A stretch of 61,230 bases of DNA from a virus (IMGVR_UViG_3300028025_002039:1-61230); one strand, 5' to 3'. Positions 1 to 61,230 are shown, numbered from the stretch's first letter. The notes: generated by a model from the sequence alone, not told the origin. Translations and numbers: made by a program.

Positions 1-657
1 GGATTGGTAACAATCTCAGAAGAAGAAGCAGCAACTAGCCCAGTTACTGGTGCAAGTATGCAGAACATAGGTTTTGTTGAGAAGTCAGATACTGACAAGA
101 TTGACATGATAAAGTTCTTAGTAGATAGTGCTAAAGGCATTAATACTTCTAAGACTATTAAAAAGGAGAATGATAACATGACTGAAAACGAAAACGTTGA
201 ATCAGTAGATGTCGCTCCAGAGGCAGAAGTTGTTGACGCTCCTGCTACAGAAGAAGTTGTTGAAGAGGCTCCAGTAGCCGAGCCAGCACATGTAGAAGAA
301 GTTGTAGAAGAAGAATCAGGTTCAGAGGAAGTAATTGCTAAGGCAGTTGCAGAACTAGGTTCGACAGTTACCACAGCCTTTAGCGACATTGCAGCAATTG
401 TCAAGTCACTAGCAGATGCAAATGCATCACTAGTTAATGAAGTTGCTGAACTAAAGAAGTCTCTCGGATTTGTTACCTCAAAGGTTACAGATGCAGAGTC
501 AGACTTTAACAATCTTGGAAAGCGTATTGACGCAGTAGAAGCAGACACCGCTTTCCGTAAGTCTGGTGACCTCGGTGAGGTCATTCAGGAACCAGTACTG
601 GTGGAAAAATCAGTATGGGGCGGAAGTTTCCTCACAACATCCGATTTACTAAAATAA
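1..657 (+). CDS. C-terminal part of capsid maturation protease/scaffold (5'-truncated)
   Basis: Frame open from the window edge; acidic E/V/A/P-rich region then a coiled coil; lies directly upstream of the major capsid gene. Confidence 0.7.
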   Translation, partial: GLVTISEEEAATSPVTGASMQNIGFVEKSDTDKIDMIKFLVDSAKGINTSKTIKKENDNMTENENVESVDVAPEAEVVDAPATEEVVEEAPVAEPAHVEEVVEEESGSEEVIAKAVAELGSTVTTAFSDIAAIVKSLADANASLVNEVAELKKSLGFVTSKVTDAESDFNNLGKRIDAVEADTAFRKSGDLGEVIQEPVLVEKSVWGGSFLTTSDLLK

Positions 658-681
658 ATTCACTAGGAGGTGAAAAATAAA

Positions 682-1845
682 ATGTCAGAAGAAATTATCA
701 AAAATATGCCTTCAGGTGCGTCTCCAGTTTCTGGATACCCTAACGCTGAAGGTGCTTTCGGTACAGCAGATAGCGTTTCGTCAGGTACAGGTGCTTTTTC
801 CGAGCACGGTACTTTTCTGGGCAACAGCCCAACCGCTAACTTTGGTGTAACCACTGGTGCTAATGGTGTAAACCCATCAGCCACTGCAAGTCCAACATAC
901 CCAGGTACTGGTATCCTACGCCCTGAACAGGCACGTCGTTTCATCGACTATGTTTGGGACGCAACTACCCTTGCTCAGGACGGACGCAGAGTGACTATGA
1001 GAGCAAACACAATGGAACTTGAGAAGATTAACGTGGGAGACCGTGTTATTCGTGCTGCAAGCCAGGGTGTTTCAACATACACTAACACTGGTGCCACCTT
1101 CTCTAAGGTAGAACTAACAACCAAGAAGATTCGTCTAGACTGGGAAGTTTCTGCAGAGTCACTTGAAGACAACATCGAAGGTGCTGCTCTTGAGGACCAC
1201 CTAGTTCGTCTTATGACTAATGCTTTCGGTAACGACATCGAAGACCTAGCCATTAACGGTGACGGTTCGACAGGTTCGTTCCTAAGCATTATGAACGGAT
1301 TCATTAACTTGGAGAAGACCAACCCAAACGTTGGTTCTGGTTCAAACCTTGGAAGTGCACACGAAGTAATTAACACAACTCTAGTTGGGTCAAATGCTGC
1401 GTTCACAGACTGGACTACTGAAAGACTGCAAGCACTTATCTTGGCTATGCCTCGCAGATACCGTGCCATCACAAATGGACTAAAGTTCTATGCTGGTACA
1501 GACACATTTGCTAACATCGTTAAGAATAACGCTACTGTCTACTCAACCATTGGTTCGACCGAAAACACTCGTAACGAGTTCATCGGTGGTGCAAACCAGA
1601 CCTTTGGTGGAGCACGTCAGACTCGTGTTCTAGGTGTACCTGTTCTTGAAGTTCCTTACTACCCTGCAGGATTCGTTGACCTAACGTTCCCACAGAACCG
1701 TATTTGGGGCTTCCAGAGAGATATCACTGTGAACCGTTTCTATGTACCAAAGAAGGACACTGTAGAATATACAGTATTCGTTCGCTTTGGAATTGCATGG
1801 GAAGAACTGGATGCAGTTGCATTCGCAGACGCAGCAGCAGAGTAA
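682..1845 (+). CDS. Major capsid protein (HK97 fold)
   Basis: AGGAGG RBS before ATG 682; motifs GILRPEQARRFID, FGNDIEDLAINGD and VLGVPVLEVPYYP are typical of HK97-type capsids. Confidence 0.9.
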   Translation: MSEEIIKNMPSGASPVSGYPNAEGAFGTADSVSSGTGAFSEHGTFLGNSPTANFGVTTGANGVNPSATASPTYPGTGILRPEQARRFIDYVWDATTLAQDGRRVTMRANTMELEKINVGDRVIRAASQGVSTYTNTGATFSKVELTTKKIRLDWEVSAESLEDNIEGAALEDHLVRLMTNAFGNDIEDLAINGDGSTGSFLSIMNGFINLEKTNPNVGSGSNLGSAHEVINTTLVGSNAAFTDWTTERLQALILAMPRRYRAITNGLKFYAGTDTFANIVKNNATVYSTIGSTENTRNEFIGGANQTFGGARQTRVLGVPVLEVPYYPAGFVDLTFPQNRIWGFQRDITVNRFYVPKKDTVEYTVFVRFGIAWEELDAVAFADAAAE

Positions 1846-1869
1846 TCTGTCAAACGTCACCCTTTGATT

Positions 1870-1900
1870 GGGGGTAGGGATTAATTTCTCTACCCCCTTT
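1870..1900 (+). terminator. Intrinsic terminator after the capsid gene
   Basis: GGGGGTAGGGA...TCTCTACCCCC hairpin followed by TTT. Confidence 0.7.
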
Positions 1901-1946
1901 CTATATTTATCTGGTATAATTAAAACAAATCTAAGGAGGTTTTATC

Positions 1947-2330
1947 ATGGCTGAAGAAAAAAAGACACCTACCCCAAAGCCTGTTGTTGCAGAAGCAGTT
2001 GTAGAAGCACCAGCAGAAGTTGTTGTGGAGGATGTAATCGTAGCACCAGAATCCAAGAAAGACGTACCTACATTGGGATTCAATGAGGACGGCGTAATGG
2101 GTTCAACAACTACCGCTGCTGGAAAAGCAAAGGTAGAGAAGGCAGTAGCAGCAGAGGCTCCAGTAACCACAAAGGTTGCTCTATTCTCAACTCGCAACGT
2201 ATATGCAGATGGTTTTGGAAAGATTAATGTTGGTTACAACATTGTTCCAAAGAAGCATGTAGACTTCTGGACAGCACAAAGAGGCATTCGCCTTGCAACT
2301 CCAGAAGAAGTAGCGGAGGCATTTGCCTAA
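1947..2330 (+). CDS. Putative head-associated virion protein
   Basis: TGGTATAAT promoter and AAGGAGG RBS; acidic N-terminus; between capsid and adaptor genes. Confidence 0.55.
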   Translation: MAEEKKTPTPKPVVAEAVVEAPAEVVVEDVIVAPESKKDVPTLGFNEDGVMGSTTTAAGKAKVEKAVAAEAPVTTKVALFSTRNVYADGFGKINVGYNIVPKKHVDFWTAQRGIRLATPEEVAEAFA

Positions 2331-3467
2331 ATGGAGGTTTTGAGAGTTCCGCCTTATCCTATTACGGTTAAATTTGACGTGCCTAGTGCAAACACAGCAT
2401 ACTCAATTTATGTAGAGGATTTGGTGGACCACTCATTCGAAACATCCACACTAACCTCAGACTCAGGAAAACAAATTTCTTATGTTTTGCCAAGGTCAAA
2501 GGTACAGTTTGACCGTGACTTTCTGTTTAAAGCAACAGACTCAAGCGGTGAAGTTGTAGTAGAAGATAACCTAAGCGTTTACAGACCATATGTAAACCCA
2601 AACACTCTTGCTACAACTGCTGCAGATATTGCGGAATACAAGAAATGGGAAATCATTGCTAGGTCTATGATGGACCAATATCTAAACAATTCAGATTTCT
2701 ACAATCACAAACTAGTTATTGTAAAAGAAGGTCAGGGAGGAGATTACTTCCCAATCTGGCATCCAGTAAACAGAGTTCTAAAAGTATACGAAAACAATGT
2801 TCTTACCTATAACGGAGAAGACGTTGCCATCACTCTAAACACACAGACTCCAACAATCTCTTCTGGAACAGTAACCCTGACAACAGCATCTGCACACGGC
2901 TTTGAGGTTGGGGATGTAGTCACAATTGCAACGGTAGTTCCAACTGGATATCGTGGCACATTCTCAGTAACAGCAGTACCAACCACAACATCATTTAGTT
3001 TTTCAAACTCAACCACAGGTAACGTAACTACAGCAGGAACTGTTACAAGAATTTGGGAATATGAATACAAGACTTTGCTAGATGGCTCTGCTATTGCAAG
3101 AGTAGAAGCAAATGGGACATACAATAGAAGCCAGTCTACCCCACTAAGGCTTCCACCGTCCTCTGGTGACCTTGGCGGATACCCTGGTGGTGCTCTCGTA
3201 GCATTCCCAGAAGGACACGATTTTACGTTTATTCTTGACGCTGGCTACAAAACCATTCCACCAGATGTTGAGAAGGCTGCCCAGATTTTGGTAGAAGAGT
3301 TAAAGTGCGGAAACAATGACTACTACAAGAGATTTGTTACACAGTATAGCACGGAACAATTTGACATTAAGTTTGCCCCACAATTTTTGGAGGGAACTGG
3401 CAACATGCTCGTTGATAAAATTCTTAACAACTACAAGGGCAATACGTTCAAGCCAGCAATACTATAA
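2331..3467 (+). CDS. Head-tail adaptor with an inserted Thr-rich beta domain
   Basis: C-terminal AGYKTIPPDVEKAA...VDKILNNY resembles gp6/gp15-like adaptors; gene position. Confidence 0.65.
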   Translation: MEVLRVPPYPITVKFDVPSANTAYSIYVEDLVDHSFETSTLTSDSGKQISYVLPRSKVQFDRDFLFKATDSSGEVVVEDNLSVYRPYVNPNTLATTAADIAEYKKWEIIARSMMDQYLNNSDFYNHKLVIVKEGQGGDYFPIWHPVNRVLKVYENNVLTYNGEDVAITLNTQTPTISSGTVTLTTASAHGFEVGDVVTIATVVPTGYRGTFSVTAVPTTTSFSFSNSTTGNVTTAGTVTRIWEYEYKTLLDGSAIARVEANGTYNRSQSTPLRLPPSSGDLGGYPGGALVAFPEGHDFTFILDAGYKTIPPDVEKAAQILVEELKCGNNDYYKRFVTQYSTEQFDIKFAPQFLEGTGNMLVDKILNNYKGNTFKPAIL

Positions 3468-3913
3468 TGATATGCGAAACTACAGACTTCACCTACCCAC
3501 TACTTGCTGATATCTACTATCCAATTGTAGACGTTGGGGCATACGGTAATGTTAAGAAGCAATGGGTTTTAGATAAAACGGTTGCTTGCTTTTTCAATGT
3601 TGCTGGAAGCAAGTTCAAACAAGAAGTAGGGACCGAAGCAAATATTAACATCAGTAACTCTATCATTGGCAGAGTAAAAAACAATCCAACAATATCCAGC
3701 ACTGAGTCTTTGCACTCTATTACAAACATTGTAATTACTAATATTCGTGGAAATGATGGGAACACTATTTATAACGAAAGTGCAGGACCTCGTTCGGGAA
3801 ACTCCACTCTATTTGAGATAGCAACACTAAACCCTATCGTTGGTCCATTTGGAAAAGTAGAATACTACAAGGTTGTTCTTAGACGTTCAGAGAATCAGGC
3901 GGTAGACCTTTGA
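3467..3913 (+). CDS. Head closure/stopper protein
   Basis: Position, size and beta-rich sequence. Confidence 0.5.
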   Translation: MICETTDFTYPLLADIYYPIVDVGAYGNVKKQWVLDKTVACFFNVAGSKFKQEVGTEANINISNSIIGRVKNNPTISSTESLHSITNIVITNIRGNDGNTIYNESAGPRSGNSTLFEIATLNPIVGPFGKVEYYKVVLRRSENQAVDL

Positions 3914-4587
3914 AAGTAACCTTTGACGCAAAGCAACTGATAAACAGTTTAAACAATGTAACTGAATACTCATTGGGTTTTTTGGATGGGGCTAAAGCAG
4001 GAAAGAAAGAACTGCTAGATAATTTAGGTCAGTCCATTATTGAATCACTAAAAAACTTTATAGACTCAAATGCTAGAGTAAGTCCAGAAACATTGCATCA
4101 CGTTTATGAATGGTATCAGACTGGTTCGCCAGAAGCAAGACTGTTTGATATTAACTATATTATTAAAGATAATGTTGGTCTTTCGTTTAACTATACCTTT
4201 TCTCAATCTACATCATATTCAAAAGGTTCAAGCAAGGCTTTTTATGACAAGGCAAACATTATGGAAAACGGTATCCCAGTAACAATTAAGCCACAGCCAG
4301 GAGGAGTTCTTTCATTTGAAAAAGATGGAGAGCAAGTCTTCACAAGAAAGCCAATCGTTGTAGAGAATCCAGGAGGTCAGGATGTTCAGGGAGGATTTGA
4401 AAGAACGTTAAAGATGTTTTTTGATAACTACTTTACTCAATCATTCATAGTTTCAAGCGGTATCCTGGGACACCTTAATGATGCCAAAGACTTTAAGGAT
4501 AACTTCTATGCAGGTTCAAAGCAAGGAAAGCCACTAGGCTTTAGAGTTGGCTACAAATGGATAACGAAAGGTGGTAGAATAGAGTAA
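3910..4587 (+). CDS. Neck/tail completion protein
   Basis: Position in the neck module; overlapping start/stop. Confidence 0.5.
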   Translation: MKVTFDAKQLINSLNNVTEYSLGFLDGAKAGKKELLDNLGQSIIESLKNFIDSNARVSPETLHHVYEWYQTGSPEARLFDINYIIKDNVGLSFNYTFSQSTSYSKGSSKAFYDKANIMENGIPVTIKPQPGGVLSFEKDGEQVFTRKPIVVENPGGQDVQGGFERTLKMFFDNYFTQSFIVSSGILGHLNDAKDFKDNFYAGSKQGKPLGFRVGYKWITKGGRIE

Positions 4588-5111
4588 TGAGTAAAACATC
4601 TATTCTTAATACACCTGTTCTATGGATTAACGCATACCTACAGGAAAAACTAGAGGGGCTTGGTTTTGAGACCGTTCCCTTCTTTCCTACTACCCCATCT
4701 ACAATTAATGACGTAACCGAATACTTTCCTACAGGCGGAGTCATGTGTACCTACGATAGGCTTATGCGTATGCGTAGAAACGCATTTCCACACATTAAGT
4801 GCGAGGAACTACTTTACTACTTTTATGCCACAGCCGAGAACTCAATTATCAACATGATTAAAATCACTGAAAAGGTAAACAGACTTCTTGATGGGGAAGA
4901 TGAAAGTGCTCAGGACATCAACAACTGGTGTGCAAACAAAGGCTCTTTGACAGTTGAAGGAGAGTCTATTGAGCCTAACTTTAGATTCCACAATTTCAAG
5001 GTATTTCAACTCCAGGAAACTAGGGACATTATTAACTTTGCCAGTGCCAGAACCTATGGCGGTAACAAGATTATCGTCTATTACGACTATACGATGGTCG
5101 AACTGGAGTAA
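4587..5111 (+). CDS. Tail terminator protein
   Basis: Immediately upstream of the major tail gene; size. Confidence 0.5.
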   Translation: MSKTSILNTPVLWINAYLQEKLEGLGFETVPFFPTTPSTINDVTEYFPTGGVMCTYDRLMRMRRNAFPHIKCEELLYYFYATAENSIINMIKITEKVNRLLDGEDESAQDINNWCANKGSLTVEGESIEPNFRFHNFKVFQLQETRDIINFASARTYGGNKIIVYYDYTMVELE

Positions 5112-5187
5112 TTTCCAAAAGCATGGTATACTAATACAGAGGAAACACCGTTCACAAAATTCATAATGAAAGATGGTGAAATAAAAT

Positions 5188-5928
5188 ATGGCTTATACAA
5201 GAGGCTCAAATGCTAACATTATCGTTGGTGCTGCTGCTCTTTTCGTAACAAAGGATTCGGCTGCTCTAACATCGACAACCGTTCCTAACTTCATTGATGG
5301 AGAATCTTACAAGGAGACACTAGCCCTTCGTGAAACGACTAACTTCCGTAACGTTGGTTACACCAACAACGGTCTAGAAATCGCTTTTGCTCCAGACTTT
5401 GGTGAGGTTATGGTAGACCAACTACTAGACACCGCTAAAATCTTCAAGCAGGGAATGAAGGTTACTCTAAAGACTACTCTTGCTGAAGCGACCTTGGAGA
5501 ACCTTCTCCTTGCAATCGCTGGCAAGACTTCAGACTTTGGCGTACTGAACTATGGTACATCGACAGAAGTTACACGACTTCTAACACTCGGTGCTCCACA
5601 GACAGGAACTGTTGCAGCATCTGCTGTTCTAACATCAGGTGGTACAGACGTTAACACATTCCTAAATATTACTTCTGGTGACTTGGGTGACTACCCAATC
5701 GAACGTGGTATTATTGCTGTTGGTCCAGGTCTAGGTAACCTTTCAGGTACTACCCCAGACTCAACCAGCAACCAGGCAGAGCGTGTTTACGTTGCATACC
5801 GTGCTGTGTCGATTGACTCAGTAACAGTATCCGCAAAGCGTGATGCAGCAACATCCTTCGAAGTATCGTTCCGTCTGCTTCCAGACAACAACGGTGCTTA
5901 CGGTAAGATTGTTGACCGCAGTTACTAA
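5188..5928 (+). CDS. Major tail (tube) protein
   Basis: NVGYTNNGLE, VDQLLD and TTLAEATLENL motifs of siphovirus tube proteins; followed by a terminator. Confidence 0.85.
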   Translation: MAYTRGSNANIIVGAAALFVTKDSAALTSTTVPNFIDGESYKETLALRETTNFRNVGYTNNGLEIAFAPDFGEVMVDQLLDTAKIFKQGMKVTLKTTLAEATLENLLLAIAGKTSDFGVLNYGTSTEVTRLLTLGAPQTGTVAASAVLTSGGTDVNTFLNITSGDLGDYPIERGIIAVGPGLGNLSGTTPDSTSNQAERVYVAYRAVSIDSVTVSAKRDAATSFEVSFRLLPDNNGAYGKIVDRSY

Positions 5929-5942
5929 AATTTAATAGTGTG

Positions 5943-5980
5943 AGACTGCCCTGGGTTTACGCCTGGGGCAGTTTCTTTTT
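5943..5980 (+). terminator. Intrinsic terminator
   Basis: GACTGCCCTGGG...CCTGGGGCAGTT stem plus T-tract. Confidence 0.8.
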
Positions 5981-5995
5981 TGGTATACTTATATA

Positions 5996-6700
5996 ATGCC
6001 TACACAAATATACGAAATTTCAGAAGTTGAACTTATCGACGGAACAATCATAGAAATATCACCACTAAAAATTAAGTATCTCAAGCAATTCATGGAAAAG
6101 TTTGAGTCGGTAAAGCAAGCAAAAAACGACGAAGAATCAATCTCAACACTAGTAGAGTGCATAAGAATAGCAATGAAGCAATACCTACCTTCAATTAAGA
6201 CAATAGAAGATGTTGAGGATAACGTTGACCTACCAACAATATATAAGATTATTGAATTGTGTGCAGGTATCAGAATTAACCAGTCTGAAGAAACAGAGAA
6301 AAAGCCAATATCCCCACAGCCACCATCCGAAAACACTTGGGAAAAGTTAGACTTGGCAAAACTAGAATCTGAGTTGTTTGTTTTGGGGTCTTGGAAAAAC
6401 TTTGACGACCTAGAGTCAAATATATCAATGCCAGAACTAATGGCTATCCTTGAATCAACTAGGGAATTGGATTACAGTGAAAAGAAGTTTATGGCTGCAA
6501 TGCAGGGTGTAGACCTAGACGAACAAACTGGAAAGAAAGAGGAAGACCCTTGGGAAGCCATGAAAGCCAGGGTTGCATCCCAAGTTTCTGGTATTGGTAA
6601 TGGAGACCCTAACGACATTACATCTCTACAAGGACAGAAAGCACAGCAGTACGGATTCGGTATCGGCATGGGTCTTGACTACGAAGTTGTTTCAAAATAA
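5996..6700 (+). CDS. Tail assembly chaperone, long (GT-like) form
   Basis: Between tail tube and TMP; N-terminal ~95 aa paralogous to 6744..7070, followed by a T-like domain (WKNFDDLESNISMPEL). Confidence 0.7.
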   Translation: MPTQIYEISEVELIDGTIIEISPLKIKYLKQFMEKFESVKQAKNDEESISTLVECIRIAMKQYLPSIKTIEDVEDNVDLPTIYKIIELCAGIRINQSEETEKKPISPQPPSENTWEKLDLAKLESELFVLGSWKNFDDLESNISMPELMAILESTRELDYSEKKFMAAMQGVDLDEQTGKKEEDPWEAMKARVASQVSGIGNGDPNDITSLQGQKAQQYGFGIGMGLDYEVVSK

Positions 6701-6743
6701 CATTCTTTATGTTATAATTGACTAGAAACCATAAGGAGGATTC

Positions 6744-7070
6744 ATGTCTACAACTATTAACGAGACAAAAACTGTAGAACTACTAGACGGAACTAAGATT
6801 CCAGTTCGTCCACTAAAAATCTCTCTTCTTCGCCCTTTTATGACAAAGTTTGAGGGTATTGCAGAAGTAGCAGATAACAACGAGAAGTCTATGACTCTTC
6901 TCATGGAGTGTGTCCAGATTGCTCTAAAGCAGTACGCTCCAGACCTAGCAACAGACCTGAAGGCACTAGAAGAACTTCTAGACCTTCCGACCGTATACAA
7001 GATTGTCGAAGAGGCATCTGGTATCAAACTCAGCGAAGCCTCGCTAATGGGTGGTCTAATTAACGGCTAA
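6744..7070 (+). CDS. Tail assembly chaperone, short (G-like) form
   Basis: Own promoter (TGTTATAAT) and AGGAGG RBS; paralog of the N-terminal half of the previous gene. Confidence 0.7.
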   Translation: MSTTINETKTVELLDGTKIPVRPLKISLLRPFMTKFEGIAEVADNNEKSMTLLMECVQIALKQYAPDLATDLKALEELLDLPTVYKIVEEASGIKLSEASLMGGLING

Positions 7071-7088
7071 TTATAGCGGTGTTGTTGA

Positions 7089-10000
7089 ATGGCTGATATC
7101 GAAACCAATGTAAATATAAATATAGATACGTCAGATGCTCTGTCGCAACTAAAACTTTTACAACAGCAGATATCAGCCTTTCAGCAAGCAATGAAGAATG
7201 CTGGTGCAGCCAACGCTCAAGCAGCAGCCCAGATGCAATCAAACCTAGTAAATTCAATTAATGCTACTGGGAAATTTAGAGCAAATATACAAACAATTAA
7301 AACAACTGCCGAATCTTTTACAGAATCGCTTGAAAAAAACAAGATGTCTATTGGCGAATACTTTCGCTACGCAGGTGGGGCATCCAAGACTTTTGGTAAG
7401 TTGTTCAAGTCTGAGTTTGAAACAATCAATCAGGTTGCTCGTGAACGAGTAAAGGAACTACAGACACAATACATTAAACTTGGTAGAGATGCCAACGGTG
7501 CAATGAAAGCAATTTCTGTAAGACCGCTATCTCTTGACATGGAAAGTCTGGCAGTAAAAACCCAACTGGCAGCACAAAGACAGCAACTGTTTAACCAGTT
7601 GATGAAACAGGGTTCAACTCAACTTCTAAACTTCGGTAAGAATACACAATGGGCTGGTCGTCAGTTGATGGTTGGTTTTACCATTCCACTTACCCTTATG
7701 GGTTCTGCTGCTGCCAAAGCATACATGGAAATTGAAAAGGCTTCCATTTCCTTCAAGCGTGTTTATGGTGACATCAACACAACAGCAGGTGAAACCGAAA
7801 AGATGGTTAAGCAGGTTCAGGCTCTTGCCAGCGAATTTACCAAGTATGGTCTAGCAGTTGCAGATACTATGGACATGGCAGCCAAGGCTGCTGCTATGGG
7901 TAAGACTGGGGTAGACCTACTAGCACAGATTGACCAAGCAGCAAAACTATCTGTATTGGGTAACGTAGACCAGGCACAAGCCCTAGAAACAACCATCTCT
8001 CTAACAAATGCTTTTAGAGTCTCTACAGATGAACTAGCATCAAGCGTAGACTTCTTGAACGCAGTAGAAAACCAAACCGTAGTTAGCATTGAAGACCTTA
8101 CGATTGCTATTCCAAAAGCAGCCCCAGTTGTTCAGCAACTTGGTGGAGACGTAAAGGACCTAACGTTCTTCCTTACAGCAATGAAGGAAGGTGGCATTAA
8201 CGCATCGGAAGGTGCTAACGCTCTAAAGTCTGGTCTTGCGTCTATGATTAACCCAACTAAAAAGGCTTCCGACTTCCTCGCAACATTTGGAGTTAACATC
8301 CAAGCAATTGTTGAGGGCAACAAGGGCGACATCAAGCAAACAGTTATTGACTTCGCTAGAGCACTTGATACCCTTGACCCACTAAACCGTGCTCGTGCAA
8401 TTGAGCAGATGTTTGGTAAGTTCCAGTTCTCACGTCTATCAACATTGTTCCAAAACGTTATTGCCGAGGGTAGCCAAGCAACCAAGGTAGCAGGACTAGC
8501 AAACCAGACAGCAGAAGAACTAGCAGTGCTATCCGAACGAGAATTGAAAAAAGTCTCTGACTCACCAATGTTTAAGTTCCAGAAGTCTATCGAACAGATG
8601 CAAGCAAAACTTGCACCAGTTGGTGAAGCCTTCCTAAAGGCTGTTACTCCAATTATCGAATTCGTTACAAAGATTCTAGATGGATTTAATAACCTTAGTA
8701 GCGGAACCAAAAGTTTTATAACCATTCTTGTAACCGCTGTTGCAGGTATTGGTCCAATCTTGCTAATGACCTTTGGTCTTATTGCTAACGGTGTAGCCAA
8801 CGTAATGAAGTTGTTTACCAACATGAAGTCTTTCATTAATAAAACAACTAAGCCTTCAGACATGCTAGGTGAACAAACTGAATACATGAACACTGAGCAA
8901 CTTAAGGCAGCAGCAGTAGCAGCATCTCTTGACCAAGCACACGCAAAACTAAAGCAAACTTTCGATGCTGAAAGAGGTGCAATTGAACAACTAACTCAGG
9001 CATATCGTAACGCTGTCAACGCACAACAAGCCTTTACTGGTGTTCCTGGAGTTCCTGTAGGCGACGCTAATGCTATGACACCAAAGAAGTATGCCAAGGG
9101 TGTCTCTATGGTTCCTGGTCCAAAGGGTGCAGGAGACATTGTTCCAGCCCTACTATCCCCAGGTGAAGCAGTTATTCCTGCAAAACATGCACAGAAGTAT
9201 GCACCAGTAATTGCTGGTATGGTTGCTGGAAACCTTCCAGGATTTGAGAACGGAACCACTGGCGTAGGAATGCGTCAAAGCGTTTACGGACCAATGACGC
9301 TAAAGCAGACAGAAGGTCTTGCAAGAACTGGTGTCCAACTAAAAGACATTAGCGAGGAGGTTATGGCTGGTCCATATGCAAACGTCCCACCAACTGATTT
9401 CGGTACACAGATTTCTCCAACATCTGGTCACTCATTCCCTGCATTTGAAGTAGGTGGAATTTACCAGAAGCCAGACGGCACAAAGGTATTTGTTAAGCCA
9501 CAGATTGACCTAACTGGTGCAATGGCTGAAGTTCGTGGTACGGAGATTGCTCGCAGTGTTCATGGTCTAGTTGCTCCTAAGCAAGAAATCCGTGTAATGA
9601 TGGACCCAACAGACCCAGAGCGAAAGCGTAGATTCCTTGTTCTTGAATCAGCACTTGATGAAAGAATTGCAAACGTTCCAACTAAGTTTAGCAACAATGA
9701 GTACTTTACACAATTGGTTGCTTCACTTCTTCGTGGAGACAAAGACCTTGGTATTGGAAACCTAGGAGGCAATATCCTAGCCGATGTTGGTCCTGCTGGT
9801 GTGTTTGGCAGGGCATCTGGAAAACGTGCTCTGGGTAGTGCTGTTAACTCTATGGAAGAACAAGCCATCATTAACCTTCTTGGTGTAAAGGGTGGTGCTA
9901 AGAGATTCTTTGCAGAAGCAACTGCTGAACAAATTTCTAAGATGACTCCTGGAGAATACAATGCAGCAATGCAAGCAGAAATGCAAAGAGTTGCTCCTAA

Positions 10001-13000
10001 ACTTCAAGCAACAATTGCTGGTTTTGGAAACATGTCTCCAGAAGAACAGGCTGCTTATCAAGCAATGCAGCAACGACTCCAGACAGGTATGACTGTTGAC
10101 TGGAGCAGGTATCAGATTATGCACTCTGCTGTAAAGCCAAAAGAATACAAAAAGGGTGTAATCTCTGCTGGGTTTGCAAGTCCTAAAAACCCAATGGCAT
10201 TTGCTCAATCATTGCAAGCAATGAGCAATGAAGAAATTAAAAAGCAACTTCGTGTTCAGGATACTCACCTAGTAACAGCACTAGATATTAAAGACCCTAA
10301 ATTTTTGGCACAGGTTCAAAGAGTTTATCCTGGTGCTACAAAAGAAGAACTAGAACTATTTGAGCCAGTATCTAACCTAACTGCTCAACTTCCAGGAAAT
10401 GCAAACCAAGTTATGAAGGGAAAGAGTGGATATCCTGGTTCATTCTTTAGAACAGTTTGGGACGGACTTGAAAACAAGTTGTCAAAAACTGCTCAGATTG
10501 CTGGAGTATCGTTAAATGAATCACAGACAATAGAAAATGAAATTGGAAGTGTTATTGGTAGTTATCCAGAACTTATAAATGACACAACCATGGGCGACAT
10601 TATCGGACAGGTTCTTGGCTCTACAGCAAAAGTAACAGACGACGCAATGATGAAACGAAGAATGTGGGAGTTGTCAGAACGAGTTGCTGGTCTTCGTAGC
10701 AAACCTAAAAAGGCAAATCTAAAGCCAGGCGGTCTCGGTGGCGACGACGATGAAGGTGACGCTGGAACTACAGACATTATTCGTAAAATGTTGCAGGACG
10801 ATGCTTTGTATTGGGACAAGACAACCCTTAGAAGGAAACTTGCTTCAGGTGCGGAGGGACCACGTTTTGGTGGGGTAAACATTGACCAGTTCGGACACTC
10901 CTCTGGAAGTATTGAGGACATAGCAGCAAGAAGATTGGCACAGCAAACGCTACAAGAACTTATAGCAAATCCTAACATGCCTATGCCAAGACTTCCTAGA
11001 GCCTTCAGTCTTCCTGATAACTGGGACAAGACAAGTGCTGGTATGTCAGATGAACAGCAAATTGCACAACTAATATCAATGGCAAAGCAGGGTGCGGTCA
11101 AGGTATTAAATAATAATGACAATAACTTGGCAAAGAGAAAGCCAGGAAAACCTGCACCACTTTCATTTACAAAGCGTGATGCAGACGACAAGACATTTAA
11201 TATTGGCAAAGAAGCAAGCGGACAGGCTTACAACTCCTCAAGACTTAAGGGTTCTCCACTAAACTGGGCAGCAAATCAAACTAACGTCTTAGAGGCATAC
11301 AACGCAATGTCTCAACCATTTGAATCCTTCCAGCCAATCATTCCTCCAACAGCATCAGGTCTTAAATTCTTCAACGACCTAGCCCTAAAGATGGAAGAGG
11401 GTGGAATTGTTCCTGGTGCTAAGGCAAAGCCAAAGGCATCTGTATTCGACATTGACGACACACTGCTTGACCTATCATCTTTCATGGAGACCCACAAAGC
11501 AGAAAACGAAAAACTTCCAGAGGGTCAGAAGAAAAAGTGGTATAAGGAAGTTGCCAAAGACCCGAAGGGTATTCCAGCAGGTCTTGCTGCACTAAAGGCT
11601 GCTCAACTTCGTGGCAATAAGATTCTTCTTATGACTGCTCGTCCAGACTTCTACGAGCCATACACAATTGAGACCCTGCAAAAACTTGGTATCGATATGA
11701 ACGGTATTAAACTCATTGCAAGAAGAGATAAAGACTACCGTAAACCAGAGCAGATGAAATATGACAAAACTGCTGCGTTTATGAAGTACTATGATATTGA
11801 AGAGTTCTATGACGATATGCCTAAGACTCGTGGTGCAATTGGTCTACTTGGTATTCCAGCGTATGACCCTCTAAAACTTTCTAATGGCGTATTCTCAGTA
11901 CCAGGACCAAAGGGTGCTGGCGATGTTGTCCCTGCAATGCTTTCTCCAGGTGAGGCTGTAATCCCTGCTAAGTCAGCAGCAAAGAACCGCCCACTCATTC
12001 AGCAAATGATTTCTGGAAATGTTCCAGGATACGAGATTGGAAAGAATGACCCTGCTCCAGGAGAATCGCTTCCTAAGATTCCAGGTGTTTCAGGACCAAT
12101 TCCAGGTGTCACAGCACCACTACCAATAGTTCAGCAGGACGCAGGGAAAACAGAGAAATTCCTTGACGGAATTAAGAATGCTGTAAAGGAAGGTGCTAAA
12201 AAAGCAGTTTCTGTTATTGGAGAAAAAACTAAAGAAGCAGCCGAAACAGCACTAATTCCTTTTGTAAGATATTTAACTAATGATGAAGTTACTCTTACAG
12301 ACGAAAAGGGTAATACAAGATTTAATGCAGATACAAAAGAAACTCTTGACAAAGATGGTAACGTTGTTGCAAAACAGGTAGACCTTGAAAAACAAAAAGC
12401 AGACCTACTTGAAGAACAAAGAATTAGGGTTGAAGAAGAACTAGAGGCAACTGACCAAGAGTATGTAACTGAAAGAAGAAAAGTCGAACAACTTGAAATT
12501 AGATTGGCAAAGAATGAAGTCCTAAACGCCGAAGAACTTGCACAACTAGAAAATTCAAAAAGAATTCTTGAAGAAAAGAGAAATCTTGTTCGCAAAGAAA
12601 TGGGTTTTGAAAACGAAAAAGCCGCTAAAGAAAAGTCTGGCTTCTTTACTAGAACAAAGGGTACTGGAAATATTCAGGCAGCAGCCTATGGTTTAACCAC
12701 TGCCATGACTATGCTTTCAACAATTCCTGGTCAAATTGGAGAGACTGCACAAAAAGCACTTTTGCCACTTGGTTCATTCACAACTGCAATGTCTATTATT
12801 CCAGGTAAGGCTGGTATTCTGGTTGGTGTGTTTGCTGCCATGATAACTGCAGGAATTCAAATAAATGACCACCTAGTTAAGACAAGTCAAGAGAGTGCCA
12901 GACTTGCAAAAGCCATGGGTGCAGGAACCGAAGCAATTGGAAAGTTTGCTGAGTTTGCAAAAACTGTAAGCGGTACAGAGGCAATGAACAAGCAGCGTGA

Positions 13001-16000
13001 GCAAAGTGCTGGACAGTTCTTTAATGTTGTAGAAGGAAAAACAACATTCGGTGAATCTTACATGAAGTCCGATGCTGGTAAGCAACTTGTTAAAGATGTA
13101 AATGATTCAATTAAGCAAGGTGGCACAGGTGGTCTAGATGATGCAAAAACACTAATCACTAACCAACTCACTACTGCAATTGCAGCAGGAGTTATGACAC
13201 CAGGACAGGCTAGAAGTATTGCTGCAAATCTTGGTGCAGAGATGAAAGACATGCAGTTCGGTCTTGAGGTATCTGGAAGAATTACAGACCTAGTTGGACC
13301 AAAGGGGGAAGACCTCAAGAATGAGCCACTGCTTGTAAGAATGAGACTTGTTGAAGAAGCAGGTTCTCAATTTGAAAAGCAAGCAGGAGTTGCTAACAGC
13401 AAGGTTAACGCTGGAACTACCACAGGTGCAATTGCTGGCGGTGTTGGCACAGGCGTTGTTGCTGGTGGTGCAACATTACTAGGAGCAACAGCCATATCAG
13501 GTGCAGTTGCGTCAAGTGCCGCCCTTATGTCAACAGCAGTTGGTGCAACCATTGCATCTGGACCTTTTGCTCCTGTAACAGCAGCCATCGCAGCCATTAC
13601 CGTTGCAACAGTAATGATTGTAAACTACCAAACAGAAGTGGCAAAACAATCTGGTATCCTACAGGCTAACTTGGGCAACGTTCTTTCTGTCCAGCAACAA
13701 ATGGTTGACTCCTTAGAAATTGACTATCAAAAGAGAATTGCATCCGCAAAGGCTGCAGGAGATATTGCTGAAGCAACTAGATTGCAAAATCAATACCTAG
13801 AAGACCAAGCAAAACTTCTAGAGGTAAATGCAAAACAAACAGCAGAGATGTACGACATTCTTGACAAGCAGGGAACTGGTTTTGCAGGTATTGGAGATAT
13901 GCAAACAGCACTTGGAAATACAGCAAACGATGCAATCAAGAAGGCATTCGAAGGTACAGGTCAAGAGGTAGGTGCTCAACTAGCAACAGACACTATTAAT
14001 GCTATGTCAGCAAGCACTAACCAAAAGACAATGCTAAAGACTGCAGTTGCTCAAAAACTAATTGGCTTTGACCAAATTGGAACCGCTTCTGAAGTGTTTG
14101 GAAAAGACCAGGCAGGGGCAGACCAACTACAAAAACTTATAGAGCAAAGCCCAACAGAGGCAGGTAGAGCCTTGGGCTTGGCAACAAACCTTAAGGGCGA
14201 CCAGAAGAAACAGTTCCTCGTCGACATGAGCCTAAAGGACCCAATTGCTACAAAGCAAATGAACGATGCTCTTGAAATGGCTCAAAAGACTACTGGTGTA
14301 TTCTTTGGTCAGAAACAGGTTGCCGAAGCGGTAATGAAGTTTGCTGTAGAAAACCCAGAGCAGATGCTTCAGTTCAAGGCAAACATTGATGCACTAAAAG
14401 ACCAAAAGACAATTACTCTTGCAGTAGTTCAAAAAATTATGGGTCCAAGCATTTCTAAACTTCTTGGCGACAAAGGCGTTGCTAAATTCTTTACCAAGTA
14501 CAACAAAGAAAACAAGATTGTATTCTTGACAGAACTGCAACAGATTATGGCTATGAAGGGTGACCCAGAAATGATTGCCTCTTGGAACCTTTGGAACAAA
14601 GAGAATGGTCAGACAAAGAGTTTTGCTGAGTACGCTGCGTATCAGGCAGATAGAACTGTTACTACTCAGGGTGTAGACAATACTTTTGGTGCAGGTGAAA
14701 AGAAAGATTCTGGTGCTGGCAGTGGTCCACAAGCGTCTATCCTAGACCAGTTTGTTCAGATGGCTAGAGAGGGTTCTAACTTCCAGCAAAAACTAACTGT
14801 TGGATGGGACGCTTCTTACAAGGCTCTAAAGAACTACACAACAAAATCAATTAGCCTTATGGCTGGTTGGGCGGTACGTCTAAAACAGCAGGGTGTAGAT
14901 GCTAACATTATCGACATCTTTATGGGTGCTACTGAAGAAGAGCAAAACAAAATTCTAGATAAGAGAACTGGTAAGTTAAAGGCTGGTGCTTTTAAACTTC
15001 TAGAAGACATAAAGAAGATTAAGGACATGCGTGAATTTGGTCTTACTTATGTTCTTGCAAGTGACACAGAGAGAATGGCTAAAGACAATGAACTTTTCCA
15101 GGCTGGTCTTGACGTTATTGCTGGTAAAGAAAAGAAGATTAATGACAGATACGACAAGAGAATCAAGGCTCTTGATGAAATTGGAAAACTGCAAGAAAGA
15201 AACAACCAGCAACAGCAGGATACACTAACTATTGCAGACGCACTCTCTAAGGGTGACATTGCTGGTGCTGCTAGAGCGGCTCAAAAAGCAAGAGAAAATA
15301 TGCAAAGACAGGCTTTGGAAAATGCCAAGGCAAGTGTTGAAAAAGCACGTCAAGATGAACTAGCAGCAATCACTGTAAAGATTCTTGGCGAAAGCAAGAC
15401 AAGGGCACAAATAGAAGCAGATATGGTAGTCAATACTGAAAAGATTGCTGCAGCGAAACTTCTAGAAATGAACCGTCAAATTACAATTGGAAAGAATGCT
15501 GTTATTGCAGCAGACGCTGCTGCTAGACAACTTAAAAACAATAAGTTGATAAACCAACTTCCTGGATTTAATGGCTCTAGCAGTGGCAACGGAGGCAACG
15601 ACGGCGGAAAAGATGGCGGAAAGGATGGCAAAGATGATGGCAAAGATGGGGGCAAGGATGGCGGTTCAAAAACAAGTTCTGGTCTAAAAGGTGCAGTTCT
15701 TTCTTCATCTATGAGTGCTAGTGGTCAGAAGGCACAGATGGCTAAGGTTGACGCTGTTATTGCACAAAAGAATGATGGAACTGGTGCTGCAAAAGAAGCA
15801 TCACAGGCGTACTTTACTGCAAAGGCTAAGGCTGGACCAGAAATGAGTAACGCTGAAGCAGCAAAGAAATTTGGCGGAACAAACACACAAAAGTTTAAAG
15901 ACTGGCAAGCAAATCAAACAGCACTTGCAGCGGCACTCACAAAGGCAGAGAGTTTTGGAATTGTTTCGGGCGGCAAGGTTAAGACATCAGCAGACATCGA

Positions 16001-16913
16001 TGCTTTGACAGACAAACAAAAAAGAGGTATAACCAACTCTGCAGGAAATCAGGCAGTTGTAACTGAACTAATGAAACAGATTCCAGCAGAAATTGCAGAT
16101 AGGGCTGCAGTACTTAAAAATGCTGCAAAGAAATTTAAAAAAGACCAAACTGAACTAGATGGTTTAAAGACTTCACTTAAGACTGCAATGGGCAAGGTTT
16201 CTGGTGCATCAATGTCTACTCTTGCAGCAGATTATCAAAAATGGTTAAATAGTTCAGATGCCGCAAGACCATCTACAACTTTTGGAAAAATTATTGCTGC
16301 TGGCGGAGACCCAGAAGCATTTATGAAAAAGGCAACTGGAATTGCCAGATACTTTGTCACTGTAGACAAATACAGAAACGAACTAAGGGCTGGTGGCTAC
16401 ACCGACTCAAAACTTTATCAGGCAGGTCTTTTTGACTATAACTATGGAGACGATGGACAGACCACCAAACAGACTTCAGACTTTGCAACTGGTCAAATGT
16501 TTGTTGAGCGTGGTCCTTTTAAAGGTGGAACAATTGGATACGCTGCAAAAAACATTGTTCCAGATGGCGAAAACATAACTAGATTTAGTAATAAATACTA
16601 CGCTATGGGTGGAATGGTTTATGCAAACAGGGGTCTTGAGATTGCTGCAAGCAAGTATGCACTAGGAACAGACACTATTCCTGCTATGCTTACACCAGGC
16701 GAATTTGTTATGCAAAAGTCTGCGGTAGACTCAATTGGTGCAGACAGGCTTACCTCTATGAATAACGGAACATCAATGGGCGAATCCGTGTATAATTATA
16801 GTATTACAGTAAACGCTACAGGAAACGGTCTGGATGCCAATGACCTTGCTAGACAAGTCATGGAACAGATTAAACGAGTAGACTCACAAAGAATTAGGAG
16901 CAATAATTACTAA
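7089..16913 (+). CDS. Tape measure protein, 3274 aa, with embedded kinase-like and HAD phosphatase domains
   Basis: TP901-type TMP core (GINASEGANALKSGL); Ala/Gly-rich hydrophobic segments; coiled coils; C-terminal GTDTIPAMLTPGEFV motif. Confidence 0.92.
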   Translation: MADIETNVNINIDTSDALSQLKLLQQQISAFQQAMKNAGAANAQAAAQMQSNLVNSINATGKFRANIQTIKTTAESFTESLEKNKMSIGEYFRYAGGASKTFGKLFKSEFETINQVARERVKELQTQYIKLGRDANGAMKAISVRPLSLDMESLAVKTQLAAQRQQLFNQLMKQGSTQLLNFGKNTQWAGRQLMVGFTIPLTLMGSAAAKAYMEIEKASISFKRVYGDINTTAGETEKMVKQVQALASEFTKYGLAVADTMDMAAKAAAMGKTGVDLLAQIDQAAKLSVLGNVDQAQALETTISLTNAFRVSTDELASSVDFLNAVENQTVVSIEDLTIAIPKAAPVVQQLGGDVKDLTFFLTAMKEGGINASEGANALKSGLASMINPTKKASDFLATFGVNIQAIVEGNKGDIKQTVIDFARALDTLDPLNRARAIEQMFGKFQFSRLSTLFQNVIAEGSQATKVAGLANQTAEELAVLSERELKKVSDSPMFKFQKSIEQMQAKLAPVGEAFLKAVTPIIEFVTKILDGFNNLSSGTKSFITILVTAVAGIGPILLMTFGLIANGVANVMKLFTNMKSFINKTTKPSDMLGEQTEYMNTEQLKAAAVAASLDQAHAKLKQTFDAERGAIEQLTQAYRNAVNAQQAFTGVPGVPVGDANAMTPKKYAKGVSMVPGPKGAGDIVPALLSPGEAVIPAKHAQKYAPVIAGMVAGNLPGFENGTTGVGMRQSVYGPMTLKQTEGLARTGVQLKDISEEVMAGPYANVPPTDFGTQISPTSGHSFPAFEVGGIYQKPDGTKVFVKPQIDLTGAMAEVRGTEIARSVHGLVAPKQEIRVMMDPTDPERKRRFLVLESALDERIANVPTKFSNNEYFTQLVASLLRGDKDLGIGNLGGNILADVGPAGVFGRASGKRALGSAVNSMEEQAIINLLGVKGGAKRFFAEATAEQISKMTPGEYNAAMQAEMQRVAPKLQATIAGFGNMSPEEQAAYQAMQQRLQTGMTVDWSRYQIMHSAVKPKEYKKGVISAGFASPKNPMAFAQSLQAMSNEEIKKQLRVQDTHLVTALDIKDPKFLAQVQRVYPGATKEELELFEPVSNLTAQLPGNANQVMKGKSGYPGSFFRTVWDGLENKLSKTAQIAGVSLNESQTIENEIGSVIGSYPELINDTTMGDIIGQVLGSTAKVTDDAMMKRRMWELSERVAGLRSKPKKANLKPGGLGGDDDEGDAGTTDIIRKMLQDDALYWDKTTLRRKLASGAEGPRFGGVNIDQFGHSSGSIEDIAARRLAQQTLQELIANPNMPMPRLPRAFSLPDNWDKTSAGMSDEQQIAQLISMAKQGAVKVLNNNDNNLAKRKPGKPAPLSFTKRDADDKTFNIGKEASGQAYNSSRLKGSPLNWAANQTNVLEAYNAMSQPFESFQPIIPPTASGLKFFNDLALKMEEGGIVPGAKAKPKASVFDIDDTLLDLSSFMETHKAENEKLPEGQKKKWYKEVAKDPKGIPAGLAALKAAQLRGNKILLMTARPDFYEPYTIETLQKLGIDMNGIKLIARRDKDYRKPEQMKYDKTAAFMKYYDIEEFYDDMPKTRGAIGLLGIPAYDPLKLSNGVFSVPGPKGAGDVVPAMLSPGEAVIPAKSAAKNRPLIQQMISGNVPGYEIGKNDPAPGESLPKIPGVSGPIPGVTAPLPIVQQDAGKTEKFLDGIKNAVKEGAKKAVSVIGEKTKEAAETALIPFVRYLTNDEVTLTDEKGNTRFNADTKETLDKDGNVVAKQVDLEKQKADLLEEQRIRVEEELEATDQEYVTERRKVEQLEIRLAKNEVLNAEELAQLENSKRILEEKRNLVRKEMGFENEKAAKEKSGFFTRTKGTGNIQAAAYGLTTAMTMLSTIPGQIGETAQKALLPLGSFTTAMSIIPGKAGILVGVFAAMITAGIQINDHLVKTSQESARLAKAMGAGTEAIGKFAEFAKTVSGTEAMNKQREQSAGQFFNVVEGKTTFGESYMKSDAGKQLVKDVNDSIKQGGTGGLDDAKTLITNQLTTAIAAGVMTPGQARSIAANLGAEMKDMQFGLEVSGRITDLVGPKGEDLKNEPLLVRMRLVEEAGSQFEKQAGVANSKVNAGTTTGAIAGGVGTGVVAGGATLLGATAISGAVASSAALMSTAVGATIASGPFAPVTAAIAAITVATVMIVNYQTEVAKQSGILQANLGNVLSVQQQMVDSLEIDYQKRIASAKAAGDIAEATRLQNQYLEDQAKLLEVNAKQTAEMYDILDKQGTGFAGIGDMQTALGNTANDAIKKAFEGTGQEVGAQLATDTINAMSASTNQKTMLKTAVAQKLIGFDQIGTASEVFGKDQAGADQLQKLIEQSPTEAGRALGLATNLKGDQKKQFLVDMSLKDPIATKQMNDALEMAQKTTGVFFGQKQVAEAVMKFAVENPEQMLQFKANIDALKDQKTITLAVVQKIMGPSISKLLGDKGVAKFFTKYNKENKIVFLTELQQIMAMKGDPEMIASWNLWNKENGQTKSFAEYAAYQADRTVTTQGVDNTFGAGEKKDSGAGSGPQASILDQFVQMAREGSNFQQKLTVGWDASYKALKNYTTKSISLMAGWAVRLKQQGVDANIIDIFMGATEEEQNKILDKRTGKLKAGAFKLLEDIKKIKDMREFGLTYVLASDTERMAKDNELFQAGLDVIAGKEKKINDRYDKRIKALDEIGKLQERNNQQQQDTLTIADALSKGDIAGAARAAQKARENMQRQALENAKASVEKARQDELAAITVKILGESKTRAQIEADMVVNTEKIAAAKLLEMNRQITIGKNAVIAADAAARQLKNNKLINQLPGFNGSSSGNGGNDGGKDGGKDGKDDGKDGGKDGGSKTSSGLKGAVLSSSMSASGQKAQMAKVDAVIAQKNDGTGAAKEASQAYFTAKAKAGPEMSNAEAAKKFGGTNTQKFKDWQANQTALAAALTKAESFGIVSGGKVKTSADIDALTDKQKRGITNSAGNQAVVTELMKQIPAEIADRAAVLKNAAKKFKKDQTELDGLKTSLKTAMGKVSGASMSTLAADYQKWLNSSDAARPSTTFGKIIAAGGDPEAFMKKATGIARYFVTVDKYRNELRAGGYTDSKLYQAGLFDYNYGDDGQTTKQTSDFATGQMFVERGPFKGGTIGYAAKNIVPDGENITRFSNKYYAMGGMVYANRGLEIAASKYALGTDTIPAMLTPGEFVMQKSAVDSIGADRLTSMNNGTSMGESVYNYSITVNATGNGLDANDLARQVMEQIKRVDSQRIRSNNY
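9087..12041 (+). repeat. Intragenic direct repeat of ~55 aa (9087-9254 and 11874-12041); third degenerate copy near 16653-16770
   Basis: VPGPKGAGDIVPALLSPGEAVIPAK vs VPGPKGAGDVVPAMLSPGEAVIPAK; DNA differences are mostly synonymous. Confidence 0.9.
15585..15665 (+). repeat. Low-complexity GGKD tandem repeat in the TMP
   Basis: GNGGNDGGKDGGKDGKDDGKDGGKDGG. Confidence 0.85.
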
Positions 16914-18055
16914 TGACTAAAGCAGCATACATGGCTCAAAGAGCACCATACAATCGTCCACAAGCAATGCTGTGGGCTGATAACTCTGGCTCGTTAGTAG
17001 CATACCCTAGTTCAATCAATATGATTACTAATTCTAATTTTGAAACAGATACTACAGGTGCGGCAGTAGCAGGATGGACCAATACCGCTGGGGTAACAAA
17101 CGTTAAATCAATTGCACAATATAACGTGGGTGCGGCATCTTGTGCAATCACTTTACCAGCAACAGCATTTAGCGGTATCTACACCACAACCAGAGTATCC
17201 CTAGAGACAAACAATACATATACTTTTTCTGCATACGTCAAAGATGATGCCACCAACCCAACTGCAGTTAACTGGAGATTGGCAGCAGTTCTATACAACG
17301 CCTCAACTGGTGGCTCTGCATATGCAACAACATTCACCTCAGCCGTAGCAACACCGACAACATCTTCTTGGACCAGATACTCTGTTACCTTTATTGTTCC
17401 TACTGGATACACATACGCCCAACTCTATGTTCAGTCAGGTAGCACAGCACCACTAGCAAACAAGGTAGCCTATGTAGATGGAATTCTTCTACAAGAAGGC
17501 TCTGCCCTAAATGCTTATGTAGATGGAACAACATCCGCATCATACTTCTATGCACCAACTGGTTATGAAGTGTATGACTCAACAGCAGGAGACAACTTCC
17601 TAATTATCTCTGACCACAACCGTGCAGCACTTGACTTTAAAACAGAGCGTATTGAGAAGCGTGAGCGTATGATTAATGGACGTATGCGTTCATATCACGT
17701 TGCAGACAAACTAACTGTATCAACTTCCTGGAGCAATCTTCCGTCTCGCTCATTTGCTACAGACCCTGCCTATGACCCTGCAACAGGAACAACCTTGGCA
17801 TCAACACAGTACACTGTAGATGGTGGTGCTGGAGGTGCAGATTTGCTAAAGTGGTACGAAGACCACAAGGGTCCATTCTGGGTCTATCTTTCTTACGACA
17901 ACCCAAATAACTTTGCAACGGATAGGTACAACCACCTTGACCAATATAGCGAAGTTATTGAAATGTATATCTCAGACTTTAGTTGGACTGTAGAAAAACG
18001 TGGCGGTAGAAACTATGACTTTTGGAATGTTAACGTCACCTTGGAAGAGGTATAA
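16913..18055 (+). CDS. Distal tail (Dit)-like protein with a carbohydrate-binding insertion
   Basis: Directly after the TMP; insert NMITNSNFETDT...YVDGILLQEG resembles CBM4/9-like domains. Confidence 0.65.
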   Translation: MTKAAYMAQRAPYNRPQAMLWADNSGSLVAYPSSINMITNSNFETDTTGAAVAGWTNTAGVTNVKSIAQYNVGAASCAITLPATAFSGIYTTTRVSLETNNTYTFSAYVKDDATNPTAVNWRLAAVLYNASTGGSAYATTFTSAVATPTTSSWTRYSVTFIVPTGYTYAQLYVQSGSTAPLANKVAYVDGILLQEGSALNAYVDGTTSASYFYAPTGYEVYDSTAGDNFLIISDHNRAALDFKTERIEKRERMINGRMRSYHVADKLTVSTSWSNLPSRSFATDPAYDPATGTTLASTQYTVDGGAGGADLLKWYEDHKGPFWVYLSYDNPNNFATDRYNHLDQYSEVIEMYISDFSWTVEKRGGRNYDFWNVNVTLEEV

Positions 18056-21000
18056 TGTTTGACAACGCAACCCTACATACACACCTAACTACATCATCTA
18101 CAGTAAAAAGTCAGGCAGCAATTATTGCAGAATGGAACTTAAACTACGCAACAAACATTGATGAAATTGGTAACTATTTTTATAATCCTGCTGTGGGCGG
18201 TCTTACCAATACGTTTGCTAAAGAAACATCTCTTACATCTTCACCAAAGTATTTTGGTGGAACAGAATCTAATGTTAAAACAAACGCAGGGTATGACCAA
18301 GATGGAAATGTTGCAACTGCCTTTACAAAACCAAATCAGCGAGAGAAGTTCTTATACTCACTTGAAGACTGCCTTGCAAGGTTTAGACCTCGTTCTGGAA
18401 TCAACAAACTAAGGTATTTTTCTACAGGATTTACACACAACACTTCTTCCAATATGGCAACTAGACCAAGATACTACATGGGGTCTAAGAATGACAAGTT
18501 TAAGTACTGGAGTTCTTTTAAAAATAAGAATGGTTCTGTTTACGGAATTGCAAAAACTCCTGTATCTGGAACAACCTCTCCATACTACATCACCGACGCT
18601 GTTCCGTTTGTAACATACAAAAGTGCAGTGCCAGCAAACAGGTTGGTTATTAAGATGCAAACCAATGTCGGTAGCACAGATTTAGGAAACATTGTAAAGA
18701 CAGACAAGACTGTTATTGCAGACCCTTTCTATGGCACAGCCAACAAGACAACCCCCATTACTTGGAAGGTCCAAGTTCTGCAGGGTACAACCTGGACAGA
18801 TGCAAAATCATTTACCTCTGACGTAGTGCCAACAGATGGCTATGTAGAATTGTCTTATGGCATTACAAATATTCCAGTAGCGTATGCCAATAATTTTGTT
18901 TATGCAGGGGAACTAACAAGCGAAAGCCTACTTCCACCACAATCAATTACAGGATACGCTTACTTGATTAGAACTGGGACAGCAATTGGTCAATACAAAG
19001 TTTGGAACGGAACAGCCTATGATGCTGGCTTTACACCAACATACGGATGGTATCAGTCAACAGATGGATTGTCTCCTACCTCTAGCGTTGTTACAGAACT
19101 AGTTAATGCACCATATTACGTTAGCGGAACAGCACAGTTTAGAGACTTTCAGTATATCCAGGGTATGCGTATCGTAGTAGACACTATGAACAAATACAAC
19201 TCAACCTTTGACCTAATAGAAATGTCTCCTAGACTTGTTGCAGATTTGTCAGATATAACAATGAGTTATAACGCAAGCAAAACACTATCAGACCTTTCTA
19301 CAAGCGGTATTCCAGTAGGTCAACTATTAGCCTCACAAGGTTCGCTATCAATCTTCGACTCAGAACAAGCATTCAATCCAAACAATACCAACAGTCTTAT
19401 AAAGAACTTTTCGTCGATTAATCTTCAGGTAAAGTTCTATGAAATTATATCTCAAGTTAGCGGTGTAGACTATTATGTTCCAATTAAGACATACTATGCA
19501 GAGGGGTTTCCAGAGTTTGACAATGAGAGCAGACAGATATCTATACAACTAAGAGACCTATTCTTTTACTTCGAATCCCTGACTGCCCCACAGTTGTTTA
19601 TTCGCAATGCATCAATGAGTTATATCATTTCAACTCTTATGGACTCTATTGGTTTTAGTAACTATACCTTTAGAAGAAATCCAGGGGAAACAGAAGAACC
19701 AATAATTCCATACTTCATTGTAAGACCAGACACTACTGTAGCACAGGTACTAAACGACCTAGCAATTTCAACACAGTCAGCAATGTTCTTTGACGAATAC
19801 AATAACTTTGTTGTAATGAGCAGAAACAGAATGATGCCAACTGTTGCGGAAAAAGCAACAGATATGACACTTGCTGGCTCAGTAGATTCTACAGACAACG
19901 GTATTGTAAAAAATCTTCCAAACGGAAACACAATGTCCAATATCATTAGCGTTGCGTCTGTAGTTAAAGACATATATAATGACGGAAAGATTTCATATAC
20001 TAATAGATATATTCAGCGTTCCTACGGCTCTCTCAAAGAAGCAGGTCAATTAAACAAAGACCAACGATTTGTTTACAAGCCAGTACTACTTTGGGAAGTT
20101 AGCGGAACTTCAAATGTTCGTCCAGTCAACAGCGAGTTCTCAAGCCAATCATCTTTTGCTTTAGGTGCAATTCCTCTAAGAACCACACTTAGTCAACAGT
20201 TGCCTTTTGCAACTTCAAGTGAAACTATTGTAAATAATACTATCGACCTAGGAGAAGCAGTATACTGGCTACCTAGATATAAGGGTTATTTTTATGCTAA
20301 TGGAGAAATCATTAAGTACGATGCTGTAGAGTATGCCGTAGATGGCGTGGGTATCGTTTGGATTTCAGATGTGCAAGAGTATAGCAACTACTTCCAGCAA
20401 CTACCATTTAATGGTTCAATCTATCCTACAGGATTGGTCAGAATCTTCTCTGAACCGTACTACACATCTGGTGGCAGCATCGACCACTCAGTGCCATATG
20501 TAGACGCAGACGGAACATCTTATGACGGAACAACACGAGGTGCTGTTGCAAAACATGGTCGTGGTCAATTTGGAACAGAAATTGCAAAACACAATGCTGG
20601 GCTAGACTCTCACTGGACAAACACAAATAACATGCATGGATGTTACATGGACTCTAGATTCTTGTTTAACAGAAAAGTTGAAAGAGCCTTTAATGGAACG
20701 GCATCGGTAATTGGTTCGGCTATTGTCAAAGACACAAACTTTACTAACCTAGACGATAACACCTCTGTTGTTCTAGATGCAAGTCAATCTGGAAAGACAA
20801 TTGCAGACGGAACAGTTACAAGTTCAAATACAAAAGCAAGAGCGTCTACAGTCAACGGAATTATTAAGAACTTTCTAAGTTCAGACTATGAGTCTGAGAT
20901 TCCATTTACATCTCAGCAATCCCCAACTCCAGGAACAATGCAGTCTTCAGCATTAATCTTTAATGGTCCTAACTTTGATACCCTGAATCCAATCAACTTT

Positions 21001-22476
21001 ATTTCTTATCTGCACAAACCATTAACAAGTTCTTTTAATCACTTTGGAACAAGAATGAGAATTATTGGTCAACTAGAGGATACAAAGAAAGAGAATACTG
21101 CTAGAACTCAAACAGCGGTAGGAAGCACTCCAATGTTTACTACTTCAGAAAAAGAGGCTGCGTCTGCTAAAGTAGTTTCTGGCTCTTCAGGCGGTATTGG
21201 AATTATGGTAAGCCCAACAAACAATACAGGATACTTCTTTGAAATAGTTGCATTGACAGAACAAAGTTCAAAGACTGCCCAGGGAACAAAAGAACTAGCA
21301 AATATTTATTTCTACAAAAATCTAGCAACAAAATCAGCAGGTGATTCAGCAGCCACAGTGCCTGTAGAACTTTACCACGGATTAATGCAAATTCTTGTAG
21401 ACGATGGAAACTTTACTGGACAGCAAAAAATGAAGGGGGAGCAAACTCCAAGCGTGTATGACCTGTCTATAGAATATGAAAAAATTAACACTGGTCTTAG
21501 ATTCTCTCTAAGCGTAAACGGAAACACTGTTGCTATTGTGGAAGATACAGAACCTTTGCCAATCACTCAATCTGTGGCACTGTTTGTTCGTGGCTCCTCT
21601 CGCTGCATGTTTGAAAATGTTTTTGCATTAGCACAAGTAGACTCATACGGTTCTTCTTCAGGAGTAAAGCCTGTAGCATCTTCGCAACCATTCGCTCTGG
21701 ATAACCCAGACTCCAAGTATGAAAGGTATGGACTAAACCGTGTAGTAAAGAACACATTCCTTACACAGGTTAAGCCATCTGGAGAACCAGAGTTCAAGTT
21801 TTTCTATGACGAATTTGGAACAATTATGAGAGAGGCTGCTTATTTTAATATTAAATATGACAAAGCCTACCCTGCACTAATGGCACAGATTTCTCCAACA
21901 TTCAATACCTACAAGGGTTATGCGGTTTCTGGCTTTACCCCAAACGCTTATGGTGCAGAATTTCTAATCTTTAATACAATGGATACTGTTCTTAATCTAG
22001 ATGAAACATCTGGAAACTACTTAAGAATTCAGGGTGTTACGTTTACTCAAGAATCAACTCACGACCTGACAGTAGACGAATACTTTAACAAAAAGTCAGA
22101 CCTATCAAATCCATCGTTGGCTGGAACAAGTCAGTCTCCTAGTTTAGAAAAACAAACATACATAGACCTTGCAAACAGCAGGTCCGTTTATGGAAGAAAA
22201 GACTTTTCAATTTCAGCACCATACATTCAGGATGCGGATACTGCAAACAAACTAATGGACTGGATGATTAAAAGAATTATGAAGCCAAGAAGGTCGGTTG
22301 GTCTAAACATTTTTGCTATGCCGACTATGCAACTTGGAGATATTGTAGAGATTGATTATGTAGACAAAAACTCAATCAACCAGGTATCGTCTTCAAGATT
22401 TATTGTTTATTCAATGGAGTACTCAAAAGATGGTTCTGGACCATCTATGACTGTTTATCTAAGTGAGGTTGTGTAA
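18055..22476 (+). CDS. Large minor tail/baseplate hub protein
   Basis: 1473 aa after Dit; C-terminal APYIQD...MQLGDIVEI resembles Tal/hub proteins. Confidence 0.7.
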   Translation: MFDNATLHTHLTTSSTVKSQAAIIAEWNLNYATNIDEIGNYFYNPAVGGLTNTFAKETSLTSSPKYFGGTESNVKTNAGYDQDGNVATAFTKPNQREKFLYSLEDCLARFRPRSGINKLRYFSTGFTHNTSSNMATRPRYYMGSKNDKFKYWSSFKNKNGSVYGIAKTPVSGTTSPYYITDAVPFVTYKSAVPANRLVIKMQTNVGSTDLGNIVKTDKTVIADPFYGTANKTTPITWKVQVLQGTTWTDAKSFTSDVVPTDGYVELSYGITNIPVAYANNFVYAGELTSESLLPPQSITGYAYLIRTGTAIGQYKVWNGTAYDAGFTPTYGWYQSTDGLSPTSSVVTELVNAPYYVSGTAQFRDFQYIQGMRIVVDTMNKYNSTFDLIEMSPRLVADLSDITMSYNASKTLSDLSTSGIPVGQLLASQGSLSIFDSEQAFNPNNTNSLIKNFSSINLQVKFYEIISQVSGVDYYVPIKTYYAEGFPEFDNESRQISIQLRDLFFYFESLTAPQLFIRNASMSYIISTLMDSIGFSNYTFRRNPGETEEPIIPYFIVRPDTTVAQVLNDLAISTQSAMFFDEYNNFVVMSRNRMMPTVAEKATDMTLAGSVDSTDNGIVKNLPNGNTMSNIISVASVVKDIYNDGKISYTNRYIQRSYGSLKEAGQLNKDQRFVYKPVLLWEVSGTSNVRPVNSEFSSQSSFALGAIPLRTTLSQQLPFATSSETIVNNTIDLGEAVYWLPRYKGYFYANGEIIKYDAVEYAVDGVGIVWISDVQEYSNYFQQLPFNGSIYPTGLVRIFSEPYYTSGGSIDHSVPYVDADGTSYDGTTRGAVAKHGRGQFGTEIAKHNAGLDSHWTNTNNMHGCYMDSRFLFNRKVERAFNGTASVIGSAIVKDTNFTNLDDNTSVVLDASQSGKTIADGTVTSSNTKARASTVNGIIKNFLSSDYESEIPFTSQQSPTPGTMQSSALIFNGPNFDTLNPINFISYLHKPLTSSFNHFGTRMRIIGQLEDTKKENTARTQTAVGSTPMFTTSEKEAASAKVVSGSSGGIGIMVSPTNNTGYFFEIVALTEQSSKTAQGTKELANIYFYKNLATKSAGDSAATVPVELYHGLMQILVDDGNFTGQQKMKGEQTPSVYDLSIEYEKINTGLRFSLSVNGNTVAIVEDTEPLPITQSVALFVRGSSRCMFENVFALAQVDSYGSSSGVKPVASSQPFALDNPDSKYERYGLNRVVKNTFLTQVKPSGEPEFKFFYDEFGTIMREAAYFNIKYDKAYPALMAQISPTFNTYKGYAVSGFTPNAYGAEFLIFNTMDTVLNLDETSGNYLRIQGVTFTQESTHDLTVDEYFNKKSDLSNPSLAGTSQSPSLEKQTYIDLANSRSVYGRKDFSISAPYIQDADTANKLMDWMIKRIMKPRRSVGLNIFAMPTMQLGDIVEIDYVDKNSINQVSSSRFIVYSMEYSKDGSGPSMTVYLSEVV

Positions 22477-22478
22477 AT

Positions 22479-22976
22479 ATGGGCATTGGCGGCAATATAA
22501 TTTTTCCAACACCTATGCACCCAGACGGTGACTCGCCACTAGACTTTGCTTTGAGGCAACATCAGCAGGGCAAGGCAACCAGGGTAGCCGCCAGCAACCT
22601 ACTTATAGAGCCACAAGACGCATCAATTGACCTAATGACACAAATGACCATTGAAGACATTGGCTCACTAGAACTAATTAACACAGCAAGACATAACCTG
22701 ATTACTGGAAACAACATTGTTTACAAGCCTTTCTCTAAACTGTCAATTCTTAATTCTCAGTATGACCCACTTAGGATTCTTGCTTTAGCAGACGGAACAC
22801 CAGCACAATTTGATGCATTCTCAATACCTCTAGAAAACTACCTGCCAGACCAACTAACAAACGTATCAATAGACAATTCTGGCAATATAATCATTGATTT
22901 TATTAATATTCAGGACGGAGACTTTGTGGAAGTTGAAATTCTTTCACAGGGTACGTTGTATAATGATACAATATAG
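22479..22976 (+). CDS. Minor tail protein
   Basis: Position in the tail module. Confidence 0.5.
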   Translation: MGIGGNIIFPTPMHPDGDSPLDFALRQHQQGKATRVAASNLLIEPQDASIDLMTQMTIEDIGSLELINTARHNLITGNNIVYKPFSKLSILNSQYDPLRILALADGTPAQFDAFSIPLENYLPDQLTNVSIDNSGNIIIDFINIQDGDFVEVEILSQGTLYNDTI

Positions 22977-22987
22977 TAGGAGAACAT

Positions 22988-24103
22988 ATGATTACTGATA
23001 AAGGAAAGACCATAATTAGCAAGTTTTTGCTTGGTCAAACAACATCTTATGCATCGCACATTGCTGTGGGCTGTGGGGCTGCTCCACTACTATCCAACGA
23101 CACTTTGGGCGACTACTCTGCTAAGACTTCCCTGGACTATGAAATGTTTAGAGTTCCAATTGTTTCTCGTGGCTACATCTTTGAAGACGGCATTGACAAA
23201 CTTGTTGTTACAGCAGAGTTACCAACAGAAGAAAGATATGAAATTACTGAAATTGGACTGTTCTCTGCAGGTGCAAACCCAACTGTCCTTAGAGACAGCA
23301 AGCAAGTTTTTGTATTTTCTGGTAGCGAAAACTGGGAGTATCATGGAGCAAGCAGTGCTGTAGCACTTCCAATACAAGCAAACAGATTGGACTTGGGTAA
23401 CGAAAGTACTGGAAATATGTCTGCCTCAATCACAGACCCAGCATTCTTTGCAAAAGCAGACAACGAGTTTTTTAATCTAACCACTAGGCTTTCAAGACAG
23501 GAAAGACCACGGTATCTTAATGACAGCATTCTAGCAGTAGGAAACCTATCTGGAACAATTACTACTGGAGCAGGTGCATGGTCTTCTAGCAGCGGATATC
23601 ACATTCACCTAACAAACCTATCGCTAGACTTAGACAAGAATGCTTCTACAGATGAATTAAGATTAGCATTTTCTGTTATCAATAAAAACACAACCGATGC
23701 TGCCCCATCAACTGTAACTGTATACGTTGAGTTTGCTGATACTCACGATGGTGCAAACTATGCACAGTTCCAATACACAGGCTCTGTAACACCAAGCAAC
23801 AGGTATATTGTTGCAAGCAAAGAGTTAGGAGACCTATACAAAACAGCAGGATTTACCTGGGACTCAGTGACAACAGCAAAGATTTATGTTAGCGTTGGAA
23901 ACAGTTCCGACTACTACGTTACCCTTGATGGAATGAGACTAGAAAATCTTTATGCTGGAAACCCACTATACGGATTGACAGGATACTCTGCTGTAAGAAA
24001 TACTTTTACAGACTCTAACTATATTTCTTACGCCAAGCCAGTAATCAAAAATCCAAATACTTCAAACTACATAGAGTTTAGATTTGGTGTGGATGTAGTA
24101 TAA
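22988..24103 (+). CDS. Minor tail/baseplate protein
   Basis: MITDKGK...HIAVG...ITEIGLF motifs seen in baseplate and tail-fibre anchor proteins. Confidence 0.65.
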   Translation: MITDKGKTIISKFLLGQTTSYASHIAVGCGAAPLLSNDTLGDYSAKTSLDYEMFRVPIVSRGYIFEDGIDKLVVTAELPTEERYEITEIGLFSAGANPTVLRDSKQVFVFSGSENWEYHGASSAVALPIQANRLDLGNESTGNMSASITDPAFFAKADNEFFNLTTRLSRQERPRYLNDSILAVGNLSGTITTGAGAWSSSSGYHIHLTNLSLDLDKNASTDELRLAFSVINKNTTDAAPSTVTVYVEFADTHDGANYAQFQYTGSVTPSNRYIVASKELGDLYKTAGFTWDSVTTAKIYVSVGNSSDYYVTLDGMRLENLYAGNPLYGLTGYSAVRNTFTDSNYISYAKPVIKNPNTSNYIEFRFGVDVV

Positions 24104-24852
24104 TGGCTAATGAAATTGTTAAAAAGATAACGATTCCAAGAAGCGAAATTGAGTCTCTGTCTTCGGATGGATATTACTTTCTTAGATATAGAATAGTTTC
24201 AGAAGACAAGACAAGACTATCCCACTGGTCTCAAATATACGGTGTCGATGGAGGCAATCTTCAAAACGCTTCAAACATTATTTCTCTTCTTCAGGAAGCC
24301 AATGGTATTAGCATTGCTTGGGGTGTGCTAAATACCTTGGGCGTTAATAACTATGATGTCTATGTAAGATACGATGATTCTTCGACGAGTGCTTGGAACG
24401 GTGGCACAAACTCAACTGCTACAGAACTTACTGGATTTGTTGCCACTTTGGCTACAGGAACCAATGTTGTGACCCTAACAACTGGAACTACAGCAAATAT
24501 TAAGGTTGGTCAGTCGGTAACAAAAACAAGCGGCTCAGGAGCATTCAATGCAAGTGGGGTGTACGTTATTGCAATTACAGGAGCAACAACATTTACCGTT
24601 GGCAATATTGACGGAACAGCCCTAAATCATGCCACCCCTGGCTCTACCACTTTTAAAGTTAATGGCAACTCTTTTAACTTCTACAAGTCTACTGTAAACA
24701 ATACGCTTTTTGTGCCAAAACCTGCAGTTGGAACAAGTGTATACGCAGCAGTTTTAGCAAGAAGTTTTCCAAAATACTCAAAGTTATCGTCTTTTAATCC
24801 GAGCAAACCAGAAACTTTTTTGGTGGAAAGTCTAGCACTAACTGTAGTTTAG
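24103..24852 (+). CDS. Minor tail protein
   Basis: FN3-like YRIVSED...SHWS motif plus a Thr/Gly-rich beta insert. Confidence 0.55.
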   Translation: MANEIVKKITIPRSEIESLSSDGYYFLRYRIVSEDKTRLSHWSQIYGVDGGNLQNASNIISLLQEANGISIAWGVLNTLGVNNYDVYVRYDDSSTSAWNGGTNSTATELTGFVATLATGTNVVTLTTGTTANIKVGQSVTKTSGSGAFNASGVYVIAITGATTFTVGNIDGTALNHATPGSTTFKVNGNSFNFYKSTVNNTLFVPKPAVGTSVYAAVLARSFPKYSKLSSFNPSKPETFLVESLALTVV

Positions 24853-24867
24853 TGCTATAATTGAGAT

Positions 24868-25326
24868 ATGATTTCAGCGACTCCACAAGAAGGTCAGCCA
24901 CTAGACCTACAGTATATTTCAGAACTGGCACAGTCAGTAATTGAACTAAACAAGGCAGCAACAAAGAATAACTCGTACAGCAACTCCTACATTAAAAACA
25001 AGGACAACATTGTAAAGTATGACAAGACGACTAACACATCTTTTTATGCTGTATTTGAGCCAATTCTTGAGGGCAAAACAGTCAATGCAGGACATCTAGA
25101 AAGTTTTTCTTACACTTTTGAGCACAGTTTTATAAATACTCCAGTTGTAACTGTAACAGCAGTTAACATTCCAACAACGACAATTGGAAATAACGTAAGC
25201 GTTGTGCTTACAGACGTTACGCCTGGCTCCATTAGCGGATATATAAAGTTAAACAACACTACTAGCGGAACCGCTAATATTGGACTAAACATTATTGCTA
25301 TTGGTTTCCAAGGCGGCATGAACTAA
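24868..25326 (+). CDS. Minor tail protein, possible H-type-lectin-like C-terminus
   Basis: F..SFINTPVVTVT...NIIAIG motif typical of small tail-tip domains. Confidence 0.5.
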   Translation: MISATPQEGQPLDLQYISELAQSVIELNKAATKNNSYSNSYIKNKDNIVKYDKTTNTSFYAVFEPILEGKTVNAGHLESFSYTFEHSFINTPVVTVTAVNIPTTTIGNNVSVVLTDVTPGSISGYIKLNNTTSGTANIGLNIIAIGFQGGMN

Positions 25327-25336
25327 TAGGCTAACT

Positions 25337-25867
25337 ATGGCTGCCCAAACAATGGAAGAGTATAACTCGTCCCCAATTATTCCAGGGAATAAAAAAGTTT
25401 GGTTTCTAAACGGAGACCTAGTAAGAACACATCACCTCAATAAGTCTAATGGGATTATGTCTGTTTATAATATTATCAAAGACCAGATTGAAAGTTGTCT
25501 TATTAGTGATTTTAAAAAGAATAGGGAACGTGCTTATACTGTTGGTCAAACAGCAGCCCTAGTAAATAGGCACAAGAAATACATGCCAGAACTAGTAAAG
25601 AAAGGCGTTATCCCAGAACCAATGGGGGCACAGCCTGGAGGAGCCAGGGCATGGCAAGTAAGAAGTTATTATTCGGAGTCGCAAGTTCGTGAACTTCGTG
25701 ATATACTAGCATCATACCATCACGGAAGACCTCGCAATGACGGTCTGATTACCAACGATGTAACTCCTACAAAACAGGAGTTGACAAGACGTATGGGAGA
25801 TGGTATACTGACATATACAAGGACAGAAGACGGACGTTACATCCCAATCTGGTCGGAATCAATTTAA
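25337..25867 (+). CDS. MerR-like HTH DNA-binding protein
   Basis: YTVGQTAALVNR...GVIPEP...RSYYSESQV pattern. Confidence 0.65.
   Translation: MAAQTMEEYNSSPIIPGNKKVWFLNGDLVRTHHLNKSNGIMSVYNIIKDQIESCLISDFKKNRERAYTVGQTAALVNRHKKYMPELVKKGVIPEPMGAQPGGARAWQVRSYYSESQVRELRDILASYHHGRPRNDGLITNDVTPTKQELTRRMGDGILTYTRTEDGRYIPIWSESI
25781..25809 (+). promoter_or_regulatory. Sigma70/SigA-type promoter for the replication genes
   Basis: TTGACA-N17-TATACT; the same architecture occurs at 29555, 48514, 48899, 54092, 54358, 56869 and 57333. Confidence 0.75.
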
Positions 25868-25882
25868 TCCATTAGGAGAGAC

Positions 25883-26092
25883 ATGGAAAACGAAAGTACT
25901 AAAGTAACAGTGGGTTTGGGCTATACCCTTAATCTAGGCAACTTCCAATCACTACGCATTGATATCTCTATCGCAGATAACAAGCGTGAGGGTGAGACTG
26001 CCAACGAAGCCTTTGAGCGTGTCTACAAGTTTGTAGAAGAGAAACTGGCTGAGAAGGTTCGTGAGTCTGTAGAAGAGACTGAGAGCAAGTAA
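25883..26092 (+). CDS. Conserved phage hypothetical protein
   Basis: RBS; TLNLGNFQSLRID motif. Confidence 0.6.
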   Translation: MENESTKVTVGLGYTLNLGNFQSLRIDISIADNKREGETANEAFERVYKFVEEKLAEKVRESVEETESK

Positions 26093-26400
26093 TGGCTGAA
26101 CGCAAAGACCGCATGGCTTTGCTCAGTCGCTACAGTAAGTTACACACTGTAAGATACGAAGAAAAGCCTTCACTAAATTTGAATGTGGAACAATGGGCAT
26201 CAGATGCTCTCATTGAATCCTACGGTATTCCAGAATGCTATGACCTACTGGAGTACTACTTTGAAACAGCAACATCACCAACATGGAAATACTTTGCAAA
26301 CTACGCTGACAAAATTGTTGAGGCTAGAAAGCAATTCCAACAAGACCTTAAGGAGAGAGCCGAACGCCGTCAAAAGGCTAAGGAGTGGCTAAATGACTAA
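26092..26400 (+). CDS. Hypothetical protein (possible helicase loader)
   Basis: Translationally coupled upstream of the helicase; function inferred from position only. Confidence 0.4.
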   Translation: MAERKDRMALLSRYSKLHTVRYEEKPSLNLNVEQWASDALIESYGIPECYDLLEYYFETATSPTWKYFANYADKIVEARKQFQQDLKERAERRQKAKEWLND

Positions 26401-27613
26401 TACAGAATCTAAACTAATATCTGCAGTATTGGCAGACAAGCAGGTCCACGTCCTGCTACAAGCAAACGTGGAAAACATTCTTCGTACACACACGGATATT
26501 TGGACGTTCATTCGCAACTATTCCGAAACTAATGGAACTGTCCCACCTGTCTCTCTAGTGGTAGACAAGTTCCGTGACTTCTCTCCAGAAGATGGCGTGG
26601 GTGCTACGAAGTACCATTTGGAAGAACTACAGGCTGAGTTCCTAAACGATAGTCTAAAGGATGTGCTACGCTCTACTGCTGCAGAAGTACAGGCAGGTCA
26701 AGGTACTAAGGCACTAGAAGACCTTATCCAGAAGACTTCAGAACTTAAGAAGAACACAGCGGTTATCAAGGACATTGATGCTACTGATATTGATTCTGCT
26801 GTTGCCTACTTTGAGAACCTTGCTCGTCAGAATGAACTAGGCTCAATCGGTATCAAGACTGGTCTGCCAGGCTTTGACAACTACTTACCTGCTGGTATTA
26901 CTCCAGGTCAGTTGGGTGTGTTTCTAGCCTACCCAGGTATTGGTAAGTCTTGGTTTGCTCTATACATGGCGGTACAGGCATGGAAGGCTGGAAAGTCTCC
27001 ACTAATCATCTCACTTGAAATGTCAGAGACAGAGGTTCGTAACCGTGTATTTGCTATCATGGGTGAGGGTCTATGGTCACACCGCAAGTTGAGCAACGGT
27101 CAGGTAGATATTGAAGACCTAAAGCGTTGGCACAAGAAAGAACTGCAGGGTAAGCCAGAGTTCCACATTATCTCTAATGATTCTGGTGGTGAAGTTACCC
27201 CATCTGTTATTCGTGGTAAGATGGACCAGTACAAGCCAGACCTAGTTATCGTGGACTACCTACAGTTGATGTCACCTAACCAAAAGTCAGACAACGAGAC
27301 TGTTCGTATGAAGAACCTTTCTCGTGAACTTAAACTTATGGCTATCTCGGAATCAATTCCTATCATTGCTATCTCGTCTGCTACACCTGACGATGTTAAC
27401 AAATTGGATACCGTTCCTACGCTTGGTCAAACCGCTTGGTCACGCCAGATTGCCTACGATGCTGACTGGGTGCTTGCACTTGGTCGTGCTACTAACTCGG
27501 ATATCCTAGAGTGTGTGTTCCGCAAGAACCGTAACGGCTTCATGGGTGAGTTCCTAGTTCAGGTAGACTTCGATAAGGGCTGGTATAAATACAAGGATTT
27601 CGAAGAAAACTAG
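26393..27613 (+). CDS. dnaB: DnaB-like replicative helicase
   Basis: Walker A AYPGIGKS, SLEM, Walker B IVDYLQLM, KNRNG. Confidence 0.93.
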   Translation: MTNTESKLISAVLADKQVHVLLQANVENILRTHTDIWTFIRNYSETNGTVPPVSLVVDKFRDFSPEDGVGATKYHLEELQAEFLNDSLKDVLRSTAAEVQAGQGTKALEDLIQKTSELKKNTAVIKDIDATDIDSAVAYFENLARQNELGSIGIKTGLPGFDNYLPAGITPGQLGVFLAYPGIGKSWFALYMAVQAWKAGKSPLIISLEMSETEVRNRVFAIMGEGLWSHRKLSNGQVDIEDLKRWHKKELQGKPEFHIISNDSGGEVTPSVIRGKMDQYKPDLVIVDYLQLMSPNQKSDNETVRMKNLSRELKLMAISESIPIIAISSATPDDVNKLDTVPTLGQTAWSRQIAYDADWVLALGRATNSDILECVFRKNRNGFMGEFLVQVDFDKGWYKYKDFEEN

Positions 27614-27625
27614 TTATAATAGTAT

Positions 27626-27970
27626 GTGGAACATTTACATCATAAGTCTATTAAAACCTTTACTGTTGACGGTATCATCAAAGATGATGCTGCTATCGGT
27701 AGGCTCAGGCTTGAGATTGAAAGATTACAAATACTACAGATGCGTGAACTAGGGTATGTGCCAAGGCTTGACATTGACCCAAACTTTACGATACAATATA
27801 ACAATACAAAAGAATACTTTGAATTTATACTAACGCTATACGGAACATATTTAGGAAAGAAGAAATCACAATGCATAATGGGAATAGACGGAACACTACT
27901 GGTTCCTACTCACAAGAACAGATTAAAAGAGTTATCAATGGGTCAGGAATCAATGTCGAATCAGAAGTAG
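27626..27970 (+). CDS. Hypothetical protein
   Basis: ORF just after a TATAAT; overlaps the primase start. Confidence 0.5.
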   Translation: MEHLHHKSIKTFTVDGIIKDDAAIGRLRLEIERLQILQMRELGYVPRLDIDPNFTIQYNNTKEYFEFILTLYGTYLGKKKSQCIMGIDGTLLVPTHKNRLKELSMGQESMSNQK

Positions 27971-28815
27971 ATTCTGACTACATCATATTCTGCCCTTTTC
28001 ACAACAACTACCGCTCACCTGCTGGTGAAGTGGACAAGCGTTCTGGTTTCTTCTATTGCTTCTCGTGCCAGCATGTTTCAGACCTGCCATCCCTAATTAT
28101 GAAAACATCTGGTCGTACCTACTTTGAAGCGGTACGTTTTATCAAGTCTAAAGAAACAGAGACTGACCTATCTTATCAAATTAATCAGTCATTAGTAAAC
28201 AAGCCAGACTATCTTCCATACGATGAACTGCTAATCAAGCGACTAAGTGCTCAAGCATTAGAATCGCCACGAGCCATGAGATACTACTCAGGAAGGCTCA
28301 TAAACGACTCCTCAGTACGCAAATTCGATTTAGGGTACTCGGAGAAGCAAGACATGGTTACAATCCCTGTACACTCGCCTGACGGCGTTTCTGTGGGGTT
28401 TGTGGGACGGTCTGTCGAAGGTAAAGACTTCAAGAATACTCCAGGACTGCCAAAGAGCAAAGTCCTATTCAATCTACACAGAGTAAAGACTGCTGGTAAA
28501 GTCTATGTAGTTGAATCATCATTTGATGCTATCCGCTTAGACCAGTGTGGATTTCCTGCGGTAGCAACTCTGGGTGCAAACGTATCCAGAATACAAACAG
28601 ACTTGCTTCAGAAGTATTTCAATAACGTTATTGTTATTGCTGATAATGACGAGGCTGGAGGTAACATGAAAGACAAGATTGTAGAACGACTAGGTTCTCG
28701 TGTTACTGTAATTAAAATAGATAAACAATACAAGGATATCGGTGATATGTCTGACGAAGCAATAAAAAATATTGATGAAACATTTGACAAAACCATCGCT
28801 AGTATGCTAAACTAG
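27871..28815 (+). CDS. dnaG: DNA primase (zinc finger + TOPRIM)
   Basis: CPFH...CFSC; VVESSFDA; ADNDEAG; KDIGD. Confidence 0.9.
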   Translation: MHNGNRRNTTGSYSQEQIKRVINGSGINVESEVDSDYIIFCPFHNNYRSPAGEVDKRSGFFYCFSCQHVSDLPSLIMKTSGRTYFEAVRFIKSKETETDLSYQINQSLVNKPDYLPYDELLIKRLSAQALESPRAMRYYSGRLINDSSVRKFDLGYSEKQDMVTIPVHSPDGVSVGFVGRSVEGKDFKNTPGLPKSKVLFNLHRVKTAGKVYVVESSFDAIRLDQCGFPAVATLGANVSRIQTDLLQKYFNNVIVIADNDEAGGNMKDKIVERLGSRVTVIKIDKQYKDIGDMSDEAIKNIDETFDKTIASMLN

Positions 28816-28846
28816 ACATCCGCTAAAAAACATAAGGAGAAATACT

Positions 28847-29500
28847 ATGAGCGTAATTAAAGGGCTAAAAGATATCGGTGCACTAATGGATAAGCCAAAG
28901 TACGAAAACACAGGTCAGAAAGTTCGTTGGGTCAAGTTGGCTGACGGACAGTCTGCAAAGATTCGATTCGTCGAAGAACTAGACAGCGACTCAGCAAACT
29001 TTGCTGAAGAGCGTGGTCTCTCTGTAGTAATTGCAGAACACACTAATCCAAAGGATTACAAGCGTAAGGCAGCATGTACCATCGATTCAGAGGGTCGTTG
29101 CTACGGTTGTGAAATGGCTCGTAAGGAGCCAAAGGGTGGATGGCGTTCACGCCTTCGTTGGTACGGTAACGTAATCATCGATGATGGAACCGAAGCACCA
29201 TATGTGGCTGTATGGTCACAGGGCATTTCAAAGCAGTCTGCTTTCGGTAACCTCCGTGAGTATGCTATTGAGACTGGCTCAATCTCAAACCTTGAGTGGA
29301 AGATTAAGCGTAATGGTCAGGGAACTGAAACCAACTACACCTTGCTTCCAACCAAGCCAGATTCAGAACCACACAAGTGGGGCGAACTGGAAACATTCGA
29401 CCTTGAGAAGGTTGTCCGTGAAGTTAAGTACGAAGACCAAGAAAACTTCTACTTCGGATTTGAAAACACTTCAGTAACTGCCAGCAACACTGACTGGTAG
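28847..29500 (+). CDS. Single-stranded DNA-binding protein (gp32-like)
   Basis: CYGC zinc motif; KIKRNGQGTETNY; acidic/aromatic C-terminus; position. Confidence 0.7.
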   Translation: MSVIKGLKDIGALMDKPKYENTGQKVRWVKLADGQSAKIRFVEELDSDSANFAEERGLSVVIAEHTNPKDYKRKAACTIDSEGRCYGCEMARKEPKGGWRSRLRWYGNVIIDDGTEAPYVAVWSQGISKQSAFGNLREYAIETGSISNLEWKIKRNGQGTETNYTLLPTKPDSEPHKWGELETFDLEKVVREVKYEDQENFYFGFENTSVTASNTDW

Positions 29501-29512
29501 TACCCATTGACT

Positions 29513-29548
29513 GTGGGGGTAGGTGACCAACATCCTTACCCCCACTTT
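29513..29548 (+). terminator. Intrinsic terminator
   Basis: GTGGGGGTAGG...CCTTACCCCCAC followed by TTT. Confidence 0.7.
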
Positions 29549-29615
29549 CGTCACTTGACAAGAACACCCAGATGCATTATACTTGTAATACAATAACTAC
29601 TAACAAAGGTAAATA

Positions 29616-32600
29616 ATGAGCAGTTACGCTCCACTTCACGTTCACACACACTATAGTCTATTTGATGGCATTGCCACCCCACAGGAGTACGTTGACCGTG
29701 CTGTATCTGTCGGTATGACTTCTATTTCAATCACAGACCACGGTTCTCTTTCGGGACACCGTGAGATGTATCGTGCTGCAAAAGCATCAGGTATCAAGCC
29801 AATCCTTGGAGTCGAAGGGTACATCTGTAAAGACCGCTTTGACCACGAAGAAAAGGATAAGGAAGACCTACTTAATCTAAACTACAACCACCTTATCATC
29901 CTTGCTAAGAATGCACAGGGTCTAGAGAACCTTAACAAGTTGAACGAACTTGCCTGGACTGAAGGCTTCTACAAGAAGCCACGCATGGACTGGGACATTC
30001 TTGAGAAATACAAGGATGGTCTAGTAATTACTTCAGGATGTCTATCAGGATATCTCTGCAAGGCTATCGAAGCAGACAACCTAGCAGTAGCCAAGGAACA
30101 CATCCAGTGGGCTAAGAAAACATTTGGTGACAACTACTACATTGAAGTTATGCCACACAACCCACCAGAAGTAAACAAGTTGCTACTTGACCTTGCTGAC
30201 GAGTTTGGTGTCAAGCCTGTTATTACTCCAGACTGCCACCACGCAGACTCTTCACAGCGTGAGATTCAGGAACTTAAACTAATCCTAAACTCATACTCTA
30301 ACAAGGTAGTTGGCGATGCAAACTTTGCTGGTACTCAAGAGTATGACAACTTGCTAGATAAACTAGATTACCTTTACGGTGCAGACCGTCAGATGTCATT
30401 CAAGGACTTTGAGATTCACCTACTGTCTGACGAAGAAATGCGTAACGCTATGCTAAAGCAGGGTATTGACCGTGAGGACATGTATCAGAACAGCATTGAC
30501 ATTGCAGAACAGATTGAAGACTATGACCTGCCAGACCACCTTGACCTACTGCCTGTGCAGTACCAAGACCCAGACACAGAACTAAAAGAACTGGCTATGG
30601 CTGGTCTTGTTGAACGTGGTCTTGCTGACAAACAGGAATACCTAGACCGCCTAGATGAAGAACTTACTATCATTAAGGACAAGAAGTTCGGTCCTTACTT
30701 CCTAGTTGTTCGTAACATGATTAACTGGGCTAAGAAAGAAGACGTAATGGTTGGTCCAGGACGTGGTTCGTCTGCTGGCTCGTTGCTCTGCTACACGCTG
30801 GGCATTACAGACATTGACCCAATCCAACACGGTCTGCTGTTCTTTCGATTCATTAACCCAGAGCGTAATGACTTCCCAGATATCGATACAGATATTCAAG
30901 ACTCACGCAGAGAAGATGTTAAAGACTATCTAGTTAGACAGTATCGCCACGTTGCTTCGATTGCAACCTTTCTTGAGTTTAAGGGCAAGGGTGTTGTTCG
31001 TGACATTGCTCGTGTGCTAAACATTCCACTAGCAGATGTAAACAAGGTTCTTAAACTTGTTGACGACTGGGACGACTACCTAACTTCTAAATCAACTGCA
31101 GAGTTCCGTGAGAAGTATCCAGAGATTGAATACTACGGTGAGCAACTTCGTGGTCGTATTCGTGGTACTGGTATCCACGCTGCTGGTGTTGTAACCTCTA
31201 AGGAGCCTATCTTCAAGTTCGCTCCGCTAGAAACTCGTACAGCCCCAGGTAGCAAGGAACGCATTCCAGTAGTAGCAGTAGACATGGAAGAAGCAGAGCG
31301 TATTGGTCTGATTAAGATTGATGCTCTGGGTCTAAAGACCCTATCTGTTGTCCAGGATACTATTAAGATTATTAAGGAGCGTTCTGGTACAGACATTGAC
31401 CTACACGCCTTGAACATGGAAGACGCAAATGTATATCGTATGCTATCTGACGGATACACCAAGGGTGTGTTCCAGTGTGAAGCGACACCATACACCAACC
31501 TGCTAGTTAAGATGGGTGTCAAAAACTTTAACGAGTTGGCTGCTTCTAACGCTCTGGTTCGCCCAGGTGCTATGAATACTATTGGTAAAGACTACATTGC
31601 TCGTAAGCACGGTAAGCAGAACATCTCTTACCACCACCAGTTGATGAAGCCATTCACAATTGACACCTACGGATGTATCTTGTATCAGGAACAGGTTATG
31701 CAAGCCTGTACAGAACTTGGCGGTATGACAATGGCTGAGGCTGACAAGGTTCGTAAGATTATTGGTAAGAAGAAAGATGCCAAGGAGTTCGACCAGTTCC
31801 AAGAGCAATTTGTTAATGGTGCTTCTCGCTTCATGTCGCCTAACCTTGCTAAGGATTTGTGGACAGACTTTGAGGCTCACGCTGGATACTCATTCAACAA
31901 GTCTCACGCTGTAGCCTACTCAACTGTTTCTTACTGGACAGCATGGCTGAAGTACTACTACCCAATTGAGTTTATGTTTGCATTGCTCAAGAACGAAAGC
32001 GACAAGGATGCTCGCACAGAGTACCTGATTGAAGCAAAGCGTATGGGTATTCAGGTCAAGTTGCCACACATCAACGACTCTGACATCGACTTCAAGATTG
32101 AGGGCAAGGGTATTCGCTTTGGTCTATCGTCTATTAAGTTTATTAGCGATAACATTGCAGAGAAGTACATGTCTGCTCGTCCATTCAAGTCTTACAAAGA
32201 ACTTGAGGAGTTCACCTTTGGTAAGGGTAACGGAGTAAACTCTCGTGCCTTGCAAGCACTAAAAGTTATTGGTGCTGCAACCTTTGAAGACAATCCACGC
32301 AACGATGAAGAAGTCAGGGAGAACCTGTACGAGTATCTAAACTTGCCAGAGTTCAACATGTCTGTTCCGTCACACTACCACGCATTTATTAATGATGTAG
32401 AAGAGTATGAGGAAAAGGGTGCTTACGTTCTTATGGGAATGGTCAAGACAATTAAGCGTGGTAAGGGCTGGTCTCGTGTAGAGATTCTGGATAAGACTGG
32501 TAGCACTGGTATCTTCGACGAAGAGCAGTCTACTGTCGAAGCAGGTCGTACCTACATTATTCTAGCAAGCGACAATCGTATCGTCACAGCAATTCCTGTG

Positions 32601-32894
32601 GACGAAGCCAAGGGTAACACTAGCGGATTGATTAAGATTCTTAACTTCCGTCAACTACCCTACAAGGATGATGAACTGTATGTTGTATCATTCAAGTCAA
32701 GAGTTACCAAGGCTGGCAAGAAGATGGCTTCTTTGGTCTTGGCAGATTCTTCAAGGGAACTACACAGCGTTACCGTGTTCCCCACTGCCTATCCAAAGGC
32801 TTACATGAAGATTGATGAAGGTAACGTATACAAATTCTCTTTGGGTAAAACTAAAGATGGAACAACTATTATGGAGGACGTATTTAATGTTTGA
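29616..32894 (+). CDS. dnaE: DNA polymerase III alpha subunit (family C)
   Basis: PHP domain HVHTHYS/TDHG; GRGSSAGS; FPDIDTD; YSFNKSHA; C-terminal OB fold. Confidence 0.97.
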   Translation: MSSYAPLHVHTHYSLFDGIATPQEYVDRAVSVGMTSISITDHGSLSGHREMYRAAKASGIKPILGVEGYICKDRFDHEEKDKEDLLNLNYNHLIILAKNAQGLENLNKLNELAWTEGFYKKPRMDWDILEKYKDGLVITSGCLSGYLCKAIEADNLAVAKEHIQWAKKTFGDNYYIEVMPHNPPEVNKLLLDLADEFGVKPVITPDCHHADSSQREIQELKLILNSYSNKVVGDANFAGTQEYDNLLDKLDYLYGADRQMSFKDFEIHLLSDEEMRNAMLKQGIDREDMYQNSIDIAEQIEDYDLPDHLDLLPVQYQDPDTELKELAMAGLVERGLADKQEYLDRLDEELTIIKDKKFGPYFLVVRNMINWAKKEDVMVGPGRGSSAGSLLCYTLGITDIDPIQHGLLFFRFINPERNDFPDIDTDIQDSRREDVKDYLVRQYRHVASIATFLEFKGKGVVRDIARVLNIPLADVNKVLKLVDDWDDYLTSKSTAEFREKYPEIEYYGEQLRGRIRGTGIHAAGVVTSKEPIFKFAPLETRTAPGSKERIPVVAVDMEEAERIGLIKIDALGLKTLSVVQDTIKIIKERSGTDIDLHALNMEDANVYRMLSDGYTKGVFQCEATPYTNLLVKMGVKNFNELAASNALVRPGAMNTIGKDYIARKHGKQNISYHHQLMKPFTIDTYGCILYQEQVMQACTELGGMTMAEADKVRKIIGKKKDAKEFDQFQEQFVNGASRFMSPNLAKDLWTDFEAHAGYSFNKSHAVAYSTVSYWTAWLKYYYPIEFMFALLKNESDKDARTEYLIEAKRMGIQVKLPHINDSDIDFKIEGKGIRFGLSSIKFISDNIAEKYMSARPFKSYKELEEFTFGKGNGVNSRALQALKVIGAATFEDNPRNDEEVRENLYEYLNLPEFNMSVPSHYHAFINDVEEYEEKGAYVLMGMVKTIKRGKGWSRVEILDKTGSTGIFDEEQSTVEAGRTYIILASDNRIVTAIPVDEAKGNTSGLIKILNFRQLPYKDDELYVVSFKSRVTKAGKKMASLVLADSSRELHSVTVFPTAYPKAYMKIDEGNVYKFSLGKTKDGTTIMEDVFNV

Positions 32895-33222
32895 TGAACT
32901 AGCAATGCAACTGCACGAAACCGCAGTCAAAAAAGGTTTCTGGAAAGTAATTGACGAGGCTACCACCGAGCAGGTAGACATATTCGTAACTAAACAACTA
33001 ATGATGATTGTGTCAGAAGTTACTGAGGTTATGGAAGCAATCCGCAAAGACAAGGGCGAAGACGAAATTGCTGCAGAGTTTGCAGACATTCTTATTCGCA
33101 CACTTGACCTGTATGCTGGTCTGGTAGAGCAGGGCTACACAACTGTATCGCTAGACTACGCACTTGACAAGAAGACTGGGTTCAATGAGACTCGTCCAGA
33201 GAAGCATGGGGTACGTTTCTAA
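32887..33222 (+). CDS. MazG-like NTP pyrophosphohydrolase
   Basis: SEVTEVMEAIRK...EFADILIRTLDL; GGAGG RBS before ATG 32887. Confidence 0.8.
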   Translation: MFDELAMQLHETAVKKGFWKVIDEATTEQVDIFVTKQLMMIVSEVTEVMEAIRKDKGEDEIAAEFADILIRTLDLYAGLVEQGYTTVSLDYALDKKTGFNETRPEKHGVRF

Positions 33223-33449
33223 TGGCTGTTGTTGTATATACAAATCCAAACTGCGTTCAGTGCGAGCAGACCAAGAAGTTCTTGGACAAGGAGGGCATTG
33301 AATACACTGTAGAGAATCTGCAATCAGACGACAACTACGAGAAGTTGGTTGACTTCGTTAATCGTGGATTCAAGTCTGCACCAATTGTTGTAACAGATAC
33401 AGAAACCTGGTCTGGATATAAGCCAGACAAGTTGGGAGCAATCAAATGA
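33222..33449 (+). CDS. nrdH: NrdH-like glutaredoxin
   Basis: CVQC active site; SAPIVV; WSGYKPD. Confidence 0.9.
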   Translation: MAVVVYTNPNCVQCEQTKKFLDKEGIEYTVENLQSDDNYEKLVDFVNRGFKSAPIVVTDTETWSGYKPDKLGAIK

Positions 33450-34459
33450 CCACATTCGAAGAAGCAATGGCACAACTAGACCCACGCATTCGTAAGCGTT
33501 TGTCTAACGGTACAGGGTTTGAAACAACCTATCAGGCTACTCCTAGTTTTGGTCTTAACCGTGCTCTGCTCGGTGGACTACCAATGGGTCGTCAAGTATT
33601 AATCTGGGGAAGCAAGTCGTCTGCAAAGTCTTCACTTTGTCTACAGATGATTGCTCAAGCACAAGAAGAGGGTAAATTATGTGCTTGGATTGATGCTGAG
33701 ATGTCCTACTCGGAAGACTGGGCTAAGAAACTTGGGGTAGATACAGACAACCTAATCGTCTCACAGGCTCGTACAATTAACGAGATGGTAGATGTAGGAA
33801 CTAATCTAATGAATGCTGGTGTAGATATCATCGTGGTTGACTCAATCACATCGCTACTACCTGCTATTTATTTTGAGAAGGATACTGACGAACTCAAGCA
33901 ACTTGAGAACACCAAGCAGATTGGTGCAGAGTCTCGTGATTTCAGCAACGCATGGAAGATGCTTAACTATGCTAATAACAAAGTCAAGCCTACGCTATTC
34001 GTTCTGATTAGCCAGAGCCGTAACAACATCTCTGCTATGTACACTAGCCAACAGCCAACAGGTGGACAGGCTACCAAGTTCTATTCATCAACAGTAATTA
34101 AACTATTTAGTTCTGAGTCAGACAACCAAGCCATCAAAGGCAAGATTGCTATTGGCGATAAGTTGATTGAAGAAAAGATTGGTCGTAAGGTTCGTTGGGA
34201 ACTTCAGTTCTCTAAGACATCTCCAGGCTTCCAGTCTGGCGAGTATGACTTCTACTTCAGAGGTCCTCTCGTAGGCATAGACAGCATTGGAGACTTGGTT
34301 GACACTGCAGAGATGATGGGCATTGTAGAGCGTACAGGAGCCTGGTACATCCTTCCTGACGGCACTAAGTTGCAGGGCAGAGATAAGTTCGTAGCAAGAG
34401 TACGAGAAGACCTAGACCTACAGGACAGCATTAAGGCTATGGTAAGTAGCAATGGCTAA
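33446..34459 (+). CDS. recA: RecA/UvsX-like recombinase
   Basis: GGLPMGR; variant Walker A GSKSSAKS; WIDAE; IVVDS; PTGG. Confidence 0.9.
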   Translation: MTTFEEAMAQLDPRIRKRLSNGTGFETTYQATPSFGLNRALLGGLPMGRQVLIWGSKSSAKSSLCLQMIAQAQEEGKLCAWIDAEMSYSEDWAKKLGVDTDNLIVSQARTINEMVDVGTNLMNAGVDIIVVDSITSLLPAIYFEKDTDELKQLENTKQIGAESRDFSNAWKMLNYANNKVKPTLFVLISQSRNNISAMYTSQQPTGGQATKFYSSTVIKLFSSESDNQAIKGKIAIGDKLIEEKIGRKVRWELQFSKTSPGFQSGEYDFYFRGPLVGIDSIGDLVDTAEMMGIVERTGAWYILPDGTKLQGRDKFVARVREDLDLQDSIKAMVSSNG

Positions 34460-34622
34460 GTACACTATTTATCCTGGTAAGTTTCCTTGCCACACTTGCA
34501 AAGTAGAAGTAAAGACTGTAAGGGTGTATCCCGAAACTAAAGAGATTACATGGATGTGTCCCGAAAAACATGTCAGTGTGGTAAACTTGAGTACAAAGAA
34601 ATCTAGGAAGGATTATGAGTGA
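34452..34622 (+). CDS. Small zinc-ribbon protein (56 aa, not in ORF track)
   Basis: MAKYTIYPGKFPCHTC...WMCPEKH; coupled to both neighbours. Confidence 0.6.
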   Translation: MAKYTIYPGKFPCHTCKVEVKTVRVYPETKEITWMCPEKHVSVVNLSTKKSRKDYE

Positions 34623-34914
34623 GCGTAGTGAGTCTAAGCGTATCGATGCCAAACAGCACAAGAACTCTGGTAGGAACACCCACAAGGGTGACGCTACCTG
34701 GAGAAATTTTACAGCCGATTTCAAGGAGGTTGGCAAGTCCTTTACGCTTAACAAAGAGGTCTGGGCTAAGGCTACTACTGATGCTATCCGCAATAACAAT
34801 GACCCTATCATTATTGTCGTACTGGGCGATTCAGGAGTCAAGACTCGCCTCGCTGTTATTGAGTTCAGCCTGTTAGAGATGATACTTGACCAATTGCCCC
34901 CAGATAGTGTATAA
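34615..34914 (+). CDS. PD-(D/E)XK Holliday-junction-resolvase-like nuclease
   Basis: NSG...KGD...ADFK motif. Confidence 0.6.
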   Translation: MSERSESKRIDAKQHKNSGRNTHKGDATWRNFTADFKEVGKSFTLNKEVWAKATTDAIRNNNDPIIIVVLGDSGVKTRLAVIEFSLLEMILDQLPPDSV

Positions 34915-34940
34915 TAGAACTACAACATTAAGGAAACAAA

Positions 34941-35246
34941 ATGGAACAAAACACTAACACAATTGATATGGTCAATGGTCTCACAGAGATTGCTGACTAC
35001 ATGAATGACGAGGAACTGACTACTGCTCTTACTTTTATTGCTAAGGTAATTCTTAAGCCAGACATTCCGCTAAATGTTGCTCAAGTGGAAATCGTTCGTT
35101 TGCAAGCAATTGCTGCGAAGATGTCCTTCAAAGCCACATGGCTAACCAATGTAGAAAAAGGAGATAGAGCGAAGAAGAATATTTATTACACCGCTGCTGA
35201 GTCAATCAACAACTTAGTTTCGGCTCTTAAATATATTACTCGCTAG
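34941..35246 (+). CDS. Hypothetical helical protein
   Basis: Promoter and RBS upstream. Confidence 0.55.
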   Translation: MEQNTNTIDMVNGLTEIADYMNDEELTTALTFIAKVILKPDIPLNVAQVEIVRLQAIAAKMSFKATWLTNVEKGDRAKKNIYYTAAESINNLVSALKYITR

Positions 35247-35253
35247 TATTAAC

Positions 35254-36063
35254 ATGGCTAAAAGTTTATTGCAACAAGTAATGCTCAAGAAGATTGATTC
35301 GAATCCTAATTCGAAGCCATCGTTCCTTGACAAAGACGCACTGATTGAAAAGATTAACTCTGGTTATACTGTCAATCGTGTAGATAAGTTTCAGACTAAG
35401 AAGACCTTTGCACCTAGCACAATTGCATTCTCTCACGGAGAGTGTCCTCGTTACTGGTACTTAGCATTCGAAGGTGCAAACTTCGTAGACAACGCCGATG
35501 CCTATGGCGGTGCTAACATGACCGCTGGTACAAAGGCACACGAAAGAATCCAGGAAGCAATGGGCAACGTCCCAGGACTTCTGGTTGATTCTGAATTTAA
35601 GGTTACATACAATGACCCACCTATCTTCGGATACGGTGACGTTATTCTTAACTGGGAAGACTCAGAACTTCTTGGCGAAATTAAGACAATGCCTAATGAA
35701 GGCTTTGAGTATCGTAAAACTGCAGGGAAGCCTAAACTGGGACACATGGTCCAGTTACTTATTTATATGAAGATTCTTAATAAGAATAAGGCAATCCTGA
35801 TTTATGAGAACAAGAACAATCACGAACTGTTGATTTTTCCTGTAGAATTAAATCAGTACATGTACGAGTGGGTAGAGAACACTTTTGAGTGGATGCGTAA
35901 TGTTCGAAAGGCTTGGGACGATAAAACCCTGCCAGAGAAGAACTACCGTAGCAACTCAAAGATTTGCAAGACATGCCCTATTCAGGCTGCCTGTGCATCT
36001 GCTGGTTCTGGAGAGATTAAAATTAAATCTTTGGAGCCACTAGATGAAAAGCAAACACTGTAG
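35254..36063 (+). CDS. Cas4-like PD-(D/E)XK exonuclease
   Basis: CPRYW; GTKAHE; GYGD...GEIKT; QLLIY; C-terminal CKTCP...C Fe-S cysteines. Confidence 0.85.
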   Translation: MAKSLLQQVMLKKIDSNPNSKPSFLDKDALIEKINSGYTVNRVDKFQTKKTFAPSTIAFSHGECPRYWYLAFEGANFVDNADAYGGANMTAGTKAHERIQEAMGNVPGLLVDSEFKVTYNDPPIFGYGDVILNWEDSELLGEIKTMPNEGFEYRKTAGKPKLGHMVQLLIYMKILNKNKAILIYENKNNHELLIFPVELNQYMYEWVENTFEWMRNVRKAWDDKTLPEKNYRSNSKICKTCPIQAACASAGSGEIKIKSLEPLDEKQTL

Positions 36064-36343
36064 TTACTGCGATAACCAGTTCGATACCAAGTTATCTTAC
36101 CAGATATACTGCTCTGCCCTGTGTAGGGAAGAAGCAACAAAAGAAAAAATTGTTGAAAAGTATAATCGGGACAAGGTAAAAAAGCGTCAGGGTAAGAACA
36201 GACCCTGTAAGTCTTGCGGTAAACAAATGTCAGCCTATAACGATAGCCAGACCTGTTTATCCTGCGAGTCTAATCCTGATGATGTAAACCAAGTACTAAA
36301 AGAGATGAAGAGGATTGCAAATGGTAAAATTGAATTTGATTAA
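36044..36343 (+). CDS. Cys-rich zinc-finger protein
   Basis: Four Cys pairs (CSYC, CSALC, CKSC, CLSC). Confidence 0.6.
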   Translation: MKSKHCSYCDNQFDTKLSYQIYCSALCREEATKEKIVEKYNRDKVKKRQGKNRPCKSCGKQMSAYNDSQTCLSCESNPDDVNQVLKEMKRIANGKIEFD

Positions 36344-36896
36344 TAAGCCAAAGCAGTTCTGTGCAATTGATGCTAGTACCAATAGCCTTGCCTTTGCAAT
36401 CTTTGAAGATAAGAAAATTGTTGCTTGTGGCAAGATTGAGTTTGCAGGTCTAACTACATACGATAAGGTCATGGACTCTGCCAGAAAGACCAAGGCATTC
36501 TTTGACCACTTCAACTTTGAAGCAATCATAATTGAACACACAGTATTTATGAACAGCCCTAAGACTGCTGCACAACTGGCGATGGTCCAGGGAGCACTTC
36601 TTGGGGCTGCTTCAATGTCTGGGGTAAAGAAGATTGGCTCAGTCTCACCTATGACATGGCAGAACTTTATTGGTAATAAGAAACTAACTAAAGAAGAAAA
36701 GCATGAGATTCAGAAAAAGAATCCAGGCAAGTCTGTGTCTTGGTTTAAGAATGAAGAACGCAAGGTTAGAAAGCAAAGAACAATTAACTTCATTAATATT
36801 AATTATGATAAGCAGTTGGAAGATGATGATGTTGCAGATGCGTGTGCAATTGGTCACTGGGCATTGTCTAACTGGGACAAGGCTTTCGGGTATTGA
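36321..36896 (+). CDS. RuvC-like resolvase
   Basis: AIDAST; IIEH; QGALLG; DDVADACAIG. Confidence 0.85.
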   Translation: MVKLNLINKPKQFCAIDASTNSLAFAIFEDKKIVACGKIEFAGLTTYDKVMDSARKTKAFFDHFNFEAIIIEHTVFMNSPKTAAQLAMVQGALLGAASMSGVKKIGSVSPMTWQNFIGNKKLTKEEKHEIQKKNPGKSVSWFKNEERKVRKQRTINFININYDKQLEDDDVADACAIGHWALSNWDKAFGY

Positions 36897-36900
36897 CATC

Positions 36901-37056
36901 ATGGCAAATAAGTTGTATACTAGTGAAGCGTGGTTAAAGAAGCGTTACCACTTAGATAAGAAAACGCCTCAAGATATTGCAAAAGAATGTGGCACGAGCG
37001 TAGAAACTATCTATGTCTATCTAGCCAAGTTCGGATTAAGGAAATCAAAACGATGA
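36901..37056 (+). CDS. Small HTH protein
   Basis: WLKKRY...TPQDIAKECGTSVETIYVYLAKFG. Confidence 0.7.
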   Translation: MANKLYTSEAWLKKRYHLDKKTPQDIAKECGTSVETIYVYLAKFGLRKSKR

Positions 37057-37529
37057 AGAAGACCGCACTAGCCCTAGCATTAGGGCTTACATTAGCAACC
37101 ACTGGTTGCTCCCAACCACAGCAGGTAGTCTCTGCAGACAATTGCGTTACGGTTATTGTTGACTTCCAGTCTCTAAAGAGTGAGAAGATTCAGACCTGCG
37201 TAATCGCTGGCTCCGCTATCGATGCTATGACTGCATTCAATCTTGCAGGGTATTCGATTGCTGGTACAGACAAGTATGGTCTACAGATTATCTGTCGTGT
37301 TAATGGACTGCCAGATGCTAAGAACCCAATCATCAGCAAGGACCAAGACACCTACGTTGAGAAGTGTGCAGACATGCCAGCAGAGTTTGCTTACTGGGCA
37401 TTGCTTATTCGCACACCAGAAAAAGACTGGACTTACGCTGACAAGGGCATTGCAGAACTAACTATCAAACCTGGAGAACAGGTAGCCCTACTATTTTCGG
37501 TAGATGGAAAGTTGGAGTTGCCTAACTAA
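37053..37529 (+). CDS. Lipoprotein with a transcobalamin-C/DUF4430-like domain (putative B12 binding)
   Basis: Signal MKKTALALALGLTLATTG|C; VIVDF, ICRVNGLP, AYWALL, WTYADKGI...IKPGE motifs. Confidence 0.55.
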   Translation: MKKTALALALGLTLATTGCSQPQQVVSADNCVTVIVDFQSLKSEKIQTCVIAGSAIDAMTAFNLAGYSIAGTDKYGLQIICRVNGLPDAKNPIISKDQDTYVEKCADMPAEFAYWALLIRTPEKDWTYADKGIAELTIKPGEQVALLFSVDGKLELPN

Positions 37530-37816
37530 TGATTAGTCGCAGGAAAACAAAGCCAGCACCAAGTAAATTCTCTCGTGTATACGAACTACAGGTTGGCACA
37601 TTCACAATCGTCAAGGGTGATATAATTAAGATACAGGATGAACACGGACGCAAGTTCAAGTTCGATAGTGTTGTTACCAATACTGAGACTGGTGCAATGT
37701 GGATAGACTGCTTTGAAGTGCAAAAAGCAACGTCAGGACAGTACTGCTCATTTGCAATTGAGAGAGTAAAGAGAATTCCTACTCGTAGGGGAAAGCGTAA
37801 GAAGATTGTCAATTGA
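37529..37816 (+). CDS. Hypothetical basic protein (possibly SH3-like)
   Basis: Coupled ORF. Confidence 0.5.
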   Translation: MISRRKTKPAPSKFSRVYELQVGTFTIVKGDIIKIQDEHGRKFKFDSVVTNTETGAMWIDCFEVQKATSGQYCSFAIERVKRIPTRRGKRKKIVN

Positions 37817-38339
37817 AGACTTAACGGTTGAGCATCTTGACGAGATGAACAAAGTTGTGGAGAAGTATCTCCAAGGCGAAGAGCCAACAGCCATCTCTAA
37901 AGAACTTGCTTTGCCACGTCAAAAAGTTGTTGCACACATTAACCAATGGCGTGTAATGGCTTCTGACAATGCTGCTATCCGTGCCAGGGCTAAGGAAGCC
38001 TTGGTCGGAGCAGACACGCACTATAACAAACTAATTAGTAAAGCATATGAAGTTATCGATGATGCAACCACCACAGCCAATCTAGGTGCTAAGACCGCAG
38101 GTATCAAACTTGTGATGGACCTAGAGAAGACTCGTATCGATATGCTACAAAAGGCTGGTCTACTTGAGAACAAAGAACTCGCAGAAGAAATGCTAGAGAT
38201 TGAACGCAAGCAGGATATCCTTGTTGGTATTCTTAGAGATATTGCAAGTGAATATCCGCAGGTACGAGACGAGATTATGCGTAGGCTTTCTCAGGTATCC
38301 AAGGAGCAGGAAGTAATAACTATTGTCAATGTTCAATGA
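37806..38339 (+). CDS. Terminase small subunit
   Basis: N-terminal HTH plus helical oligomerisation region; directly upstream of the large subunit. Confidence 0.7.
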   Translation: MSIEDLTVEHLDEMNKVVEKYLQGEEPTAISKELALPRQKVVAHINQWRVMASDNAAIRARAKEALVGADTHYNKLISKAYEVIDDATTTANLGAKTAGIKLVMDLEKTRIDMLQKAGLLENKELAEEMLEIERKQDILVGILRDIASEYPQVRDEIMRRLSQVSKEQEVITIVNVQ

Positions 38340-40119
38340 ATTCTTTGAGGTACTGAAAAGCAACGTCTTTGCTGAAGTTCCAGTAGACGTTAAAACATTT
38401 GTGGAGGGGGAAGACTTTCTTCAGCAACCGCCACTATCACAAATTCAGTACGACATTGTAGAGGCTATGAGTCAAATCTACAAACTAGAAGAAGTCATTG
38501 AAATTTTGGGGGAGACAGAAGGTCGTAGATACTACAACAAGTATACTAAGAATGAAGTTATCCTACAACTTGGTAAGGGTTCTGGTAAGGACTTTGTTTC
38601 TACAGTAGCCTGTTGCTACATCGTTTATAAACTACTTTGTCTTAAAGACCCTGCTCGCTATTTTGGTAAGCCTACTGGTGACGCTATTGATATTATTAAC
38701 ATTGCTATTAACGCACAACAGGCTAAGAACGTTTTCTTTAAGGGCTTCAAGAATAAGATTGAACGCTCACCTTGGTTTGCTGGAAAGTTCTACGCCAAGG
38801 CAGATAGCATTGAATTCGACCAAGCCATTACGGTTTACTCTGGTCACTCTGAGCGTGAGTCTCACGAAGGTCTTAACCTTATCCTAGCAGTACTAGACGA
38901 GATTTCTGGTTTCGCACAAGAAGTTGGAACTGGTAACGACCAAGGCAAGACAGCAGACAACATATACAAAGCCTTCCGTGCTTCCGTAGACTCTCGTTTC
39001 CCAGACCTAGGCAAGGTAGCCCTGCTATCGTTCCCTCGTTACCCAGGAGACTTTATCTCCCAAAGATACGATGCAGTGATTGCTGAGAAAGAAGTTATCA
39101 CAAAGCATCACAAGTTTATTATGAATCCTGACCTACCAGAAGATACAGAGGGAAACACCCTAGAGATTGAGTGGGACGAAGATACAATTCTGTCTTACAA
39201 GTTTCCAGGAATGTTTGCTATCAAGAGACCAACGTGGGTAGTAAATCCTACTCGTAAGATTGACGATTTTAAATTAGCCTTTTATACAGACCTAGGCGAT
39301 GCCATGCAACGCTTTGCGTGTGTACCAACCTACATGTCAGACGCATTCTTCAAGCAGCAAGAAAAGATTCGTGCCTGTATGACAATCGTAAACCCTATTG
39401 ACACTAACAAAAGTTTTATGGATTCCTTCAAGCCAGACCCAGACAAGAAATACTTCGTCCACGCTGACCTTGCACAGCGACACGACAAGTGTGCTGTTGC
39501 TATTGCTCACGTTGAGAAGTGGGTAAATGTCCAGGTAGTTAAAGACTATGCACAAGTAATGCCTATCGTAGTTGTAGATGCAGTAGTATACTGGGAGCCA
39601 AAGATTGAAGGTCCTGTTAACCTTTCAGAAGTAAAGCAGTGGATTCAGAACCTACGCAGACTTGGTTTTGATATCGGAATGGTTTCCTTTGACCGTTGGC
39701 AATCCTTTGACATACAGAATGAACTTAAGTCTGTTGGTATAAAGACTGAGACTGTTTCTGTTGCAAAGAAGCATTATGAGGATATGGCTATGCTTGTTTA
39801 CGAAGAGCGACTAGCCCTGCCAGCAATTGACCTGCTATTTGAAGAACTAACTGAGTTGAAAATTATGAAGGGTAATCGTGTAGACCACCCTCGCAAATCT
39901 TCTAAGGACTTGGCGGATGCTGTGTGCGGTGCTATCTTCGGTGCTATCTCTCACACACCTAGAGACCTAAACCAGATGGTGGAGATTCATACCTTCCGTG
40001 ATAGGAAAAAGACCGAAGAAATGCATGATTTTGATAAGCGTAGCATTATAGAACGCAATAAACCAGCAGATAAAGACCTTGAATCCTACTTTAAACAGTT
40101 TAACATTAACGTAATTTAG
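38323..40119 (+). CDS. Terminase large subunit
   Basis: Walker A GKGSGKD; Walker B AVLDE; nuclease motifs HADLA and DHP...KDLADA. Confidence 0.93.
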   Translation: MSMFNEFFEVLKSNVFAEVPVDVKTFVEGEDFLQQPPLSQIQYDIVEAMSQIYKLEEVIEILGETEGRRYYNKYTKNEVILQLGKGSGKDFVSTVACCYIVYKLLCLKDPARYFGKPTGDAIDIINIAINAQQAKNVFFKGFKNKIERSPWFAGKFYAKADSIEFDQAITVYSGHSERESHEGLNLILAVLDEISGFAQEVGTGNDQGKTADNIYKAFRASVDSRFPDLGKVALLSFPRYPGDFISQRYDAVIAEKEVITKHHKFIMNPDLPEDTEGNTLEIEWDEDTILSYKFPGMFAIKRPTWVVNPTRKIDDFKLAFYTDLGDAMQRFACVPTYMSDAFFKQQEKIRACMTIVNPIDTNKSFMDSFKPDPDKKYFVHADLAQRHDKCAVAIAHVEKWVNVQVVKDYAQVMPIVVVDAVVYWEPKIEGPVNLSEVKQWIQNLRRLGFDIGMVSFDRWQSFDIQNELKSVGIKTETVSVAKKHYEDMAMLVYEERLALPAIDLLFEELTELKIMKGNRVDHPRKSSKDLADAVCGAIFGAISHTPRDLNQMVEIHTFRDRKKTEEMHDFDKRSIIERNKPADKDLESYFKQFNINVI

Positions 40120-40164
40120 TGGTATAATGTACTTGTTGGGCACTTCCAACGAGGAGAAAAACAA

Positions 40165-41790
40165 ATTAATAAACCCCAAAGATTTTTAATCGCACTACTT
40201 TTAGCACTTGCCCCTATCTTTTCTGCACAAACAGCCTTTGCTCAATCAAGAGCAGACTACGATGTATTGATTGCTGAGGCACAGGCTAAAGTTTCTGCTG
40301 CTCAGGAGGCTCTCAGCGTCGCACAGAAGGCTTTAGATGCAGCCAAACAACTTCAGGTAGATACGAATAATGCAGTTTTAGAAGCACAGCAAGTCTTACA
40401 AAATAAACAATCAGACGCAGACCAAAAGGCAGATGCCCTGGCGGTAGCGAAACAAGCGGTAGACCAAGCCCAAATTGAATACGACACTAAACTAATAGAA
40501 ACCCCTAGCGAAAATACAGAACCGACGATACCAGGTCTACAAGCAGACATATATACATTTGACCCACAGTATTACTACCCAGAACGCTCAACGACAGCAC
40601 ACACATTCTGTAAAACAATTACAGTTAATCAAATAGATATAGATTGGGGCGGTGGAGATATTGAAGGCTGTGGAGGAGATTTTGTTATTATCCACTATAC
40701 TGGCTTCTTCACCGTTCCCACAACAGACAACTATGAATTCCTGGCACAGGTTGACGACGGCTGGTACATGACTATCGGAGACACAGTTGTAAACGACAAC
40801 TGGGTTCTAAAAGGTTGTGGTGGCTGGTGGAGTCAGCCAGTTGCTTTAGAGGCTAACAAATCTTATCCTATTGACGCATGGTTTTATGAGTATGGTGGTG
40901 GTGCTTGTAATCAACTACTATATCTAACTCCACAAACATGGGATGTAGTTCCTGCAGACTGGTTCTCTCAAAATCAAAAGGCACAGGTTGTTCTTACAAA
41001 AGACCCTGCACTATTAGAACTATTAAACTTAGCAATTTCTAAGCAAGATGCGGCAACAACATCATACGAAGCAGCACAGTCAAGCCTATCTTCGGCAACC
41101 GCAGAACTTATTTCACTACAGGATAAACAATCTAAAATCCCTGGTACAATAGAGGTAGCGTCTCAGGACGTAACAAGTAAACAGGAGGAATTGATTGTCC
41201 GTCAACAGGAACTACAAGCCATTCCACCTTTTAGCGAGCCAACACCTACGCCTGAAGAGACCCAGGAACCTGTTGAAAAGCCAGCAGAGATTATCCCAGA
41301 ACCGATACCAGAACCAATCACGCCAGAAGCCCCCAAACCCAGTGAACCTGAGTTACCAGTAAACGTAGAAACCGTTGACCCTCAATCTTTGACCCCTACA
41401 CAGGCAGAGGAATTAAAAGCGGTAGCAAATGAAATTCTTGAAACAGCAGAGCAAGGCTCACCAGAATATGAAGAAGCACTTACAGCCCTATTCGTGGTAG
41501 CACAAGCAGACGACATTGTGGTTGATGAAGAACTTGCAGCAGTTCCAGTACTGGGTGCTACAGTTGTAGCCCTTACAGATGCCCTAAACTTTATGGGTAA
41601 CGCTGGTGCTGACATGTCACCCAAAGTAAGAGAAGAGTCTAAAAAGATTGTTGTGACAGCCGTTGTTGCTGTTGGAGCAGCAGTCAACGCAGCAACAGGA
41701 GCAGCACTTACTGCAGCAGCACCATCAGCAGCAGCATCTGTATCAGCAGGTGGCTCAGGTGGAACATCAGGCATGAGGAGGAAAGATTAA
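40165..41790 (+). CDS. Secreted, membrane-anchored PA14-domain protein (probable ATT start)
   Basis: Signal peptide in frame upstream of 40267; coiled coils; PA14 (DWGGG...YTGF...DDG...FYEYGGGA); Pro/Glu linker; hydrophobic C-terminus. Confidence 0.75.
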   Translation: MNKPQRFLIALLLALAPIFSAQTAFAQSRADYDVLIAEAQAKVSAAQEALSVAQKALDAAKQLQVDTNNAVLEAQQVLQNKQSDADQKADALAVAKQAVDQAQIEYDTKLIETPSENTEPTIPGLQADIYTFDPQYYYPERSTTAHTFCKTITVNQIDIDWGGGDIEGCGGDFVIIHYTGFFTVPTTDNYEFLAQVDDGWYMTIGDTVVNDNWVLKGCGGWWSQPVALEANKSYPIDAWFYEYGGGACNQLLYLTPQTWDVVPADWFSQNQKAQVVLTKDPALLELLNLAISKQDAATTSYEAAQSSLSSATAELISLQDKQSKIPGTIEVASQDVTSKQEELIVRQQELQAIPPFSEPTPTPEETQEPVEKPAEIIPEPIPEPITPEAPKPSEPELPVNVETVDPQSLTPTQAEELKAVANEILETAEQGSPEYEEALTALFVVAQADDIVVDEELAAVPVLGATVVALTDALNFMGNAGADMSPKVREESKKIVVTAVVAVGAAVNAATGAALTAAAPSAAASVSAGGSGGTSGMRRKD

Positions 41791-41969
41791 TGAAGAAATT
41801 TTTAAATGACCTATTGGGTCAGGCATGGACACTTCTTGGTATGTTTGTTGCATGGCTGGTACTTGAGGGTTCAGCAAAGACAGTTGTAGGATATGCAATC
41901 ATTGGCACAACATTTGTGTGGATGATTACTTACCCACTAAGAAATCCAAAAGATAAGGAGGAAGATTAA
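41790..41969 (+). CDS. Small 2-TM membrane protein (59 aa, not in ORF track)
   Basis: MKKFLNDLLGQAWTLLGMFVAWLVLEGSAKTVVGYAIIG...; TAATG coupling on both sides. Confidence 0.7.
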   Translation: MKKFLNDLLGQAWTLLGMFVAWLVLEGSAKTVVGYAIIGTTFVWMITYPLRNPKDKEED

Positions 41970-42205
41970 TGAATTACTTAAAGATTGCAAAGCGTATGCT
42001 TTCATTGTTTTTGGTCTCAGCCCTAGCAACCGTTGGTGCTGGTGCAGCAATTGGTATTGATGTCGTACAGGCAGCACTCCTTGCTGGTATTATGGGTGTT
42101 GCAAACGTTGTAGAAGACCTTGCTCGTGGATACCTAAACGATGGAGAACTTACAGAAGACGAAATTGACCGTGCATTTGTGGACAACATCCCTTCAGAAA
42201 AATAA
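41969..42205 (+). CDS. Small 2-TM membrane protein (holin-like)
   Basis: Two hydrophobic helices plus an acidic tail; AAGGAGG RBS. Confidence 0.55.
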   Translation: MNYLKIAKRMLSLFLVSALATVGAGAAIGIDVVQAALLAGIMGVANVVEDLARGYLNDGELTEDEIDRAFVDNIPSEK

Positions 42206-42266
42206 ATAGTTGACAGCCCTCTCTAGTTACTGTATAATAGATACATGACCTAGAGAGGGTTTTATT

Positions 42267-42467
42267 ATGTTCAAGAAGAAAAATGTTACAAACATTTCAG
42301 AGACTACAGAAGTCTGGGAATGGATGGACTTCGGAATTCAGAAAGGCTGGATTACTGAACCGTTCTGTTACACACACGACGGTGACCCATACATGACCGA
42401 AGAAGAAGAAGCAGAGTGGGAAGAGGGCGGAGACCCTTGCTCACCAGTAACCAAATTCCTTATTTAG
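42267..42467 (+). CDS. Hypothetical acidic protein
   Basis: CYTHDG...WEEGGDPC motif; promoter upstream. Confidence 0.55.
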   Translation: MFKKKNVTNISETTEVWEWMDFGIQKGWITEPFCYTHDGDPYMTEEEEAEWEEGGDPCSPVTKFLI

Positions 42468-42515
42468 GTATTTGACAACTCTTCCTTTGTCCTGTATACT
42501 GGATGAAGGAAGTAT

Positions 42516-42588
42516 TCCCCTATAACTCAGTTGGTAGAGTGTTCGGCTGTTAACCGAAATGTCATTGGTTCGAGTCCAGTTGGGGGAG
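42516..42588 (+). tRNA. tRNA-Asn(GTT)
   Basis: Acceptor TCCCCTA/TGGGGGA; anticodon arm TTCGG-CT-GTT-AA-CCGAA; GTTCGAGTC T-loop. Confidence 0.93.
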
Positions 42589-42594
42589 CACACA

Positions 42595-42686
42595 CCAAGC
42601 GGTATGCGAAAGCATAGTTGGCTTTAACAGGATACTAGTAAAGACTGTTACAGATGTTGTCCCTATCTGGGTTTTGACAAGGGACA
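42595..42686 (+). ncRNA. Unidentified structured RNA (two hairpins plus an H-type pseudoknot)
   Basis: TATGC-GAAA-GCATA hairpin; TAACAG/CTGTTA stem; CAGAT/ATCTG interleaved with TGTCCCT/AGGGACA. Confidence 0.45.
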
Positions 42687-42689
42687 TTT

Positions 42690-42763
42690 GATTTCGTAGT
42701 TCAGTTGGTTAGAACGCTACCCTGTCACGGTAGAGGTCGTGGGTTCAAGTCCCATCGGAATCG
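42690..42763 (+). tRNA. tRNA-Asp(GTC)
   Basis: Acceptor GATTTCG/CGGAATC; anticodon arm CTACC-CT-GTC-AC-GGTAG. Confidence 0.93.
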
Positions 42764-42767
42764 CTTC

Positions 42768-42839
42768 GCCACCTTAACTCAGCGGTAGAGTGCCATACTT
42801 GTAATATGGAGGTCAACAGTTCGAATCTGTTAGGTGGCT
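42768..42839 (+). tRNA. tRNA-Thr(TGT)
   Basis: Acceptor GCCACCT/AGGTGGC; anticodon arm CCATA-CT-TGT-AA-TATGG. Confidence 0.93.
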
Positions 42840-42886
42840 CTGATTATGCTTTATGGTATAATTATTTTAGAAGGAGATGATGCGTT

Positions 42887-43618
42887 ATGGCAAAATCACA
42901 ATATCCAGTAGATGGAGTTCCAGGGAAGTCCTGGAAAGTAACCTCACCATTTGGTTACCGAATTCATCCAATTAAGAAAACAAAGAAGCACCACAACGGT
43001 GTTGACATCTGGCAGGGTGGAGAAACTACCTATCTAGAAGCATGGGCAGACGGCAAGGTAATTGCAGTCAAGCCAAATGACTCACCAACATCTGGTGGTC
43101 ACTCAATCATTGTTCAGTCAACTGTAATGGGTAAGAAGGTCACATGGACTTACTTCCACATGGTTAAAGGTTCAATCAAAGTTAAGGTTGGTCAGAAGAT
43201 TACTGCTGGCACAATCGTTGGTAAGATGGGTGCAACTGGTTTCGCAACTGGTAAGCACCTACACTGGGAAATCTGGGCAGGTCACATCAAGAGTCAGCCA
43301 CTAGCAGGTTTCCACAACGGTAAGGGTTACTATGACCCAATGGCATTCATCAAGGCAGTCATTGCTTTTGAGAAGGCTGAAGCCGAGGCACACAAGGAGA
43401 CTCCTGAGACTGCCACTGTTACTGTAGCACCAACACACTCAGTAGCAGACGTTCCAACTGTTGCTAACCCAACAGAGGCAAAGGTTGTTAAGCCAGTTAA
43501 GACTGCGGCTGCAAAGCCAAAGGTTCTACCTGCACCAAAGCCAGCGGCAAACGTGTCACCAGTAACTGCTACCAAGCCTGTTGCTGTTGCACCAAAGGCT
43601 GCACCAAAAGCAGAATAA
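42887..43618 (+). CDS. M23 peptidase (endolysin) with a P/A/K-rich tail
   Basis: VTSPFGYR; HNGVD; YFHM; TGFATGKHLHWEI. Confidence 0.88.
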   Translation: MAKSQYPVDGVPGKSWKVTSPFGYRIHPIKKTKKHHNGVDIWQGGETTYLEAWADGKVIAVKPNDSPTSGGHSIIVQSTVMGKKVTWTYFHMVKGSIKVKVGQKITAGTIVGKMGATGFATGKHLHWEIWAGHIKSQPLAGFHNGKGYYDPMAFIKAVIAFEKAEAEAHKETPETATVTVAPTHSVADVPTVANPTEAKVVKPVKTAAAKPKVLPAPKPAANVSPVTATKPVAVAPKAAPKAE

Positions 43619-43681
43619 CTAATTATGTGTCGTGGTAATCATTCTATGTGGTTACCACGCACATTTTTATAAGGAGATAGA

Positions 43682-43858
43682 ATGCCATCATACGAATACA
43701 AATGTCCAGAATGTGACCAAAGACTAGTGGTCACTAGAGGTGTCAATGACGCTGACCCTGGATATGAATGCGACACTTGCAAAATTGCTCTAACTAAGGT
43801 ATACTCAGTAGGAGCAGTAACTTTCAAGGGTAGCGGATTCTACAGAACGGATAAGTAA
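43682..43858 (+). CDS. FmdB-family zinc ribbon protein (not in ORF track)
   Basis: MPSYEYKCPEC...CDTC...FKGSGFYRTD. Confidence 0.85.
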   Translation: MPSYEYKCPECDQRLVVTRGVNDADPGYECDTCKIALTKVYSVGAVTFKGSGFYRTDK

Positions 43859-44088
43859 TGACATCAGAACTTCTAGATACACCAGCAAAAGAATGGCAAC
43901 TAACTGCCACCGATAGATGCGACTACTGTGGAGCACAAGCATACGTCCGTGTAACAGGAGTAACAGGCTCGCTTGATTTCTGTGGACACCACTACAATAG
44001 ACACCAAGATAAACTAACTTCGTTTGCCTTTGAAACTATTGATGAACGAGACAAACTTATTGAGAACAGGCTTCAGGGCGAAGACTAA
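43858..44088 (+). CDS. Small zinc-binding protein of actinobacterial type
   Basis: LTATDRCDYCGAQAYV...FCGHH. Confidence 0.7.
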   Translation: MTSELLDTPAKEWQLTATDRCDYCGAQAYVRVTGVTGSLDFCGHHYNRHQDKLTSFAFETIDERDKLIENRLQGED

Positions 44089-45008
44089 TGAAACATCCAG
44101 TCTTTCAATACAACGAAGCATTCTTTGGTGGAACAGAAACAATGGCTAGAGGATTTATTAAAAACATTCTGCCAGACATGACAAACATTCACAAGTACAC
44201 TAATGTAATTATTCCAGGACACTTGCCAGACCTTCAGACCATGGGCATTGACGGAAGCAGATATATCTTTTGGCTTCACAATAATGTTAGCCAGTTCATT
44301 GGACCTGTAGGAAGACTATTAAATAATAATCTGGTTAGAAAAGCAACTGAACGTGTCATTGCTGTATCCGAATACGAAAAGAAAGTTCTAGCAAAAGAAC
44401 TAGACATGGACCTAAGTATGATTTATGTAATACCAAATGCAATTGAGTTGGCTACCCCAAACCCAGACAAGTTTAAAAAGATTGATAAGGTTAAACTTAT
44501 CCATGCATCCACTGCCGAACGTGGCATGGATATTTTACTAAAGGCTGTGCCATTAATTGAGGAAGACTTTGAACTAAATATCTTCAATGACTTCTATCCA
44601 GACCTACCACACAACTATAGCCTAGATGGTGTCAATGATTCAAGGGTAAACTTCTATGGCAAGACACCACGCAAGACGCTATACAAATTCTTTGCGGATG
44701 CTCACATCCACGCCTACCCATCCACCTACCCAGAAACGTCCTGCCTGACACAAATGGAAGCCATGTCTGCTGGATGCTACACAGTCCACACAGACTTGGG
44801 GGCATTGCCAGAAACATCTTTGGGATATGGAATAATGATTCCGTCTCACGAACTTACGCCAGAACGATATGCAGAAGAACTAACCAAGGCTATCAGGATG
44901 ATTAAAGAGCAAGGGTATGACTACACACAGCAAGTAGAAGATATCAAGAACAACTTCACCTGGGACAAAGCAAAGCAAAACTGGCTTGCTTTTGATGCAA
45001 CAATCTAG
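44088..45008 (+). CDS. GT-B (GT4-like) glycosyltransferase
   Basis: GGTE; AVSEY; VIPNAI; AYPSTYPETSCLTQMEAMSAG (EX7E). Confidence 0.88.
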   Translation: MKHPVFQYNEAFFGGTETMARGFIKNILPDMTNIHKYTNVIIPGHLPDLQTMGIDGSRYIFWLHNNVSQFIGPVGRLLNNNLVRKATERVIAVSEYEKKVLAKELDMDLSMIYVIPNAIELATPNPDKFKKIDKVKLIHASTAERGMDILLKAVPLIEEDFELNIFNDFYPDLPHNYSLDGVNDSRVNFYGKTPRKTLYKFFADAHIHAYPSTYPETSCLTQMEAMSAGCYTVHTDLGALPETSLGYGIMIPSHELTPERYAEELTKAIRMIKEQGYDYTQQVEDIKNNFTWDKAKQNWLAFDATI

Positions 45009-45030
45009 TATAATAGTTGAAGGTGATTAG

Positions 45031-45444
45031 ATGGAATATTTTGCAGGTTCAATAGTAACCTTAGTGACAATGTATATTGTTGCAAAACTAGTTAATCATC
45101 CTAAGAATAATATTAAGTCTGCCAAGACAATGTTTAGCCAGTCTCGTCAGTATGAGTTGGTAGCAGATTTTATTCCTATCATTCCACCAAAGCCAACAAT
45201 TAGCCAGTCGATAAAGCACAACCGCTCACAGTATACTCGCATCTTCTTTATTGGTGACGATGCATACTGGATTGAGGACAACAGCGTTTACACGTCTAAG
45301 TTTGAGAATGGTGTCATTGACCAGGAAAATAAAAAAACAGTTGACATGACTACCATAGATAAGGTAGAATTAGAGAAGATGATATTTGTCGTCGAACGAT
45401 TAACGGAAGGACTATCAGATGATAGTAGGGATTCAGGGAACTAA
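45031..45444 (+). CDS. Hypothetical protein with an N-terminal TM helix
   Basis: Hydrophobic N-terminus; promoter and RBS. Confidence 0.55.
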   Translation: MEYFAGSIVTLVTMYIVAKLVNHPKNNIKSAKTMFSQSRQYELVADFIPIIPPKPTISQSIKHNRSQYTRIFFIGDDAYWIEDNSVYTSKFENGVIDQENKKTVDMTTIDKVELEKMIFVVERLTEGLSDDSRDSGN

Positions 45445-45769
45445 AGGTTTCACTGATTATGCAGTATTTCTGCGTGGCATTGGGAACGCTTTGCGTGACC
45501 TACCAAAGGACGATAAGGTATTTACCATCATGTCTGCTGGTCCTGTTAACATTAATCAGTTTGCATTAGAGTTTGCAAATATTTCTGAGCGTAGCCTAAA
45601 GGCTCACGGTGTAAGAATTAAGTTAGTCAAGGTTCCACCTGCGTGGATTAAAGACAATATTAATTCTATTAACTATTTCCTATTCTTTAGCAAACCTAAA
45701 GAGGATTATTCCGAGTTGGTAAAGTTGGCAGAAGCCAAAGATATCGAAGTCGGAGTATATCGCTACTAG
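45419..45769 (+). CDS. SLOG/YspA-like protein
   Basis: MIVGIQGTKGFTDY resembles the IAGSR.F.DY start of YspA-like proteins. Confidence 0.45.
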   Translation: MIVGIQGTKGFTDYAVFLRGIGNALRDLPKDDKVFTIMSAGPVNINQFALEFANISERSLKAHGVRIKLVKVPPAWIKDNINSINYFLFFSKPKEDYSELVKLAEAKDIEVGVYRY

Positions 45770-45844
45770 CGATAGCAATCCCTGCAACCAATCTAACGTG
45801 GTTGTTCAGGAGACACACAGGTAACATAACAGAAAGTGATAACA

Positions 45845-46066
45845 ATGTTAATTAAATCACTAGAACAAATGGAGACCATTGTAGATAACAATGAGTCGCT
45901 ATCGTGGGATGGCTGGACTGTGCTTGAGGCGAAGAAGTCGCCAACAGCATGGATGCAACCCAATGCCAAGTTCATCAAGCATGAGTGGCACACCGTCAAT
46001 CGATTTGACATTACTGAAAGCGGTTGGGATATCCCAGCCAAGTTAGTGAAGAAGAATGGCGAATGA
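45845..46066 (+). CDS. Hypothetical protein
   Basis: LSWDGWTV motif; RBS. Confidence 0.55.
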   Translation: MLIKSLEQMETIVDNNESLSWDGWTVLEAKKSPTAWMQPNAKFIKHEWHTVNRFDITESGWDIPAKLVKKNGE

Positions 46067-46346
46067 CAAGAACTGGAGAGAGTCTGCCAAGTGTGACGGC
46101 TGGGACACCAATCTCTTCTTTGACAAGTATGAAGAAGATGTCGAACTAAGAAAAGATATCGATGAATTCTGTTCCACCTGTCCTGTGATGCGTCAGTGCT
46201 TTGCAGTTGGGGTATCAACCAAACAGGTCGGAGTATGGGGCGGAGTCTATCTAGATAATGGTAAAATATCTAGAGAGTTTAATAGACACAAAACAAAAGA
46301 AGCCTGGGCTAACACCTGGTCCGATTTAACAATAGATAAGGAATAA
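46056..46346 (+). CDS. whiB: WhiB-family transcription factor
   Basis: C-x26-CxxC-x5-C and GVWGG. Confidence 0.92.
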   Translation: MANDKNWRESAKCDGWDTNLFFDKYEEDVELRKDIDEFCSTCPVMRQCFAVGVSTKQVGVWGGVYLDNGKISREFNRHKTKEAWANTWSDLTIDKE

Positions 46347-46347
46347 T

Positions 46348-46581
46348 ATGTATACTACCGAAATGGCTACAGCATTTAAGGCACTAGTACCACCAGAGAA
46401 CTTTGGCGTAACTATCCTAGATGCTAACGATTTTCTGACTGTTCAGATTGACCCAGAAGACATTGAAAGTCTTCTTGACCACCAAGTAGAAGACGCTATT
46501 CAATACATCAAAGATGTAAAGAGAGTGTTGGAAGAGCAGGGTGCTATTGTTTACATTGTTCGTGAAGCGTTGAAGGACTGA
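46348..46581 (+). CDS. Hypothetical protein
   Basis: RBS; coupled ORF. Confidence 0.55.
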   Translation: MYTTEMATAFKALVPPENFGVTILDANDFLTVQIDPEDIESLLDHQVEDAIQYIKDVKRVLEEQGAIVYIVREALKD

Positions 46582-47027
46582 TGTATATGATTCCATCTTG
46601 GATTGACTCTGTGGTTGTTGGGGTATTAGTAACAATCATTATCTATCTTGTTTATAGATTCTTTAAGACCAAGACATTGTTTAAAGCCTTGTCTGAACTA
46701 TACATGCAAGAGATGGCAGATAGAATGCTTTTGCAGAAAAAGGTGGAAGAACTATATCAGGATATCGAAAACGTTAAACTGGAACAGACTGATGGATTCT
46801 TGAAGTTTGTATCAGAATCTCGTGACTGGGCTTTCCAGTATATCGAAGAGGTGCAATCAGCCCTATCTGAATTTGATAAGGACGTTGCACCAACAATTGA
46901 GTGGGCTAATACCTTTGGACAAGTCCTTGGCGAAACTGCTCACACAAATGCACTAAAGAGAATTTCCGAGGCATACGACAAACTAAAAGAAGTATTGCCA
47001 AAAGAAAACCAAACGCCTAATAACTAG
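46581..47027 (+). CDS. Membrane-anchored coiled-coil protein
   Basis: N-terminal TM helix; FLKFVSESRDWAFQYIE. Confidence 0.6.
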   Translation: MYMIPSWIDSVVVGVLVTIIIYLVYRFFKTKTLFKALSELYMQEMADRMLLQKKVEELYQDIENVKLEQTDGFLKFVSESRDWAFQYIEEVQSALSEFDKDVAPTIEWANTFGQVLGETAHTNALKRISEAYDKLKEVLPKENQTPNN

Positions 47028-47047
47028 GCATTAACAAGGAGAAATAA

Positions 47048-47329
47048 ATGAACGCACAAATTAAAGCACTACTAGCATCGTATGGAAGAAGCGTACTTGG
47101 TGCGGCTTCTGCACTATACCTAGCAGGAGTAACTGACCCACTAGACCTAGTATGGTCATTGGTCGCTGCTGTCTTGCCAGTTGCTCTAAGATACCTCAAC
47201 CCGAAGGACGCTGCTTTTGGTATCGTTCCAAAGGAAGAAGACATCAAGGAAGCACTTGCAAAGGCAACTCCTCAGAAGGCTCCAGTCAAAAAGACTGTAA
47301 CAGTCAAAAAGACTATCACAAAGAAGTAG
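47048..47329 (+). CDS. Putative holin
   Basis: Two TM segments; ALRYLNPKD.AFG motif; Lys-rich C-terminal tail. Confidence 0.65.
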   Translation: MNAQIKALLASYGRSVLGAASALYLAGVTDPLDLVWSLVAAVLPVALRYLNPKDAAFGIVPKEEDIKEALAKATPQKAPVKKTVTVKKTITKK

Positions 47330-47391
47330 TCTAACTATCCTGGGCATGATTAAAAACTGCCCACCTTTAATAGATATGGTATAATAATCAA

Positions 47392-48510
47392 ATGGAACAA
47401 TTCTTTTTTAAATCAGAATATGGGGCAAACCCATCGTCAACACCAAACCCAACCTATCCCAATTCTGGGGTAAAGACACCAACCTCAATGCGTGGTGGAA
47501 AGAAAGTCAAACTTCGTAAACCAAAACTACAGGGTGGCAATGGAGCCAATGCGTCTGGTGCTGTCTCTAGTGGTGGCACATCTATTAGTGCTATGTATAA
47601 GGCTGACACAATTGTTGAAGGTGACTATGTAATGGGCAATACCAAAGAGGGTATGGTTCATGGTCGTGTTGAACACATCATGGTAGAGGGAGGAATCCTT
47701 GGAACTCCTGGAACAGAATATGCTTTGGAATCTATGCCACCAGAAAACCCAGCAATGTCTGTTAGAGTTTATGAAGAAGAAGATGAAGGTGTATGGGAAG
47801 AGACAGCATACAGCATTGGTATGATGTACATGGATGCAATGAAACTTGATACCCTAGATGGTCACACTATGGAAGAAGACGAAGAGTACGAAGAAGAGTA
47901 CGAGATGGATAAGGCTGAGGGATATTCTCCAACTGCTGGAATGAAGGCTGCCGCCGCTCGTGCTATCCGTTGGAGAGAAGAGGGTAAGGCTACAGGTGCA
48001 GGAACTCCAGTTGGCTGGGGTAGAGCAAGAGACATCGTTGCAGGACGCTCAATGTCACTAAGCGTTGTCAAGCGTATGTATTCATTCTTCTCTCGCCACG
48101 AGGTAGACAAGAAGGGCAAAGACTTTAACAACACATCCAATCCTTCCAACGGAAGAATCATGTGGGACGCTTGGGGCGGTGACGCTGGATTCAGTTGGTC
48201 TCGTGCCATTGCAACTAGAGAAGCAGACAAGGCTTTGTTTATTGATTTTGGTAAAGATTACTCAGGACAGGGACAAGAAGTTTCTAAGGCTGTAGGCGTT
48301 GGCAGCATGGTATCCTGGAATTCTTCTGGGGGTACAGCAACAGGAAAGATTGTTAGAATTATTCGTAATGGCAAATACAATGTTCCAAACTCAGATTTCA
48401 CAGTAACAGGTACACTAGAAGCACCTGCCGCAGTCATTAGAGTATATCGTGATGGCAAGCCAACAGACACACTTGTTGGACACAAACTCGGAACACTTAG
48501 AAGCAAATAG
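47392..48510 (+). CDS. Multidomain protein, putative protease-processed internal head protein
   Basis: Late-type promoter; modules separated by K-A motifs; last module resembles DUF2945/HVA1 SH3-like domains. Confidence 0.5.
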   Translation: MEQFFFKSEYGANPSSTPNPTYPNSGVKTPTSMRGGKKVKLRKPKLQGGNGANASGAVSSGGTSISAMYKADTIVEGDYVMGNTKEGMVHGRVEHIMVEGGILGTPGTEYALESMPPENPAMSVRVYEEEDEGVWEETAYSIGMMYMDAMKLDTLDGHTMEEDEEYEEEYEMDKAEGYSPTAGMKAAAARAIRWREEGKATGAGTPVGWGRARDIVAGRSMSLSVVKRMYSFFSRHEVDKKGKDFNNTSNPSNGRIMWDAWGGDAGFSWSRAIATREADKALFIDFGKDYSGQGQEVSKAVGVGSMVSWNSSGGTATGKIVRIIRNGKYNVPNSDFTVTGTLEAPAAVIRVYRDGKPTDTLVGHKLGTLRSK

Positions 48511-48548
48511 GTATTGACAAGACTAACATCTTGCTGTAAAATATATCC

Positions 48549-48875
48549 ATGATTATTAAAGTTGGCTCTCAGGAGTATAGAGTAGAAGAACGTAGCAGTA
48601 AAGACGACGGCATGATAAACGACGGCAACCATGGGTACACTGTTGAGGCTGGTAATCTTATTGTTATAAACAAGGACGTTACAAAGGACAAGAAACAGGT
48701 AACACTGTTACACGAAATCCTACATGCTATTCGTTTTGTTAATGATGGTATGCCAAAGCCAAAAGCCAAAGATGAATTTGAAGACTGGGAACACTACTTC
48801 ATTGCACTTTATGAAGACAACCTGTTGGCGGTACTAAAGAACAACCCAGAACTAAAAGACTGGCTTACCAAATGA
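48549..48875 (+). CDS. HExxH metallopeptidase-like protein
   Basis: TLLHEILHAI. Confidence 0.65.
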   Translation: MIIKVGSQEYRVEERSSKDDGMINDGNHGYTVEAGNLIVINKDVTKDKKQVTLLHEILHAIRFVNDGMPKPKAKDEFEDWEHYFIALYEDNLLAVLKNNPELKDWLTK

Positions 48876-49015
48876 TTAGCCGAATAGTCTTGCCGCTATT
48901 GACAATACTTGCTGTTGTTGGTATAATTATATCTATAACAACACAAGTCCCCACTAATTGTTGGGAGAAATATCAAACTGAGAGAGATGCAATTATGCAT
49001 TGTGAGGAGCACTAA
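48872..49015 (+). CDS. Small membrane protein (47 aa, not in ORF track)
   Basis: MISRIVLPLLTILAVVGIIISIT...; coupled on both sides. Confidence 0.5.
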   Translation: MISRIVLPLLTILAVVGIIISITTQVPTNCWEKYQTERDAIMHCEEH

Positions 49016-49227
49016 TGGAACACGAAGAACATCTACACGAGGGCGAGACCCTGCTAGAAACAATCATGGAAGTAACATTCGGTCTAGAGCATATGGTATC
49101 AGAATTTTTCTGGAACGCTGTATTTCTAATCGTTGGCTATGCAGTATCTAAGGCAATCGCACTACGCAAGATTCACAAGTACATTGACGACAAGCACGGT
49201 GTAGAACACCAGAAAGACGAGTACTAA
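49015..49227 (+). CDS. His-rich small membrane protein
   Basis: One TM helix flanked by His/Glu-rich ends. Confidence 0.55.
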   Translation: MEHEEHLHEGETLLETIMEVTFGLEHMVSEFFWNAVFLIVGYAVSKAIALRKIHKYIDDKHGVEHQKDEY

Positions 49228-49228
49228 A

Positions 49229-49516
49229 ATGGAACTAAGTAAAGAATTTACCCAATCAGTATCAAAGGTCTTTAAGGAAGCGGAGACGCTTCTGGTAAGC
49301 AAGCACAAGGACTACGGACCGAAGAATATCTCTGGCAGTCCAGGCGGTCCACTAAACGGTTTGCGTGTGCGTATGCACGATAAGTTGGCTCGTATTAATC
49401 ACCTTGTTGATTCAGGTGTTGACCCAGAGCACGAGAGCCTTCGTGATTCATTCATTGACATGGCAAACTACGCACTAATTGCACTACTAGTAATTGACGA
49501 GAACTGGGAGAAGTAA
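49229..49516 (+). CDS. DUF1599/nucleotide-modification-associated all-alpha protein
   Basis: KHKDYG...RMHDKLARI...ESLRDSFIDMANY. Confidence 0.75.
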   Translation: MELSKEFTQSVSKVFKEAETLLVSKHKDYGPKNISGSPGGPLNGLRVRMHDKLARINHLVDSGVDPEHESLRDSFIDMANYALIALLVIDENWEK

Positions 49517-49830
49517 TGATTAAAGCACCAGAAGACATTATCATTATCAAGATGGAGAAGAAGAGTTCAGAGCCTGAGCAGAATGCCAGCGGTCTCTTGA
49601 TTATCCGCAACGAAGTAGATGAACCAAAGAACATCGGTGTTGCCTTTGCTGTAGGCGAGGGTAGACAACTAAAGAGCGGTGTTCGTGTACCAATGGACGT
49701 TAAGGTTGGAGACAAGATTATGTTTAATCCAAACAACGTTGTCAAGTTTAAGCATGAGGGTGAAGACTACATCTCACTATTTAGTGCAAGCGTATTGGCT
49801 ATCCTAGGAGATGAAGATGGAGAAGATTAG
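49516..49830 (+). CDS. groES: GroES-like co-chaperonin
   Basis: SGLLI; GVAFAVGEG; DVKVGDKI; VLAIL. Confidence 0.85.
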   Translation: MIKAPEDIIIIKMEKKSSEPEQNASGLLIIRNEVDEPKNIGVAFAVGEGRQLKSGVRVPMDVKVGDKIMFNPNNVVKFKHEGEDYISLFSASVLAILGDEDGED

Positions 49831-50506
49831 TCTACTTGATGAAGGCTATGTCCGTCTAGTCGATACTATGGGTGACGACTTGTCTATCGTAAACGCTGCT
49901 CGTGTATCCTATGACAAAGAGTCGCACCTGTTTGAAGAACGTGATGCTAGACTACTTAGATTCTTATTGGGTGAGGGACACACATCACCATTTCGTCATG
50001 CTGCATTGACATTTGAAATCTACGCACCGCTATTCGTAGCACGTCAGTGGTGGAAGCACACAGTCGCATCCACACACGTTGACGAGCAGAATGGATGGAA
50101 CGAGTCGTCTCGCCGTTACATTACAGAAGACGAAGCATTCTATGTACCAGAGCCCGATGCCTGGAGGAGCAAGCCTGAGAATTCTAAGCAGGGTAGCGGA
50201 GAGCCAGTAGCAGAATCACTAGGCATGGCATACACTAATAAGTTAATTAAGATGATTGCAGATGGCACACAGGCATACCACGATGCTATGGACGATGGTG
50301 TTGCACCAGAGTTGGCTCGTCTATTCCTACCTGCCTATGGTATGTATGTACGCTGGCGTTGGACAACATCTCTGCAAAGCGTTATTACATTCCTGGAACA
50401 GCGTTTGGCATACGATGCACAGTTTGAGATTCAGAGTTACGCTGAGGCTGTAAGCAAGTTGGCACACGATGCATTCCCAGAAACATTTAGGGCGTTGAAA
50501 GACTAG
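49817..50506 (+). CDS. thyX: Flavin-dependent thymidylate synthase
   Basis: AARVSY; HTSPF; RQWWKH; NESSRRY; AQFEIQ. Confidence 0.92.
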   Translation: MEKISLLDEGYVRLVDTMGDDLSIVNAARVSYDKESHLFEERDARLLRFLLGEGHTSPFRHAALTFEIYAPLFVARQWWKHTVASTHVDEQNGWNESSRRYITEDEAFYVPEPDAWRSKPENSKQGSGEPVAESLGMAYTNKLIKMIADGTQAYHDAMDDGVAPELARLFLPAYGMYVRWRWTTSLQSVITFLEQRLAYDAQFEIQSYAEAVSKLAHDAFPETFRALKD

Positions 50507-50928
50507 TGGGGCTAAAGGTTTACACAGGAGGAACGTTCGACCTGTTCCACTCAGGACATGTAGCATTGCTGAAGCGTTGCTCAGAGATAGGGTCTGTCAC
50601 TGTTGCTTTAAACACAGATGAATTTATTACTAAGTACAAGGGCAAGGCTCCTGTCGTAAGTTATTCGGAGCGTGAGGCTGTTCTGTTGGCTTGTCGCTAT
50701 GTGGATGCCGTTGTGCCAAATACTGGTGGAACGGATTCGACTATTGCGATTGAGGCTGTGGGACCAGACATAATTGTGATTGGTTCTGACTGGGCTAGAC
50801 GTGACTACTATGCACAGATGAACTTTGACCAGGACTGGCTGGACGAGCGAGGTATTGGTCTGGCATACATTCCATACACCAAAGGCATTAGCACAACTGA
50901 CCTAAAGAAGAGGATTAAAGATGTCTAG
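50506..50928 (+). CDS. TagD-like cytidylyltransferase
   Basis: GTFDLFHSGH; ER..VL.ACRYVD; GSDW; GISTT. Confidence 0.9.
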   Translation: MGLKVYTGGTFDLFHSGHVALLKRCSEIGSVTVALNTDEFITKYKGKAPVVSYSEREAVLLACRYVDAVVPNTGGTDSTIAIEAVGPDIIVIGSDWARRDYYAQMNFDQDWLDERGIGLAYIPYTKGISTTDLKKRIKDV

Positions 50929-51571
50929 GGTATTACTGATTGTTCCAACTAAGGGCAGACCAGATAAGCACCTGGAGTTCTATGAGTCATTTAAAGATAA
51001 CTCAACAGACACTGACCTTATATTTGTACTAAGTTTGGGAGACATTCAGTATCCTAGAATTCCTGGGGTAAAGTATGAAACCGTAGACAGTCCTACAATG
51101 AGTGGTAAGTTAAACACTACTGCAGTAAAGTATGCTAATGATTATGATTACATTGCATTCATGGGGGACGATGTTCGTATTAGAACAGAAGCCTGGGATG
51201 CTAAGATGCTACAGGAGATATCGTCTATTCCAAATGTTATTGCATATGGTAACGACTTGTATCAGGGTGAGGCATTGCCTACCGCAGTTCTGATGAATAC
51301 AAACATCATCAAGACCCTAGGCTTTATGTCTCCCCCAGAGTTCAAGCATCTTTATATAGATAACTATTGGAAGTCCCTAGGAACAAAGTTGTCAAGTTTG
51401 AAATATTTTTCAGAAATCATTTTGGAGCATTTGCACTTTACAATTGGTAAAGCGGTAGAGGACAGCACATACAGGGAGTCAAGTTCTAACGAAGCATTCT
51501 TTCACGATAGACAGGCTTACCAGGACTACATTGCTAATAAACTAGATAGTGATGTTGCAAAACTAACATAG
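50921..51571 (+). CDS. GT-A (GT2-like) glycosyltransferase
   Basis: IVPTKGRP; FMGDD; HLYIDN; EHLH. Confidence 0.8.
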   Translation: MSRVLLIVPTKGRPDKHLEFYESFKDNSTDTDLIFVLSLGDIQYPRIPGVKYETVDSPTMSGKLNTTAVKYANDYDYIAFMGDDVRIRTEAWDAKMLQEISSIPNVIAYGNDLYQGEALPTAVLMNTNIIKTLGFMSPPEFKHLYIDNYWKSLGTKLSSLKYFSEIILEHLHFTIGKAVEDSTYRESSSNEAFFHDRQAYQDYIANKLDSDVAKLT

Positions 51572-51576
51572 CACCA

Positions 51577-51649
51577 CCCCTCGTAACTCAGTGGATAGAG
51601 TAGGAGCCTTCTAATCTCTTAGTCGCTGGTTCGATTCCAGCCGAGGGGA
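51577..51649 (+). tRNA. tRNA-Arg(TCT)
   Basis: Acceptor CCCCTCG/CGAGGGG; anticodon loop CT-TCT-AA; GTTCGATTC. Confidence 0.9.
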
Positions 51650-51670
51650 CAGATAAGGTATAATAAGAAT

Positions 51671-52354
51671 ATGAAAATAGGACTCATAATCCCATGGAGA
51701 GAAACTCCAACCAGACTAAGACCATTGCAAGCAGTTCTTGAATGGTATGAAACTAACTTACCAGACATTGAGATATTCTATGCAGATAAGCCAGGTGAGA
51801 AATGGTCTGCTTCAGGTAGCCGTAATTTAGGGGTCAGGAAGGCACAGGAGGCTGGCTGTGACATCGTAATTTTGAATGATGCAGATACCCTACCAGAGTT
51901 GCCTTCGCTCCTAGAAGCGATAGATGCTGCCTATTCTGATGGCATGATACACAACCCATACAGAATCTGCAAATACTTTGACATGAGAATGAGTGAACTC
52001 TTTTATGCTGGTATGAATAGAGATATTCTAAAGCATACATTATACACAGAAGCCAATGGTGGTGTCTGGGTATGCACACCACAGGCTTGGTGGGACTTGG
52101 GCGGTATGGATGAAAAGTTTATGCAATGGGGAGCAGAAGATTCAGCATTTGAATTAGCACACAAAGTCATTAAGGGTAGTAATTTTATTAAGCATGATGG
52201 AACTATCTATTGCCTGGGGCATGAGACACAGATACACGACCCTGGATTTAATCACAGCCAGATGAAGAACATTGAACTTTACTGGTTATACTATTCTGCA
52301 TCTACACCAGAAAGAATGCTGGCTCTAGTAAAACAAAAGACCAATCACGATTAG
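51671..52354 (+). CDS. GT-A glycosyltransferase (GT2/GT7-like)
   Basis: IIPWR; SRNLG; NDAD; GGMDEKFMQWGAED. Confidence 0.85.
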   Translation: MKIGLIIPWRETPTRLRPLQAVLEWYETNLPDIEIFYADKPGEKWSASGSRNLGVRKAQEAGCDIVILNDADTLPELPSLLEAIDAAYSDGMIHNPYRICKYFDMRMSELFYAGMNRDILKHTLYTEANGGVWVCTPQAWWDLGGMDEKFMQWGAEDSAFELAHKVIKGSNFIKHDGTIYCLGHETQIHDPGFNHSQMKNIELYWLYYSASTPERMLALVKQKTNHD

Positions 52355-52563
52355 ATTTCGGATAGTCTTTCATAAGCCCAGCCAAGAACGGCTGCAGCAG
52401 TTGTGTCATTCTCTTGTTCTTTTTCCAGGATTAGTTCTCTGAGTCTTTCAAAGAATTCAAAGCGTTCTTCTTCGCCACCAAGTGAATATAACTCAGCATG
52501 AATGTCGTCAATCTTGTGGTAGAGTTCATCTACTCTGCCTTCGATATCCTGTATGTTATCCAT
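52351..52563 (-). CDS. Small acidic helical protein
   Basis: TATAAT 5 nt before the ATG. Confidence 0.55.
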   Translation of the reverse strand: MDNIQDIEGRVDELYHKIDDIHAELYSLGGEEERFEFFERLRELILEKEQENDTTAAAVLGWAYERLSEI

Positions 52564-52582
52564 ACTTAATTATAACGGCTGT

Positions 52583-52969
52583 TTAGTATCCGCTGTTAGA
52601 TTCGAACGTAGCCCAGAACTTGTCCATGTCTGGAACATCGTTAGGATGAATAGCCTTAATGCCTTCGGCTTCGTAAGCCTTTCTAGCACCAGCGTTGTCG
52701 TCAATAGCCAGGGTAGCGTCGTTCAACTTATTAGCACACTCAGCCTTCCACTTGTTGGTAAGCCTATAGTCATAAGGGTTAAGAAGAAGACTGCTGTATC
52801 TTAATCCAGCATCCCTGAGAGCCTTCTCTGTCTCTGCCCTCATGCTTCTTGGTCTTCCGCTAATCACAATTACCTTAGTGTTTAGTGAGTTGATGTACTT
52901 AATAGTTTTTTTAATGGGGGTAGAACTCAAGTGTTCTAGTACCGTGTCGTCAATGTCTGTAATAATCAT
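52583..52969 (-). CDS. HAD-family phosphatase (T4 PNK phosphatase-like)
   Basis: TDIDDT; ISGR; K; AIDD. Confidence 0.85.
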   Translation of the reverse strand: MIITDIDDTVLEHLSSTPIKKTIKYINSLNTKVIVISGRPRSMRAETEKALRDAGLRYSSLLLNPYDYRLTNKWKAECANKLNDATLAIDDNAGARKAYEAEGIKAIHPNDVPDMDKFWATFESNSGY

Positions 52970-53026
52970 ATACCAATTATACCAGAACCCATGGACAATG
53001 TAAAGTATCTAGTGTATAATAGTAGT

Positions 53027-53254
53027 ATGAATTGTCCTTTATGTAATGAAGCCCTTGTAGAAGTGGTTTACGGCTTCCCCACTATGGAAATGATTGACCT
53101 AGCGAAGAACGATAAGATTGTTCTGGGTGGATGTCCAAAGCCAAACGTCTTTAGACCTACTCACTTTTGCTATCCGTGTCTTGAACAGTATCCTCAGAAT
53201 GAACCTGAGTACGACAAGGACACTCACACACCCATGTTTTCTCATAATAATTAA
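53027..53254 (+). CDS. Small zinc-binding protein
   Basis: CPLC...VVYGFP...LGGC...CYPC; ATG 6 nt after TATAAT. Confidence 0.65.
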   Translation: MNCPLCNEALVEVVYGFPTMEMIDLAKNDKIVLGGCPKPNVFRPTHFCYPCLEQYPQNEPEYDKDTHTPMFSHNN

Positions 53255-53589
53255 TAACTGGTTTACAGTTATGGTGATGCCCTGTCATACAGAAGCCACA
53301 CTTACGCAAGATTAATCCTCGTCGTTGTAGTCTAGACCATCATAGGTTTTGTCATGCTTATCGACAGCCCACGATACCAGCATTAGAAAGCCCATGCCAA
53401 CGACAACCATTGCTACGTTAAAAATTGTTTCCCACATACTATTCCATTTCCTTTTCAATCAAACCGATTACCCAATCGGAGCATACAGAGTCTTGTTCCT
53501 GTAGCATCTTAATAACTTCTTTAAGCGTGTCCTCTTTAATACTTTCACAGCAGACACAATCTGGTCCTTCGTAATAAGGTTGTTTAAAG

Positions 53590-53766
53590 TCACGCATTGT
53601 TCATTCCACGATTCATGCCAGCAATGTATCCAGCCTGGAATGCAACCACTTCGTTCTTTGTCGGGGCAGACGAGAGACTAAGAATCCAAGTCTCAGTATC
53701 CTTAACAGCCTTCTTTTTAATTGTATTAATAATACGCTCGTTATCTCTACGAGTCTTTCTATCCAT
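53590..53766 (-). CDS. Hypothetical protein (58 aa)
   Basis: MDRKTRRDNERII...AFQAGYIAG; part of a tightly packed minus-strand run. Confidence 0.45.
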   Translation of the reverse strand: MDRKTRRDNERIINTIKKKAVKDTETWILSLSSAPTKNEVVAFQAGYIAGMNRGMNNA

Positions 53767-53880
53767 TTAACTAACCTTTACTAGTCTACGCTTCGCAGGG
53801 TCAAAAACCTTTGGAGACTTCTTGGAAGCCTTGCCGTTCTGACGGTTGCTGTTGCGTGTCGATGCCTTTTTAGCAGCCAT
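53767..53880 (-). CDS. Small basic peptide (37 aa)
   Basis: MAAKKASTRNSNRQNGKASKKSPKVFDPAKRRLVKVS; AGGA RBS. Confidence 0.45.
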   Translation of the reverse strand: MAAKKASTRNSNRQNGKASKKSPKVFDPAKRRLVKVS

Positions 53881-53883
53881 TTA

Positions 53884-54075
53884 TTATACCAAACTTTCCT
53901 GTGTATTGTCAAACGGTACGACCTCGTATCCGAACATTGCTTCTACATACTTCTTCCTTAGCACATCTGGAATAATATTAACAATGTCCTGACCCAGAAC
54001 TTCGACCTCTTCGCCATCAACTTTGACGACGTAGGTTCTTTCTGGGTAGATAGCGTAACGATATTTGTCTAACAT
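53884..54075 (-). CDS. Hypothetical protein
   Basis: TGCTATAAT 6 nt before ATG 54075. Confidence 0.55.
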   Translation of the reverse strand: MLDKYRYAIYPERTYVVKVDGEEVEVLGQDIVNIIPDVLRKKYVEAMFGYEVVPFDNTQESLV

Positions 54076-54418
54076 ATTTCTATTATAGCACTTGACACGG
54101 ACTTCCGTATGCCTTATAATGGAGTAAGGAATATAAACAGAAGGAGTTCCTGTGGGAAGACTAGCAGATTTAGACGGACAAGGGGTCACGGACCTCACCT
54201 CATACCTTATTGGTATTATGAATGAGCGAGACAGATTCTTGGCAATCCTGGATGCAGAGCAGAAGCGTAGTAATCTTGGGTTTGTTCAGTATGATGTTCT
54301 CCGCAAATTGATTGAAAGTTCGGACGGAAAAAGTTCGGCGGTATAGAGTACCAACGCTTGACAAGCAAGCGACTATACTGTATACTATTATATAGGTCCA
54401 TTAAACGAGAGAGAACGA

Positions 54419-54922
54419 ATGCAAACCTTTTTACCTTACAAAGACTTTACCGAGACTGCTAAAGTCCTAGACAGCAAGCGACTTAATAAGCAAGTGCTTG
54501 AGTGCTACCAGATTCTTAATGTACTATCTAACCCAGACCCACGAGCAGGATGGCGTAACCATCCAGCCGTGAAGATGTGGCGTGGTAGTGAGAAGGTTCT
54601 GTGGGGCTATGCTATGGCTATGTTGTTTGAAGCGTCTAGTCGTGGTATTAAGACTGATACGAATGAGAAGAATCTTCGTACTGCATGGCGTGAGAATGCT
54701 GACAATTGGGGTGGTAGTGAACCAGCCTGGTATAACGATGCTATTAAGATGGCTAAGGTTAATGCTACACACAAGGCTAACCTATATAAGAAAGACCCTA
54801 TCCAATACTTCCAGTTCTTTAGTGCATTGTCTGATAGTGACAACCAACCTTGTTGCCCAGACCGCAAAGAACCTTGCAAGTATTACTGGGTAACACACGA
54901 GGAGAATTATGAAACTGCCTAA
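54419..54922 (+). CDS. Pyrimidine-dimer DNA glycosylase-like protein (DenV/MSMEG_6728-type)
   Basis: MQTFLPY...LDSKRLNKQVLECYQI...HPAVKMWRG...HKANL..KD. Confidence 0.85.
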   Translation: MQTFLPYKDFTETAKVLDSKRLNKQVLECYQILNVLSNPDPRAGWRNHPAVKMWRGSEKVLWGYAMAMLFEASSRGIKTDTNEKNLRTAWRENADNWGGSEPAWYNDAIKMAKVNATHKANLYKKDPIQYFQFFSALSDSDNQPCCPDRKEPCKYYWVTHEENYETA

Positions 54923-55148
54923 GATATTTAAATGGCGATTACGTTTGGTACAACAGGGTTACGACCTTGGCTGGGAGCATGGCTTCGAAGCAGGTATGGA
55001 CGAGCAACACAAACAAATCATTGATAAAGTTAATAAGTATATACACGATGTAGATTGGTTGAAAGAAGACCCATATACTCGTAAAGAAATTATAGAAGCA
55101 ATTAGAAACCATGAGCCAGAGAAAGAGGTAGTCGGATGGGATTCGTAG
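54909..55148 (+). CDS. Hypothetical protein
   Basis: Coupled ORF; GYDLGWEHGFEAG. Confidence 0.5.
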   Translation: MKLPKIFKWRLRLVQQGYDLGWEHGFEAGMDEQHKQIIDKVNKYIHDVDWLKEDPYTRKEIIEAIRNHEPEKEVVGWDS

Positions 55149-55315
55149 AGAAAGCAAAACTCAATGTCGTAAAGAGACATTGGATACAGATTGGTGAAGA
55201 GCGTGAGAGAGAGCGTATCATTCACCTGCTAGAAGAGATGTATAACGACAAGAGCGGTATTAATCTAAAGGGTGCGTTAGCACTACTGAGAGGCAAGTAT
55301 GGTAATCTTAAGTAA
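55136..55315 (+). CDS. Hypothetical protein (59 aa, not in ORF track)
   Basis: MGFVEKAKL...EERERERIIHLLE; overlaps both neighbours. Confidence 0.5.
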   Translation: MGFVEKAKLNVVKRHWIQIGEERERERIIHLLEEMYNDKSGINLKGALALLRGKYGNLK

Positions 55316-55889
55316 AATCTATACAAAGACTGGCGACAAAGGAACTACAGCCCTTGGAGATAATTCCAGGGTATCTAAGACTGACCCACTAATTGAAGCA
55401 TATTCTACAGTAGATGAAGCAAACGCTGCTATTGGTATGATACTTGCTTTCGGCACTTATGGGAACAGTGGGCACATTGTTTTGACTAGACTACAGAATG
55501 AATTGTTTGATGTAGGTGCAGACCTATGCACACCATACACCGAAGGTGATGGCAAACTGAGAGTAACAGATAAGATGGTTACCAATCTTGAGTTAGATAT
55601 AGACTTATACAATGCAACTCTGGAACCTTTAAGGTCGTTCGTAATGCCTGGAGGCAATCAAACGTCAGCCCTGTTCCACGTTGCTAGAACAATTGTTCGA
55701 CGTGCAGAACGCAGGGTATGGAATGTAACTGGAAGAGAAGTAAATCCTCTAGTAGCACAATACCTAAACAGGCTATCAGACCTGATGTTCGTAATGGCTA
55801 GATTCTACAATGAGAACGAAGTGCTATGGAATCCAGGTGGAGAAAAACATCCTCCTAAGCGTTTCAGAGACATAGGTAATGCTGAATGA
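55299..55889 (+). CDS. pduO: PduO-type ATP:cob(I)alamin adenosyltransferase
   Basis: KIYTKTGDKGTT; TVDEANAAIG; QNELFDVGADL; FVMPGG; ARTIVRRAER; YLNRLSD. Confidence 0.93.
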   Translation: MVILSKIYTKTGDKGTTALGDNSRVSKTDPLIEAYSTVDEANAAIGMILAFGTYGNSGHIVLTRLQNELFDVGADLCTPYTEGDGKLRVTDKMVTNLELDIDLYNATLEPLRSFVMPGGNQTSALFHVARTIVRRAERRVWNVTGREVNPLVAQYLNRLSDLMFVMARFYNENEVLWNPGGEKHPPKRFRDIGNAE

Positions 55890-56107
55890 TTAACTTTGAG
55901 AACAACATGCTGGTACTAAACAATGTGTTCAGCAAAGAGGATGTAAATCAAATCAATGCGTATACAGACTATGTTCGTAATGAAGAGCGTGAACGTCTTA
56001 TCAAGGTGCTATTTGAGTATGGCACTATGAACTACATATCAGAGCAAGTCTATGCTGACTTGGTAGAAGTTATAAAAAATTCGGGGCATACAAAAGATGC
56101 TTCGTAA
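55886..56107 (+). CDS. Hypothetical protein
   Basis: Coupled ORF. Confidence 0.5.
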   Translation: MINFENNMLVLNNVFSKEDVNQINAYTDYVRNEERERLIKVLFEYGTMNYISEQVYADLVEVIKNSGHTKDAS

Positions 56108-56777
56108 TCCCTAGTAGAAAGAATACACCTAATGCAATTACACTTTAAACACTTTAAGTTGATATCAGCACCTAAGCCATATGGGTTTAGTTGGATATCC
56201 ACAAAGGAGATAAAGGGCTTTAAGTTCAATACGCCAAAACACCTATTCGGCTTTGGAATTTCCTTCCATACCCTTGAAAAATAGCACTTATACACATACT
56301 TATCCACAGGTTTATCCACAGATATAACTTACTGTTGATAACTGTTTTCATTAAGGATATGGATTTTAAATAAGATAGTGTGTAATGGAGCAAATCACTA
56401 ATAGGCTTCGTAATCATTTCCCCAAATCCCCATATCGTTATAAAATTGTTATGCCCCATAGCCCCTATATATCCCTATTAAAATACATTAAAATATGGGG
56501 AAAAATGTGGCTATTCGTAATCCTTTTTGAGAATAATTATCAATAATAATATAAAAACATATATAAAATCAGGGAAAAAATATACACGTTCGTAATACAT
56601 GTATAGTGTATATACTACTAGGGAGAATAAAGACTGTCTTCGTAATACCCCCAAAACTTCTGGCGATTTTTTTAGGTCCTTCGTAATACCTTTTTATGTT
56701 AGCGTATCCTGATAAGCATCTTGGGGAAAAATACATGCCTTCGTAATATCTGGGAAAAAATTTTTGGGGTTCGTAAT
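56101..56777 (+). repeat. Iteron-like array 1 (8 x TTCGTAAT, most preceded by a GGG(R)AAAA-like element)
   Basis: Copies at 56101, 56407, 56514, 56589, 56639, 56680, 56740 and 56770. Confidence 0.85.
56195..56341. promoter_or_regulatory. DnaA-box cluster
   Basis: TTATACACA at 56288, TTATCCACA at 56300 and 56312; one-mismatch boxes at 56195 and 56333 (inverted). Confidence 0.7.
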
Positions 56778-56903
56778 CCCTTATAATGACAAATAATTTT
56801 ATTACAAATTTTGCCCAAATCGCATATAAGATAAATAGTTTTATTGGACATATCCAGAAAATTGGGTATTGACAATGTCGGTGGTATACCTTATAATGGG
56901 GGT

Positions 56904-57134
56904 ATGACAAAACAATATGTAGAAAAATCAACAAAGGTATCAGACGTAGTAGCGTGGGAAGAGTTGTATAACTCTGATAAGGCTAGAGTTTACGAAGCGT
57001 CTAACTACCGTGACTATTACCGAGTAAAGACTAGTAAGACTACTAAGTATTTCAAAGGTGAGAGTGCATGGATGAACGTGCAGCGATATGTTGTAGACCA
57101 GGGTGACTTCGGAGGGTATGGTATCTTCCGATGA
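56904..57134 (+). CDS. Hypothetical early protein
   Basis: ATG 6 nt after TTGACA-N17-TATAAT. Confidence 0.6.
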   Translation: MTKQYVEKSTKVSDVVAWEELYNSDKARVYEASNYRDYYRVKTSKTTKYFKGESAWMNVQRYVVDQGDFGGYGIFR

Positions 57135-57346
57135 TAAATCCTAAAGCAATTGCAGATACATCCATTCCTATCCATGACCTAGTACATGGTGAGTTGAAGA
57201 CCCTTATGCTATACGCTGAAGAGCAGATAGAAGCGTCGGACACAGACCTTGCTAACTATTGGAATGGAAGACTAGACGGATATGCTGATGTATATAAACT
57301 AATATACGACCTAATATTTATCCGTGAAGACCTTGACAAGCAGTAG
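57131..57346 (+). CDS. Hypothetical protein
   Basis: Coupled ORF; YWNGRLD. Confidence 0.55.
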   Translation: MINPKAIADTSIPIHDLVHGELKTLMLYAEEQIEASDTDLANYWNGRLDGYADVYKLIYDLIFIREDLDKQ

Positions 57347-57392
57347 CCCATACTGTATAATAGATATATAACCCTTAGAGAAAGAGAACCCC

Positions 57393-57599
57393 ATGGCAAC
57401 ATTTGATGTAACCGTATCCTTTCACTTCGACACTGAGTATCAGGTAGAAGCAGATAGTTACGAAGAAGCAGAAGAAAAAGCAATGCGTGAAGCAGAAGAG
57501 TGGAAACCTTATTCATCTGAATTAGGATATACTCACGACTGGTATTCAGTAGACATTGAGAATGTACACACTAACGATGAGTTGGATGAAGATGAGTAA
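57393..57599 (+). CDS. Acidic VEADSxEEA-family protein
   Basis: Promoter at 57333; paralog of 59885..60076. Confidence 0.6.
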   Translation: MATFDVTVSFHFDTEYQVEADSYEEAEEKAMREAEEWKPYSSELGYTHDWYSVDIENVHTNDELDEDE

Positions 57600-57831
57600 G
57601 GACCTAACCACAGAAGAGTGGGATGCAGAAATCGACATCCTTTATTCCTATGTTGATAAGTTTGTTAATGATGATTCAGAAGACTTCTCTACCCAGATTA
57701 TTAATCTTGGCAACCTTGCACATATGAAGGGGTGGCACGACGCTATCGCCATGGTATTAGATGTCAGTGGTGGGATGTATAATGGATACGATAACCAAAC
57801 CCTAGAAGAATTGAGACAACGAATTGTGTAA
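57592..57831 (+). CDS. Hypothetical acidic protein
   Basis: Likely start MSKDL, overlapping the previous stop. Confidence 0.45.
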   Translation: MSKDLTTEEWDAEIDILYSYVDKFVNDDSEDFSTQIINLGNLAHMKGWHDAIAMVLDVSGGMYNGYDNQTLEELRQRIV

Positions 57832-58285
57832 TCATACTAAGATTGTTTGCCCTGAACATGACGGTGGCTTTGACTGTACCCCCTTTTGCAGACTATGCGA
57901 AGCAAATCAAGAGTTCTGCCCTTCGTGCGAACAGATGTCTAACGAACACTGGGAGAAGATTTATCTCCCTATGACTAATCATCTAACTAGTGAAGGTATC
58001 TCATACGAGACCTACGGTGATGAAGAAGACTATGTACGTCAGCAGGACGAGCGAAACGTCTGGACTGAAATGGATGGCGACAACGGTGTGTACATTGTAA
58101 ACGGTATGCATTATGTGAACCGCATTCAATACTACATCACTAACAAACCTTGGAATGAAGGTGACAACATCTGCATTACCGTATGCGAGTACATCGACTG
58201 CGATTGCTATGACGGTGATGTGGACCCTAAGAACAACTGCCCTGAGTGTGGCGGTACTGGCACAAAGACAGTGTGGGCAGACTAA
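57824..58285 (+). CDS. Cys-rich hypothetical protein
   Basis: Several CxxC motifs including CPECGGTG; VWT...G.HYVNRI.Y motif. Confidence 0.55.
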   Translation: MCNHTKIVCPEHDGGFDCTPFCRLCEANQEFCPSCEQMSNEHWEKIYLPMTNHLTSEGISYETYGDEEDYVRQQDERNVWTEMDGDNGVYIVNGMHYVNRIQYYITNKPWNEGDNICITVCEYIDCDCYDGDVDPKNNCPECGGTGTKTVWAD

Positions 58286-58665
58286 TGGTAAGAGAATGGA
58301 ATGAGAACATGCAAAAAGATTGGGACCTAAACATATTCTTCAGAGAGCATTACTCTGACGAAGACGGTACTACATGGGAGAACGTTATAACTATTAATCC
58401 TGTAGTTTATACATGGGACGGTGACCGCTCTGATAACTGGTACACTGACATCCTATTTACCACGACGTTTGCAGAGGCACGGTATCTGAGGAGCCAGTAT
58501 CCAGAAGAAGAGTACGGTACAGACTGGACAGATAGCCTACAGGGCTTCCTAGAGATTGCTCCGCCTAGGTTAAAGTCTTTGCTTGGGACCCTGCCTGGTG
58601 CGGATGAGACTGATGAGATTATTAAACTTGGTGGGTTGAGAGCACTCCCTGCCAATGACGGATAG
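58285..58665 (+). CDS. Hypothetical protein
   Basis: TAATG coupling. Confidence 0.5.
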   Translation: MVREWNENMQKDWDLNIFFREHYSDEDGTTWENVITINPVVYTWDGDRSDNWYTDILFTTTFAEARYLRSQYPEEEYGTDWTDSLQGFLEIAPPRLKSLLGTLPGADETDEIIKLGGLRALPANDG

Positions 58666-58693
58666 GTTAGGGGTTTCCGATTCCGTCAAACTG

Positions 58694-58731
58694 TGGGGGG
58701 TATGAGTAATTGCTACTTGTATCCCCCACCA
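58694..58731. terminator. Hairpin, possible terminator
   Basis: GTGGGGG...CCCCCAC stem. Confidence 0.5.
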
Positions 58732-58767
58732 CATTCTGGTATAATGATAATAAGAGAATAGAGTAGT

Positions 58768-58968
58768 ATGAGAAAGAGTAATGAAGAAAAATTTGCGACA
58801 TTAGTTAGTAATTTTGTTAGTGATTTGAGATTTGACTTAGAACTAGCAGGAAAGTATTTGGCTTGGTATTTACCAAATGTAACATACCGAAGAATACTAA
58901 CAATCTTAGAAGCAATGAAACACGAAAGAGAAGGTAAGAGCAATGAGTATCACGACACAAGAGAGTAA
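58768..58968 (+). CDS. Hypothetical protein
   Basis: TGGTATAAT promoter upstream. Confidence 0.5.
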   Translation: MRKSNEEKFATLVSNFVSDLRFDLELAGKYLAWYLPNVTYRRILTILEAMKHEREGKSNEYHDTRE

Positions 58969-59206
58969 GGCAGACATCCTGTCAGAACTATGGCTAGGCT
59001 ATAAGAACGACCAGAACTTTGAGGATTTCTTTTCCTACAATGATTTGGGTCTGCCTCTAGCCTATGCTATTTCGAACGGTATCGTAAAGGCAACAGAGCA
59101 GTCTAATAAATTCATAGATGAGACATTCTCCCTATTACTAGCATCACTAGAGATAGAAGACGAAGGCTATGATGGTCTTGATGATATCTTCCTAATGGCT
59201 GGCTAG
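58943..59206 (+). CDS. Hypothetical acidic protein
   Basis: YNDLGLPLAY motif. Confidence 0.55.
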   Translation: MSITTQESKADILSELWLGYKNDQNFEDFFSYNDLGLPLAYAISNGIVKATEQSNKFIDETFSLLLASLEIEDEGYDGLDDIFLMAG

Positions 59207-59333
59207 ATTCAGGAAAAAATAAACAGTCTTCGTAATTAGTATCTGATACCTAGATAACCTGGGAAACATGTGTTCCTTCGTAATCGGTATCGGATATCTA
59301 ATTATCTGGGGAAAAATATACAGGGTTCGTAAT
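59207..59333 (+). repeat. Iteron-like array 2 (3 x GG(G)AAA...TTCGTAAT, 48-49 bp period)
   Basis: TTCGTAAT at 59229, 59277 and 59326. Confidence 0.85.
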
Positions 59334-59884
59334 TAGTTTATTATGCTTGTTTACCTTACATAACATTTTTTGCCCAAAAAATTGAAGCCCCTACTCCTGA
59401 AAGAAGTAAGGGTCAACAATTCGTAGACGGAGCAGATTTAGAATAGTCGTTGTAGGAAGGCTGTCCACGTTTGGAATTTCCATGAATGAGTCAATGAGTT
59501 CCAGAACCTTTTCCGTATCACTCTTCATCGTCCACAGGGGCAAGCATTCGCTGCATTGCCCTAAACTCTTCATACGTTAGTTTATTAACAATCTGCCAGA
59601 TACGCTCGGCACTTGCTTTACGCTCTTCAAACATTTCTTCGATGTTCACTTTGTCTCCTTTATTGGTTTACGAATATAATAAGCACCACAGTTAATACAA
59701 TAATCACAAATGAAAGTGTGTTCACACGCTACCTTTCTAGGCATTGTATTTTTCAATGCTAATCATACTATCTAGCATCTCCATGCGGCTCAACAAAAGG
59801 TCGTGCGTCCAATCATTTAGTTTACCTTCAAATTTCTTGAAGTCTGCTTCTACTGCTTTGCGTTCAGCCAATAGGCTTTCCAAA

Positions 59885-60076
59885 TCACTCATCTTCGTCC
59901 TCGTCTTCTTCGTCTTCTTCCAACTCTTCTACATCAATGGAATAAACGCTGTCGTAGGTTAGGGCAGGGTCGTCGCCATAGTAAGAGTGCCAAGCCATTT
60001 CTTCTGCTTGCTCTTCGCTATCGGCTTCAATCTCTCCGTCATAACATACTTGAACCTGAACATAGTATCTAGGCAT
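59885..60076 (-). CDS. Acidic IEADSxExA-family protein
   Basis: Paralog of 57393..57599; poly-E/D tail. Confidence 0.6.
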   Translation of the reverse strand: MPRYYVQVQVCYDGEIEADSEEQAEEMAWHSYYGDDPALTYDSVYSIDVEELEEDEEDEDEDE

Positions 60077-60527
60077 TGCTTCCTGCTTTCTTGTTTGAGG
60101 TTTCCATTATACCTGCTACCACCGACATCTTGTCCTGTGGGTAGCCCTTGGCGTAGTATTGCCAAATGGTAAGGTTTGTTTCTAGGCGGTCGCCAAATAG
60201 ACGAACGTGGTCAGCAAGGTCAATAGTTTCATCACTGATTAGCGGAGCCAATTCTTCGGGGGTAATGTCAAGGTATCCACTCATACCATTCTTACCCCAA
60301 TAGTTTATAGGCAACTTGCCGTTCTTGTCAGCATACCAGCCAACACCTTCGTCAAGTAGAGTAGCAACGCCGTTCTCACCATTGACAATAGCCATACGCT
60401 CGGCAGAGAAATCTACATCAGGAGCGTCTAACTTTTCTTTTAGGAATGCGGTTGCTTTCTCAACATCTAGGATGTGGCAAATGGTTCCCTTGGTGCGTTG
60501 TGAATAGCGGTCTGGATAATCTGTCAT
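60069..60527 (-). CDS. Hypothetical protein
   Basis: AAGGAG RBS and TTTACA-N17-TATAAT promoter upstream. Confidence 0.6.
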   Translation of the reverse strand: MTDYPDRYSQRTKGTICHILDVEKATAFLKEKLDAPDVDFSAERMAIVNGENGVATLLDEGVGWYADKNGKLPINYWGKNGMSGYLDITPEELAPLISDETIDLADHVRLFGDRLETNLTIWQYYAKGYPQDKMSVVAGIMETSNKKAGSNA

Positions 60528-60612
60528 TTTGTCTCCTTGTTTTTGGGTTATACTCTATTATACACCTACCCCCCGACATTGTAAATAGGCAATATTTTTT
60601 TGGGCAAAAATT

Positions 60613-60687
60613 TGGCACTCCCAGAGAGAATCGAACTCTCGCCACCAGGATGAAAACCTGGCGTTCTAACCACTAAACTATGGGAGC
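60613..60687 (-). tRNA. tRNA-Glu(TTC), CCA encoded
   Basis: Reverse complement reads GCTCCCA...CCAGG-TT-TTC-AT-CCTGG...GTTCGATT...TGGGAGTGCCA. Confidence 0.9.
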
Positions 60688-60724
60688 AGGTGAGCAGTTT
60701 GAAATCATGCTCAGGATTAGCAGA

Positions 60725-61230
60725 CTAAGCCATTACGACTTGCTGAACCACTTTCATTAGGCGGTTCTTCTCTGCGTTCATCACAGGGTCAAAGCCAGAA
60801 GCCGAAGCGTAAATGCTTTCGTTGCTTCCACCACGAGCCGAGCGATACCAATCTAGGCGTTCGGTTAGAGCGTTGTAAGCACCCCACGCTGTTCCAGAAA
60901 TGGTGTCGTTGAACTGACCGACATAAATGGCGTTGAGCAGGTCAATCTTGCTGTCGTATTTCTTGAATGAACCCTTGCTGTCTTTTTCAGGGGCAGGGTA
61001 AGCAAGAGCAACAATCTTATCAAAGTCAGCCTTAGTGATTTCCTTTTCAATCATAGCGTTTGCCATAACAGAAAACTCGTCAAGATACTTAGAAGCCAAA
61101 CCTAACGCTTCACGAGCAACTGCGATTTTACCTTCGGCAGTTGAAGTGTGGCGGATTTTGAATGACTGCTTAGAAGCAGACTTACCCTTGAATGAAGATA
61201 GAGCAAGGTTGAGAGTGTTAGCACACACAA
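60725..61230 (-). CDS. DUF932-family protein (5'-truncated)
   Basis: VCANTL...IRHT...GTAWGAYNALTE..DW. Confidence 0.85.
   Translation of the reverse strand, partial: VCANTLNLALSSFKGKSASKQSFKIRHTSTAEGKIAVAREALGLASKYLDEFSVMANAMIEKEITKADFDKIVALAYPAPEKDSKGSFKKYDSKIDLLNAIYVGQFNDTISGTAWGAYNALTERLDWYRSARGGSNESIYASASGFDPVMNAEKNRLMKVVQQVVMA

Follow-up and report, generated by a model that had tools for sequence, protein, structure and literature searches.

What is a series of kinase-like motifs doing inside a phage tail tape measure protein (TMP)? The question arises from a 61,230-nucleotide stretch of viral DNA (here called the window), in which the ORF list and translation gave a single open frame on the + strand (7089..16913) that encodes a protein of 3,274 aa. 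This protein is a TMP. It matches PF10145 at aa 247-443 (E 7.8e-26) and PHROG TMP families (best E 1.7e-97), its gene is located 3' of two tail-assembly-chaperone-like ORFs and 5' of minor tail proteins, and it carries hydrophobic segments and a conserved C-terminal motif. The C-terminal 105 aa resemble TMPs of Clavibacter, Stenotrophomonas, Rhodococcus and Gordonia phages. A first-pass annotation of the DNA had proposed, for positions 9255-10140 (TMP residues 723-1018), an atypical kinase domain that is delivered with the virion and could act on host proteins or lipids.

The TMP comprises an N-terminal core, three copies of a joint peptide, a cassette bounded by the first two copies and a long ruler region (Table 1). 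The joint copies were located with a profile built on 230 motif instances. When 26 related loci were compared, the first joint was found in all of them (median identity 89.7%) and the core in 25/26 (81.5%). The kinase-fold domain came close to the core (74.6%), and the ruler was the least conserved part (48.7%, with 9/26 loci covered). Hydrophobic, membrane-type segments are located at aa 540-572 within the core (Kyte-Doolittle peak 2.19) and at aa 1900-1926 and 2123-2181 within the ruler.

Table 1. Features of the TMP gene, with positions counted from the first nucleotide of the window.
Feature	Residues (aa)	Position	Strand	Basis
N-terminal TMP core	1-660	7089..9068	+	common to 111/150 listed relatives
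Joint peptide copy 1, includes VPALLSPGEAVIP	666-724	9084..9260	+	profile match E 4.1e-23
Kinase-fold domain	738-1021	9300..10151	+	AF2 model, VIA search, homologue search
Gly-rich VGGIY	788-792	9450..9464	+	start of model strand 76-79
K803 in VFVK (800-803), predicted ATP-anchoring Lys of strand beta-3	803	9495..9497	+	model residue 89, strand 85-90
E814 in MAE (812-814), predicted helix-C Glu pairing with K803	814	9528..9530	+	model residue 100, helix 94-111
Catalytic loop and metal-binding motif, R882-G-D884-K-D886-L-x3-N891-x7-D899-V-G901	882-901	9732..9791	+	loop after helix 155-168
Orphan conserved region, kinase/phosphatase interval	1030-1425	10176..11363	+	AF2 on alignment A2, pLDDT 82.3
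HAD-superfamily IIIB acid-phosphatase-like domain	1425-1595	11361..11873	+	PF03767 E 5e-15
Joint peptide copy 2	1596-1652	11874..12044	+	profile match E 2.4e-23
Ruler region, long, Ala/Gly/Lys-rich	1653-3180	12045..16628	+	composition, hydropathy
Joint peptide copy 3, close to C-terminus	3182-3233	16632..16787	+	profile match E 1.9e-18

All five kinase landmarks named by the first-pass annotation occur in the proposed order, the last two being GDKDLGIGN at residues 883-891 and ADVG at 898-901. The folded unit extends slightly outside the region first proposed, with limits at residues 738-1013 according to the model and 751-1021 according to homology. It is composed of an N-terminal helix, a five-strand N-lobe with helix C, a catalytic loop and a helical C-lobe. 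Residues were assigned to catalytic positions by secondary-structure order, not by superposition. On this basis, K803 and E814 occupy the expected strand and helix, their pairing being read from the secondary structure. The putative catalytic Asp (D886) is followed five residues on by N891, the D-to-N spacing of a kinase catalytic loop, and downstream by the Asp of a DxG motif (D899-V-G901). The catalytic motif covers two short strands (model 178-183) in a kinase-like arrangement; D899 comes after a short hairpin, and the spacing from N891 to D899 is short, at eight residues.

An exhaustive homologue search at E ≤ 1e-3 yielded 166 representative relatives, 150 of which were listed and 124 of the latter span the domain. 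G790, K803, E814, N891 and D899 are each invariant in these 124 domains, D886 is present in 123 (with Val in the exception), G901 in 121 (three Ser) and D884 in 118 (six Asn). Y792 is kept in 97% of homologues, and past the DxG motif A909 and a nearly invariant S910 are kept in 99% and 98%. Only 11 columns of a 35-row alignment (A1) are invariant, including K803, E814, N891 and D899, and the catalytic residues persist in relatives down to ~29% identity. The conservation of the catalytic Lys and Asp, on which the first-pass annotation had staked its reading, was thus borne out. As the landmarks were named before any homologue had been seen, and yet fall on those columns that the family conserves best, their presence goes beyond chance.

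The structure predicted by AF2 from A1 (pLDDT 91.4, pTM 0.86) is two-lobed, with the secondary-structure order of a protein kinase-like (PKL) fold. VIA, a search independent of Foldseek, was run against 48,161 PDB chains. Kinase-fold proteins account for all 50 matches listed, with 14 chains at Z ≥ 8. The top match is the Bacillus cereus spore-coat kinase CotH (PDB 5jda/5jd9; 5jda_A, Z 12.1, rmsd 3.9, 216 residues aligned), and further matches include MavQ (7m7a_A, Z 10.3), CtkA (3akj_A, Z 9.2), HipA (4pu3_A, Z 9.0) and PI4KII-alpha (4pla_A, Z 9.0). The small-molecule/RNA kinases MPH-E (6.9), ArkI (6.1) and APH(2'') (5.9), which share the kinase fold, come lower. Re-scoring of the Foldseek list agrees (CotH 11.0; CtkA 10.4; PI4KII-beta 10.2; MavQ 9.8; LepB 9.5), with Z ≥ 8 for 60/1,000 chains; Vps34 scores ~9. 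Foldseek itself places CtkA first in the PDB (E 1.6e-3, prob 1.00) and returned no PDB match at E ≤ 1e-3, so that the fold assignment draws mainly on the in-house aligner and the unanimous match lists. In BFVD, nine matches at E ≤ 1e-3 are kinase-fold domains of large phage proteins whose labels read portal, ADP-ribosyltransferase, head-morphogenesis or PI3K/PI4K domain. The nearest named Atlas clusters by protein-language features are HipA_2, LepB_N and PI3_PI4_kinase (0.92 each), which serve as leads only. The PI3/4-kinase/HipA/CtkA-type fold proposed at first therefore stands, and the nearest solved structures extend beyond that group to CotH, MavQ, LepB and Fam20C.

The sequence, on the other hand, belongs to no named kinase family searched. 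Pfam gave no match to the domain at E ≤ 10, and only scattered chance matches, none to a kinase family, at E ≤ 1 over 35 members. NCBIfam and PADLOC returned no match to the domain, and a PDB profile search by sequence gave nothing relevant to it. Three candidate families were rejected. For PI3_PI4_kinase, the PF00454 profile is unmatched and the signature His of DRHxxN is absent, the loop reading D886-L-G-I-G-N891. For HipA (HipA_C/HipA_2), there is no Pfam match and the likeness is structural only. For CotH, PF08757 has no match in the record, and hhalign of A1 against an alignment of eight CotH domains (A3) gave a probability of 0.05% (E 0.81). Because Pfam, NCBIfam and PDB sequence matches are lacking, the module defines a new family at the sequence level, inside the kinase-like superfamily. 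Judged from the modelled fold, this family sits in the atypical branch with CotH, CtkA, HipA, PI4K/PI3K, MavQ/LepB and Fam20.

The family is restricted to TMPs and its placement is cassette-like. All 26 relatives tested are TMPs, with PF10145 found in 14/14 and 12/12 scanned. Among the 150 listed relatives, 127 measure at least 1,500 aa and 111 possess the TMP N-core. A joint is found ≤ 60 aa upstream of the module in 68/124 cases and ≤ 60 aa downstream in 45/124. The module starts anywhere from aa 351 to aa 2845, and the cargo downstream of it varies among relatives; two TMP relatives carry OmpA or Peptidase_M23 modules. In isolated phages, a tblastn search with the domain over 50,697 records gave no match.

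On balance, we lean towards the reading that aa 738-1021 form a self-contained, catalytically competent PKL-fold enzyme that is delivered by the TMP and phosphorylates a host target. From the fold and motif order, K803, held by helix-C E814, would bind the ATP phosphates, N891 and D899 would bind Mg2+, and D886 would serve as catalytic base and activate the hydroxyl of the substrate. The module is placed as a cassette directly after the first of the three joints, with TMP segments of membrane type on either side. TMPs occupy the tail tube and leave it before the DNA does. The kinase would therefore reach the host cytoplasm, or face it, as protein made beforehand, and could use host ATP to phosphorylate its target ahead of all phage gene expression. 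A protein Ser/Thr would be the most likely target and a membrane lipid the second choice. Virion delivery and such early action, which the first-pass annotation also proposed, are inferred solely from the place of the module inside the TMP; an already synthesized kinase probably enters the infected cell with the virion.

The dimensions of the tail tube count against such delivery. The lumen of a tail tube measures ~4 nm, and three to six copies of a folded ~31 kDa module do not fit side by side. The module would therefore have to pass either unfolded or one copy behind another, and then refold. In the accessible text on phage lambda, the TMP leaves before the genome and forms a trans-envelope channel, and six TMP filaments take up more than 20% of the lumen within the tail tube (PMC12617516). 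The same text describes enzyme-bearing or proteolytically processed TMPs, with peptidoglycan hydrolase domains or as in lambda gpH and T5 pb2, that are ejected before DNA (PMC12617516). The hydrolases have their substrate, the cell wall, outside the cytoplasm, whereas a kinase would need access to the cytoplasm because it needs ATP. A close parallel is gp96 of Thermus phage P23-45, in which, according to the part of the paper available, a TMP and a functional virion RNA polymerase are joined in one protein (PMC10770324). In both cases a large enzyme lies within a giant TMP, and gp96 has been proposed to work in the freshly infected cell, at the entry pore. There, however, the polymerase is N-terminal and its activity was shown experimentally, whereas here a predicted kinase follows the TMP core, between joints. 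Enzyme-bearing TMPs are thus already known as a kind, and it is the kinase-fold cargo that differs here; no description of such a TMP module was found in the literature searched.

The proposed substrate and timing can be compared with other kinases. CtkA of Helicobacter pylori and HipA/HipT share the atypical Ser/Thr kinase fold and target the proteins of another cell or of their own cell, causing arrest. Unlike those enzymes, the present module showed neither an antitoxin partner nor a HipA N-terminal subdomain, and its loop reads D-L-G-I-G-N. The Legionella effectors MavQ and LepB likewise reach their target cell ready-made, via a secretion system instead of, as we suppose here, a phage tail. 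The kinase T7 gp0.7 is produced once infection has begun and does not arrive with the particle. It nevertheless embodies the same idea, early phage modification of host proteins, as do the kinases of polyvalent proteins, which are encoded by phages and plasmids and in some cases occur in multidomain virion proteins (Iyer et al. 2017, PMC5512222). Membership of the latter group was rejected: as far as the accessible text goes, those kinases have lost the whole C-terminal subdomain and tape measure proteins are mentioned 0 times (PMC5512222), whereas the present module retains its helical C-lobe (model helices 208-299).

Protein and lipid kinases score alike among the best structural matches, which brings up a kinase of lipids or envelope precursors as an alternative. 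Such an enzyme would stay with the TMP channel at the inner membrane face and phosphorylate a membrane lipid or lipid-linked precursor, aiding penetration or remodelling the membrane, in analogy to PI4K, MavQ and LepB, whose targets are phosphoinositides. The position of the cassette between hydrophobic segments (aa 540-572 and 1900-1926) and the LepB_N and PI3_PI4_kinase clusters among the nearest leads are in line with this. We nonetheless regard it as unlikely: the module shares the fold of PI3K/PI4K-type enzymes and differs from them in lacking the PF00454 match and the DRHxxN His and in its short N-to-D spacing, and the Z scores do not tell lipid from protein kinases. The first-pass annotation had reasoned from the phosphatidylinositol of actinobacterial membranes, an idea that found no support. 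The one genome match is an 85-kb contig of 42% G+C; the bin that holds it bears the label Bifidobacterium, and the remaining contigs sampled from that bin have G+C contents of 60%, 41% and 62%. Streptomyces and Gordonia phages match the TMP N-terminus at < 32% identity, in a collection in which such phages abound. Nothing in these results separates a protein from a lipid substrate.

Alternatively, the kinase could act during assembly, in the phage-producing cell, on tail or TMP components or on itself and thereby control tail assembly, with no action required in the next host. The model here is CotH, which phosphorylates spore-coat proteins and, as the single best structural match, likewise combines an atypical kinase fold with work on a large protein assembly. 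CotH differs in being a free-standing bacterial protein of spore assembly rather than part of a virion protein, and in showing no sequence kinship. Restriction of the family to TMPs and the near-invariant S910 would also suit a role in assembly. Against it, the variable position of the module and of the cargo behind it fits cargo better, and most TMPs, those of the nearest isolated phages included, assemble without the module. We therefore rate this account as quite unlikely. That CotH acts in assembly and not on a foreign cell does count against a delivered effector.

The HAD domain in the same cassette raises a third possibility, that the kinase fold serves other chemistry or another substrate: AMPylation of the SelO type, SidJ-like glutamylation, or transfer of phosphate to nucleotides, small molecules or nucleic-acid ends, in the last case as an end-healing pair with the HAD domain, like T4 Pnkp. 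The HAD domain has its motif I (DIDDT) at aa 1454 and matches phrog_415 (E 5.6e-13), whose PHROG name is polynucleotide kinase; it scores under the cut-offs of the NCBIfam acid phosphatase and 5'-nucleotidase models. The HAD of one relative weakly matches PF25109 (HAD_PNKP, E 5.5e-5, under cut-off), and small-molecule/RNA kinases do appear lower in the VIA list. A HAD phosphatase shares the joint-bounded cassette here and in 8/14 complete close relatives, but occurs in just 8/150 listed relatives, which shows the kinase to be independent of it. In addition, known polynucleotide kinases have a P-loop fold, which counts against the end-healing option, and the complete canonical K, E, D, N, D set is typical of ordinary phosphotransfer, so that we consider this alternative highly improbable. 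The orphan region between the two domains resembles no known fold in VIA (best Z 3.7) or Foldseek (best E 1.0) and was found in eight TMPs, the present one and seven relatives, all eight of which have the HAD domain.

That the module is an inactive filler, either a pseudokinase or a segment that only adds length to the ruler, is barely credible: tail length is set by TMP length and Val replaces D886 in one relative, but the catalytic residues are kept across distant relatives and the domain is conserved well above the ruler.

The candidate kinase module is embedded in the tape measure protein (TMP) of a 61,230-bp viral contig with an estimated completeness of 57% and a G+C content of about 42%. 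The TMP carries PF10145 (Pfam, E 7.8e-26) and matches the PHROG TMP families (best E 1.7e-97), and its gene is flanked by two chaperone-like ORFs upstream and by minor tail proteins downstream. Both upstream neighbours match phrog_10504 (E 2.3e-23 and 6e-18) and the first has an additional phrog_10474 part. Instead of the customary frameshift pair, the two ORFs may represent a duplication of a tail-assembly-chaperone gene.

Positions of the TMP gene, its segments and other features in the window
Feature	Window position	Strand	TMP residues	Remark
Upstream neighbour ORF, first	5996-6700	+		chaperone-like
Upstream neighbour ORF, second	6744-7070	+		chaperone-like
TMP gene	7089-16913	+		single open frame, 3,274 codons
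PF10145			247-443	
Hydrophobic segments			540-572, 1900-1926, 2123-2181	
Joint peptide copy 1	9084-9260	+	666-724	
Region annotated as kinase at first pass	9255-10140		723-1018	
Kinase module			738-1021	predicted
Orphan region	10176-11363	+	1030-1425	conserved, between kinase and phosphatase
HAD-superfamily IIIB acid-phosphatase-like domain	11361-11873	+	1425-1595	PF03767, E 5e-15
Joint peptide copy 2	11874-12044	+	1596-1652	
Ruler region			1653-3180	
Joint peptide copy 3	16632-16787	+	3182-3233	
tRNA genes (five)	42516-42840, 51577-51650, 60613-60687			Asn, Asp, Thr, Arg(tct), Glu
Metabolic-type genes	44088-45008, 49811-50506, 55299-55889	+		
128-aa ORF	52583-52969	-		PF03767, E 4.9e-7, C-terminal part of profile only

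The first-pass annotation had claimed a PI3K/HipA-like kinase from a single sequence, naming five landmark strings, and all five (VGGIY, VFVK, MAE, GDKDLGIGN and ADVG) were found in the order stated. Relatives were collected by an exhaustive HMMER search with residues 715-1035 against 1.84 billion representatives, which gave 166 at E ≤ 1e-3, 153 at E ≤ 1e-10 and 138 at E ≤ 1e-30; at 50% identity, the family forms no fewer than 166 clusters. Conservation was counted over the 124 full-domain sequences among the 150 relatives listed, the 26 partial ones being excluded from the alignment. These relatives reach down to an identity of about 29%. G790, K803, E814, N891 and D899 are kept in all 124 sequences, D886 in 123 (one Val), G901 in 121 (three Ser) and D884 in 118 (six Asn). 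When the query was aligned with 34 of the 124 sharing less than 55% mutual identity (alignment A1, 35 rows), only 11 columns were invariant, including K803, E814, N891 and D899. The residues picked from one sequence proved to be family invariants, as predicted, and these alignments support conservation of the putative catalytic set.

The AlphaFold2 model built on A1 was confident (pLDDT 91.4, pTM 0.86). On its N-terminal side, a helix is followed by strands (K803 in strand 85-90, model numbering), a long helix bearing E814 (94-111) and two further strands. On the catalytic side, helix 155-168 leads into the loop R882-G-D884-K-D886-L-x3-N891, a short hairpin and D899-V-G901, and the helical C-lobe extends to residue 299. 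In the model, the order of these elements is that of a kinase. In the VIA wide structural search (48,161 chains), 14 chains scored Z ≥ 8, and kinase-fold proteins made up 50/50 of the matches listed. CotH was found at Z 12.1 (rmsd 3.9, 216 aligned), MavQ at 10.3, PI4KII-alpha at 10.2 and 9.0, CtkA at 9.2, ATM and HipA at 9.0, and Fam20C and actin-fragmin kinase at 8.5. Re-scoring of the Foldseek list gave CotH 11.0, CtkA 10.4, PI4KII-beta 10.2, MavQ 9.8 and LepB 9.5. With only about two Z units separating these families, none of them can be singled out as the closest. Foldseek itself found nothing in the PDB at E ≤ 1e-3; its best match was CtkA (1.6e-3, probability 1.00), followed by HipA, LepB, RioK1 and PI3K-gamma. 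The kinase-like fold suggested at first pass is supported by the model and its kinase-fold neighbours, with Foldseek alone giving weaker support than VIA. Functions were assigned to residues from topology and the Asp-to-Asn spacing of five, which is universal, rather than from superposition.

No Pfam family matched the kinase domain even at E ≤ 10 (35 members gave scattered chance matches only), NCBIfam and PADLOC gave zero matches, and PDB phmmer and profile searches returned nothing relevant; weak PDB sequence rows (leucine-rich repeats, apolipoprotein, PKC C2 domain) were judged to be chance. The profile-profile comparison covered CotH alone, whose alignment was made from 8 of 11 loci (the plus-strand matches), and hhalign with A1 gave a probability of 0.05%. 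Together, these searches argue for a new family in the atypical branch of the kinase-like superfamily, which would extend the sequence repertoire of that superfamily. The nearest named clusters by protein-language features, HipA_2, LepB_N and PI3_PI4_kinase (score 0.92), serve as a lead only. Neither the kinase domain (tblastn) nor the TMP gene (megablast) had a match in 50,697 isolate phage records, and full-text literature searches turned up no account of a TMP with a kinase in it; candidate papers that were inspected use the two terms in unconnected passages. The phage polyvalent-protein kinases of Iyer et al. 2017 (PMC5512222) are of a type that has lost its C-lobe, whereas the TMP module has a predicted helical one; tape measures do not figure in that paper. 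Nine similar-fold matches in BFVD (E ≤ 1e-3) include phage proteins labelled portal, ADP-ribosyltransferase or PI3K/PI4K domain, so kinase-fold cargo of virion proteins is not exclusive to TMPs.

The family is tied to TMPs, and all members examined are found in giant ones. A length of at least 1,500 aa was seen in 127 of the 150 relatives listed, the TMP N-core in 111 and the C-terminal segment in 103; short relatives start mid-domain and look like fragments. PF10145 is present in 14/14 complete close relatives and also in 12/12 relatives with the kinase module further along. Across the 150 listed relatives, the module is positioned anywhere from aa 351 to aa 2845. A joint peptide about 55 residues long, with the core (I/V)PA(L/M)L(S/T)PGE, occurs three times in the window TMP, and the gap from copy 1 to the kinase start is about 25 residues. 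A joint is located within 60 aa upstream of the kinase in 68/124 full-domain relatives and within 60 aa downstream in 45/124. In 26 related loci, 25 of them viral and the other a genome contig, there is no variation in the presence of N-core, joint 1 and kinase and the sequence after the kinase varies, being the orphan region in some, the HAD domain in some and other unassigned sequence in others. Median identity to the window TMP across these loci is 81.5% for the N-core, 74.6% for the kinase, 67.6% for the HAD domain and 48.7% for the ruler region, which indicates that constraint on the kinase is comparable to that on the TMP core. Placement of the kinase in the TMP is cassette-like.

At least one joint copy occurs in 138/151 family TMPs and three or more in 76/151. 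The C-terminal copy resembles the TMP ends of Clavibacter, Stenotrophomonas, Rhodococcus and Gordonia phages and cyanophage proteins. Two kinase-module TMPs, P0065 (aa 2678-2771) and P0138 (aa 2198-2291), also have an OmpA peptidoglycan-binding or Peptidase_M23 domain, so the kinase and envelope-directed cargo co-occur in one ruler.

TMPs are usually viewed as passive rulers and channel formers, and to our knowledge the P23-45 virion RNA polymerase is the only well-documented TMP-fused enzyme besides cell-wall hydrolases. The tail tube is about 4 nm wide, and three to six folded 31-kDa modules side by side exceed its lumen, so the modules would need to lie unfolded or one behind another. According to PMC12617516, lambda gpH* is located in the tail tube, its ejection has to precede that of the genome, and it makes a trans-envelope channel; the TMPs of lambda and T5 undergo cutting, and several TMPs carry wall hydrolases. 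In P23-45, the virion RNA polymerase borne by the TMP is active, and the pore is its suggested place of action (PMC10770324). From fold and motifs, we infer that ATP would be held by K803 and E814; Mg2+ would be held by N891 and D899, and D886 would serve as catalytic base. As to delivery and substrate, we infer, with these other TMPs as the basis for the delivery step, that the module would exit the tail together with the TMP, before the DNA, refold at or inside the cytoplasmic membrane and phosphorylate a host target ahead of phage gene expression. The kinase could only be useful in the cytoplasm because it requires ATP. Physical passage through the lumen is the weak point of this reading.

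Taken jointly, the data tentatively suggest, at somewhat less than an even chance, an undescribed kinase family in the tail tubes of uncultured long-tailed phages that is injected before the DNA, with the joints as sites of cargo swap and perhaps release. If true, this would be the first phage re-wiring host phosphorylation by means of an enzyme made beforehand and passed through the tail, accompanied in some lineages by a HAD phosphatase and orphan-fold cargo. A conserved, intact kinase across hundreds of TMP lineages would turn the tail into an injector of host-modifying enzymes and open a route to immediate-early host takeover or counter-defence without phage gene expression. It would also raise the physical puzzle of how a 31-kDa enzyme travels through a tube of such width and then refolds.

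The sole genome match is an 85-kb contig with 42% G+C in a bin labelled uncultured Bifidobacterium. The sampled contigs 1, 2, 3 and 10 of this bin (G001, loci L039-L042) have G+C contents of 42%, 60%, 41% and 62%, and the label was dismissed as evidence for a Bifidobacterium host given this mixture; the 85-kb phage-like contig, and perhaps also contig 3, looks wrongly binned. The nearest isolates of the TMP N-core are Streptomyces (127/255 records) and Gordonia phages (87/255), with best rows at about 28-32% identity in a collection rich in such phages. The Atlas hints at Spirochaetota as host, which is a lead. The earlier argument from phosphatidylinositol in an actinobacterial host therefore finds no support here. 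A module acting at the membrane on a lipid or precursor, to which the structural ties to PI4KII, MavQ and LepB would point, is unlikely, as the domain has no PI3K/PI4K profile match and its loop is without His.

We consider a CotH-like kinase acting at assembly time quite unlikely: although CotH ranks first among the structural matches, the position and neighbours of the module vary in the fashion of cargo. Among these neighbours, the orphan region gave a confident model (pLDDT 82.3) that resembles no fold already known (best VIA Z 3.7, best Foldseek E 1.0), no family match in Pfam, NCBIfam or PADLOC and no Atlas neighbour (best score 0.75). Its invariant polar residues include H1060, N1096, N1106-Q1107, K1130-L-S-K1133, E1149, D1165, R1203 and R1259. 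It occurs in eight TMPs (the window TMP and seven relatives), all with the HAD domain, and its first ~250 residues are found again in four further TMPs. The HAD domain has the motif DIDDT at aa 1454 and a further match, to a PHROG annotated as polynucleotide kinase. A different chemistry or class of substrate, one version being an end-healing pair with this phosphatase, is improbable: the HAD domain is present in the window TMP and 8/14 complete close relatives but in only 8/150 of the wider relatives listed. That the kinase module is inert filler is scarcely credible in view of its invariant catalytic residues.

Elsewhere in the window, the separate 128-aa ORF could represent a second phosphatase or just a fragment. 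The phage also encodes five tRNAs and a set of metabolic-type genes, including a cobalamin adenosyltransferase (PF01923, E 1.3e-58), ThyX (E 5.7e-39), glycosyltransferases and a cytidylyltransferase-like gene.
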